Source: Felis catus (lineage: Eukaryota). Taken from it: a DNA stretch of 64,000 bases. Below are positions 1 to 64,000 of the stretch, in pieces (the stretch's first letter is position 1; each line of letters begins with the position of its first letter). The position numbers and the translations under genes were made by a program. The stretch covers positions 89,406,001 to 89,470,000 of the forward strand of contig NC_058368.1 of NCBI RefSeq assembly GCF_018350175.1, read 5' to 3'. Under the pieces are notes generated by a model. That model worked only from the letters and a program-made list of their open reading frames with translations. It was not told the origin of the DNA and searched no databases.

Positions 1-148
1 TTTCCTTCCAGTGCAGGAACATGTACTCTGTTCACTGGTAGAGCTAATTTGGTTCTCTCAAATCAACCTGGCTAGTTTTGTCATTTCATTTTATGTCAAA
101 GACATTCCAAGAGCAAAGAGGGGGAGAGAAAAGGTAAAAGCTGAGTCA

Positions 149-553
<405 letters not shown>

Positions 554-652
554 TCAGCAGTTGTTCAGGAAGCTCGAATCCCAGCAGTGACATATCAGGA
601 AATCACAACATTGCCATGGCTCACAAGAGTAAAGCCAGGAGCTCGGCCCTCA

Positions 653-886
<234 letters not shown>

Positions 887-1157
887 TTAATCCTTATTCT
901 CCCTCCCACAACTTCCCCAAAGCTAATGATTCAAATACCAGTATATCTCTGAATGCCCCTCCGTTAATGCATGACACCCCATCAACCCTACCAAGGCCCT
1001 GACAATTTCTAAAATCACTACAATCAGTTCTGAAAACAGAATTCTAATAACAGCTTTAAGAAACCAGCTTTACTGAAAACAATCTTTTAAACAGTATGGT
1101 GTGTATAATTTTTAGAAAACAATTTTCACAAACATTTACTCTCGGATTGCTACCTTA

Positions 1158-1337
<180 letters not shown>

Positions 1338-1734
1338 CTAGATATGGGAGGGTTAGGGGTAATAGGTGAAAAACCTGGCTCCAAATCCACTGGCGTCAGG
1401 AGGGCTCAAGACAAAAAAGGCATGGCACCTTCTTTAAAAGCATTTCTGGATATGGTGGCCATTTTTCATTCTACCAGTAACAAAAAAGGTTAAAGAATTT
1501 GTCTTGGTCACCTAAGGACAATCAAGATTAAATAAAGAATGCTTCGTTGCTCTACAAGGGATATTGGGTTCAATTAGCTACTCCATACCAAGTATCAAAA
1601 ACTAATAGTTAGAAAACAACAATAGGAAAAGTCAACTGAGAAATAAAGCTTTCAAAGTTAGAACTTATGACCACCTACGAGGCAATGGGAACATTCTGGC
1701 TGGTAAAAGCCCTACATCCTGACTTCAAGCTCAC

Positions 1735-1830
1735 CTTGACCAGCTTGTCCCAGCCACAGGAGACAATGATGGGATTGCTGCTATTGGGTGAAAAGCGGAC
1801 ACAAGACACCCACTCCGAATGGCTCTCATC
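1735..1830 (-). CDS. RACK1: RACK1 coding exon 4 ([32 protein letters not shown])
   Basis: Manual translation; AG/GT boundaries; 96 nt. Confidence 0.96.
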
Positions 1831-2045
1831 CTAGAGGACAGAAAAGAAGTAAGGAGAAACTATCCTGTCCCATGAAACTACACCCCTTACCCCTTCCCTC
1901 AGTTACATGGGAGGTACACTGATGGCTTTGCACTCACATCCCTGGAACCCAAACCTTTAATATCAACAGAACCCCTTTGGAGCCCAAGCCAGGCTTGAAA
2001 TCACCACATAATGCCAAGGTTAAGAAGGATGGGAGAGAATCTTCA

Positions 2046-2303
<258 letters not shown>

Positions 2304-2380
2304 TTACTGGAGCTGCCATTACTCACATGACCCTGGACATGGGTCTGATCACAACATGGTTGAGCATATGCCAGAGAATC

Positions 2381-2452
2381 CCTTCAGAATTGCAGGACAT
2401 GTCCTCACTCCCACATGGGGATTGGCTGACAATGTCATCTGTCATCACTAGG
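2381..2452 (-). ncRNA. SNORD96A: Box C/D snoRNA SNORD96A in RACK1 intron 2
   Basis: Minus strand reads CCTAGTGATGACAGATGACATTGTCAGCCAATCCCC...GCAATTCTGAAGG: C and D boxes with terminal CCT/AGG stem; known RACK1-hosted snoRNA. Confidence 0.92.
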
Positions 2453-2761
2453 ATCCTCCATTATGCCTGACCATCCAACGACTGAGCTCCCAAGATAAAA
2501 CATGTTCAAACCCTTGCCTACTCTCAACCACAGTATGTGGCAAAGCTGCTCAACCAGCCCACTCTGAAGCAACTCTGCGAAAGTAATTAAAAGCAGCAAG
2601 GATGGAAGCCAAGCAACCCAACTACCTTCTCTTTGTACGCCCTGCCTTACAGTTCCCACAATGAACCTCACTGTCCTTTGGAAACCACCTCCCAACAGCA
2701 TCTACCTCATTTCTGCCCAGCTTTTCCCCAGTGCCCCAGAGTTAAATGAGCAGCTACTTGC

Positions 2762-2933
2762 GTTGTGAGATCCCAAAGACGAAGGGTTCCATCCCAGGAG
2801 CCTGAGAGGGCAAACTGGCCATCTGAGGAGATGACCACGTCACTAACGAAGTGGGAATGACCCCGAAGAGCACGCTGTGGGATGCCATAATTGGTCTCAT
2901 CCCTGGTCAGCTTCCACATGATGATAGTCTTAT
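2762..2933 (-). CDS. RACK1: RACK1 coding exon 2 ([17 protein letters not shown]...LWDLT)
   Basis: AG acceptor 2935-2934; WD40 sequence; the frame into exon 3 is kept only with a GC donor (GCAAGT) at 2761-2756; 172 nt. Confidence 0.95.
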
Positions 2934-3594
2934 CTAAGGGGAGGTAACACAGAAAATCCAGTGAGGAATCCCACAGCCCACTCACTGACCTATTGGATAA
3001 TCCAGGATCCCTCAAGGTCATTGGTGGATTTAAAAGAAATTAAGGACACTCAAGGGGGGAGGGGACCCCCAAGCCGAGAGTGCTGTCATTAGTCAAAGCT
3101 AAGTGATTCATTATTCCAAAAAAAAGTCAAGTAGAACTAAGCAACGCCACTAGAATTAAACTTAGGTGTGGAGGCCTTTAGCAGATTATGAATGCCTTTT
3201 TGTGACATTCATAACAGCCCAATGTCTGAATCTTATTCTGAGGTCTAATACATAAACACTGCTGCTTGGGTGTGGGAAGACTGAATGTGGGCTTCCTACA
3301 ACTACCACTGAGGATGCCAGAAGTACTGGATTTAGTTGATTTACACACTACAAGGCTGGAAGCTTTCACTGAAAGGTGTTGGACTCCACACGCTTTCCGA
3401 TTATGCGTCACACATGATCCTAACCTCAGACTGTTTTTAATAGCGTGGGGGCAAACAATAGCGTGTTCATTCAAACAAGAGAATGACAAGAAAAAAAAGG
3501 CAGAAAAGACAAGACACGGGCTTGCAAGGAGATTGGCATCAGGACTCCCCTTGGGAGTCCATCCAGGAAAAACTAGGCACAGGGCCGGGCGGCA

Positions 3595-3657
3595 GCTCAG
3601 AAACAGCCTCTGGGTCTCAGCATGGGCACTCAGATGGCATGTTGGGGTCATCACCGC
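3595..3657 (-). ncRNA. SNORD95: Box C/D snoRNA SNORD95 in RACK1 intron 1
   Basis: Minus strand reads GCGGTGATGACCCCAACATGCCATCTGA...GGCTGTTTCTGAGC: C box TGATGA, D box CTGA; matches the SNORD95 sequence as I recall it and its known host gene. Confidence 0.92.
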
Positions 3658-3946
3658 CCCGCCCGACCCGTATAGGCTCTTGCACACTTAGCCACATCTG
3701 CGAGGAGGCGGGCAAGAAATAAAACCCCAATCCTGCAATCCTAGCAGCTACGAGCTGATCTATGTCTCGGCCTTTGCAAAGTGGAAAATGCCTCATGGGC
3801 TTATCCAGGCTGAGACTTAGGCCCGGGTCCGCATGCCCCACCTCGCAGGCGGACGGAGTTTCCCGGGCCGCCAACTCGCGATCCACTGGAAACAACAGGA
3901 GACACGCGCAACCCACTTATCTTTCAACCCCTTGCCCCGCACCTCA

Positions 3947-4408
<462 letters not shown>

Positions 4409-5144
4409 CTAAGAAGCGGAAGAGGGGAAGTGCACGGCACATTCCCGTCAGGATCGCCCAGCACCTTTGGTATTCCCACGTGGCACAGCCCGAGCCCCGC
4501 CCTTTCCGCAGGGTGGCTCGGAGGGCAACGCTGAGGGAGCTTAATTTCTGGGTGAGAACTGCAAGTAATGGTAAGCGATATGAAAAATATGGTATTAAAT
4601 TTTTTTAAATACACTGTGCTCAGGTGAATTATTAAGCCCTAACAGACTTCTGTCTCAGAGGGCAGCTCTTTCATCAAGAGGTTTTTGCTCTGAGGGAATT
4701 GGCTGAGGCACTCCCTGTTCGGAAGGGCTTAGTCCAGGCAGGAGTTAAGACGAAAATGGGTTACGGTGCGGAAAAGCGGGGAGGAACGAAAAATCGGTCC
4801 GTGGGCCGCTTATCGGTCACCGAGCTCTCGTCTAGGCAGGAGTGCAGAGAGCCGTCATAGAAACTGAACGGCCGCGAGAGGAAAGGCCTCCGGGTTCTGA
4901 ATTCTGGGGACTCGGGTCCAAAGCCGCTCTGGGCCTAAACACCTCACAGAAAGGCCGGCTGGGGGGTCCAGGCGTGCCCCCAAGGAGGTGTCCTCAGACT
5001 GGGAAGCAGTGGAACATGGTTGCCTGGCTGGCTACCGCCCTCCCATTTAACCTCATGGTATGTGAGTATGTAGTGCCTCCCGCTACGGCACATTCTTGAA
5101 ATTAAGATATGATGCTGGCTGGCAGCGCCTCTCTCAAGTATTTT

Positions 5145-5362
5145 TAATTTTATTTTTTTAAAGTTTATTTATTTTAAGAGAGAGAGGGAGGTGCACATGA
5201 ACGGGGGTGGGGGCAGAGAGAGAAGGAGAGAGAATATTCAGGCAGGCTCCATGCTCTCGGCAGAACGCTGGACACTGGGATCGAACTCACTAATCCTGAG
5301 ATCATGACCTGAATCAAAATTCAGATTCAGATGCTTAACTGACTGAGCCACCCAGGTGCCCC
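5145..5362 (-). mobile_element. CAN-SINE
   Basis: Reverse GGGGCACCTGGGTGGCTCAGTC head, (CT)n tract and A tail. Confidence 0.9.
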
Positions 5363-5567
5363 TCAAATGTTTTTTAAATGGGGGGGGTTTGCACAGACCA
5401 GGATGATAGCAGTGACTATCATTTATGCAAAATAAGGGGGATTATACATAATTATTTTGTTTGTAATGTGTATTATTTTTAGTTTCACATCTGTAAAATG
5501 AGGTTGGAAACAATAGTATCAACCTAAAACGATGTTGAGGAGAGTAAGTGAGTTAGGTAAAGCACCC

Positions 5568-5772
5568 AGGGACGCCTTGGTGGCTCAGTCAGTTAATCGA
5601 CCGATTCTGGATTTTGGCCCAGGTCATGATCTCACAGTTAGTGAGTTCGAACCCCGTGTCCAGCTTTGCGCAGAGAGCACGGAGCCAGCTTGGGATTCTG
5701 CCCTCTGCCTCTCCCCTGCTTGTGCTCTATCTCTATCAATCAATCAATCAATCAATCAGTCAATAAATGTAA
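5568..5772 (+). mobile_element. CAN-SINE with (TCAA)n tail
   Basis: GGGACGCCTTGGTGGCTCAGTC head. Confidence 0.9.
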
Positions 5773-7981
5773 AGCCGCCCAGAATGGTGCCTGGCAGAGT
5801 AAATGCAGGCAAACTTAGCATTTCTTTGGTACCAGTTCCTGTTTTAGGTGTTGGGGGGAATACACCTGTGAGCCAAGATGGTGGGGACCTGTTTTTTGTT
5901 TTGTTTGGTTTGGTTTAGTTTGGTTTGGTTTACATTTGATGGGGTGAGTGGAACGGAGATTGAGAGAGAGATTGGAGCAAAGAGAGGAAGAAGTAGGATA
6001 CAGCCCTGTGGCTATATGGAAAGTTAATGTTCCAATAAGGGAAAGTATGTGGGAGGAGATGTAGTTGGAGAGACAGTCAGTGCAAAAGTCTTGAACTGGA
6101 TTGTTGCAGGTGCTGAAACTCAAACCGTGAGATGGAGGTAAGGGGCAATTGACAAGAGGGCCAGCAGGCTTGGGGAAGAATCATGGCTCTTCAGGACGCT
6201 GTCCTGACTGTGCTTCAAGGTTCCCAGTCACGTATGTCACCCGCCACCATAGCACCCCCAATTAGCTGTCTTCTTGCTTTTCCAACACTATAGTCCAACT
6301 CGACTTCGACCCATGTATTTTGTTTCTCCTCTGGTCGTGGGAGACTCTTACCTTCACCCACACCAATATCCAGCTTGCTGTTCGTAACTGGGGTCATGCC
6401 AAGTGCCCTGGGCACTTGGCACAAATGGAGAGGTGAGAGATTCCACACATCATCTAGTAGAGATGCTCAGCGCAAGCACTCCCCTGGCTGTTGACCTGTA
6501 TACGCAGAGGATTTCCTCTCAGTTCAAGAACACGAGTTCTTCGTCTCCTATCTCCACTCCCTAAAGAGATCATTGCTCAGTCACTTTATGTTTACCCGCC
6601 TGGAGAAATATCATTTGGCTCTCAGTTTTCTTGAATTTTGCCAGGGAGCTGCTGTGGAATCAGCATCCCTGAGGCAAGGCCAAGGGTGCAGGTTTAAAAC
6701 GAGCCTCCCAGGTCTTACACATGCTCAAGGACGACGCTTCTAGGCATCTCTCAGTTCCTTTCCAGAAGAGGGCGGTTCCCAGGCTAGCCCCGCCCTCCCC
6801 CAGTCCCATCTTTGGCTGGCCCCTTCACGGAGTCCTCCCTGCCACCTACCGAGCTCGAAATTTCCGGAAGTGCCCTTGACCTCCCCTAATTCCGTGGGCC
6901 TCTTGGTACGCCAGCTCCTTGCTCTGTAAGAGGATTGTGTTAGCGCCCCATCCTATGCGGCCAAGGGAGGGTAATTCGCGTTTTCTCCTGGAGCCTGTTA
7001 GTACCGGTCTGGCAATGCCAGAGGAGAAGGAGAAATGGAATGTAGTGGACTTCCCCGGACGACCAGATTACAGGTTTTGGGCTTTCCACCTCCAGACTGG
7101 AGTTTTCCTCCAGTTACTGCCTGGCCTCCCGGCAAGCCACAAAGTCATTGAAGAGCATTCCTGAACCGAGGGAGGCATGGCCCCGACTCTGGGTGTAGCG
7201 AGGGGCAGGAAGGAGGGTGCAGCGGCAGCCTTTCCTTCTCAGCCCCAGCTGGAGTTGAGCCCCATACACACCTGCTTCCCTTTGGGTCCCCATGGTTCCC
7301 TGTTAGGCATATGGGCTCACCTGGACTCCTCACACCTCAAGCCCTGCCCCTTCCAGTGGGATGACTCCCCTTGCCTACAGGATGCACAGTTCCCACAACG
7401 GGTCTATTGTGGCCGGCCTTTTCTTTCCAGATGTCTTTGATCTGGCCTCTAGGAGGTGGAAGTCTGCTGGAGGGCCCCACCTGGCCTTTGGGAGAATTTC
7501 TCTGCAGAGCCTTCTTTCTGCTCCTCAGGCTGCCCCTCCTGGAGGGTTCCCCACCCACTTCTAGTCCCAGTCCCTGGGCTGCTCCCTTGTCTCCCACATC
7601 CTCACTGGCACCACTTCCATTCCCACACAAGGTAAGCATCCTAAGGGAGAAATTGGAGATGCTCTTTTAAGGAAGTCTGTCTTTTCTGCTGGGCATTCCT
7701 AAGACTCATACAGCTGGGAGAAGCCCCTCTGGTTTCCCTGCTAGAGGTCCACAGCCTCTCTTTTAGGAACAGACCTCTATTCCCTCCTGTCAGCAGTCAG
7801 GAGGTGAGACAGGTCTTCCCTTGAATGTGGTGGTGATGACTATTGTGGGTGATAGGTGAAGGGCTGAGGGAAAAGGATGTGGCCAAGGCCAGAGGGCCCA
7901 CTGCCAGCTAAAGCGGGTGACTTCCCTTCATTCTACTGTTTCTTGGCAGTTTCAGTGTGGTTGGCTCTGGCCCATACTTAC

Positions 7982-8209
7982 TTTTTTTTTTTTTTTTTTT
8001 TTTTAATTTTTAATGTTTATTTATTTTTGGGAGACAGAGAGATAAGAGTGCGGGAAGGGCAGAGAGAGAGGGAGACACAGAATCCAAAGCAGGCTCCAGG
8101 CCCCAAGCTGTCAGCACAGAGCCTGATGCGGGGCTTGAACCCACAAACCGTGGGATCATGACCTGGGCTGAAGTCGGACACTCAATTGACTAAGCCACCC
8201 AGGTACCCC
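7982..8209 (-). mobile_element. CAN-SINE
   Basis: Target-site duplication CTGGCCCATACT (7967, 8209). Confidence 0.92.
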
Positions 8210-8334
8210 TGGCCCATACTCCTTTTGTGGGTACATTGTCTCTCCCCTGCTCCTCCCAACTATCAGTTCTCTCCTACACAGAACACACACCTTGTTCTGC
8301 CGGGAAGGCCCACCATATTCCATCTCCACTGTTC

Positions 8335-8552
8335 TTTTCTTTCTTTTTTTAATGTTTATTCATTTTTGAGGGAGAGAGAGACAAACTGTGGGCAGGGGAG
8401 GGGCAGAGAGAAAGAGAAACACAGAATCTGGAGCAGGCTCCAGGCTCCAAGCTGTCAGCACAGAGCCCAACAGGGGGCTCGAACTCACCAACCACAAATC
8501 ATGAACTGAGTTGAAGTTGGATGCTTAACCGACGGAGCCACCCAGGCACCCC
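8335..8552 (-). mobile_element. CAN-SINE
   Basis: Canonical head and tail. Confidence 0.9.
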
Positions 8553-10187
8553 TCACCCCCACTTTTCTTAATCTAAGCTTCCTTCAGGTCTCAACTCAGG
8601 TTGCCACCCCAGAGAAACCCTCTGTGACCCTCAAGTCTAAGTTAGGCTTCTGGTTTCATACCCTCATAGTGATGGTGTGCTGGGCCTTCATAGCCCTTAG
8701 CTCAGTTTCCCCTTATTTGAATCCCTCAGGGATTTTCTCAGTGCCTTGAGGTCAGGGACTGGTCTGTTTGGGCTCATATGCTGCATTTGCTGGTAGAGGG
8801 TTTGGTTGTAGAAGATTCCAATCTTGGTAACTAGCCTCACAGGCTAAGTAGTTAAGGGCAAGTAGTTAAAGGGTGTTCCAGGCAGAGGGATCACCATGGG
8901 GAGGGGTTAGAGTGGTTTGCATGCAGAAGTTTTGGAGGGATGGTTTCAAATGGGAAGGTAGGAGAGAGTGAAACCCAAGGTGGCCAGAGAGCCTCTATCA
9001 GGAAGGAGTTGACTACTAAGGAATCTGGATTTGTCTTGAGGCCTAGGTCTTTCTCTTTAGGATTATCTCATCCCTCTCCTGCCTAGACTTGATTTTGTTG
9101 TAAAGTGTTTGGTCTCAGAATGGAGGGTAGGTTGAAGGTTGAAGGAAGACTAGAAACGACAAGAGTTCAGAAGTCACACAAGGGGGTTTGTAGGAGGGTC
9201 ATGAGAGTCCTATGAAAGGAGAGACTGAGGACTTACCAATGGCCTTATGATGAGGGATTCAACATGTCTAATCCATCTGTCTCCTCCCTACCCCACCTTC
9301 TTCACTCCAGTATCTAGAATTGGGCTCTGATTATAGAAACTAATTCATGATTGAGGCCTAAAGAATTAAGCTGAAAAAGATTAGAAAGAAACATGGGAAG
9401 TTCTGTTCTTATTGTAGGTTCTATTGCTTTCTTCCTGGTGAGAGGCAGGGATATGTTATTAAGTCAAAGCCAGGAAGAGATCTTGCAAAAAATCACGTAT
9501 CATTTCCTTATGTCTCTGGATAAATATTCATTGCCCATCTTAGGCAGAAATCTGAAGTCTAATAGTGAAAGCTGCTAAGGCATTCTGTTGGGTTTTCCCT
9601 GGGAGAGGGACTGTGGGTTCTCCAGGCCCTAGGTACTTCAGCAGATGTACAGCGAGAGGCTGTGGAAGTGGGTGTGGTCCAGGCAGGTGACTATAGGCCA
9701 GGTAGAATTATAAGACATGCTAGGAGAAGGCAAACCTCTGGCTTGTTAAAGGATTTAAAACAACATTAGGTGGTAGGAAGAAACAAAAGATGACCCAAGG
9801 TGCCTTTTTTCAGCTTTCTCCTGGAAGACAATTTCATATGAACTAGGGTTGGGAAGGTATGTTAAAATGGAACCTTAAGACTGGCTAGCACACTGTAAGA
9901 GGGCTGAAGAGAAAACAGTTCTTTCTACTCACACTTGGATTAAATAGTCAGAGCTTGCTGAGAAATTCCATCCTTTGCTGGAGAGGGTAGACAGAGGATT
10001 CTATCTGATTAGGAAATGGCAGACAAAAAAGGGCAGGACCCCTAGGGGTCTTCTTCCAGGTGACCTGGGTCCTTCATCTTTGTGGGGCCCTGCTTCATAC
10101 CAGGTGGAATAGTCAATGAGAAGTCTCTGACCAACTCTGCTGAGTCCTTTAGGATGGGGTAAAAGACTGGGAAGGCCTAAGCATGAT

Positions 10188-10235
10188 CCTCAGTAGCTAT
10201 GGAAGAATAAGCCTCAGTAGCTATGGAAGAATAAG
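10188..10235. repeat. Perfect 24-bp tandem duplication
   Basis: CCTCAGTAGCTATGGAAGAATAAG x2. Confidence 0.95.
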
Positions 10236-10924
10236 ACCTATTCTTTAAGGCTATTTCTAGCTCAAATCTCTGAGGTATCCATTTTCCTGCTTCTTTGGAA
10301 GGGATAGAAGTGGGGAGAAGAGTAGTAACTTAGCAGCCCATTTCCTTCCTTCTTTGCTGGTCTCCTGTCACAGCTCCTACACTTCTCACATTGTAAGATG
10401 AGCTATTTCCCTATGCCTGGGGTTCTCATACTATACCTCTGAGGACTCTGGTTTGTGGGCAAAGACTATATAATTAAAAGTTAAATTTGTCACCGCTTTT
10501 AGCTCTCCTCCTTTTCAGCCCTGTTATTCCTAAAACCTCTCACTTCCTCTTTTCTTATTTAGCACTGCCAGCACAAACTGCTTTCCCTTCTAGGACTCCA
10601 TGATGTCCTTACCACTCTCTGTCAGGATTTAGGTGTGAGAGGAAAAAGGGAAGAACCCACTTACCTACTTTAATGCTAGGTTTTGCCCCACATCCCATTT
10701 TCAAAAAGTCAGGCACCAAATAAAACCTTATTTATACTTCTTTCCCCTCCTATTTTGAGGCCCCAGCTTTGGCTTTTTTGGGGAAGAGGGTAATGCAGTT
10801 TCTTTTTTAGCTGCCTTCCCATTAGAGTTCCTTATCACATTTCTCACATGTGATCCACATGAATCACAAGTGGAACTGTTCAAGGTTGTTTTAGTCAGAT
10901 TTTTAAAAAAAAATGTAAGAAGGC

Positions 10925-11128
10925 CTTTATTTATTTTAATGTTATTTATTTTTGAGAGAGAAAGACAAAGCGTGAGCAGGGGAGGGGTAGAGAGAGAGAG
11001 GGAGACACAGAATCTGAAGCAGGCTTCAGGCTCTGAGCTGTCGGCACAGAGCCTGATGTGGGGCTCGTACTCACAAACTGAAAGATCATGACCAGAGCCA
11101 AAGTCGGATGCTCAACTGACTGAGCCAC
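10925..11128 (-). mobile_element. CAN-SINE (5' slightly truncated)
   Basis: Canonical body. Confidence 0.88.
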
Positions 11129-11981
11129 TTTCTTTTATGTATTTGCTTCTGTGCCAAAAAATATCACCTTTGAGCCTGCCTCTTCTGATGGGGAAAAGAA
11201 AGTTGCCTCATTTCTTTTTCATCTTTCCTTTGGACTTGCCTCTATTCCTGAGTCCTAGGAAGGACCAGAATTCAACGTGCCTTCTTTCTATGGAACTATA
11301 CAATTCAATATAACTTGATAGCCACTAGTGGCTATTTCAAATTAATTAAAATTAAATACAATTAAAAATTCAGTTCCTGAGTTGCACTAGACACATTTCA
11401 AGAGCTTAAGTCATATGTAGCTACTATATCAAATAGCATAGATTTAGAATACTTCCATTGTTGCAGAGTCCTTTCAGACCTGGTATAACAGCCTAATGTC
11501 TTGTGTCCCCCTTTTTGTAATCTTTTATCAGTCAATAAATATTTGTAATAACTTTCAGTGTTCCAGGATTAACTTTCAGAGGGGGTCAGGAGTTGGGGGT
11601 GGGACATAGCATAGAATCTGTAGGTCCTATAAAGATTTCTGGAGGCATGGCATAGGGGCCAGAGGTTGGTGGCTAGTAGAGGAGACTCAGGTTTTAAGGA
11701 AGTGCTTTAGGGGTTGACGTTATACTTATTAAAGCAGGGCCACCCCACTCCACCAGGAGCAGGCAGGCTCTGGTTTTGTAAATTCTGCATAATACTTAAA
11801 AATCAAAACAAAAAATGACTGCCCTGTAGCCCTGCTGAAACTGATATTTGCTGAAGTGATTGTCTTTTATTACTCATCATTTCTAGATCTTGATTTCATA
11901 CACTGCTTTATCTGTCATAGGCCTTGTTCTCCCAAATGGCAGTGACATATGCAGCTCTGGCTTAAAAAAAAAAAGTTTGCT

Positions 11982-12212
11982 GGGGTGCCTGAGTGGCTTA
12001 GTCGGTTGAGCGTCCGACTTTGTCTCAGGTCATGATGATCTTGCACTCCGTGAGTTCGGCCCCTGTGTTAGGCTCTGTGCTGACAGCTCAGAGCCTGGAG
12101 CCTGCTTCGAATTCTGGGTCTCCCTCTCTCTCTGCCTCTCCCCCACTCATGCTCTGTCTCTTTCTCTCTCTCTGTCAAAAATAAACACACATTAAAAAAA
12201 AATTTTTTTTTT
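11982..12212 (+). mobile_element. CAN-SINE
   Basis: TSD AAAGTTTGCTG. Confidence 0.92.
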
Positions 12213-12340
12213 AAAGTTTGCTGACTTTGCCACCTGCCTGCCAAGAGCTGGGAGAAGTAGGGGTCATATCAATTAATACACTGATGCTAAGACCGTTTAA
12301 TAAGGTTCTAGGTAGGTGGGGCTATTTTTCCATTGAACAC

Positions 12341-12543
12341 TTTTTTTAAAAAGATAATATTAATTTAAATTTAATTTTACAGAGCACAAGCAAGCAGGGG
12401 AAGGGCATAGAAAGCAGGGGACAGAGGATCCAAAACGGGCTCTGTGCTGACAGCAGACAGCCTGATATGGGGCTTAAACTCACAAACCATGAGATCATGA
12501 CCTGAGCCAATGTCAGATGCTGACTGAGTCATCCTGGTGCCCC
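12341..12543 (-). mobile_element. CAN-SINE
   Basis: TSD CCATTGAACACTTT. Confidence 0.88.
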
Positions 12544-12644
12544 ATTGAACACTTTTAAACACCTATGTCAATCACTGGCTATAGGGCATAAGTAAAGCTG
12601 GTAATGGCACATCTGTGGATTTGACCACTTTCCCTGAGTCTAGA

Positions 12645-12880
12645 CCAATGATTCTTAACCATGGATGATTTTGCTCCTGTCACCCCTCTCCACAAGACAT
12701 TTGGAAATGTTGGGAGACATTTGTGGTTGCCACAGCTGATGGAGGGGTGCTACTTACATCTGGTGGGTAGAGTCCAGGGAATGCTCCCTAGGCATCCTAT
12801 AATGCACAGGACAGCCCCAACCTGCAAAGAATTCTCTTATTCAAAATGTCATTAGTGCTGAGGTTGAGAAACGCTGGTCT
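12645..12880 (+). mobile_element. MER20-like hAT DNA transposon relic
   Basis: CAATGATTCTTAACC...GGTTGAGAAACGCTG termini, flanked by TCTAGAC on both sides. Confidence 0.6.
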
Positions 12881-15800
12881 AGACTACAGTGTGGATCCGT
12901 TCTTCATGCCAAGACTAATCATGAGGTCCAGGCTCAGCAAGAATCTATTAAATTGGGAAAGAAAAAAATTAGGAGTCAGTGAACTGTGGCCTCCACAAAA
13001 CTGAAGAGCAGGTATAACTAGAGTGTGTTTAACTGCATTAGGAGGCAAAGAGCTAAGGTCATAGTGCAGTTTAAAGTGAGGGTTTCAGATATGTAGCAAG
13101 TCTGTAAAGATGAGGTCCCAGGTACAACCATAGGAGTAGTGAGGACCAAGTTTAAACAGTCTGACTTGTGATACAACAGTCAATAGCTGAACCTAGTAGG
13201 GAAAACATTCAATAAATAGATGAATATCTGGTGAATATGGATATACCAGTTTTTCCTCAATGTTTTTGGAACTCATAGCTCTACTTTTCATATACGTAAA
13301 AATTTCACATTTTCCCTCCAGTGTTATTTAAAATTTCACAAGTATCATGACTAAAAATCAAAACAAGGGTAATTTTGGAAGGCAAAAATTTATTCAGATG
13401 ATGTGATAACTATGTCACTGTTAAAAGCCTTATCTTTCTTGGGCGGTGTAGAAGATGTAACAAAACACAAGCTGCTTTAACAATACTCTTGTACTGTTTT
13501 CTCCCCACAGCTAGATATACTCCCCCCCCCCACCCAAAAAAAAGCTTTTAAGATGTAAAGAGAAAATGGAATAACAAATGGAACAAAGTCTTCACATATG
13601 CTTAGACATTTTATATCCCAATTTCTCTAGAGTATTTATCTGGAAGTTTCTAATCAAAACAAACAGACTTAAAGTTCCACATACTCCTCTTAAAGGAATT
13701 GAACGAACCGACAGTTGAAAACATTCTTTATAAAAGCGACCCCAGGTAGGTTTTAAGAACAAGGTCAAGAACAATCACCCAAAATAGTTATGGATATTTC
13801 ATATTTTTGTCTTGAAATAACATTCAGAAATCTAGTCCTTGAAAGATTGGCCAAGCAAGTTAGACATTTTTAGCATGAGTTTGCTATGTGTAGCTGGATT
13901 TTTGGCAAGTTTTGCTTAAAGTATTTCATAATGAGAGTGATGTTGGTGTTTACCTTTTGACATTTCAGGGTCAATGTATTTTAAGCTTCAATGCATTACA
14001 TTCTGTCAAAAGTTTTAATTTTTGAAATTTTAAAGAACAAATTCTCTTTAGATGGTGTTCCAAAATCAGAGGGTTATTTTGTCATTGGTGTTTCAAAATT
14101 AGTTCTGTCCATAAATTCAGCTGAGTACAGTTCTTTGACAACCAAGGAACCTTAGTACGTAAGAGAAAACACTCTCAATGGCATTCTGAACAGATCTTCA
14201 AAAATCAAGGCAAACTGGGATCAAATCTACTGTTTTTCACAAGGGTTATGCTGACAGCAAGGTGAAGATTTCCAGTAGATTATGGGCCAATCAATGGAAG
14301 TGGATGCTTGGTGGGGATTGCTACAGTACATCTTACACACAGTTTTCTTCAGTTCTTGCCAAAAACCCAGATTTAGAACATTCCATTGCTGTAGCACCAC
14401 CAAGTATACTCGTATACTTTTCTTCCAACTCAGTTCATTTGATACAGCTTCAAAAATACTGTTTTTAGTGGTCAAGTATTACATTTATGAAACCACCACA
14501 TCCACAGTTTTTAAAGCTTTATTTTTAAACATAAGCAAAGCACACTTTTTTTTTTTTCAGTAGATTCATCTCAACAGCAAAGAAAGATGAGCTGAAGTTT
14601 TTAAAACCTGAAGTTTGATATGTTCAGTCATCATTTCAGAGTTAAGACTGTAGAAGTAGATGAAGAAAGTCTGGAATTCCTCAATTTCCTCTCAAAGTTG
14701 TGGCAGCACTTGGAATGCAAGGCTGCACAAATTTCTTCATTTTTTTCTCCTTTGCAATTAAAAGGGCTATTTAATATTATGCTTTCATAGCTTTTGGAAG
14801 ATTGCTGTTAATATTCCAATACTGTCCAATCTTAAAGCTTCAGAGAACTGTGCTTTGCAGAATACTCCACTGTTTTTAATGGCATAAATTTAACAGTGTT
14901 TGGCATTGTGTCACTGCCCAACATTTTCAGGTAACTGGTAACTCAACTGAAGAAGATGACCCTATCTTCTGCATCATAATGTGAATATATACTTGATAAA
15001 AGCCTCAAATAACTTTTTGGCTGCCATCTTTAGCTACCTCAAAGGAGAAAACAGAAAAAGGAGTACTGATGATGGAAGCATCTGGTCCCTCTTGCAGAAC
15101 GATGAATGATTTTATTGGCGGCAGCTGGGTGGCAGGGCAATACAGGCATCCAGTTGTGCCTGAACCCCAACAAGTGAAATCTTTGTTCATTTCCTTTTTA
15201 TACACCCATCTGCCACCTAAAACCTGACACCATTTAATGGTGCCCTTGGTCAAATCTAAATGCTTTTACTTTCATAATCCTCTGATTCTATCTTGAAGAG
15301 TCAAGATGAACTCTAACTCATGGGATGGACAAAATGGAAGATGTAAATAAGTAAGCTTTTCAGAGCTAAAAAGCCTCTTTTTATACAAAATTAAACTTTA
15401 AAAGTACATTGACCTCGAAACAATATAATTGTCTTGGATATGCAAGAAAAATAGCAGTATAAATATTTAGCATCATACCCACAATGAACATCTGTGGCTA
15501 CCCAACCTGTTCATATGCCTCATTAATTATAGGCCTTACTCTGAATGTTTCTTGTTCTATCTTTGTATTCCCACCAGCCAAGGAGTTATTTTATAAATTA
15601 TAACATTCCCCATATGTGCAATGCTAATATAACTTGTGGAGGGAGAGAGAAAGCCTTTCTCTCCTATTCCTGAAAAATCACTGACCTATTCCTTGAGTCT
15701 ATGAGTAATAACTCCCTACTCAGTCCCTAAAACTAAAAAGTTTGATCACCTTCAAAGTAGATTAAAAAAATGTGTTCAAGTGGTAGCTGACAAGAATTCA

Positions 15801-17480
15801 CTGTAACCAGAACTGTATGATGGATAATGCATAATATGAAATAAACCTTTATACAAAAATAGTTCCTTATAATGTTACTTATCATGAGAGTTTTCAGTAA
15901 AATTGTAAATTATGCTGCTGGTATATGTTGACCAATGAAAGACCAATGTAGTAACAAAACTACATTACCAATTACTAAAAGTTTATACATACATAAAATA
16001 AAAGTTTTTAACATCTTCATTGTAATTCCTATGTTTGGCAATACCATCTACTTAAATTCTGGTATGTGTTTGAAAATAAAAGTTTTATTTTCTTTTAAAT
16101 ATTCTATATTTTGAAAGGAATTATCCCCAATTTGTTTAACTTGGTTTTGCTGTTTATGTTTACTGGTATGTTTTATAAATAATTCAAGTTTCAAGTGAGT
16201 GTTATCTGGCTTCCCTAGTTGAAAAGACCATCTCTTTTAACTTTCAGTGAAAATTGTGGTTTCAAAATCCTTACAGAAAATTCTAGCAGAGGAATGAAAG
16301 GTTACCTTCTTTCCTCAGGTTCACTGTACTAAAAACCAGAAGTATAGGACAGAGTTTCTTCTGGAGGCAAACTTTATTACCCTGGGGGAAAGCATGGTGC
16401 TAGGGTTGTCCTTAAAGTCAGGTTTGTATGATGAAATTAGCAGTGATTTGTAGTTAAGATTGTAGTGTCTCACTGTGCACTTACCAGTAACCAGACTGAA
16501 GGGTGATGATAATAGCTAATGTATGATGCCTTAGGACAACGTTTGTGTTTTGACTGCAACCCAGAGTAAGCAATACGTTTTACTGTGAGACCAGGTATAC
16601 ACAGGTGTACATATAATTTAAAGCTTTCATAAGACAATGTTTACCTTACTATATTCCATGAACCCTGATATTTTCTGTTTAATTTGAAAATAATGCTGGG
16701 CATGACACATTTATTTTAAGACCCACTAATTGGTCAAAATCCACAACTGGAAAACCACTGCTGTAGGAGAACATGAGGAAATAGATTTTATAAACTGTAA
16801 AGCACACTGAGATGTGAGCAGCTGCTAATGAATATCCAAGATAAGACTTTTGGGGCCTGAGATATCTATCCTCTCCTTTCTTGGGTACTGCTAGAAGTCA
16901 CATTCACCTAGGCTTTTGGTAAGGAAGACATTATTTATGTGGTCATTGAGATAACTCTCTACTACTCAGGTCAGGAAAGCAATGTATTAACTAAATCAGA
17001 ACCCAAAGCAAAGACAAATTACAGGAAAATCAAATAAAAGCAAACATCTGTTTAGTGCTTCATGGTTTATAAAAAACTTTCACATATGTGGTCTCTTTTA
17101 ATTTTAACAAGCCTAGGGGAAAAGTAAAGGTAAGAGGTGGAGACCTGCCCAAGTTTAGACAGTAAGTGGCAGAGCCAGGTCATCTCATCCTAAATCCCTC
17201 ACTCCTTTCATGATAAAATACCAGGAAAGGAGAGTGATTAAGGACATGAGACTTCTTTTGATCCATCATAAAGATGTTTATGTCCTCTGCCTCTCTCTAC
17301 AGGGAAAACAGACCCCACTGAAGGTGAGGAAGCAACCTCAGATTTTGGGAAGGGGGTATGGCCTGTTGCACTTAGTCTATGACTCCTACCTGGCATTTCA
17401 GCCTACCAAAACCAGCAATGTTTGTGTGTGTGTGTTTCCCCAGTCATCATTTTGACACTGCTTGTGCTCTGAGGTTTCTC

Positions 17481-17707
17481 TTTTTTTTTTTTAATTTTTT
17501 TTTTTAACGTTTATTTATTTTTGGGACAGAGAGAGACAGAGCATGAACGGGGGAGGGGCAGAGAGAGAGGGAGACACAGAATCGGAAACAGGCTCCAGGC
17601 TCTGAGCCATCAGCCCAGAGCCTGACGCGGGGCTCGAACTCACGGACCGCGAGATCGTGACCTGGCTGAAGTCGGACGCTAAACCGACTGCGCCACCCAG
17701 GCGCCCC
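17481..17707 (-). mobile_element. Young felid SINE in TRIM52 intron
   Basis: CpG-intact body; TSD TGCTCTGAGGTTT. Confidence 0.93.
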
Positions 17708-18092
17708 TGCTCTGAGGTTTCAAATGTCTATTATGGTTCAAGTACTTAATGGCTTTCCATTCCTATGTGTTAAGGGTCTTGGAGTCTTGGTCAGGTACAC
17801 CCTCAGTACTCAACAGAGTGAAATTTGGTACTAGGGACATGCCACTGATACTCAGATTGAAAGGGAATAACAACAGTGGTCAGCTTTGGTGCCTCTGCTC
17901 AGCTTCCTTTGGGGAAGCCAATCAGCCTCAGCCATTGTGTCTCTTGTCCACATATGCCCATCTCTCTCCACTACTGTGCCCTTATCTCTCACAAAAAAGA
18001 TTCAACTAGCAAGTATCTGCCTCCCAGCTGCCCTTGTTTTTCTCTCCGCTCCCCTCACCCCCCCATTTTCCTTCCCCCCTTGTGCCTCTCAC

Positions 18093-18911
18093 CTTGTACT
18101 CCTGCACCACCTCCTCCATTGGCACCACGCTGTGTTGTTTGTGGGTCCTGGATTCTCGGCACACCACACAGATAGCCTCTTTGTCCACTTCACAAAAAAG
18201 TTTCAGGGCTTCCTGGTGTTTGGAGCAGATGCCCTGATCATTCCCCCGACTTCCTCGATAAGGAGTGGGGCTCATCTGGCGAATTATCTGGACCATGTTG
18301 GCTAGCTGCAAGTTGGGACGAAAGCTGCGACGCTTAAAGCTCTTTCGGCACTGGGGACAGATGAACTGACGTGGAGGGGGCGGAGGAGGGGGTGGAGGTG
18401 GAGGAGGAGGAGGTAAGTGGGTGTCAGGATACAGCTCTTCCTCGTCCTCGTATTCTTCCGATATCTCCTCTTCTGGGTAGACGTCAATTCTCAGGTCATG
18501 TCTCAAGCTTCCCAGGTAATAGTCCTGATCTTCCTCCTCTTCTTCCTCCTGGTCCCACACATAGTCCATGTTGTCCCAATTTCTGATGCCACCGTCACCA
18601 ACCCAGAGTTCATCTTCTTGGTCCTGGAACACCTCGTCAGCACTGCCCTGGTACAAAACCTCTCGAATAGAGTTGTCCCATCCACCGGTGGCCCCCTCCA
18701 CATCGTCGTCCTCGTCTTCTTCCCATCCATCTTCTTCCCCGTCCCTGTCTTCCTCATCTTCCTTGCCCCACAGTTGGGTCACACATCCTCGGCAGAAGTT
18801 GTGCCCACAGCCTATGGAAACGGGATCCTTGAAGTAATCCAGGCAGATGGCACACACCGCTTCCTCCTGAAGGGTCTGCATGGGGTTAGGAGTAGTGGCA
18901 CAGCCAGCCAT
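18093..18911 (-). CDS. TRIM52: TRIM52 main coding exon: RING split by a very long acidic loop, then B-box
   Basis: [27 protein letters not shown]...CGHNFCRGC [D/E-rich loop] CPQC...[38 protein letters not shown] donor after QEYK at 18092; adjacent to RACK1 as in other mammals. Confidence 0.95.
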
Positions 18912-18949
18912 TTTAATGCGCAGCCTGGAGGTGTGGATGCGTCAACTCC

Positions 18950-19750
18950 GAGCTGAGGAGCGGGGAACGTGTCTGCAGGCTACGTGTCCAAGCTACGCTT
19001 TTGACCCAAGGTTTTTCTCTACACTGCTCTTCCTCCTCAGGCCGGCAAAGGAGCCTTACTCCCCTCCCTCAGGCTCTTCCCAGCTCAAGGCACGAAAGCC
19101 CTCTAGCGCTGACTCAGCCGCCCTCCAAGAGGAGCGGGAGCGGAACCAGGCTGCAGCTTCCACTTTCCTTCCAGCCTCAGCCTGCAAATCCGGGTCCCGA
19201 CACGTTTCCTGCCTCCCTCCAGGTTTGCCCGACCCAGCGGCGTCCTCCTCTGGTGGCGGCACTCCCCACCCAGCCCGAGGCGACCGAAAATGACGTAGGC
19301 ACTTTAACCCACACTCGGAAAGGGTAGACTGAGCCAATGGAGGACTACGTTCTCTATGATGCCCCAGGGGACGCGACAGTTGGGAGCCCTGACGGCCATC
19401 CAGCCGGTCCTGATAGGAAAGACGTGAGAATGGGCAGAGGTGGAAAGAGAATCAACAGACCATTACACCGCTCCACACCAGCCAGAGTGTCCAGCAGTCC
19501 CTCAGCCGAGGCAGTTCCCCGGACACGGACCCAAAAGGGTGGGGAGAGCGGCGTCCAAGTGCTCTCGTGCACTTTCGGCCCTTCTAGCCTGAAGCCTTTG
19601 TGGTAGTGAGAACGCCCTCTCCACGGAGGCCACGCTCGAGGGTGTGGCCTGCAAGAACGCAGTGGGGTGGTGCTTGCGGTAGCGTGGAGTGGCTGTGAAA
19701 TCAAAGGATCTCGCGTGGGGACTCGTATACCTCCAACTTTTCTCCTCAAA
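18950..19750 (-). promoter_or_regulatory. CpG-rich TRIM52 5'UTR/promoter region
   Basis: Elevated CpG density upstream of the TRIM52 ATG; CRE-like TGACGT at 19291; exact TSS not determinable. Confidence 0.6.
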
Positions 19751-21829
19751 CCAATTAATCCCTTACTACCTGCAGAGCCTCGGCTTTCTAGCCCTCATCT
19801 CTCCCGTTACGACTTCTATGTCCATCTCCACTGTCCTGCAATTTCTCAGATAACCTCAGACTCAGCATGCCCTACGCTGACTTATTCTATAGATCTTTTT
19901 GTCTTCATCAATAATGCTTCCATTCACCATCCCCTCACTTATCCATGCATGCATGAATACATCCACCCATCCACCTGCCCATTCATTTAATTAATGTCCA
20001 TCATTAATTCATTTAATTCATCCATCTATCACATACATGCATAACCCATCCATTTATCCATCCACTTTATTATAGGAACAAAAACATGAGTAAGGCATGA
20101 TCAGTCCCTTCAAGATGTTCAGAGTTACAGGCGTGTGGTTATCCTTAACCCAAGGTTTTTACAAGGTTTGTTTTTCTTTCTTTCCTTGGCCCTCATTAAG
20201 AAGTGCATTGCATATGTTAATCTAATACAGACTTGCACATATGTAACAGAAATAAGATTTCTGAAAATTGTTCTTTCCCTTATGGCAGTCAAGGCACCCT
20301 GATATGTTCTATTCTATTTTGCTTCGGTAAAATGCTGTTCAAGATCCACTGGTATGATTGCACCCTTCACTAATTGGTCACTGTTTGGTTTGAGGAACAC
20401 CACCTGCCCTAATGGAATCTTCAAGGCACCCTGGAACCCCTGCTGTCCCTCTCTGAGCCCAAACTTGAACTGTAAATTCTACAGAGCAGGGATGGTAAAT
20501 ATGCTGTTAACATTGTACATGCAGCTCATCTATCATAATGCTGAACATACAGCCTATCTGCTGAATAAATAGTAAACAAACACAACAAAATGCAACCATC
20601 AAGTCCTGCTGATTTTTATCTCCCCAAACCTAGGCCGATTTCTCTATCTCTTCCTGTCATCCTAGATCTGACCCTATCAGCTTCCAACTGGATACATTTC
20701 CCAAAGGGTCATTTGCCCTCATTTCAGTCCATCCTGAAGCCACCAGAACCATCCACCTGAAATGGAAGTCTGACACACTCATGCTAGGCTGTTGGCTTCT
20801 ATGTCTTTGGGCATGTTCTTCCACCTGGAAGGCTTTTGTTTCACTGGTTCACCCAGATATAGCTCCTTAATTATCCTTCAGGTCTCTGCCTAGGCATAAC
20901 CTCTTGAAGGAGATGCTTCCCTGAGGCTCGTCCCAGACTGTGTTAGCACTCCAACTCTGTCACTTAACTCTGTGTGTGACTTTGGACTAGTTTCTTAACA
21001 ACTGTGCTGCTATATCCCCATCTGCAAAATAAAGATGACAGTAGCACACATATATTAGAGTTGTTGTGAAGTTGGAATAATTGACATCTGTAAAGTAATT
21101 GGAACAGTGCCTACTGGGGCTATCTTTGTATCCCCATCACCTACTATTATATGCCCTTCCTGTAGTAGATGAGCCATAGAAGAAAGTCCTCCTCTTTGAA
21201 GGGTCAGGAGATTGGGACCCTGTGGTGAAAAATATCCTACTGCCTGTCGTTTAGTGGTTTGGAAAACCTTATGTTTGGAGAGGGAGGGAGTTGAAACCCA
21301 GGCCTGGCCTGCCTACAGTGGGGCATCTATTGGTAGTGTTTATTTGTTAGGAAACTAACAAGTAAATTCCCAGTATACAATCTGGGAGCCTTCCTAGAGG
21401 TCATGACTGAGCTGAGGAGCCATGAGGGGAAATCTGAACAAGAAGAACTGAAACTGCATTTCAGGGCTGAAATACTTACCCATCTCTGAATGCGGGTTGT
21501 ACCCTACACATGGAATGGTAGGGGAACCAGCTGGGGAGTAGAACAAAAGAAGAGGGGGCTGCTCAGAGTTGCATGCTCTTTGGACCCAACCAGCCATGTG
21601 CCCCTAGCAGAATTTTTAGGTTGGAGAAGCCCACACAAGAGTTCAACTGCAGATAATTAAATTCCAGTTCATGGTGACAAGGCAAGCCCTTGTCACAGAC
21701 ACTGGGGACCATTTGCCAGAGGTACTAGAGAGGCAGTCTAGCATTGGTTACGTTGCCCAGGGGTTGACAAATCTGGCCCTCAGTTTCTTTTTGTAAACCC
21801 CAAGAAGTAAGAATGGTTTTTAAATTTTA

Positions 21830-22093
21830 TTTTTTTTTAATTTAATTTTTTTAAATTTAAATTTAAAAAAATTTTTTAAATTTATTTATTTTGAGAGAAA
21901 GAGTGCAAGCATGCATGCATGAGTTGGTGGGGGTGGGGCACAGCAGAGAGAGAGGGAGAGAGAGAATCCCAAGCAGGCTCCACACTGTCAGCACAGAGCC
22001 CAAAGTGGGACTCAATCCCACGAACTGTGAGATCATGACCTGAGCTAAAATCCAGTGTCAGGGGCTCAACTGACTGAGCCACCCAGGGCACCT
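21830..22093 (-). mobile_element. CAN-SINE
   Basis: TSD AAGAATGGTTTTTAAATTTTA. Confidence 0.9.
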
Positions 22094-22469
22094 CAAGAAT
22101 GGTTTTTAAATTTTAAAGGAGTTCAATAAAGATGAATATGTGGATGGAGACTATATGTGGCCAGAGAAATCTAAAATATTTACTCTCTGATACTTTACAG
22201 AAAATGTTTGCTGACACCTGGGCTAGGAGGCATGGAATAGAGGATCTCTAGAGTGTCTTTTGATGTGATTCTGGCTTGTTTCTCCCCTCTGGGTTCAAGA
22301 GCCAGACTCTTTCCCTAGCACTCCCTTCTTGAGTCAGATTACAGAGGACCTAGCTAGACAGGTGAGTGTGACCAGTAGGTCTGCCTTGAGTCTGGTTGTG
22401 GGTTTGTGGGTGGTGTCACTGTTATAAGACTCCAGAAATACTGGTAGTTCTTTCACTCCCCTCCACTTG

Positions 22470-23010
22470 AAATGTGACATCCATACAGAAATGCACAAAT
22501 CATAAATTTATAGCTCCAAAAAAATTTCAAAGTTATACATTGAGAACAAGAAATGGGCATCCCCAGAAATCCCATGTCCACTTCCACTCATTCCCCATAG
22601 CACGCAAGCACTATCCTGACTTCTGTAGCCATGGATTAGTTTTGTCTTTTTGTGAACTTCACCAAAATGGAACATACAATGTGTGCTTTTATGCTTGGCT
22701 TCTTTCATTTTACTTAATGTCCAGGGGATTCATCCATGCTGTTGTATGTAGTAGTAAATTCTTCATTCCAATTTGGTATAACTGCTCCATTGTGTAAGTA
22801 GAGCAAATTTGTTTACCTGTTCTTCTGTTGAGAGGCATTTGGGTTGTTTCCAGTCTGGGGCTATTATGAACAGTGCTTTGAACACTTGAATCTGTCATTT
22901 AGTGAACATATGTATGGATTTTCTTCTTCTGGATGTAAGATTTAGGAGTCAAGTTACTAGGTCAGAGGGATACATAGGTTTAGTTTTGAGTACATCCTAC
23001 TTAACTGTTA
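22470..23010 (-). mobile_element. Ancient L1 (L1M-type) 3' fragment
   Basis: GGATTCATCCATGCTGTTG...GGCATTTGGGTTGTTTCCAG motifs typical of old L1 3' ends. Confidence 0.65.
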
Positions 23011-23337
23011 TTATTTAAACCTTGGAATTAAGAGCCCCCTGCACTTTGGTTATTTCACTGGGATGGGTGGGGCTGGACCAGAGTGGGACACTGAGGCTGA
23101 GTGAGAGGTAGTAACTAGGCCTCTGGAGTGCTACCCCAGGCCTCTCCTTGCTGGCACCTCCCCAGAGCAGACCAGGTCAGCTAGCATGAGGTACCAGTCC
23201 TCAGGCAGCACACAAAGTTAGGGATCTCAGGAGCAGCCTGTTGTCATTATCAGGGATTTAGGGGACACCTCAAGCTCAACGTGTCCCCCAACTCATTTCT
23301 TTCAAAGGGCATTCTTTTCACCTCACCACCTCCTTTC

Positions 23338-23552
23338 TTTTTTTTTTTTTTTTTTTTTAACATTTATTTATTTTTGAGACAGAGAGAGACAGAGCATGAA
23401 AGGGGGAGGGTCAGAGAGAGGGAGACACAGAATCTGAAAGAGGCTCCAGGCTCTGAGCTGTCAGCACAGAGCCTGACGCGGGTCTCGAACTCACGGACCG
23501 CGAGATCATGACCTGAGCCGGCTGCTTAACCGACTGAGCCACCCAGGCGCCC
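23338..23552 (-). mobile_element. CAN-SINE
   Basis: TSD CCTCACCACCTCCTTTC. Confidence 0.92.
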
Positions 23553-26500
23553 CTCACCACCTCCTTTCCAGCTAGCCTTTAGAGTTGAAGATGATGAGTG
23601 CCAGGCACCCCATTTCCTGATGGGGACAGATGCTGGATGAAAGACATATGATCCAGGACAGTTCCCCTGTGTCTTCTCCTCTGGTGTCTTGGTGGGGAAG
23701 ATCAGGGAGCCTGTGCGGGTAAGAATCCACCCTCCCAACCCCCCAAGCCCCATCTGATTCATGGTCAGGTCTAACTTGGAGCCTGCAATATTCTCCCTGC
23801 TCCCAACATTCTCAGACACTCCCTAGCTCCCTCCCGCTGGCTGTTTCTTCCCAGGCAAATGTCTCAGGAGGTGGTTGCAAGGACAGATTTTGCCTTCTGA
23901 GCTTAGTACTCTGTGAAGGGAAAATGAGTTTTGGCACAGCCTTCATCTTCCTTAACTCAGGCTCAGCTTCTCCTCCATTGTCACTGCAATGCTTTGGCTC
24001 TCTGTATCTCTCCCTGTCCTGGATTTGCTCTAGCATGTGGCTCCGTCAATGTGGCCAAGAAGCAGGCCTAGAGAAACCTGAGGGTCAGCCTTTTGGCATA
24101 GGGCAGACTGGCAGACTGACTCCCTTTTCCCTAGCTGTTTGTCTTGAGGTGAAGCTGTGTGATTCCATTCTGGAACTTACTATTCAGTTACGTGGCAGTC
24201 TAGGGGCAAGGCTAAAGAGACACAAATGAAACAGCCTGTGTCTTCAATCCTCTTCTGTTTACATTGGTCTGTGAGCTTCTTCAGGAAGTTAGGGGATTAA
24301 AAAAAAAAAAAAAAAAAAGACTCGTCCAGGACTGGGCCTTCCTCCTGGTCTTTGTTGCTGGCCAGGCCCTGACTGCCTGGACACACCCGAGAGACATGTG
24401 CTGTGGGCATCATGGAACCTCAGAGCAGGGATGGCTAGGAGGGCTTCTGGGAGCATGACCTGAGCACAAGTCTCAGAGAATTCCTGGAGGCTGTGGGGAG
24501 AGTAGGTGTGGCATTCTAGGATTGGAACAGTGCAGTTACTTACAGGACTGAGGCTGCAATGGGGATAGCCTGTAAGGAAGCCTTAGTATTTGGTGGACAT
24601 AGAAGCTAATATTCATCGAATACTCATAATTTATTATATATTAATCAATGCATTCATTCATTCGACACATCATCACAAAGCACAATTCCAGGCCACACTG
24701 AATTCTGCCCTAAATATGGTGGTCTGGAAAATGTCATGGTTTGGGACTAGAGTCCAGAGGGTTAGCAGGTAAGATCTGTGTCAGTGGAGGGGTATCTCAG
24801 TGCAGCCTGAAGACTAGAGAAGTCTGATGTAGCATTCCTCCCGTGGGGAAGATGTCTTGGCCTCTGTGAGTGAGGGAATGGCCTGTGGATGGAGATCCCA
24901 TGGTTCTGACCCAAGGTCAGGCCAGTCTAGGCTGAGAGAGAGAAGCAGTTCTCAGGAGCAGCTAGTGGAAGTATTGCCCTGCTGGGTGAGAAGGTTGCTT
25001 TTCCTGTGGGTCTGTGATTTTTTGCAAAGCTGTCTTCTTGTCCTTGCCAGATTTGTAGGCCCCTTTACTGCTTCCAAGTGTGCTTAGAACCCTCCTCACT
25101 TGCCCTCCTGCCTCTGTCTACTCCTAAGACTGTGGTAGTAATCAGGGGGCACCCAGGGGAACACTTGGGGCTCAGATGAACTCCCTCTGTGTTTGCCTTC
25201 TGTCCTCTCACGAGCTTCTCTCCAGGCAGGAGTGGCTGAGGAAAGAACCAGGGACGTAGGCAGGCAGGGCATCTAGGCTGGTCCTGCTGGGTCCAGAGCC
25301 CCTGTCTTTTGGTTGAGATCACTGACCAGCCATTGCTAAGCAGAGAAACAAAAATGGGAGAGGGAGCAAGGCCTGGGTTAAGCGAGACCACCCTATTTTC
25401 TGGGCCTGTTCATCCCTCTGTGGAATTAGACTCGGGACTCCCAGGTTCACCTCCTACCTGGCCATGAGGCGCTGGTGCATGTTCCTTTGTCTCAGGTTTT
25501 GCAGGTGCACTGGACTTAAACCAATATATGCTTGGGATGTGGGTGGAAGAGAAAGAGAGATGTGCACTGGAGAGAGCTGACATCCTGGACAGGAAGGACT
25601 CTAACATGAGAAGCAGAGAGAGGTGGCATGATCATGGGGTTTGTGGGGGAGAGTGTGTCAAATTATCAGGGGCTTGTAGGGTGCTATATGGGGTTCCTTT
25701 AGGTCTAAAATTTATTTTATGGTTCCATGGGCAAAACACTGAACTAGTCTGTAAAGGAAATATGATTGAAACAAAATAAAGCTGAAGGATGCTCAGTTGC
25801 CAAGATCTCATAATCCAGTTATAGAGCAGATACTTCATGAAGGTCAGAATGGTGGTGCCCTTGGCAACAAGAAGATCAGATTCTTTCAGGGGTGTGAACT
25901 AGAAGTTATTGGGTTAGTAGGACTCAGGAAAGGGGAGAACAGCCCCCCCCTCCATGTTAGGGGGCAGTGTAGTGGCCACCCCTCTCCTCAAGATATTTTT
26001 GTCTACCAGGCCCTGTCCCCAGAGTCCCAGGTTCCCATGCAGTTGTCAGGTTCCCAACTACCGGGAAGGTCAGGTAGGTGGAGGTTGAGGAAAGCCATCA
26101 GGAAAAGGAAGTGAGGTGAAAAAAAGGAATGGCTATCTAGGGCAGATACAGACAGCATAGCCCAAGCCCTCAGGCATTTCTAAACCAAGTAGCCAATGAG
26201 GCCACTCTGGTAAGTGGTGACCCTACCCTTTGGGTTGTGGCAGGTGGCTGGGGCTCTGCTGCCATCCTGTAGGCACCGTTCTGAAACTGTATCAGTCCAT
26301 GGCCTTTCTGCCCTCTCTCCTCATCAGAGAGATGGTCCTACAATCCTGCAGCCCAAGAAGTTCTCAGAGTTCTGCACATAGAGATGCGCAGAACTGAACA
26401 GGAAATTCTAGCCCATTCTGCCCAAGGCTCACACTTATAGAAGCCAGTGTCAGTGAGATGAGTACCTCGTCTAAGGCTCCCTGAATTTACAAAACCTCTG

Positions 26501-28766
26501 TATCAAAGAAGCCACACAAACTGCTGGTCTAAGGCCTATGCTTTACTAGGCAGGACCAATGCTGGAGGATGGGGTGGGTAAAGTTAGCTGTGGGTGAAGG
26601 AGCCTGATGTCTTTGGGGGTAGGGGGACAGAAATGTGACATAGCTATACTAATTCAAAGTGAGACTGACTGACCAGAGCCTCCTCCCATCTGCTTCTCCA
26701 CAAATACACTGGGCCCTCATGCTCCTCAGGGATGGAGTTTTGACCTTTGCTCTGGAGATCCTAAGCACATCTTCAAAGGACAGCACAGGCACTTGTGCCT
26801 TCCATTGGTGTGGGCCAGACCCACCTTGTGCCTCAACATTTTCACTGTACAGACAAGTGTAAAAATAAAATATTTATTATCACAAAATCTTATTAATACA
26901 GGTCCACAGCCCTTACCTGAAACCCTGGGGGCCAGATGTATTTAAGAATTTAGAATTCTTTGGGCTTTAGAAAATGCCAAAGTACAGATGCTGAATGTTA
27001 CATAACATCTCCAGAGTTTGTCTGGGGCACCACTCCATAATCAAATATATCAATATATCTGTGGAAAATTGTGAAAAGGCACACTGGCCTACAAATAGCC
27101 TCACTTCACTTCAGGTTGGGTTTTGATGCCAAAATAAGGAAGGAACTTCTGGTTTTGGGTTAGGGTTTTCACAACTGCAGATAAGGGATTGCAGATTTGT
27201 GCTTACGTACCCATTTACAGAATGGCACAGATGTCATTGAGGTTTTTGGTGCAGTAGTGAAGTGCCCAGACTGCAGCCACAGACTTCCTGGTTTCATGTC
27301 CTGGCTCTGGCACAAACCAGCCATACGACCTTGGGCTTCAATGTCTTCACCTGTAGCACAGGATTATTAATTCTCCCACACAGGCGTGTTATGAGGATCA
27401 CACAGTTTAGTACATGTAAAAGTGCTCAGAACCAGCACAGCATGGATCCTGATGGCAGCACTAAGACAGGCAGACAGACATTAGAGACACATTTTCAGTG
27501 CAATCACATAGTTGCAAGCTCACTGCCGAGGTTCTTCAGGCCACCAGGGCAGGCTGAATCTGTCTAGTATCACAAATCTTTCACATCCTTCAGCTTGGGG
27601 CCTCCCAGGGCTGCAGACATGAAGGTTTCAGAAATCCCCACAAGAGGCTTAGTCATGCCTTGGGGCTCTACAGAGAGGCAGAGGGTGCCCTGTGAAGGGC
27701 ACAACCTTGTGTCCTTTATGCCAGTGGAGTGGTCCCTCTGCTGTGGCTCTGGAGTCCTCTCCCTTTGCACATCTGCTGGCTGGCCATGAGACTTGAACTG
27801 CTCTCTCAATAAACAAAAATGTGTGCTCCCCAGGAGATTCTTATTTACAAAGGAGACGTAGGGTTTCTGCTATACTGAAATTCAGAGAAGGAGAGGCTGG
27901 ACCTTCCCAGACACATCCTTAACAAGAATTCTTAACAAGCATTTCCACAGGACATAGTGAAACTTCTCTTCCCCTTATTGTAAAAGTAACATGTACTTAT
28001 TGTAAAAATTCAAACCATTCAAGAGGACAGGATGGAAAATACTGACTGTATTGTTTTCCATCCTTCAGCTGCCCTGGGCTAACAGGTCCCTGAGCACCTG
28101 TCCCTTGAACTTCTCATACACACAAAGTCACCCCCTGCTACACACCCCCCCCATACACCGTCACTCCCTACACACCCTCACACACATCATGGACCCCCTT
28201 GTCCTCACACACCCACCCTCACCCTGCAGGAACCACATATCCTCACACCCCCCAACACTCCAATCTTTATAAAAGAAAATATACATACACACAAGAACAC
28301 ATTTATAAAAGGAGGTAGGCATTTGGCCATGCTGCCCCCATAACTCCTTGACTGTTCTGGTTCTTCCTTAACTTCCCATAGCTGTGGTTTCCATGTTGGG
28401 GAAGTGGAGGTGAGAATACCATCACCGAACTCACAGAGTACCTGAGAGGCTCAGGTGGGATTTACACTTTACATGAAATTATCGTGCAAATTGTCAAGTG
28501 TGAACCGATCTGAGGAATTATTACTGCCCTCCTTCCCACGCCCCCAAACTGGAGACAATTAGACTTTTAAAAGGACTTCAGGAAGATGGCAAATCTATCT
28601 TAGTGGCCCAGACTGCTTGTGATGAGGCTGACGGAGCTGAGGAGGGCTCAGTTTTGAGGTGGGGTGGGCCCTTCACAGTTGGATCACCACTGCCAGCCAG
28701 CTAGCACACTGGATGCCCCCAAACCCTCTATAAAACACCTCCTTGATCTGTGACAGTGAACTTGTG

Positions 28767-28831
28767 TCAGCAGAGCAGCTGAGCAGCCTCCACGCTCATT
28801 GGGTTTTGGGAATTATGAGGCTCCTCTCCAC
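28767..28831 (-). CDS. MHC-I-like terminal coding exon (GGEEPHNSQNPMSVEAAQLLC*)
   Basis: Acceptor CTTTCTCCCTGCAG; in-frame TGA at 28769-28767. Confidence 0.68.
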
Positions 28832-31800
28832 CTGCAGGGAGAAAGTAGGGAGGTGATCCAGACTGCTCCCCAGCCCTCTCCCAAACTCAGCAGTGGCTCA
28901 ATGGAGTGCTCCCTGCCCCCTCCACCTGGCTCCCAGATGGTGGGAGGGAGCAGAGGGTGAGGGATGAGGCCATGCTGGAGACTGAAAGCTTCCACCCACC
29001 ACCCTGCCTCCATTTTTGGTTTTCAGGCATCTTAGCCATGCTTGGGAGCACCTGGGGCTTCCTCTCCCCAACCCACCCATCCCACAATCACCTGGGGCTT
29101 GTTTGCAAGATTCCTTATTCCTGGCTATGGGAAAAAGAACACAAAAGGAGAGACTAGGTGGGTGGTAGGCAGAGGTGGGGGTCCCAGGTACCCACCTTCC
29201 ACTCCCTCTCCCCCTCTCGGGTCTTTTGAAGGTCAATCCTAGTGGTCTTCCCTGGCTGTGTGATCCACAGTGTCTTTAGGGCAATGTATGGCTATTGGGT
29301 GTGGGTACTTGGGCTTTTCCACAGATGGGGACAGGTGTTCAATAGTAGTTGCTTCTTCCCAAGAGAGAACAGTTCTGGTGGAAGGGATGGGAGCAGAGCA
29401 TTCCTCCCTATAGGGTTGAGCTGGCTGTGAGGACCCTCCACCACTTTTTTTTTTCTTCCCTACCTACCTTGAGAGTACTGCTTGATGAAAGTCAAAACTC
29501 CAGCCACCAGCAAGAAAGTGATGGTGAAGATGATGGAGATAACCTTGGCACTGGTTATCCACTGATGAGAGGGTGCTTCTAAGGACGGCAGAGAAAAGGG
29601 GGCACCAGCCCCATGCCATGGGACTGTCTCTGGGTTCCCTGGGACCCTCCCCTGCTCCTCCCCATCCCCTCTACCAAGCCCATCTCCTCACCCCAGGCCA
29701 CAGTGAGTGTATGGTTCAAGCTGGAGTGCTGCACATGGCAAATGTACCCATTCTCCATCCTGGCTGGCACCCGCACGGCCGCCCATGTCTGGTAGGTACC
29801 GTCTCCACCGGGGCGTGTCTCCACATACTCGGTCTCTTGAACCAGTTCCTCCTCCCCCAGCCACCAGCTCAATGAGATGTCCCGTGGGTAGAAGCCCCGG
29901 GCCCAGCATCTCAGTGTGATGCTCCCATCCTCAGCTGTGTGTCTTGTCACTTGCACTTTGGGCGGCTCTGCAGAGAGAGGTTGAGGGAGGAAGGCTGGTG
30001 AGAAGCTGCTCTCTGCTCATTCCTCATGCCTGATCCTGGGCTGCTCTAGCATTTTCCAGGGTGGAGGACACCCCTTCTACCCACAGAAACCCTGTGGCTT
30101 TCTCAGAGACTTTACATACTTCCTCCATGACTTCTTGCACATGATAGGTGTCTAACAAGAAGTGAAAGCAAGAATGATGGTCCTTCCCTCACTTTGGAAG
30201 GAGGTGGTCATGTGTGTAGCTCTGGAGCCAGACAGCCTGGAATTGAAGCCCAGCCTGACTCCTGTCCACAATCCTCCAGTCTCTCAGGGCCGGATAGGGA
30301 TTCTTTGTTTTTTCCTCTCAGGATTGTTCCAAATGACATAATCCGTGAGTGATGGTTCATTTTATGTGTCAACTTTACTGGACCACACTGTGCCTAGGCA
30401 TTTGCTCAAGCATTACTCTGGGTGAGATTCACATCTGCATCAGTAGACTCAGTAAAGCAGATTGCTGTCCCCAATGTGAGTGGACTCCATCCAATCACTT
30501 GAAGATCTGAACAGGGCAAAAAGTCTGAGTAAGAAGAAATACCTTCAGCTGGGGCATCAGTCTTTTCCTGACTATAGTTTCAAACTGAAACATTGGCTCC
30601 CTTAGGTCTCCAGGTTTGCCAACTGCAGATCTTGGAACTCCCGAGCTTCCACAATCACATGGGCGGATTCCTTAAATATGTCCCTTTCTCTTTCTCTCTC
30701 TCTAAACACATCCTGTTGGTTCTGTTTCTGTGGAGATTCCTGATGAATTCATCAGGTGATATGTGTGTAGAACATCCCCCTGCTGCTGGATGAGAGCTCA
30801 ACACTCATTTAAAACACCAATATGGTGCTTCTTGGAGGCAGGGGCTATTGTTACCATCCCTGTAATACTAATGAGGAAACTCAGGCACAGAAAGGGCAAG
30901 TAACTTGCCCAAGGTCACACAGCTAGCCAGTCCTGGAGCCAGGACGTGGATCTGCAGGCTAGGCTCCAGTACCTGAGCCCTGACCACCGCCCCACCCACA
31001 CACACTCTACTCTCATAATCACATCTTCTCTTGATGTTATTTTCCCTGCCTTACCTTCAAGGAATGTCCTCCCCATTGCCTCAGCTGATTCACATCCCAC
31101 CAGTCCATCACCGAACATCCATGTTGTGTTGAGTGTTCTGACCAGCCCTACCCACTAGTAGCCAGTGAGGCCTCTGCCTCAGCACCCCCATGCACCCACC
31201 TTCCCTAGGGTCCATCCTAGTCCTTGTATCTCCAGCCCTGCTGGCTGGAGTCAAGAATTTAGGATGCACCTGGAGTCTGAGGAGCATGTTTAGCATGAGG
31301 GGTGTGGGGACAAAGAGCCTCAGCTTCCCTGGCAGTCCCCAGTAGTCCAGGGACTGGCCTAGTGATGGATGCTATCCCCTGGGGCCTGAGGTCCATTTCC
31401 CAAAGAGAACCACAGGATGTTAAACGCGCAAAGGACTTTATGAGCCAACTAGTTTAACCTACTTATTCTATAGATGAATAAAATGAGGCCCAGAGTCAGA
31501 GCCTCATTCACCAAGACCATATCATGGGGCATGAACTCCCCATTCTACCTCACCTGGAATGAGGGCCCAAGGTCCAAGCTTCTGTGCTGCCCTACTTGAG
31601 GAAGCTGTTGGCTAGTCAGCCTTCTTTCTGGGGCCAATTGGGCTTGTCTGAGCCAGGGAAACACAGCCTATCTCCTCACCCCGCCAAGATCCTCGAGAAC
31701 GGGAGTGTGGGCCCCTCTGTGTTGCCACAGGCTGCACCTTACCTTTCCGGGTGAGGCTCTGGCTGCCCAGCTCCAGGTACCTGTGCAGGGAAGTGAGGCA

Positions 31801-34800
31801 GAGGCCCTCCAGGTAGGCCTTGTCGTATTCGGCATAGCAGCGCTCTGTTTCCCACCAACGCTTGGTCTGCACAGCCACAGGCTTGGCTGACACCCAGCTC
31901 AGAGTCTCCAGGTCCAGTGACAGGTGGTCCTGGCCATCAAAGCCAAACTGCCAGAAGCTGCTGGTACAGCCGTCTTCCCGGATCTCACAGCCGAACGTTC
32001 GCTGAGTGCTGTGTGTGCCTGTGCATGTGGGCAAGCAGGCTGCGGTTTGCCTGGGCTATAGGTCGTATCCCTGAGGCTGGGGAGAAGCCCACCACCCATG
32101 GGTGCCTCTGAAGGATGGGAGGGGGTCAGAGTGGTGCCATTTACAAAAAATGCTCCCTGGTTAATTTTCATGAGCAGGCCAGGGCTGAGAAACCCGTTGG
32201 GCTTCTCACGTGAGAACACTTGCATACATAACTACAGGCATTGTTATTAGGAGGAAAACTCTGCTACTTATGGAAGTAAGATGTCCTTAAAATACACTCG
32301 TGGTAAGATGAAATCACACCCCAATTTCAGAGATGTGAAAGAGATGTTAAAATGTGAACCTGGCTGCTGCCACAGCACCTGGGGGCTGGTCATGCTTATT
32401 ATTCTGGGGCCCCTGGGCTAATGTATAGCTTGTCCCAGCCTTGGGCTTTTAAATCTACTCCCTCTGAGGCATCTGGGACCTGAGGCTTCAGTTTGGGTTT
32501 CCAGGGACAGGATGGGAAAGGGCTGAGAACAAGTGCCCCACAAGCACACATGCAGCATTAGCAGCAGCCATCAGTAGGCATGAGCTAGCCTTTGCTGAGA
32601 TAAGGAAGCAGAAGCCTGAGAGAATGCTATACCTAACACTGGGTAGAGCAGGGGTTTTTAACTAGGTTCTCTTTCCCACCCTGAGCTGTCTGCCTAGTTC
32701 AAGTTCATTTGGCTTCCCTCCCTGCATGGCAGAGTTGGTGTCTGAGAGCCTGGTGGGTGGGTGTGATTTAAGTGTTTGGTGAGGATGAGGGATGAGGTAG
32801 GGAAAAGCCTCTGCCTCTGCCAGTCTGCTGAGGTCTGGAACCATGGGTAGCTGAAGGGGAGGTGTTGTGAGTCCCTAACTTCTGTGGATGCTTGCTGTGC
32901 TAGCCCAATGGGCTGGCCACTGGAGCCACAACTTATTCTGAAGGCCCCTATGGCCCCTGCTTGGTCCTTGTGGTGGGAAAGCTATGCATCAGGAGCATGC
33001 CTTGTACCCTCTTATGGGCTCAGTGGAGTGACCTCTGTTCCCAACTGGAAGGGCATGGCTGCCCAGAGGGTCAGCATGCAAAGTATGAAGGAAGGAGGAT
33101 GTGGGGTGGCAGGAGCCTCTGACGCACCACTGCTCTGGTTGTGGTAGCCCATCACAGTCCATGTCTCCACCTGCTGCACCTTTGCCCAGGCTCTCTGCTT
33201 CTGGGTCTCTGTTTCCCAGTACTGGGTGTCCACAGCTGCCATCCACGGGGCCTGGGGCTTGGCTCTGTCCACACGACTGTCATAATGGATGAAAGGCTGG
33301 TCGTCCACGTAGCCTACAGCCAGAAACTGAGGAAGGTCCGGGCCTGGCTCTGATAGGGCCAGGTAGTGGTAGTGGAGAGAGTGTGTCCCTGTGAAGATAT
33401 GAAACAATAAGGCTCCTATGCACTGCCAGGATCTGCACCACAGGTTGGGTGACTGATGGGATTGGCGGTGGAAACCTATCCAGAGTATTTGCTTATCAGT
33501 AAGAGCAAGAACTGAGAATTTCAGTTAAGAAAATAAGTGTATCCAAATAGTTCAAATAAAGAATCAATCAATCAGGCAAGCAAGCAAGCACTGAGGCCAA
33601 AGTTTATTTGCTCAGGCTTGTGGACTTTATTTTTAGGAAGTTTCTCAGCTCCTGACTCAGGCTTACTTGCTCATGCTTTACACTCATCTCTGTAAGTATG
33701 ATTACTGTTTTTCCGTCTCACAATAAAAAAGGTATCATTAAAAAAAATTGATTGTTTTTAAGCTTAATTTACGTGAAGTTATTCATTCCCCAGAGATGCC
33801 TGATGAAGCTGAGCCATCACTCCTGGTTTGAACCATTGCTGCCAAGTTGGTGGCATCTTGACTGCACTCTCCACTTACTCCTGTTCCCGTAGCAGACAGT
33901 GCTAGTCATCTCTTCTCTTTATGTCCAAATGCTGCCCTAATATTTGTTCTCCACTATCTCCAGAAGCACCAACTCATCCATTCAACTTGATGCTGGAGAT
34001 GAAATCTATTTAGCAGCCAGGCCTGACTCAAGCTACGAAAACAAATGCTGTATCTTTAAAAAAAAAAACCTCAGTCCACCTTTCTCAGAGATTCACCCAG
34101 GGCTTACTCCCTTAATTTTTTAAAAGGTCTTGCTCAGGAGGCGCCTAGGTGGCTCAGTCGTTTAAGCATCCGACATCAGCTCAGGTCATGATCTCATGGT
34201 CCGTGAATTCGAGCTCCGTGTCAGGCTCTGTGCTGACAGCTCAGAGCCTGGAGCCTGCTTCAGATTCTGTGTCTCCCTCTCTCTCTCTGCCCCTCCCCCA
34301 TTTGTGCTCTGTCTCTCTGTCTCAAAAATAAATAAACATTAAAAAAAAAAAACAACAGGTTTTGTTCAAATGCTGCTTTCCCAGTAAAGCCTTCCTTGCC
34401 CACTCTGTTAAATACTTACAACCCCAGCACTCCCAACAGTGTTTTTCTCTAGGGCATTATTACCACCTCCTAGAGAACATGCACTTTTTCTGTTTATCTT
34501 GTTCATAGTCTGTCTCTCCCCTGTAACATCCATTCCCCAAGGCCAGAGATTACTGTAAGGATCATTCTCCTGGGGCACCTGGGCTGCTCAGTCGGTTAAG
34601 CATCCTACTCCTGATTTTGGCTCAGGTCATGATCTCATGGGTTCATGGGATTGAGCCCTGTGTTGGGCTCTGCACTGACAGCATGGAGTCCACTTAGGAT
34701 TCTCTCTCCCTCTCTCTCTGCCTCTCGCTTGTGCTCTCTCTTTCAAAATAAAAAAAAAGGGGGCGCCTGGGTGGCGCAGTCGGTTAAGCATCCAACTTCA

Positions 34801-35708
34801 GCCAGGTCACGATCTCGCGGTCCGTGAGTTCGAGCCCCGCGTCAGGCTCTGGGCTGATGGCTCAGAGCCTGGAGCCTGTTTCCGATGCTGTGTCTCCCTC
34901 TCTCTCTGCCCCTCCCCCGTTCATGCTCTGTTTCTCTCTGTCCCAAAAATAAATAAAAAACGTTGAAAAAAAAAATTAAAAAAAAAATAATAATTAAAAA
35001 AAAAAAAAAAGGATCATCCTTCTTTCCCAGCCTGCAACAGCTGCTGGCACACAACAGGTGGTTAACATTTGAATATTCAGATATGAAGGGATGAGTCAAA
35101 TGCATCCCCATCCTCACAACTCCTTCTGCTATTTTATAACCACATCAAACTCTGCCCAGGCGCTTTGTACCTGCAGTTCCTGCTGCTCCCTCTCTTCTCT
35201 CGGCCAATGTCTCCTCAGCCCTCAGGTTTGAAGGTCAGCATCCCTTCCTCCAGGAACCCCTTCTGATTCCACCCAGACATCCCTCAGGGGTCTCTGGGCT
35301 CCCTATGAAACTGTGGGCTTCATGAAGGCGGGCAATACATCTGACTGTGCCACTAGTGTTTCCACGGGTCTTGGAAGAACACCATGCTTGGCATACAGTG
35401 GACACTTCCAGCGTTTACTGAGTTGGACAAAAAACAAGAACATGAAGGGCAATGATGATGATCAGAGCTGTCAGTTTTGGACAGTGACCACTGTGTGCCC
35501 TACACCAGTCTAACTGCTTTTCATTCACCATCTCAGCTGATCCTTAGGATAAACCCGAGAAGTTGATGTGATTGGCCCTGTTTCTCAGATGAGGGAACTG
35601 AAGCCCAGGGGAGAGCAAGTACAGCACCCAAAGTCGTAACTAGAAAGGGAAGAGCCCAGATTCTCTCCCCAGAGCCTGCTTTTTCTTTCTTTCTTTTAAA
35701 TGTTTATT

Positions 35709-35749
<41 letters not shown>

Positions 35750-38700
35750 GAGCAGGGAGGGGCAGAGAAAGATGGAGACACAAGCCGAAGCAGGCTCCAA
35801 GCTCTGAATTGTCAGCACAGAGCCTGATGTAGGGCTCGAACTCATGAACTGTGACATCATGACATAAGCCGAAGTTGGATGCTTAACCGAATGAGCCACC
35901 CAGGTGCCCCAAGCCTGCTTTTTCTAAGCTTAGGAAGAATACAGAGGAGCCCTCTTCTCACACTGATGAAACCTCCTTATGGGAGGTGAGAGGGATCAAC
36001 GTTGAAAGTGTTTGAGTGAAGAACTGATACCAGGTCTGGACTGGTGTGGGCCTCCTGGGAAATGACTGAGTCTCAGGGTGTTGTTTCCTTGCAAACCACT
36101 GAGTTAAGATTAGTGGGATGCTCCTGGGCTGGGAGCTGTAAACAGGCATGCAGGCCTTGAAAGGAAGAGAGGTTGTGGCTTCTCTATGTTAAGGTGACCC
36201 ACCTTCTCCTTGGCTGTGATCTGCAGAAGCTCTGCTTGTTTGTGGGGTGACGGAGGGCAAAGAGCCTGTGCCCTTGGGTAGCTGCTGGGCCTCCTGAGTG
36301 GTGGGGAAGCCATGCATGTTGTAGTTTCTGTCCTGCCTCCTCCACAACTAAGGGAACACAGTATGGTAGCTGAATCATGCCCCCCACTCCCACAAGATAT
36401 CCCTAGAACCTATGAATGTTACCTTATATAGTAACAGGGATTTTGTAGGTGTGATTAAATTAAGGATCTTGAGCTTAATGATGATTGTAAAAAAAGATAA
36501 TAAAAAAGGTTAAAAAATAAAATAAATAAAAAATAAAAAGAAATAAAAAATTAAGGATCTTGAGATGGGGAGATTATCCAGGATTATCTAGGCAGGCCAT
36601 AAATGTGTTGTTATGAAACGGAGACAGAGGAAGATTCCATGACTATCAGAGAAGATAATGTGAAGATGGAACAGAGAAAGAGGCAGGAAGGTGCCATGAG
36701 CCAAGGAATGCAGCTCTAGAAGCTGGAAAAAGCAAAGAAATGGATTCTTCCTGAGAGCCTTTGTAGGGAGCTTTCCTGTGGTACCTTAGTTTTAGCCCAG
36801 TGAAGCTCATTTTGGACTTCTGACCTTCAGAAATCTAAGAAAATAAATGTATGTTGTCTTAAGCTACCAAGTTGTGGTCCCCCCCCTTTTATTTTAAATT
36901 TTGTTTTAATGTTTATTTATTATTTTTGTGAGAGAGACAGAGTGCGAGTGGGGGATGGGCAGAGAGAGAGGGAGACACAGAATCTGAAGCAGGCTCCAGG
37001 CTCTGAGCTGTCAGCACAGAGCCGGACGCAGGGCTCGAACCCATGAACAGTGAGATCATGACCTGAGCCCAAGTCAGACGCTTAACCAACTGAGTCATCC
37101 AGGCACCCCGTGGTCCCCTTGTTATAGCAGCTATAGAAAACAAATACATATAACATGAGACTAAAGTCTGTTGTGTCTTGTGAGTTTGGTGAGCAGTTCA
37201 AACCCATGAGCTCTGGAGGTTCTGCTGCCCTGAAAAGGAGAGAAAGATGCACAGTCTGGGAAGAGAGATGTCCTCTGAAAGCTGTGCCAGTCTTTAAGCT
37301 GCCACTAAGACTGAGGCCTGGGGAACGCAGAGTGAGGGTGCAGGGACCCTGGTATTCCCACCACTGAAGGAAAGAGGCCGCACAGGTGCTGACATGCTCT
37401 TTCCTAGGTGTGGGAAGGTGGGAAAGAACAAGAGATCCAAGTTCAGGCCTGCAGGAAAGACACCAACACACATCTGGTTGTTTCGTTGGGGCAAGTGCAC
37501 AATTTGCTTCCTAGGTAACATTTCTATTTATTAATATTAGCTGCTCAGTAGCCAGTTACTTTAGTTTAAAAAATGAGGGGAAGTCTATCAATGTATTATT
37601 TTTTAAAATCACAAAATAGTTATAAAGCACTTAGGTGCTGGGCCCTGTCCCGAGCACTTTACAAAATTTTGGCTCCATTAACCCTCATGACAATTTTATC
37701 GGGCAGGTATTGTGCCACTACTGTTCCTGTCTATGGGGAAACTGAGCCCCAAAGAGGCAAAGTCAACTGCCAAGCTCACACCAGTAGCAAAAAGCAGGGC
37801 CAGACTGCATTATTCAGATTCTCAAGGTGTCCCCTGGCCTGCACCTGCCCTTTAGTGAACACATTATAAAGACTAACAGTGTGTGGCTGGCTGGGGGCAC
37901 AAAAGTGGCCACATGCCCACTGCTACCTCAGGCTCTGTGTCATCATCCACCCCTTCCCTCACTGCTGATTCCTGGTTACTGGGCCACATTACCCACCCCT
38001 CCCACCCCCCACACACAAAAGGGGCAGTCCTGCCCTCTTATGCACAGCCTCCCTTTTTCTCTGACTATGGTGGGGAATGAGGTACCCTACCCCTTTCCTG
38101 CCCCAATCTCTGTAGACGTTTTTGTATCTGCCCCACCTCCCTACAATCCATGTGGATTACAACTCTCTAGCTGTGTGACCTTATTTCACAGCTTCCGGCT
38201 TTGGTTTCTTCCTCTGTGACCTGCTCCACTGGAGCATTTGGTGAGGTAAATAAACACAAAGAAGTATAGGCATGGAGGAAGGGTTCTGTGGACATCATTT
38301 TCTTCGCCTTAGTTCTTTCCTATCTGGTAGGGAGAGGTGGGCATGGGAAAAAGAGAGCTGGAGTACGGGGGGGATGAGGGTGGGGAAAGATACCTAAGCG
38401 AAGCCCCCCTGGGGTACCTTCCAGACGGTATGGCCTCTGTGTCCCCTACCTAAGCAAAGACAGTCTACCAGGGTCCCAGACTGTACATGCCCTTCTGTAA
38501 GCTTGGGGGGTGTGGGGGGGGAGCTCCTGGTCTCTGCCATCTTGCCTTCTTTTTCATCATTTGGGCAGAGCCTTACCTCCAGGCCATGGCTTGTTTTCTA
38601 ACTTCAGGTCAGCCAGTTCTGCCATCACCACCTTTGCTAAGGAAGCTGGGCCATCAGCTACCACAGGCAGCCCCCAGGGACTCTCTGCATGGGGGAGAAG

Positions 38701-41700
38701 GAAAAGGGAAATATGAATCTCAAGGCATAAACATCCTACACATCCTTGTCTCTGCTTGGAGAGATGGTATGAAATGACAAAGAGAGGCACATTGGAAGGG
38801 AAGAGGGACATTGGAGCCTTGCCTCAGGAATGACCAGAAACTTCCTTAGCATGCAAGTATAAAACCAAAAGGGCTGAGTTCTGGGTCTTGGTGCCAGAGC
38901 TTTATAAGGATTAATTCATGACATTTTTACTGCATTTTTGCGAGGTAGGCTGTTCCCACTTAAGAGGGAAGCCAGGGCTGGGTTGCTCATACCTCTGCCA
39001 GAGGTTTTCCAACCAGCTGCCCCTGTACCTCCTGGCAGCTTTGACAATTCTGCTACGGACACACATTTGGTTGGTTTGGAGGGAAGAGGAGAGGACATTA
39101 GCAGGCACTGAAACCTCCCAGGTAATGCTCATGTGCTGCCAGGTGAAGAGCCCATGCCCTCTTGGCTCTGCCTGGCCCTGCCCAGCTTTGTACACTTGCT
39201 CACCTGGGCCAGTCCTGACCTCTCCCCTTGTGACATTACTCATTTGGCAAACATCTGTTGAGCCCCTACTACTATGAGCTAGGCACTGAGCTAGGTGGGG
39301 GTGTGTGTGGGGACAGAGAGAAACCAAGACAGACATGGGCCCAAGGAAGCTCAGGTCTGACAAGGAGGTGGCAATTGAACAATTAAATAAGTAGGTCCAA
39401 TAAGGTGAGCAGGGCTGATGAGCGTTGTGGTGCAGGAAGTACCAGGCTCCAGAAACACCCTGGGGTGGGAATGTGCTGGGGTCAGGGGCCTTATAGGCTG
39501 AAACATGGAGGGGATCTCACCAGCTGTGAGTTACCAGGCAGTGGAGTTGGTGAGGAGGAAAGAACATTCTAGGCTAGTGAATCTAGTGTGGTTCCAGGAC
39601 CAGCTGTATCAACATCACCTAGGAATTTTCTAGAAATGCAAATTTGCAGGACCCAACCTAGCCCTACTGAATCAAAAGCTCTGGGGGTGGGGTCCAGCTT
39701 TCTTTAGTTCAACAAGTCCTCTAAGGTTTGGGCCACTCCAAACTTCCCTGCTGCAGCACTCATGATAACTGCCCCATGAAAGCCACTTCCTCATTCCCTA
39801 GCTTCTAAAGGGAAAGACTGGCATCCAGGAGTGTTGTGAGCAGGCAGCCAAAAACCTCTGGCTACCTCCCCTCTGTGTGCCATCTCCCTCCTACAGTTTG
39901 GTAAACCCCGGGGTTATCCTCCACTCCTTTCCTCCTCTTTGGTTTGGAGTCCTGTCTCCCTAAGTCAATCCCGGCCATTCCCTACAAAGGCTACAGGGCC
40001 TTTGTGCCCACACTCATGACCATTCCTGCCACGCAGAACTAGAATCACCCATATGCCCCTGTATCACACCTGAGGACTTGGGGGTGCTGTAAGTAGAATC
40101 TCTAGAGGCTGTATGTAACTTGAAAACCAAGACTGGTTATACAATCTTGGCCCAGAGACACAGTGGCCCATGCCCTTGGGGTCACTATTCCAAGGACCAA
40201 ACTCTTCCCCAATCTTCTTCCCAGACATCCAAGCTGATTCTCCTTCAAGTGTTTTCCATGTGGGGAGCTGAGGGCTGAATCCTTCTGTAGATGCATCCTG
40301 TTGAGTTTGGGAGCCTCAACTTGGAGGGAAAAAAATAACCTCTTTATTTTCACTAACCTCTGGCTGAAATTTAGCTTTTCTCTCATGATGAATGAAGGCA
40401 ACAAAGCTCAGCAGGATTAGCAGGGTCTGTGCTTTGTTCTCAGACAGAAGCCACAGGTGTTTTTGAATCACAATCCAGTTGTTGCAGACACCTGGAAATA
40501 TGCTTTAATCTCACTACTTACAAATTCTGGGAATTGTTGCTATTCAGTGCGTTATTAAACGTGTTAACTTAGAAGCATACATTCTACATCTCACACATTT
40601 ATATTTCTATTTAAAAGATTTTAATAGCTTTGTAGAAACAATCAGATTCCTTTGTAACCTTATATATTTCATTTTATGTATTGAAAACATTCTGGGACCG
40701 GGTCTAAGGCATAGAAAAGGTTAAGAATTCCGACTTTTGGGGCTCCTGGGTGGCGCAGTCGGTTAAGTGTTGGACTTAAAAGCTCAGGTCATGATCTCAC
40801 GGTTCCTGGGTTCCAGCCCTGCATCAGGCTCTATGTTGACTGCTCAGAGCCTGGAGCCCACCGCAGCTTCTGTGTCTCCCCCTCTCTCTCTGCCCCTTCC
40901 CCGCTCATGGTCTCTCTCTCCTTCAAAAATAACATTAAAAAAAAAAAAAAAAAAAAAATCCGACTTTTGATCCTGCCACCTAGCGTCCTGAGCCGTACAT
41001 TAAATCTGTAAACAGTAAATTGAGAAGTGTTCTGTGAGTTGAAATGGCTTCTTGTATGTGAAGTACTTAAAATAGAGCCTGGCGTAAGGGTGACCAGCTA
41101 TTGTTACTTCTATGATGGTGGACATTTCCCCGCCTGTGCTAATAAATGTTCGGGTATACATGCGGCCCGGATGGGCAGTGCCCTATGGGAGCCGGGGGCG
41201 GGGTGGGGGAGTCCAGGATGATGTCAGGCCCAGCTACCAATGCTGGAAGAATTAAAATTGGGAAAGAATGGAAATTCCTGACCAGGTCAGAGAAATCTTC
41301 CTCACCCAACAACCCACGCCAGGGGATGCTCGGGTAACCCAACAGAGCCTCGCTAAGGCTCCAGGGAGACTACCGCGAAGGGCGGGCGCCTGCCCCAGCT
41401 AGATAGCAGGGGAAGTGCCAGCCGCTCTCACATTCCTGACTCCACAAGGGCTTCACCAGGGCCTTGTTGGAGGACCTGGCCCCAGAAACCGAGTGGCGTC
41501 CAACAGATGTGCCCAAGGGCACCCCCAAGAAGGTATGGCATCGGCTGCGTCCCAGGCCGGGGTCACCGCCAACACCCCACGTCCCGCCGGTTTCCCGTAT
41601 ACTCTAATCCATATCCCGGTGTAACCGTGGGAGCCAGCAAACAGGAGCTCTAACGCAGGGCCTAGCGTCTCCTACAATCCTGGGTCGGCTCTCCCACCAT

Positions 41701-41867
41701 CCTCGTTCCCCACACCCGGAAGTGGCCTATCTCTCCCTGCCTCCCCCAGCCCCACCCGCGCTCTGCTGGGCAACGATTGGGGTTCTGCCCCTGGCCCCCA
41801 GACTCTCCGCCCAGTCACCTGCCGTGAGCTCCCGCAGTAGCGACAGCAGTTGCAGCAGCAGCAGCAT
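28767..41867 (-). CDS. Non-classical MHC class I-like heavy chain, 7 coding exons, 356 aa (MR1/ZAG/HFE-like; candidate MHX lineage)
   Basis: join(41867-41819, 33388-33128, 32018-31743, 29967-29692, 29578-29468, 29124-29092, 28831-28767) = 1071 nt; open frame; all introns GT-AG and phase 1 as in class I genes. Confidence 0.88.
29092..29124 (-). CDS. MHC-I-like cytoplasmic exon 1 (ARNKESCKQAP)
   Basis: Strong acceptor TTCTTTTTCCCATAG, donor GTGATT; 33 nt, the same size as exon 6 of classical class I genes. Confidence 0.72.
29468..29578 (-). CDS. MHC-I-like transmembrane exon (EAPSHQWITSAKVISIIFTITFLLVAGVLTFIKQYSQ)
   Basis: Manual translation; ~20-aa hydrophobic stretch; polypyrimidine-AG acceptor and GTAGGT donor; 111 nt. 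Confidence 0.88.
29692..29967 (-). CDS. MHC-I-like alpha3 (Ig C1-set) exon
   Basis: EPPKVQVT...TLRCWARGFYPRDISLSW...TRPGGDGTYQTWAAV...YICHVQHSSL; 276 nt; AG acceptor, GTGAGG donor. Confidence 0.96.
30345..30750 (+). mobile_element. MLT2-like (ERVL) solo LTR in the MHC-like alpha2-alpha3 intron
   Basis: GTGATGGTTCATTTTATGTGTCAACTT start and TTGGTTCTGTTTCTGTGGAGA end motifs. Confidence 0.65.
31743..32018 (-). CDS. MHC-I-like alpha2 exon
   Basis: GTHSTQRTFGCEI...FGFDGQDHLSLDLETLSW...YLEGLCLTSLHRYLELG; 276 nt; canonical Cys pair; GTAAGG donor. Confidence 0.95.
33128..33388 (-). CDS. MHC-I-like alpha1 exon
   Basis: [38 protein letters not shown]...PWMA...YWETET...GYHNQSS; TTCACAG acceptor, GTGCGT donor; 261 nt; NQS glycosylation site at the canonical class I position. 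Confidence 0.95.
34137..34352 (+). mobile_element. CAN-SINE
   Basis: Canonical head and tail. Confidence 0.9.
34572..35010 (+). mobile_element. Two head-to-tail CAN-SINEs (younger one starts in the A tail of the older at ~34759)
   Basis: Two GGGGC(A/G)CCTGGG heads; outer flanks share AGGATCAT. Confidence 0.9.
35682..35910 (-). mobile_element. CAN-SINE with expanded (GA)n
   Basis: TSD AGCCTGCTTTTTCT. Confidence 0.9.
36358..37155 (+). mobile_element. MLT1 (MaLR) LTR with nested SINE and short retro-insert
   Basis: GATGGGGAGATTATCCAGGATTATC, GAGCCAAGGAATGCAG, TTTGGACTTCTGACC and GTTATAGCAGC motifs. Confidence 0.7.
36886..37109 (-). mobile_element. CAN-SINE inside MLT1
   Basis: TSD GTGGTCCCC. 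Confidence 0.9.
40738..40958 (+). mobile_element. CAN-SINE
   Basis: TSD TCCGACTTTTG. Confidence 0.9.
41819..41867 (-). CDS. MHC-I-like gene leader exon (MLLLLQLLSLLRELTA/G)
   Basis: ACAATG start, Leu-rich signal peptide, phase-1 donor GTGACT joining in frame to GTHSL of alpha1; lies in a CpG island downstream of TATA/CCAAT boxes. Confidence 0.75.
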
Positions 41868-42169
41868 TGTCCGCGGCGGCGTCCAGACGTGCGCGCTCCC
41901 GACGACCGCCAGCCGGTGTCCGCCAGCCTTGCGCGCGTCCCTAGGGCGTCGATTTCCCCGGAGTCGGTCTTCAGCTGTGGGGTCGGTGGTCTGGCGCCAA
42001 CCGCGGAGAGCGAGAGAGCTCAGCTTTGGGAAGGCAGCGCATCAGCGACCTCAGCCCGCCTCGCTCAGCTGGAGTTCCAGCCCGGCCCCTTCAGCCTCGG
42101 GCTCCGGCTCCCAAGGCCATTGTCACAGCTTCCCCCACTCCCCCGCGTTGTCCCCCACAGCTCCTCGAC

Positions 42170-42220
42170 GGTCCCCTTTATATATACATAGGAAAACCAA
42201 TCGTGTTGGTAATTGGCCAG
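42170..42220 (-). promoter_or_regulatory. TATA and CCAAT boxes of the MHC-I-like gene promoter
   Basis: Minus TATATATAAAGGGG (42186-42173); CCAAT at 42197-42201 (+) and 42216-42212 (-); at the edge of a CpG island ~41100-42170. Confidence 0.65.
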
Positions 42221-44004
42221 TGAGGATCACCTGGTTTCAAGGGTGTTTAAAGGTCAGAGGACTTCTGCCACTCCTGCTACACCGTGTGCCCATAGTAACC
42301 TGAAAGTGGAACTGGGGGTGCAGCACCTGCAGCATCAGGAGGATGTGTCCAGACGTGCAGAGAAGCATGGCTCTGATCACTTCCAACTGGAGGACAGCAG
42401 TACAGCATCAGCAACAGCCTGGACATGAGGGTACCCTGGCTGGAAGTTCTGGAGAGGGGAGAGACAGGCAGTCTGGCCTCCTCAGACTCTTGCCTGCCCT
42501 GTTCTGCAATCCCACATCTCTCCCTCTTCTTTCTTCTCTTTCTCTTCCTTCACTTTCCACCCTGGGCTCTACAGAGAGGTTCCTACAGGCCTGCGTGTGT
42601 CACTAGGCAGGTATATCTCAGCTCCTCCTTGGATACAGTCTCCACTGTCGCTCACTTCTAGTAGCTGAGTCTGGTGTCTGGAGACTCCTACCAGGTCATG
42701 TCTCCATGTACTCTGTATCTTGGGTCATCTCTTTCCTGTCTAGTAGTCATCCAAGCATGGTATCTTGAGGGAAGGAGCCAAGAGCTCAGGCTTTAAAATG
42801 GTTTCTTCTACATCTTGGTGAGTGTGTGCATATATGCATGGTCACCTATGCTGATGGAGAACTGGAGTGGAGCAGAAGAAATGAAGTTAAGGTGAGGCAG
42901 AGACTGGAGGGGCTACCCTGGAGCTTTACTCCTCACTCCCATAAACTGGAAAATGGGGGGCTGGATTAGGAGAAACCACTTCCAGAGCTAGACTATTTTC
43001 TGAGTTCCTGACCCCTATTAAGGCTGTGGCCCACATGCCAGGTTAAAGGAGGAGTGAGGAGTTAGAGCTGGCTGCTCAAATAACCAACATCATTCATTAC
43101 AGCTTCAGTATAGTTGGAAACAAACCCAAAGTACATCTGTGGAGGCTGGCTGCATATGTAATGACACATTATGGATGTAGGTACAGTATTTGTCATGAAA
43201 CAATGAGAATGCTCTATGTATGGACATGGAAAGATCTCCATCAATTGTGAGAGTGAGTGTCTGTTATGTTACTTCTTCGGGCAAAAATAAGAATTCCTAT
43301 TTATTTTCTTATATATGCATAGGGGAATTATATAAAATATTTGGACAAGAAATTAAAGCCAACATACAAAGAAGACTTATACCATATTCACAGATCAGAA
43401 GCTTCACTAGCTGTCAGTTCTCCTCAAGTATTCTTTTAAAAATATGTCCTCTAATTTTATTTTTTTGCTCTTTTAAATTTGAGTATAATCAGACAATGCT
43501 TTTTAGTTTCAGAGGTACAACATAGTGATTTGACAAGTTTATATATTATGCTGTATTCCCAAGTCCCCACACATTGCTATTACAATATCACTGCATTTAT
43601 TCCTTATGCTGTGCCTTTTATTCCTGCAACTCATTCATTTTATAACTAGAAGTCTGTATCTCCCTCTCCCCTTCACCCATTTTGTTCAACCTCCTACCCC
43701 CCGTCCCTCTGGTAACCATCAGTTTGTTTATGTATTTATAGGTTTGATTCTACTTTTTATCTGTTTATTCATCTTTATTTTTTAATTCTTTTTTTTTTTT
43801 TTTTTTGGAAAGAGAGAACGAGTGCATGAGTTAGGAAGAAGGGCACAATGTTATGCAACCTCTATTTAGTTCTAAACAATTTCACCGGAAATGTTCCAAA
43901 ACATTTCCATCACCTGAAAAGGAAACCCTGTACCCAGTTGCAACTGTTAAACATTTGCTCCTACTTTCTGCCTCCCCTTGACACTGGTGACCACTTGTAT
44001 TTTT

Positions 44005-44395
44005 TCCTGTGACTGCTTTAACAGAGGACCACAATTTGGGTGTCTTAAAACATGAGGAATTTATCCTCTCACAGTCCTGAAGGCCAGAAGTCTGAAATCA
44101 AAGTGTTGGCAGAGCCATGATCCTTCTAAAGGCTCTAGGGGAGAATCTTTCCTTGCCTCTCCCAGCTTCCTTGGTTTATGGCAGCCTCATTCCAATCTTT
44201 GCTTTACCTCTGTCTTCATGTGGCTACCTTCCCTCTGTGTCTCTTCTCTTTTTATAAAGATACCCATTACTGAATTAGGGCCCACTCTAGTTCAGTACAT
44301 CAGCAAAGACCCAATCTCCAAATAAAGTTACATTCACAGGCACTGGGGCTTAGGGCTTCAGCATATCTATTTGGGAACACTATTCAACCCATTCT
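44005..44395 (-). mobile_element. MLT1-like LTR
   Basis: GGCCAGAAGTCTGAAATCAAAGTGTTGGCAG, GGCTCTAGGGGAGAATC and ATTCAACCCA motifs. Confidence 0.65.
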
Positions 44396-44854
44396 ACCAC
44401 CAATATGAATTCTGTCTGTGGATTTACCTATTTGGGGTATGAGATTTCTGCACCCTACAGGCTAATTATAAAGTTACCACTCATCCTGGAATGAAAAGCC
44501 ACTGTACTTTGAGCTCCTAGTTTGCTCCAATGGACTTTGCTTTTATAACAGCTCCTCCCACCTTCCCCTTTTTCTCTGTAAAAGAGCAGCCCTCTCCTTT
44601 GTTCTCCAGACTTGCCTATGGTTTTGCCATAGCTTGCTTGTCCTAAATTGTTATTCTTTGCTATTCCCCAATAACCCATTTTTTGCTGATAAAATAACTG
44701 ACAGTTTTATCTTTAAGGATAACAGCTCTTTACTAAGTCAAGTCCCATTCCTGTTCCATCCCCTCATTCTACTCTCCTCCCACACAATAGCATTTGTCTG
44801 CTTTGACATGTATCATTAAATTCATTTGTATCTTTGATAAGTCTGTGTTGCAGT

Positions 44855-44938
44855 TTATATTTTTATTTTATTTTATTTTAAATGTGTATTTATTTGAATA
44901 TATTTTTATTTTATTTTATTTTAAATGTTTATTTATTT

Positions 44939-44987
<49 letters not shown>

Positions 44988-45105
44988 ATCCCAAGCAAGC
45001 TCCACACTATACAGAGCCTAACTCAGGGCTCTACCCCACCAACCATGAGATCATGATCTGAGCTGAAATCGAGTCTGATGCTTAACTGAGCCCCCCAAGT
45101 GCCCC
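44855..45105 (-). mobile_element. CAN-SINE with (GA)n microsatellite
   Basis: Canonical body; (GA)n at 44942-44982. Confidence 0.85.
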
Positions 45106-45589
45106 ATGTTTTTATTTTAAATTTACACAACTAGTATTTTTCTCTGGAACAGGTTCTTTTTTTACTTTTTCTCTTATAATCTGTACATGTCCATTTTGCC
45201 ATGAGGACAGTGGGAACAGAGAGTTACAAAATTGAGTTATAATTGCAAGGGGGTCCCGAAATGGAGCTGGGAGGTCATTGGAAACACAGAGCTTATGTAC
45301 ATCCACACCCTGATGGAAACTGAACTCTCACACTTGGGCCTTAACCACTTAACCATATCCTGGAACATTTCTATGTATTAGATAGCTTAAACTTTGTCAG
45401 CATCAATCATAATTCTTTCAAAAACAGTTTATACAACCTTGCAGTTTGGGCCTTTATAACCCCTAATTTCTTCCCCAAATTGGAACATGCATTCAATTCC
45501 TCTTGAATCTGTGTCTCCTGGAATTGCAACTCCTAAGACCCCCAAAAAAGTGCATTGTTAGTTCTTACAGCCTCAATCTGAAATTTGTT

Positions 45590-46970
45590 AACAATTGATA
45601 CCTACATGGTATTCCACTGTGGTTCTCCCTGCATCATCTCCCCTCACACATGGCCTCCTCACTTTTCTCATCTTTGATAGGCATAGATGAGTGCCCCACT
45701 TTTGTTTTAATTTCCATTTTTCCTCATGACACTTGATTTTGAGAAATCTTTCATATATCTGTTGGCCTTTTAAGTTTCTCCTTGTGTGAATTGCCTCTTC
45801 ATAGTCTTTATTTTTCCATAGTACTTCCTGTTCATTTTTCCTCCAGTTGTAGAATATATTCTGGCCATTGGCAGTTGTTTTAAATATCTTTTTCTCATCT
45901 GTCCTCTTCTGTGTGTATATGGTGACTGTCATTAAGGAGGAAACTTGAGTTTTGGTGTCATCAAAGCTAACAATTTTCTTCTTATGTTTTTGCTTTAGGG
46001 ATTAAAAAATATCATCTATTTTATTATTAATTTTTAATAAAACTTTACTTTGACATAACTGTAGATTCATTTTTTGTGCTTTTAATTTTAGCTATTCTGA
46101 CAGGTGTGTGGCAATATCTCATAGTAGTTTTGATTTACATTTCTCTGATGTGGAGTGATGTTGAGCATCTTTTCATGTATCTGTTGGCCATCTGTAATGC
46201 CTTCTTTGGAAAAATGTCTATTCAAGTCCTATACTCAGTTTTTATTAAAAAATTTTTTAAATTATTTTTTTCTTTTTCAAATTTTTGTTTATATTCTAGT
46301 TAGTTAACATATAGTGTAATATTGATTTTAGGACTAGAGTTTAGTGATTCATCACTTACATATAGCACCCAGTGGTCATCAAAGTGCCCTCCTTAATACC
46401 CATCGCCTATCTAGACCATCCCCCATCCACCTCCCTTCATCAACCCTCAGTTTTTTTCTCTATTGTTAAAAGTCTCATGGTTTGTTTCCTTCTCTCTTGT
46501 TTTTCCTTTCCATACGGTTTGTCTGTTTTGTATTTTAAATTCCACATAGAGTGAAATCATATGGTATTTGTCTTTCTCTGACTGACTTATTTTGCTTAGC
46601 ATAATACACTCTAGTTCCATCCATGTTGTTGCAAATGTCAATATTTAATTCTTTTTGATGGCTGAGTTATATTCCATTGTATATATACTGCATCTTCTCT
46701 ATCCATTCATTGGTTGATGGACATTTGGACTCTTTTCAGCAATAGCTTGGCTATTGTTGATAATTCTGCTATAAAGATTGGGGTCCACGTAACCCATTGA
46801 ATCTGTATTTTCGTATACTTTGGGTAAATATGTAATAGTTCCTATGCAGTCCTTTTCTCCATAACTTATTTATTTTATAACTAGAAGTTTGTACCTCTTA
46901 CCCCCTTCACCTATTTCACCTGTTGCCACCTCCCCTCTGGCAATCACCAGTTTGTTCTCTGTATTTGCAT
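45590..46970 (-). mobile_element. Cluster of old L1 3' fragments
   Basis: ORF remnants [30 protein letters not shown] and antisense ILAILTGVWQYLIVVL. Confidence 0.8.
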
Positions 46971-47154
46971 CCAGCTGCATGGTATGCTCATCTCTGCACT
47001 GTCTTAAGAGAGAGAGAGATAGGTTGCCCTGGTGCTCAGTTTTTGTGTTTGGGTCCCTCTTTTACAGTAGTTTTGCCTGTACCCTAGTGATACCATGTCT
47101 TTTATAATTAATACCTTTTATTATAGTTCAATTAATAAAATTATAATGTTATTG

Positions 47155-47379
47155 TTTTTTTTTTAATTTTTTTCAACGTTTTTTATTTATTTTTGGGACA
47201 GAGAGAGACGGAGCATGAACGGGGGAGGGGCAGAGAGAGAGGGAGACACAGAATCGGAAGCAGGCTCCAGGCTTGGAGCCATCAGCCCAGACCCTGATGC
47301 GGGGCCCGAACTCACGGACCGCGAGATTGTGACCTGGCTGAAGTCGGACGCTTAACCGACTGCGCCACCCAGGCGCCCC
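47155..47379 (-). mobile_element. Young felid SINE
   Basis: TSD AATGTTATTGTT. Confidence 0.92.
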
Positions 47380-48937
47380 AATGTTATTGTTAATAATAGG
47401 ACATATGTTTGACTGATCACTGTGTCAGAAGGAATAAAGTAGATATATGCATATGAACATAGAGAGATGCCTGAAACAATACTGAGTTACTAAGTCAGGA
47501 ACTGACCCAGTTAGGGGTTTTCATGGAATCATAGACATGATTGATGAACTCATTGGCCATTGGTGATTGAACTCAGTCCCTGGTCCCCCTCACCTCCCTG
47601 GAGGTTGGGGGGGGGCGGGGAGGGGGGGTGGAGGTGGGAGGGGGGTGGGAGGGAGTAGGGGTTGGGGAAGGAAGGAAGGAGGAGGCTGAAAGTTCCAATC
47701 CTCTAACCTTGGGTTGTCTTTCTAGCCATCAGCCCCCATCCTGAAGGGTCTCCACCCCTGAGTATCTCATTAGCATACGAAAGACACTCCTATTGCTGAA
47801 GAAATTACAAGAGTTTTAGGAATTCCTTCTAGGAATCCCCTCACTCTGACCCTCCTGTACCTTCTATGAAAGTGAGATCTGTGACAGTCATCTAACCAGT
47901 TCATGACCACCTCATCTGAAATTTCTATGTGATGGTTTGCCTTGAAATGGAGCAGCAATTGTTTCCATGCCTCAGCCAAAAGTGAGAAAGAAAGTATGAG
48001 TCCCATTCTGATGTCTATTACACTTATCTTTAAACCATAAAAGGAAAAAGATACTTGAACAATGAGAATCCATTTCATTTCAAAGGTGGAAGAGAAATCA
48101 TATGAGTAACCAGTTTGTTAAATTAAAGTAGGGAGTGGGTAAGGCTGAATCTGCCTTGCTTTGTGTACACCTTCTCCCTACAACGAGACCTAAAATTTAA
48201 GGTGTCCACAGGCTCAGTCTTACGTCACATGCATCTGTTAAAAAGAAAAATCATAGGCCCATAATGGAGTCATTTAAGTTAAGACCCCCATTCCTGGCCA
48301 GTGGTTCCCTGAGAGACCATTCTCCCTTAGGAGGGCAATTTTGACTAAACAGTGCATTCCTTGCTAATAAACCCCTTTCTTTTTTAAGCCTTCTCTCTCC
48401 TTTAAAAACATTTTCTTTTCTGCAACTCAGCAGAGCTTTCTATTTGCTAGATGGGTTGCAACCCAATTCATGAATTCTCTAATAGCGCCAATTAGATCTT
48501 CAGATTTACTTGGTTGACTTATTTTTTTAAACGTATCTGTTCCCTTGGTTATCTTATCTTGTTTTATGTCATCCAGTACCAATTGTCAACTCTCAAATTT
48601 TTCTCCCAGGCATCTCCCCTGACTCCAGACCTAAATATCCCATTGTTTATGCAACATCTTCCCTTTGTTATGTATGTCTAGGATGATCTGGACTAACTGA
48701 ACGTGCCCAAACCTAACCTGAGCCCCTGCCCCTTTTCCTTTCCCCCTTCCACTTAATGGCAGTGTTACCCCCTATTTGCACATGAGCCCATCCACACAAT
48801 CTTTGTTCTTTCCTGTTCCACATCCACAATTCTGCAGCTGGATCTTCCAAGTCTATTGAGAATCGCCCTGGTCCAAACTACCATCATCTCTACCTGGAAT
48901 GATTATAGATAGCCTCCTAGAAATGATGCATGAATGA

Positions 48938-51151
<2,214 letters not shown>

Positions 51152-51530
51152 ATTGTATGTGTATATATGTGTGTGTGTGTGTGTGTATACATACAAATTT
51201 TGTTCCATTGTATGTATGTGTATACATAAAAAAGAAATCTTGCCAGTTGCAACAATGTGAATGGAACTAGAGTGTATATATACATATACACTAGTGTATA
51301 TACATATACACATATATATACATATATACATATGTACATATATACATATGTACATATATACATATATACTAGTGTATATACATATACACTAGAGTGTATA
51401 TATACATATACATATACATATACACACATATATATATACATATACATATATATATACACATACATACAATGGAATAAAAAAGAAAGAAATCTTGCCAGTT
51501 GCAACAATGTGAATGGAACTAGAGTGTATT
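51152..51530. repeat. Complex (TA/TG/CA) microsatellite with embedded direct and inverted repeats
   Basis: Directly visible; 47-bp direct repeat at 51231-51277 and 51483-51529. Confidence 0.9.
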
Positions 51531-52075
51531 ATGCTAAGCTAAAGACAAGTACTGTATGATTTCACTCACATGCGGAATTTAAGAAATATAACAGATAATA
51601 ATGGGGAAGGTAAGGAAAAATAAGATAAAAACAGAGAGGAAGGCAGGGCACCTGTGTGGCTCAGTTGTTAAGTATCCAACTCTTGCTTTCAGCTCAGGTC
51701 ATGATCTCATGGTTTGTGAGTTCAAGCCCTACATCAGGCTCTGTGCTGACAGTGTGGAGCCTGCTTGGGGTTCCATCTCTCTCTTTCTCTCCCTAATTCT
51801 CTCTCTCTTTCTCAAAAATGAATAAATAAACTTTTTTTAAAAAGCAGAGAGGGAGGCAAATCATAAGAGACTCTTAAATACAAAGAACATACTGAGGGTT
51901 GATGGAGAAGAGGTGGGTGGGGGGGATGGGCTAAATGGGTGATAGGCATTAAGGAGGGCACTTGTTGGGATGAGCACTGGGTATTGTATATAAGTGATGA
52001 ATCACTGGGTTCTACTCCTGAAACCAATGCTGCACCGTATGTTAACTAACTTGAATTTAAACAAATAAATTTAAA
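51460..52075 (+). mobile_element. Older L1 3' end (continuation of the 48980-49071 fragment), interrupted by a SINE
   Basis: ATGGAACTAGAGTGTATTATGCTAAG and L1 3'UTR motifs (GGATGAGCACTGGG). Confidence 0.8.
51645..51835 (+). mobile_element. CAN-SINE inside older L1 3'UTR
   Basis: GGGCACCTGTGTGGCTCAG head. Confidence 0.85.
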
Positions 52076-55000
52076 AAATAGACTGCTTTGGTGGTATGTT
52101 GATTCTTTTTGAGCTGAAGGCGCTTGAAAAACAGCAATTGCAGGAAGAAGCTTTCTTTGAATGTCCTTGTTTATGTAAAGACAGATCTTCCAAAAGGAAC
52201 TCAATTCTCATAAACACCCTGCCTGGAATTTCATCAACCGTGGAAGAGTGACTCTTCACAGGAGAGTAGAATAGAAGTCCATACCACATGCAGACAAACT
52301 TGGTCACAAACTATCATACCTCCCATCTCTTCTTAAAAGGCCCATTCATCTTCCTAAAAACCATTTAGTCTCCACTAAGAGGACTACATTTCCTCTCTCC
52401 TTCCCCTATTAAGATGGTAAATGAGCTCTCAAACCTCTTAGCTGTTTGAATATTCGATTTTTCCAGTGGTACCCTATGGTATGGTATAGTAAAAATTAAT
52501 AGATTTGTATACCTCTCCTGTTAATCTTCCAGTTGTTAGTTCACTTCATTGATCCAGCTATGGAACATAGGAGGGTGGAGGGAAAGTGTTTCTTCCTCTA
52601 CCCCATCTCTGCCCTGGCCTTTCTTCAGGCAGTCTTACCAGAAATAGCAACTGCTGACCTTTGTTTTTTTTTTTTTTACAGGACTCCTTTCTGTCCACAA
52701 CTTACCACTGCCTTTGGCCTCATTGGGGGAAAAAACATACTCCTTGAACGCCCTTCCTGTGTCCTGTCTGCACTCCCTCCCTCTAGCCCCTGCTTCCCCC
52801 TCTCCCTTTTTGTCTCTGTCACCTCCCTGTTGTTCCTCCAATAGGCCAGATCTGTTCCTGCTTCTGTTTCTCTGCCTTTATGGCTCCAGATCGTCCCCAA
52901 GCTCACTATCCGTCCCCTTTCAGGGGTGCTTCCCTGACCACGCTAATTAATCTGCAGCCCTCTCCTGCTGGTCCTCCCCACCACCGGCATACTTGACACC
53001 ACCTGAAAGATTGTATATTTTCCATTTTTATCTGCTCATTTGTCTATCCTTTCTGGTCCCATTGTCTTCCCCACTCATGAGGCAGGCATCTTTCTCTTGT
53101 GTTCCTTAATTTTTCTATTGTGCCTAGAAAAGTGCATAATGATATGCTCAATAAATACTTGTTAAATGGATAAATGGAGAGGGAGGTGTTTGAATGGAAG
53201 TGAGCAAGGGATGCCTACAAATTCCCACCTTTTAAGACTCACCATGTACAGAAAGGATGATCCAAGGTTCTGATGAGCATAAGAAGAGCCTTCTCCATTG
53301 AGGAGAGGGGGGATTTTCTTACAGTTGTCGCAAGTGGAGAGATTCACTTACTTCCACTTACATACTCAAAGGGAGCTCTTTACCCTCCACAGACTGACTC
53401 ATTGCAGACACTTTTGATGTTCTCTCTCCACCGTCCCCTGGGATCCTTTTTGCCAAGTTTCTGAAGCGTATGCCCACCCAAGCTGTTCAGGTGCTTCAGT
53501 AAGCTGCTCTCTTGGCAACATTCCCTGAAGGATGACTAATTGCATGTTTAACTAGTGAGCCACCAACCAGGAGGAGAGGAACATCACAAAAGTCCAAGGG
53601 ACAAGTGAGCAAAGAAAAAACCTCAGAAAGGCAGAGCCTGGATAATGAAGGATGTGGACACCCAAACTCCATGACCTGAACAAATTTCTGCCACACTAAT
53701 TCCTGCCCTAGTGTTCAGACCTATATTGAACTTGAGGTTGTATGTATGCTTCTGTTAAACATTATTTTCTTCAGTAAGAATTAGCATAGGGCTAACTAAG
53801 GCAAGGCTCTTGGTAGAATTCTCAGGATCTTGTCACCCAGCATGCAAGAGTGTGTTCACAGATGTGAACAGAGAGACAAGTGGGAGGGAATGTGGGAAAT
53901 TTATAAAAATAAAACTTCACATCTGTATGTGGATAAACATTTCTCATTTTGTCTTCCAAATAGCTCTATAAGGCATTATACAACCATATCTGTATTCAGA
54001 TGAAGGATCTGAGTTTGGGACATTGAAAGATATATACCTGGAAGTCTTGCTAGGTGACCTCCCAGGCTTCACTAGGGACCTGTTCTCTTGGGCTTGAGCA
54101 GGTTCTCTGCCCTCCCACACTCTCTGAGCCACCCAGGAGGTGGCATGGTTCACTGTTTATACAGTGAACCCACATCTTTTCCACCAGCCAGCACTGGCCC
54201 TCAGCACCACAAACACAAAGCCAGCATCCCATCACCGCAGGTGCAGTTTGCTCACTCACCAGCTCTGGAGAGAAAAAAGATTTCTAGTGTCAGAGATCAT
54301 GAATGTTTCTAGTAACACAACAGAAAATACTGAGTCTAGTGAAGTGCTCCCAGGAGCTCCTGACACAGGAACACTCCACAGACTTGTCCTCCATGGGAAA
54401 TGCAGGCACTGGGTGCCCCTGAGTTCACTGCAGTGAGAAAGGAACTGGAGAGACCCTGTCCTGCCTGGGTAAAGTGTGAAGGACAGCAGGAAGGATAACA
54501 GCTTCTGACTTGAGTTCCTCCCTCAGGAAGACTTAGCTGATAGTTGAAGACCCACATTTATAAAATATGAAAGTGAAACTATCATTTCTGTACAAAACAA
54601 GCAGTTCCAGGAAAACAAACATGAAAGTCTTGTGACTTCAGGTGACTCAGAGAGTAGGGGGAGGGCAGAGAGACACCAGAGATCATGGGACACAGGTCTC
54701 CAATGACCCCTGTGAGGTCATCTAGCCAAGACTCCTATGGGAGCACTGGAGACAGGGAGGAGGGCTGTGAGTGAGTTTCCAAAGCTTCCAGTAAAGGAGA
54801 GATGCTTTTCCCATCAGAAAGGGGAGAGACTGTAACATTTCTCTGTGTTTCTGTTTCCTTTATTTTTAGGAACTCTGTTGCTGGCTGCCACATTGTCATC
54901 TTTGGGGGTAGATGACCCTGCCAGGTCATGGGGTCACTTCTCATGAGTGACTTAAGGAGGGGCTCTGAAGAAATTTGGCAAAATATCAGGGAGTGGGACA

Positions 55001-55079
55001 CAGAAAGGGAGGAAGGAGCTTGGACTCTAAGATTTATATTGAAGATCAAGAGGAAACTACCAAAGTTTCTTTAGAAGAA

Positions 55080-56293
55080 GGAGAACATAGGAAGATTTGC
55101 TGTATCAGATAAGATTTATTCCAATGCTATAGTGTCTAAGACATTTGGATGTTAGCACAGAGATAGGACAACTGACCCACAGAAAGGAACACAAATCCAT
55201 GTATAAGATTCAGGAATGTGTGGAATTCTGTTGCATGGAAGAAATGCAGGGGATGTGAATGGGTATAGAAGGCACTACCTAGTAAATGGAGCTGCAAAAC
55301 TGGTTCTCTGTATACACAGAGGTTATTGAATCTCTATTTACATCACTTATGATAATCAACTCCAGACAGATTAAAAAAAGCATTTTATTATTATTTGAAA
55401 AAATGTTTATTCATTTCTGAGAGAAAGAGAGAGAGCACAAGTCAGGGTGGGGCAGAGAGAGAGGGAGACAGAGGATCTGCAACAGGCCCTGTGCTGATAG
55501 CAGAAACCGTGAGATCATGACCTGAGCTGAAGTCGGATGCTTAACTGACTGAGTACCCAGGTGCCCCTCCAGATGGATTTAAGACCTAAATCTCAAATGG
55601 AAACTGTAGAAGAACATATAGCTGTTCTTTAGGGAAAGATTTCTTAAATGAAGTGATTCCTGTATAAAGATACCAAGATGACAGCCACATAAAGCAGACT
55701 GACAAATGCGATGCCTTTGACAACATTAGAATGAAAAGCTTCCCTACATGAAAACAAATACAAAAAGAAATCTTAAAAATCTTCACAAATCTGGAAAGGA
55801 TATTTGCACAAATGTAGTCAACTAAGGATGAATGGAAAGAAGGCATTAAATTTTTTTTCAGAATTCACTATGGAAAAGTGAAACAATCCATGATATAGGA
55901 AAAATGAGCAAAAGACATGGACAGAACTCTCTTAGAAAAAGAAATATGTTAGGGCAAAACAAAAAAAGAGAGAGAGAGAAAGTGCCATAGATGAATTAGT
56001 AATGAGGCAAATACACTCTAAGATGGCATTGTACATTAATACTATTGAAAAAGTTATAAAGTTGGACAGAATTGGGTATTGGTAAGAATGTATGTAGATT
56101 GGAGATCTCTAAAACATGGCAGCTGGGAATGTAAACCAATACCATCACTTTACGGTATGGCTGAATCTTATAAAAGTGAACATTCATGTGTCTCAGAACT
56201 CAAGTTTCCACTCCTAACACTATACTGAAGAGTCATTCTGTAAAACTGTACAGGAGACATGTGGACAAGCGCTCCTAGCAGAAGTCTTCATAA

Positions 56294-56325
<32 letters not shown>

Positions 56326-56600
56326 GAAAAAAGAAAAAAGAAAAAAGGAGAGAGTAAGCATTGACAGGAAATGGGTAAATAAGTTGAGCTACACAGTGTT
56401 GAAAGGAATAAACCATAGTTATATAGAAAGGAATTAATCTTTTAGCATAGTGTTGTGATAAAGAACCAGTCAAATACCTCTTAAATAAAGCTTCAGGAAA
56501 ACAAAACCATATATTGTTTAGGCATGCATATGTAAGTGATAGCACCACAAATAAAAGAAAGGAATCATAAATCTGTACTCATGACATTGTTACCCGGGAG
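55080..56600 (+). mobile_element. Ancient degraded L1 ORF2/3' fragment with SINE insertion
   Basis: A-rich degenerate L1 motifs (GATGGATTTAAGACCTAAAT, GGATATTTGCA, GCAAAAGACATGGACAGA). Confidence 0.55.
55385..55567 (-). mobile_element. CAN-SINE (internally deleted)
   Basis: Canonical head and tail. Confidence 0.85.
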
Positions 56601-56714
56601 CTGTGGACAGAACTGGAGTGAATAGGAACAGATTGGTGTGAGTTGTTAGAGATGTTCTTTTTCTTGGGATGTTTGTTCAGTGCTCATTATATTACCTGAG
56701 AAGGTAAAAGATTT

Positions 56715-58214
56715 TATTTACTTTTTATTTTTTATTCTTTTTAATTTAATCTTTTATTTTTTAAAATTTACATCCAAATTAGTTAGCATATAGTGCAACA
56801 ATGGTTTCAGGAGTAGATTCCTTAGTGCCTCTTACCCATTTAGCCCATCCCCTCTCCCACAGCCCCTCCCGTAACCCTCAGTTTGTTCTCCATACTTATG
56901 AGTCTCTTCTGTTTTGTCCCCCTCCCTGTTTTTATATTATTTTTGTTTCCCTTCCCTTGTGTTCATCTGTTTTGTCTCTTAAAGTCCTCATATGAGTGAA
57001 GTCATATGATTTTTGTCTTTTTCTAACTGACTAATTTCACTTAGCAAAGTACCCTCTAGTTCCATCCATGTAGTTGCAAATGGCAAGATTTCATTCTTTT
57101 TGATTGCTGAGTAATACTCCATTGTATATATATACCACATCTTCTTTATCCACTCATCCATCGATGGGCATTTGGGCTCTTTCCATACTTAGGCTATTGT
57201 TGATAGTGGGGTGCATAAACATTGGGGTGCGTGTGTCCCTTCGAAACAGCACACCTGTATCCTGTGAATAAATGTCTAGTAGTGCAATTGCTGGGTCATA
57301 GGGTAGTCCTATTTTTAGTTTTTTGAGGAACCTCCATACTGTTTTCCAGAGTGGCTGAACCAGCTTGCATTACCACCAACAATGCAAAAGATATCCTCTT
57401 TCTCCACATCCTCGCCAACATCTGTTGTTGCTCGAATTGTTAATGTTAGCCATTCTGACAGGTGTCAGGTGGTATCTCATTGTGGTTTTGATTTGTATTT
57501 CCCTGATGATGAGTGATGTTGAGCATTTTTTCATGTGTCGGTTGGCCATCTGGATGTCTTCTTTGGAGAAGTGTCTATTCATGTCTTTTGCCCATCTCTT
57601 CACTGGATTATTTGTTTTTTGGGTGTTGAGTTTGATTACTTGTTTACAGATTTTGGATACTAACCCTTTATATGATATGTAGTTTGAGAATATCTTCTCC
57701 CATTCCCCTGGTTGCCTTTCAGTTTTCCTGATTGTTTCCTTTGCTGTGCAGACGCTTTCTATTTTGATGAGGTCCCAATAGTTCATTTTTGTTTTTGTTT
57801 CCCTTTCCTCTGGAGACGTGTTGACTAAGAAGTTGCTGCGGCCAAGGTCAAAGAGGTTTTTGCCTACTTTCTCCTCGAGGATTTTGATGCTTCCTGTCTT
57901 ACATTGAGGTCTTTCATCCATTTTGAGTTTATTTTTGTGTATGGGGTAAGAAAGTGGTCCAGGTTCATTCTTCTGCATGTTGGTGTCCAGTTTTCCCAGC
58001 ACCACTTGCTGAAAAGACTGTCTTTATTCCATTTGATATTCTTTCCTACTTTGTCAAAGATTAGTTGGCCATACGTTTGTGGGTCCATTTCTGGGTTTTC
58101 TATTCTGTTCCATTGATCTCAGTGTCTGTTCTTGTGCCAGTACCATACTGTCTTGATAACTACAGCTTTGTAGTGTAGCTTCAAGTCTGGGATTGTGATG
58201 CCTCTTGCTTTGGT
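56715..58214 (-). mobile_element. Older carnivore L1 3' portion, abutting the poly(A) of the young L1
   Basis: Degenerate ORF2 C-terminus (57370-58088 ORFs, GYLLHCWW) and 3'UTR; ends at the young L1 tail. Confidence 0.88.
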
Positions 58215-58474
58215 TTTCTTTTCTTTTTCTTTTTTTTTCTTTTTTTTTTAATATATGAAATTTATTGTCAAATTGGTTTCCATACATCACCCAGTGCTCA
58301 TCCCAAAAGGTGCCCTACTCAATACCCATCACACACCCTCTCCTCCCTCCCACCCCCCATCAACCCTCAGTTTGTTCTCAGTTTTTAACAGTCTCTTATG
58401 CTTTGGCTCTCTCCCACTCTAACCTCTTTTTTTTTTTTTTCCTTCCCCTCCCCCATGGGTTCCTGTTAAGTTTC

Positions 58475-61400
58475 TCAGGATCCACATAAGAGTGAAACCA
58501 TATGGTATCTGCCTTTCTCTGTATGGCTTATTTCACTTAGCATCACACTCTCCAGTTCCATCCACGTTGCTACAAAAGGCCATATTTCCTTTTTTCTCAT
58601 TGCCACGTAGAATTCCATTGTGTATATAAACCACAATTTCTTTATCCATTCATCAGTTGATGGACATTTAGGCTCTTTCCATACTTTGGCTATTGTTGAG
58701 AGTGCTGCTATAAACATTGGGGTACAAGTGCCCCTATGCATCCGTACTCCTGTATCCCTTGGATAAATTCCTAGCAGTGCTATGGCTGGGTCATAGGGTA
58801 GGTCTATTTTTAATTTTCTGAGGAACCTCCACACTGCTTTCCAGAGCGGCTGCACCAATTTGCATTCCCACCAACAGGGCAAGAGGGTTCCCGTTTCTCC
58901 ACATCCTCTCCAGCATCTATAGTCTCCTGATTTGTTCATTTTGGCCACTCTGACTGGCGTGAGGTGATATCTGAGTGTGGTTTTGATTTGTATTTCCCTG
59001 ATAAGGAGCGACGCTGAACATCTTTTCATGTGCCTGTTGGCCATCCGGATGTCTTCTTTAGAGAAGTGTCTATTCATGTTTTCTGCCCATTTCTTCACTG
59101 GGTTATTTGTTTTTCGGGTGTGGAGTTTGGTGAGCTCTTTATAGATTTTGGATACTAGCCCTTTGTCCGATATGTCATTTGCAAATATCTTTTCCCATTC
59201 CGTTGGTTGCCTTTTAGTTTTGTTGGTTGTTTCCTTTGCTGTGCAGAAGCTTTTTATCTTCATAAGGTCCCAGTAATTCACTTTTGCTTTTAATTCCCTT
59301 GCCTTTGGGGATGTGTCGAGTAAGAGATTGCTATGGCTGAGGTCAGAGAGGTCTTTTCCTGCTTTCTCCTCTAAGGTTTTGATGGTTTCCTGTCTCACAT
59401 TCAGGTCCTTTATCCATTTTGAGTTTATTTTTGTGAATGGTGTGAGAAAGTGGTCTAGTTTCAACCTTCTGCATGTTGCTGTCCAGTTCTCCCAGCACCA
59501 TTTGTTAAAGAGACTGTCTTTTTTCCATTGGATGTTCTTTCCTGCTTTGTCAAAGATGAGTTGGCCATACGTTTGTGGGTCTAGTTCTGGAGTTTCTATT
59601 CTATTCCATTGGTCTATGTGTCTGTTTTTGTGCCAATACCATGCTGTCTTGATGATGACAGCTTTGTAGTAGAGGCTAAAGTGTGGGATTGTGATGCCTC
59701 CTGCTTTGGTCTTCTTCTTCAGAATTCCTTTGGCTATTCGGGGCCTTTTGTGGTTCCATATGAATTTTAGGATGGCTTGTTCTAGTTTCGAGAAGAATGC
59801 TGGTGCAATTTTGATTGGGATTGCATTGAATGTGTAGATAGCTTTGGGTAGTATTGACATTTTGACAATATTTAATCTTCCAATCCATGAGCAGGGAATG
59901 TCTTTCCATTTCTTTAAATCTTCTTCAATTACCTTCATAAGCTTTCTATAGCTTTCAGCATACAGATCCTTTACATCTTTGGTTAGATTTATTCCTAGGT
60001 ATTTTATGCTTCTTGGTGCAATTGTGAATGGGATCAGTTTCTTTATTTGTCTTTCTGTTGCTTCATTGTTAGTGTATAAGAATGCAACTGATTTCTGTAC
60101 ATTGATTTTGTATCCTGCAACTTTGCTGAATTCCTGTATCAGTTCTAGCAGACTTTTGGTGGAGTCTATCGGATTTTCCATGTATAATATCATGTCATCT
60201 GCAAAAAGCGAAAGCTTGACTTCATCTTTGCCAATTTTGATGCCTTTGATTTCCTTTTGTTGTCTGATTGCTGATGCTAGAACTTCCAGCACTATGTTAA
60301 ACAACAGCGGTGAGAGTGGGCATCCCTGTCGTGTTCCTGATCTCAGGGAAAAAGCTCTCAGTTTTTCCCCGTTGAGGATGATGTTAGCTGTGGGCATTTC
60401 ATAAATGGCTTTTATGATCTTTAAGTATGTTCCTTCTATCCCGACTTTCTCAAGGGTTTTTATTAAGAAAAGGTGCTGGATTTTGTCAAAGGCCTTTTCT
60501 GCATCGATTGACAGGATCATATGGTTCTTCTCTTTTTTTTTGGTTAATGTGATGTATCACGTTGATTGATTTGCGAATGTTGAACCAGCCCTGCATCCCA
60601 GGAATGAATCCCACTTGATCATGGTGAATAATTCTTTTCATATGCCGTTGAATTCGATTTGCTAGTATCTTATTGAGAATTTTTGCATCCATATTCATCA
60701 GGGATATTGGCCTGTAGTTCTCTTTTGTTACTGGGTCTCTGTCTGGTTTAGGAATCAAAGTAATACTGGCTTCATAGAATGCGTCTGGAAGTTTTCCTTC
60801 CCCTTCTATTTCTTGGAATAGCTTGAGAAGGATAGGTATTATCTCTGCTTTAAACATCTGGTAGAACTCCCCTGGGAAGCCATCTGGTCCTGGACTCTTA
60901 TTTGTTGGGAGATATTTGATAACCGATTCAATTTCTTCGCTGGTTATGGGTCTGTTCAAGCTTTCTATTTCCTCCTGATTGAGTTTTGGAAGAGTGTGGG
61001 TGTTCAGGAATTTGTCCATTTCTTCCAGGTTGTCCAATTTGTTGGCATATAATTTTTCACAGTATTCCCTGATAATTGTTTGTATCTCTGAGGGATTGGC
61101 TGTAATAATTCCATTTTCATTCATGATTGTATCTATTTGGGTCATCTCCCTTTTCTTTTTGAGAAGCCTGGCTAGAGGTTTGTCAATTTTGTTTATTTTT
61201 TCAAAAAACCAACTCTTGGTTTCGTTGATCTGCTCTACAGTTTTTTTAGATTCTATATTGTTTATTTCTGCTCTGATCTTTATTATTTCTCTTCTTCTGC
61301 TGGGTTTAGGCTGCCTTTGCTGTTCTGCTTCTAGTTCCTTTAGGTGTGCTGTTAGATTTTGTATTTGGGATTTTTCTTGTTTCTTGAGATAGGCCTGGAT

Positions 61401-62300
61401 TGCAATGTATTTTCCTCTCAGGACTGCCTTCGCTGCGTCCCAAAGCGTTTGGATTGTTGTATTTTCATTTTCGTTTGTTTCCATATATTTTTAAATTTCT
61501 TCTCTAATTGCCTGGTTGACCCACTCATTCGTTAGTAGGGTGTTCTTTAACCTCCATGCTTTTGGAGGTTTTCCAGACTTTTTCCTGTGGTTGATTTCAA
61601 GCTTCATAGCATTGTGGTCTGAAAGTATGCATGGTATAATTTCAATTCTTGTGAACTTATGAAGGGCTGTTTTGTGACCCAGTATATGATCTATCTTGGA
61701 GAATGTTCCATGTGCACTCGAGAAGAAAGTATATTCTGTTGCTTTGGGACGCAGAGTTCTAAATATATCTGTCAAGTCCATCTGATCCAATGTCTCATTC
61801 AGGGCCCTTGTTTCTTTATTGACCGTGTGTCTAGATGATCTATCCATTTCTGCAAGTGGGGTATTAAAGTCCCCTGCAATTACCACATTCTTATCAATAA
61901 GGTTGCTTATGTTTATGAGCAATTGTTTTATATATTTGGGGGCTCCGGTATTCGGCGCATAGACATTTGTAATTGTTAGCTCTTCCTGATGGATAGACCC
62001 TGTAATTATTATATAATGCCCTTCTTCATCTCTTGTTACAGCCTTTAATTTAAAGTCTAGTTTGTCTGATATAAGTATGGCTACTCCAGCTTTCTTTTGG
62101 CTTCCAGTAGCATGATAAATAGTTCTCCATCCCCTCACTCTCAATCTAAAGGTGTCCTCAGGTCTAAAATGAGTCTCTTGTAGACAGCAAATAGATGGGT
62201 CTTGTTTTTTTATCCATTCTGATACCCTATGTCTTTTGGTTGGCGCATTTAATCCATTTACATTCAGTGTTATTATAGAAAGATACGGGTTGAGAGTCAT
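58475..62300 (-). pseudogene. L1 ORF2, disabled by one nonsense codon and one frameshift
   Basis: Starts MTLNPYLSIITLNVNGLN at 62300; in-frame TAA at 61493-61491; frameshift in the A-run near 60535; RT and C-terminus continue to 58475. Confidence 0.92.
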
Positions 62301-62350
62301 TGTGATGTCTGTATGTTTTATGCTTGTAGTGATGTCTCTGGGACTTTGTC

Positions 62351-63244
62351 TCACAGGGTCCCCCTTAGGATCTCTTGTAGGGCTGGTTTAGTGGTGACAA
62401 ATTCCTTCAGTTTTTGTTTGTTTGGGAAGACCTTTATCTCTCCTTCTATTCTAAATGACAGACCTGCTGGATAAAGGATTCTCGGCTGCATATTTTTTCT
62501 GTTTAGCACACTGAAGATCTCGTGCCAATTCTTTCTGGCCTGCCAAGTTTCAAAAGAGAGATCAGTCACGAGTCTTATAGGTCTCCCTTTATATGTGAGG
62601 GCACGTTTATCCCTTGCTGCTTTCAGAATTTTCTCTTTATCCTTGTATTTTGCCAGTTTCACTATGATATGTCGTGCAGAAGATCGATTCAAGTTAGGTC
62701 TGAAGGGAGTTCTCTGTGCCTCTTGGATTTCAATGCCTTTTTCCTTCCCCAGTTCAGGGAAGTTCTCAGCTATAATTTCTTCAAGTACCCCTTCAGCACC
62801 TTTCCCTCTCTCTTCCTCCTCTGGGATACCAACTATGCGTATATTATTTCTTTTTAGTGTATCACTTAGTTCTCTAATTTTCCCCTCATACTCCTGGATT
62901 TTTTTATCTCTCTTTCTCTCAGCTTCCTCTTTTTCCATAACTTTATCTTCTAGTTCACCTATTCTCTCCTCTGCCTCTTCAAGCCGAGCTGTCGTCGTTT
63001 CCATTTTGTTTTGCATTTCGTTTAAAGCGCTTTTCAGCTCCTCGTGACTGTTCCTTAGTCCCTTGATCTCTGTAGCAAGAGATTCTCTGCTGTCCTCTAT
63101 ACTGTTTTCAAGCCCAGCGATTAATTTTATGACTATTATTCTAAATTCACTTTCTGTTATATTATTTAAATCCTTTTTGATCAGTTCATTAGCTGTTGTT
63201 ATTTCCTGGAGATTCTTCTGAGGGGAATTCTTCCGCTTGGTCAT
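62351..63244 (-). CDS. L1 ORF1p, intact (297 aa from MTKRKN)
   Basis: Coiled coil, RNNIRIVGIPE, ILYPA and FPNKQKL motifs. Confidence 0.92.
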   Translation of the reverse strand: MTKRKNSPQKNLQEITTANELIKKDLNNITESEFRIIVIKLIAGLENSIEDSRESLATEIKGLRNSHEELKSALNEMQNKMETTTARLEEAEERIGELEDKVMEKEEAERKRDKKIQEYEGKIRELSDTLKRNNIRIVGIPEEEERGKGAEGVLEEIIAENFPELGKEKGIEIQEAQRTPFRPNLNRSSARHIIVKLAKYKDKEKILKAARDKRALTYKGRPIRLVTDLSFETWQARKNWHEIFSVLNRKNMQPRILYPAGLSFRIEGEIKVFPNKQKLKEFVTTKPALQEILRGTL

Positions 63245-64000
63245 TTTGGATAGTCCCTGGAGTGGTGAGGACCTGCAGGGCACTTCCCCTGTGCTGTGGT
63301 GTATAACTGGAGTTGGTGGGCGGGGCCGCAGTCAGACCTGATGTCTGCCCCCAGCCCACCGCTGGGGCCACAGTCAGACTGGTGTGTGCCTTCTCTTCCC
63401 CTCTCCTAGGGGCGGGATTCACTGTGGGGTGGCCTGGCCCATCTGGGCTACTTGCACACTGCCAGGCTTGTGATGCTGGGGATCTGGCGTATTAGCTGGG
63501 GTGGGTAGGCAAGGTGCACGGGGGCAGGAGGGGCAGGCTTAGATCGCTTCTCCTTAGGTGATCCACTTCAGGAGGGGCCCTGTGGCAGCGGGAGGGAGTC
63601 AGATCCGCTGCCGGAGGTTTGGCTCCGCAGAAGCACAGAGTTGGGTGTTTGCGCGGAGCGAGCAAGTTCCCTGGCAGGAACTGGTTCCCTCTGGGATTTT
63701 GGCTGGGGGATGGGCGGGGGAGATGGCACTGGCGAGTGCCTTTGTTCCCCACCAAACTGAGCTCTGTCGTCCAGGGGCTCAGCAGCTCTCCCTCCCTTTG
63801 TCCTCCAGCCTTCCCGCTTTCCGAGCAGAGCTGTTAACTTATGACCTCCCAGACGCTAAGTCGCGCTTGCTGTCGGAACACAGTCCGTCAGGCCCCTCCG
63901 CTTTTGCCAGCCAGACTCGGGGGCTCTGCTTGGCCGGCGAGCCGTCCCTCCGCCCCGGCTCCCTCCCGCCAGTCCGTGGAGCGTGCACCGCCTCGCCGTC

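What the first reader, a model, noticed from the sequence alone, without database searches (positions are those of the whole stretch)
28767..41867. Intact non-classical MHC class I-like gene beside RACK1/TRIM52, in a lineage reported to lack MR1
Seen in sequence: seven minus-strand exons (49, 261, 276, 276, 111, 33 and 65 nt) splice via phase-1 GT-AG introns into an uninterrupted 356-aa membrane protein with leader, alpha1/alpha2 groove, Ig C1 alpha3, TM and tail. The ORF track shows only fragments of it. Alpha1 ([36 protein letters not shown]) looks more like MR1/ZAG/HFE than classical class I. Established knowledge (from memory): carnivores lost MR1 and MAIT cells, and a conserved MHC-I-like gene called MHX, lost in primates and murids, was proposed to pair with an invariant TRAV41 T-cell receptor (Boudinot et al. 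2016). Inference: this is the felid MHX or a sister lineage, i.e. a candidate antigen-presenting molecule of unknown ligand for innate-like T cells that cannot be studied in human or mouse.
Basis: partly seen in the sequence, partly recalled or inferred. Interest (0 to 1): 0.9.

Follow-up and report, generated by a model that had tools for sequence, protein, structure and literature searches.

The report
MHC-like gene with built-in peptide exon
This cat gene encodes an ancient, mammal-wide antigen-presenting-type protein (probably the known MHX), and it has an extra exon, kept from echidna to cat, that may supply the protein's own built-in peptide, which would give a testable answer to what it displays to T cells.

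Summary
A 108-nt in-frame exon (38684-38577) lies between leader and alpha1. The 8-exon, 392-aa product equals RefSeq cat model XP_023109696.1. Orthologues span monotremes and all four placental superorders (clade 100/99); none is a named primate or murid. This genome's MR1 is broken. That fits MHX as recalled, but the paper could not be read. A sister link to MR1 is rejected (AU p 0.013).

The new feature is the 36-aa extension, found in 74 of 110 lineage proteins and 0 of 155 other class I proteins. Its first nine residues are the best-conserved part of the protein. The groove keeps every residue that grips a free peptide N-terminus (42/42) but lacks K146, which binds the C-terminus (0/42).

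Best reading: a tethered self-peptide in its own groove, a natural single-chain peptide-MHC (about 0.45). Modelling gives weak support only (0.54 against best control 0.06), and the AlphaFold monomers did not place it.

The parts
41819..41867 (-). Exon 1, leader peptide (16 codons plus 1 nt), in a CpG-rich stretch
   Evidence: CpG o/e about 0.8 at 41500-42250
38577..38684 (-).
   Evidence: single copy in genome; no PDB hit at E<=10, no usable Atlas hit, no Pfam match over these residues
33128..33388 (-). Alpha1 exon; Y7, Y59, E63, W70, N86 glycan site invariant (HLA numbering)
31743..32018 (-). Alpha2 exon; C101-C164, Y159, Y171, W114, S167 invariant, K146 replaced (mostly W), extra invariant Cys at 151a
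29692..29967 (-). Alpha3 Ig C1 exon
29468..29578 (-). Transmembrane exon
   Evidence: hydropathy peak
29092..29124 (-). 33-nt cytoplasmic exon; the Tyr of the lineage consensus is Cys here
28767..28831 (-). Last coding exon with stop; the only AATAAA/ATTAAA between 28767 and 26000 is at 26878
42574..42842 (-). Degenerate class I alpha3 pseudo-exon (stops and a frameshift) about 700 bp upstream of the ATG; remnant of a second class I gene
   Evidence: 18.3 and 12.3 bits, iE 5.6e-5 and 0.004; reversed-window control best iE 7.8

Best explanation
SHOWN: a single-copy MHC class I-like membrane protein of a lineage older than the monotreme-therian split, encoded beside TRIM52/RACK1. Its usual transcript carries an extra exon that places 36 residues between the leader and alpha1. 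INFERRED: signal peptidase cuts at the exon 1 boundary, as in class I, so the extension's conserved nonamer becomes the free N-terminus. It binds in the protein's own groove, its amino group held by the intact Y7/Y59/Y159/Y171 pocket. Its C-terminal end continues out of the F-pocket end, where the carboxylate-binding K146 has been lost, through a helix and a loose tail (about 27 residues) back to residue 1 of alpha1. The molecule would be a natural single-chain peptide-MHC, folding with beta2-microglobulin without needing TAP-supplied peptide. It would show a near-constant surface, of the kind an invariant receptor could be selected on (TRAV41 T cells, if this is MHX and the recalled pairing holds). 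The tether could also act as a CLIP-like placeholder that is displaced by a foreign ligand, and the exon-skipping form would have an open groove.
For: Extension in 74 of 110 lineage proteins and 0 of 155 other class I proteins (HMM built from the lineage). A placental-only HMM finds it in echidna (E 5.7e-5), and platypus P0314 shows the same motif after its leader. W, L and P of the motif are invariant in 29/29 complete copies. Residues 1-9 are the most conserved segment among 28 placentals (84% mean identity; alpha1 75, alpha2 78.5, alpha3 73, extension tail 66, leader 41); against echidna they are 59% and the tail 10%. The insertions seen fall after the nonamer or at the alpha1 junction (P0012, P0083, P0080, P0061). 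Groove, 42 orthologues: Y7, Y59, E63, Y159, Y171 all 42/42; K146 0/42 (W36, R4, L2). Among 112 other class I proteins, 46 of the 49 that keep all four tyrosines have K or R at 146. Contacts of Y7, Y159, Y171 and E63 with P1-P2, and of Y84, T143 and K146 with the C-terminal end, are tabulated in PMC10093629 (passage). 12 of 19 Logan-assembly proteins carry the extension, on contigs of about 1.3-2.3 kb where shown, against 13 kb of genomic span here; the other 7 run into alpha1 from intron-like sequence and none joins leader to alpha1. Complex prediction, extension against ectodomain: weak support, 0.54 against best of 3 controls 0.06; runs agree in at least 40% of contacts; partner pLDDT at least 38. 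That mark was reached by 51 of 78 solved pairs and 2 of 108 mismatches, but at 0.60 or under by only 5 of 78 solved pairs and all 4 passing mismatches.
Against: Both AlphaFold2 monomers leave the nonamer unplaced: pLDDT under 50 for residues 15-34 of P0001 and 1-34 of P0015. Both still carried leader residues and used only 42 sequences. The complex pass is in the range that is more often wrong than right, gave no contacts (so the groove is not shown to be the site), did not use my alignment, is uncalibrated for peptides, and may echo solved peptide-MHC structures. Y84 (37/42), T143 (41/42) and W147 (38/42) remain, whereas engineered single chains use Y84A to let the linker out (PMC10189100 passage). 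The cleavage site is inferred from exon position, not predicted by a tool. 36 of 110 lineage models lack the extension, and many start at its internal Met. No reads from this species could be laid.
Confidence: 0.45

Rival explanations
1. The extension is a real mature module but binds outside the groove (packing on the platform, a partner or a receptor, or serving as a sorting or propeptide signal as recalled for CD1e). The aromatic groove holds a separate conserved peptide or small molecule, which is the first reader's 'unknown ligand' view.
For: The groove floor is lined by near-invariant aromatics and a basic residue (Y9 40/42, W70 42, R97 38, F99 41, W114 42, Y152 and Y155 42), partly like MR1. 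AlphaFold predicts only the helix of the extension. The complex score does not say where it binds. Y84, T143 and W147 are kept.
Against: It does not explain why an intact N-terminus pocket, loss of K146 and an invariant motif at the exact mature N-terminus occur together. There is no Schiff-base lysine at the MR1 K43 site (Ala 42/42; role recalled). No paired basic cleavage motif is apparent in the extension.
Confidence: 0.33
2. The protein is not an antigen presenter for T cells. It is a class I-fold scaffold (like HFE or FcRn) or an NK-receptor ligand, with the extension and the invariant unpaired Cys151a serving partner binding or dimerisation.
For: Sisterhood with HFE or ZAG is not rejected (AU p 0.25 and 0.12). 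The unpaired Cys is 42/42. No T-cell data were seen, and the TRAV41 link is only recalled.
Against: HFE and ZAG lose part of the A-pocket tyrosines that this lineage keeps. The best tree places it near mammalian classical class I (93/86, unstarred). An intact V gene at the position expected for TRAV41 exists in this genome (name inferred from position and recall, best PDB hits include a TRAV24 chain).
Confidence: 0.15
3. Exon 1b is an alternative or regulatory exon whose main role is to give a leaderless form from its internal Met. The working surface protein is the reader's 356-aa form.
For: The internal Met is kept in 27/29. Many database models start there, and skip models exist in several species.
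Against: The strongest conservation lies upstream of that Met. Ten Logan-assembly proteins show leader residues joined to the extension and none shows the skip.
Confidence: 0.07

Closest known systems
MHX / rabbit MH1Like gene of Boudinot et al. 2016 (PNAS 113:E2983; seen only as a citation in two reviews, content recalled)
   Same: Mammal-wide, highly conserved class I-like gene present in rabbit and not found in named primates or murids; almost certainly this orthologous group.
   Different: Identity with the published sequence was not checked. I recall no mention of an N-terminal extension or tethered peptide but could not read the paper or its supplements.
MR1
   Same: Conserved, single-copy, outside the MHC; same loop lengths; shares Y7, W69/70, R94/97 and an aromatic cleft; many top Foldseek hits are MR1.
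   Different: Sisterhood rejected (p 0.013, one marsupial MR1 row). K43 site is Ala and R9 is Tyr. It has the full peptide A pocket and the extra exon.
Classical MHC class I (FLA/HLA)
   Same: Exon plan, N86 glycan, A-pocket tyrosines, Y84/T143/W147; nearest group in the best tree (unstarred).
   Different: Separate 100/99 clade including monotremes; 44-49% identity; different chromosome from the class I cluster; K146 lost, S167, Cys151a, extension exon; very low divergence among felids.
Engineered single-chain peptide-MHC (peptide-linker-beta2m-heavy chain; PMC10189100 passages)
   Same: Leader, then peptide with a free N-terminus, then a linker leaving the F-pocket end.
   Different: Here it would be natural, germline-encoded, tethered directly to the heavy chain, with K146 rather than Y84 changed. 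It is unproven.
HFE and ZAG (AZGP1)
   Same: Class I fold, same loop lengths; ancient sisterhood not rejected.
   Different: The genome has its own HFE and ZAG elsewhere; 33-44% identity per domain; they lack the full A pocket and the extension.

Membership tests
MHC class I fold | alpha1/alpha2 platform plus Ig C1 alpha3, TM and tail with canonical cysteines | tested here: met
MHC class I fold | beta2-microglobulin association | not testable with these tools
   Interface residues Y27, Q96, D119, G120, D122 largely kept (roles recalled); F8 is mostly His. Binding not tested.
MHX (features recalled from Boudinot 2016) | appeared with mammals | tested here: met
   Echidna and platypus join placentals at 100/99; no non-mammalian member among 132 rows. 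No marsupial member was found.
MHX (features recalled from Boudinot 2016) | present in rabbit and highly conserved | tested here: met
   Rabbit RefSeq/UniRef members in the P0015 cluster; 73-79% mean domain identity across placentals.
MHX (features recalled from Boudinot 2016) | absent from primates and Muridae | tested here: met
   No named primate or murid lineage row (93 rows, 18 without an organism) or (120 of 791 listed). Primate, murid and cricetid rows appear there only at 41-49%. Cluster members are mostly unseen, so absence is weak.
MHX (features recalled from Boudinot 2016) | same sequence and locus as the published gene | not testable with these tools
   Paper not held; no listed paper used MHX for this gene in searches (listings only).
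MHX (features recalled from Boudinot 2016) | restricts invariant TRAV41 T cells | not testable with these tools
   Only co-presence: an intact V gene with a recombination signal at L037:2374-2640, after the last TRAV38-like genes. The name is inferred, and one search did not confirm it.
MR1 | orthology to MR1 | tested here: not met
   AU p 0.013; the true MR1 locus is a separate broken gene at G000:C42:26985631.
MR1 | Lys43 for the ligand Schiff base (role recalled) | tested here: not met
   Ala in 42/42
Classical MHC class I | member of the eutherian classical clade and MHC-linked | tested here: not met
Classical MHC class I | residues binding the peptide N-terminus (Y7, Y59, Y159, Y171) | tested here: met
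   42/42 each; position 167 is Ser 42/42
Classical MHC class I | residues binding the peptide C-terminus (Y84, T143, K146, W147) | tested here: not met
   K146 0/42; Y84 37, T143 41, W147 38 of 42
Classical MHC class I | high allelic polymorphism | not tested
   No population data; alpha1 is 99% identical across felid genera.
HFE or AZGP1 duplicate | recent paralogue nested with HFE or ZAG | tested here: not met
   Own clade with monotremes; only ancient sisterhood remains open.
Natural single-chain peptide-MHC (proposed) | N-terminal extension occupies own groove | tested here: inconclusive
   Weak complex support without contacts; monomer models unplaced; sequence pattern fits.

The most novel reading that the evidence does not exclude
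This lineage is a natural single-chain peptide-MHC. A dedicated exon, conserved since before monotremes and therians split, encodes the ligand that fills the molecule's own groove. An MHC-I-like protein thus carries a germline-fixed antigen (or an in-cis CLIP-like plug) that an invariant T-cell receptor reads, and exon skipping switches between a plugged and an open form.
Probability: 0.4. Interest if true: 0.9.

Novelty: new variant of a known kind. Interest (0 to 1): 0.7.

Why it matters
The gene is in databases under a misleading automatic name and is probably the published MHX, so its existence is not news. Its ligand is, as far as I recall, unknown. The extension exon gives a concrete candidate and changes how the protein must be expressed: constructs that begin at alpha1 or at the internal Met would omit the candidate ligand. 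I know of no natural class I molecule that encodes its own groove peptide. That rests on recall and on failed family and structure searches for the extension; no paper search was aimed at that question directly. If true, it is a further way, beside CD1 lipids and MR1 metabolites, to select innate-like T cells. It would operate in cats, rabbits, pigs, cattle and bats but apparently not in human or mouse.

Tried and rejected
Reading Boudinot 2016: not held under DOI, PMC id or PubMed id; its text and supplements may already describe the locus or the extension. I saw listings only, except for passages of PMC12562908, PMC5002277, PMC6945721 (plus a search of its 3 supplement files, no hit), PMC7804197, PMC10189100, PMC10093629 and PMC6636196; none of these passages names this gene.

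Expression in this species: 24 runs were listed, but no reads were laid, so splicing in cat is not directly shown. Runs that hold over 90% of a mostly intronic stretch look like DNA and are not used as evidence.

dN/dS and polymorphism: no orthologous DNA was available, so protein identity was used instead.

AlphaFold monomers were uninformative on the extension, and no coordinates were available to inspect contacts.

ESM Atlas: no usable hit for the extension, and only generic MHC-I clusters for residues 17-140. A search with the echidna N-terminal region found only 3 monotreme proteins among 321 candidates, so marsupials stay open.

C121 in alpha2 was considered as a partner for the unpaired Cys and rejected: most orthologues have R, S or H there.

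Earlier scan findings had nothing relevant.

Tree rows: 132 and 42 chosen by hand; only one full MR1 and no CD1, MICA, MILL or confirmed UT rows. Left out of the Logan count: fragments P0281, P0321, P0322 and the classical-like P0116.
Full report
Observation. The seven exons splice as stated, with GT-AG phase-1 introns and 356 aa, and match Pfam MHC_I and C1-set at E 5e-25, 1e-22 and 5e-13. The gene is single-copy: other alpha1 matches in the genome are 32-44% identical (15 others). RACK1 (with SNORD95/96) and a TRIM52-type ORF lie downstream. Database models of rabbit, pig, tree shrew and hyena orthologues are misnamed after, or fused to, RACK1 or TRIM52, which points to conserved synteny.

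A missed exon. Homologues carry 36 extra residues between leader and alpha1. In the window these come from exon 38684-38577, with AG/GT ends and phase 1/1. The 8-exon product is 392 aa and identical to RefSeq cat XP_023109696.1. Of 19 proteins from Logan assemblies, 12 carry the extension, 7 run into alpha1 from intron-like sequence, and none joins leader to alpha1. The carriers' contigs, where shown, are about 1.3-2.3 kb, so they must be spliced RNA, here from other mammals. Skip forms exist as RefSeq models in five species.

What lineage. An alpha1 search gave 93 hits of 100 candidates: 91 lineage rows (70-99% identical where near-fully covered) from carnivores, bats, artiodactyls, whales, insectivores, pangolin, lagomorphs, squirrels, tree shrew, xenarthrans and afrotherians, plus two gecko proteins; 18 rows show no organism. 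The full-length search added echidna and platypus at 51-52% and reached primate, murid and cricetid proteins only at 41-49% (120 of 791 listed). IQ-TREE on 42 ectodomains joins monotreme and placental members at 100/99. Their nearest neighbours are mammalian classical class I and a platypus class I gene (93/86, unstarred). Sisterhood with MR1 is rejected (p 0.013); with HFE or ZAG it is not (0.25, 0.12). The genome has separate HFE, ZAG, FcRn and ULBP-like genes (names by recalled likeness). It also has an MR1 remnant (15 of 15 PDB hits are MR1) lacking both alpha2 cysteines, with a frameshift and a stop, as reviews report for carnivores (PMC5002277, passages). This pattern matches MHX as recalled from the Boudinot 2016 abstract; I put identity at about 0.85. 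The paper was not readable, and the TRAV41 link is untested. An intact V gene lies where TRAV41 is expected, but the PDB search did not name it.

The extension. It occurs in 74 of 110 stored proteins at least 50% identical to the ectodomain and in 0 of 155 others. The cut-off admits a few fragments and drops one fused tree-shrew model. A placental-only profile detects it in echidna, and platypus has it too. It has no match in PDB, Pfam, the Atlas or elsewhere in the genome. Its first nine residues, which start at the exon-1 boundary where class I leaders are cut (inference), average 84% identity among 28 placentals, above every folded domain (73-78.5%), and 59% to echidna, where the tail falls to 10%. 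The insertions seen lie after the nonamer. AlphaFold predicts a helix at residues 35-47 of P0001 but leaves the nonamer below pLDDT 50 in both models.

The groove. Numbered on a macaque class I chain, all 42 orthologues keep Y7, Y59, E63, Y159 and Y171, with S167. At the other end Y84 (37), T143 (41) and W147 (38) remain but K146 never does, whereas 46 of 49 other class I proteins with the four tyrosines have K or R there. The floor is aromatic (Y9, W70, F99, W114, Y152, Y155) with R97. The MR1 K43 site is Ala. An unpaired Cys at 151a is invariant and unexplained.

Mechanism. A pocket for a free N-terminus, loss of one carboxylate anchor and an invariant motif at the mature N-terminus followed by a loose 27-residue link fit a self-peptide tethered in cis. 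This resembles engineered single-chain designs (PMC10189100, passages). The complex prediction gave weak support: 0.54 against best control 0.06, runs agreeing in at least 40% of contacts, partner pLDDT at least 38, no contacts given. Passes at 0.60 or under came from 5 of 78 solved pairs and all 4 passing mismatches, and peptides are uncalibrated. Retained Y84 and the unplaced monomer models count against. I give the tether 0.45, binding outside the groove with a separate ligand 0.33, a non-T-cell role 0.15 and a merely alternative exon 0.07.

Context. In chicken, RACK1 and TRIM genes are listed with TAP1 on chromosome 16 (PMC7804197, passage), the MHC chromosome (recalled). A decayed alpha3 exon sits just upstream of this gene. 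The locus is therefore plausibly a displaced relic of the ancestral MHC (inference).

Verdict. The gene is real and probably known; the extension exon and tether hypothesis appear new, subject to the unread paper. New variant of a known kind, interest 0.7.

Noticed in passing
window 42842-42574 (-): Decayed class I alpha3 exon just upstream of the gene; no other class I exon remnant was found in the window.
   Followed up: partly
G000:C42:26985631-26985789 (L029): MR1 alpha2 remnant with both cysteines lost, a frameshift and a stop; no alpha1 or alpha3 remnant detected in the 9.9 kb fetched.
   Followed up: partly
L037:2374-2640 (+): Open TCR alpha V exon with recombination signal, at the position expected for TRAV41; name not confirmed by a tool.
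   Followed up: partly
window 29124-29092 (-): The cytoplasmic Tyr of the lineage consensus is Cys in felids, badger and panda; this may alter endosomal trafficking in carnivores.
   Followed up: no
window 32018-31743 (-): Invariant unpaired Cys at 151a (42/42), and a second Cys at HLA 108 found in cat and jaguarundi but not tiger or leopard cat.
   Followed up: partly
P0062, P0063, P0066, P0067, P0014 (sloth); P0048, P0064, P0095, P0097, P0099 (hedgehog): Several distinct lineage proteins per species suggest duplications in sloth and hedgehog.
   Followed up: no
P0110 (aardvark), P0171 (horse): A separate conserved class I clade (100/100) sister to classical class I; not identified.
   Followed up: no
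window 18006-18941 (-), 17618-17702 (-), 2377-2455 and 3593-3660 (-): TRIM52-type RING/B-box ORF with an acidic insert and a long poly-Pro run; a tRNA-Ala call; SNORD96 and SNORD95 in RACK1 introns.
   Followed up: no
window 49000-51000 and 57300-63400: LINE-1 copies, one near full length with ORF1 and ORF2 pieces on the minus strand (identity recalled).
   Followed up: no
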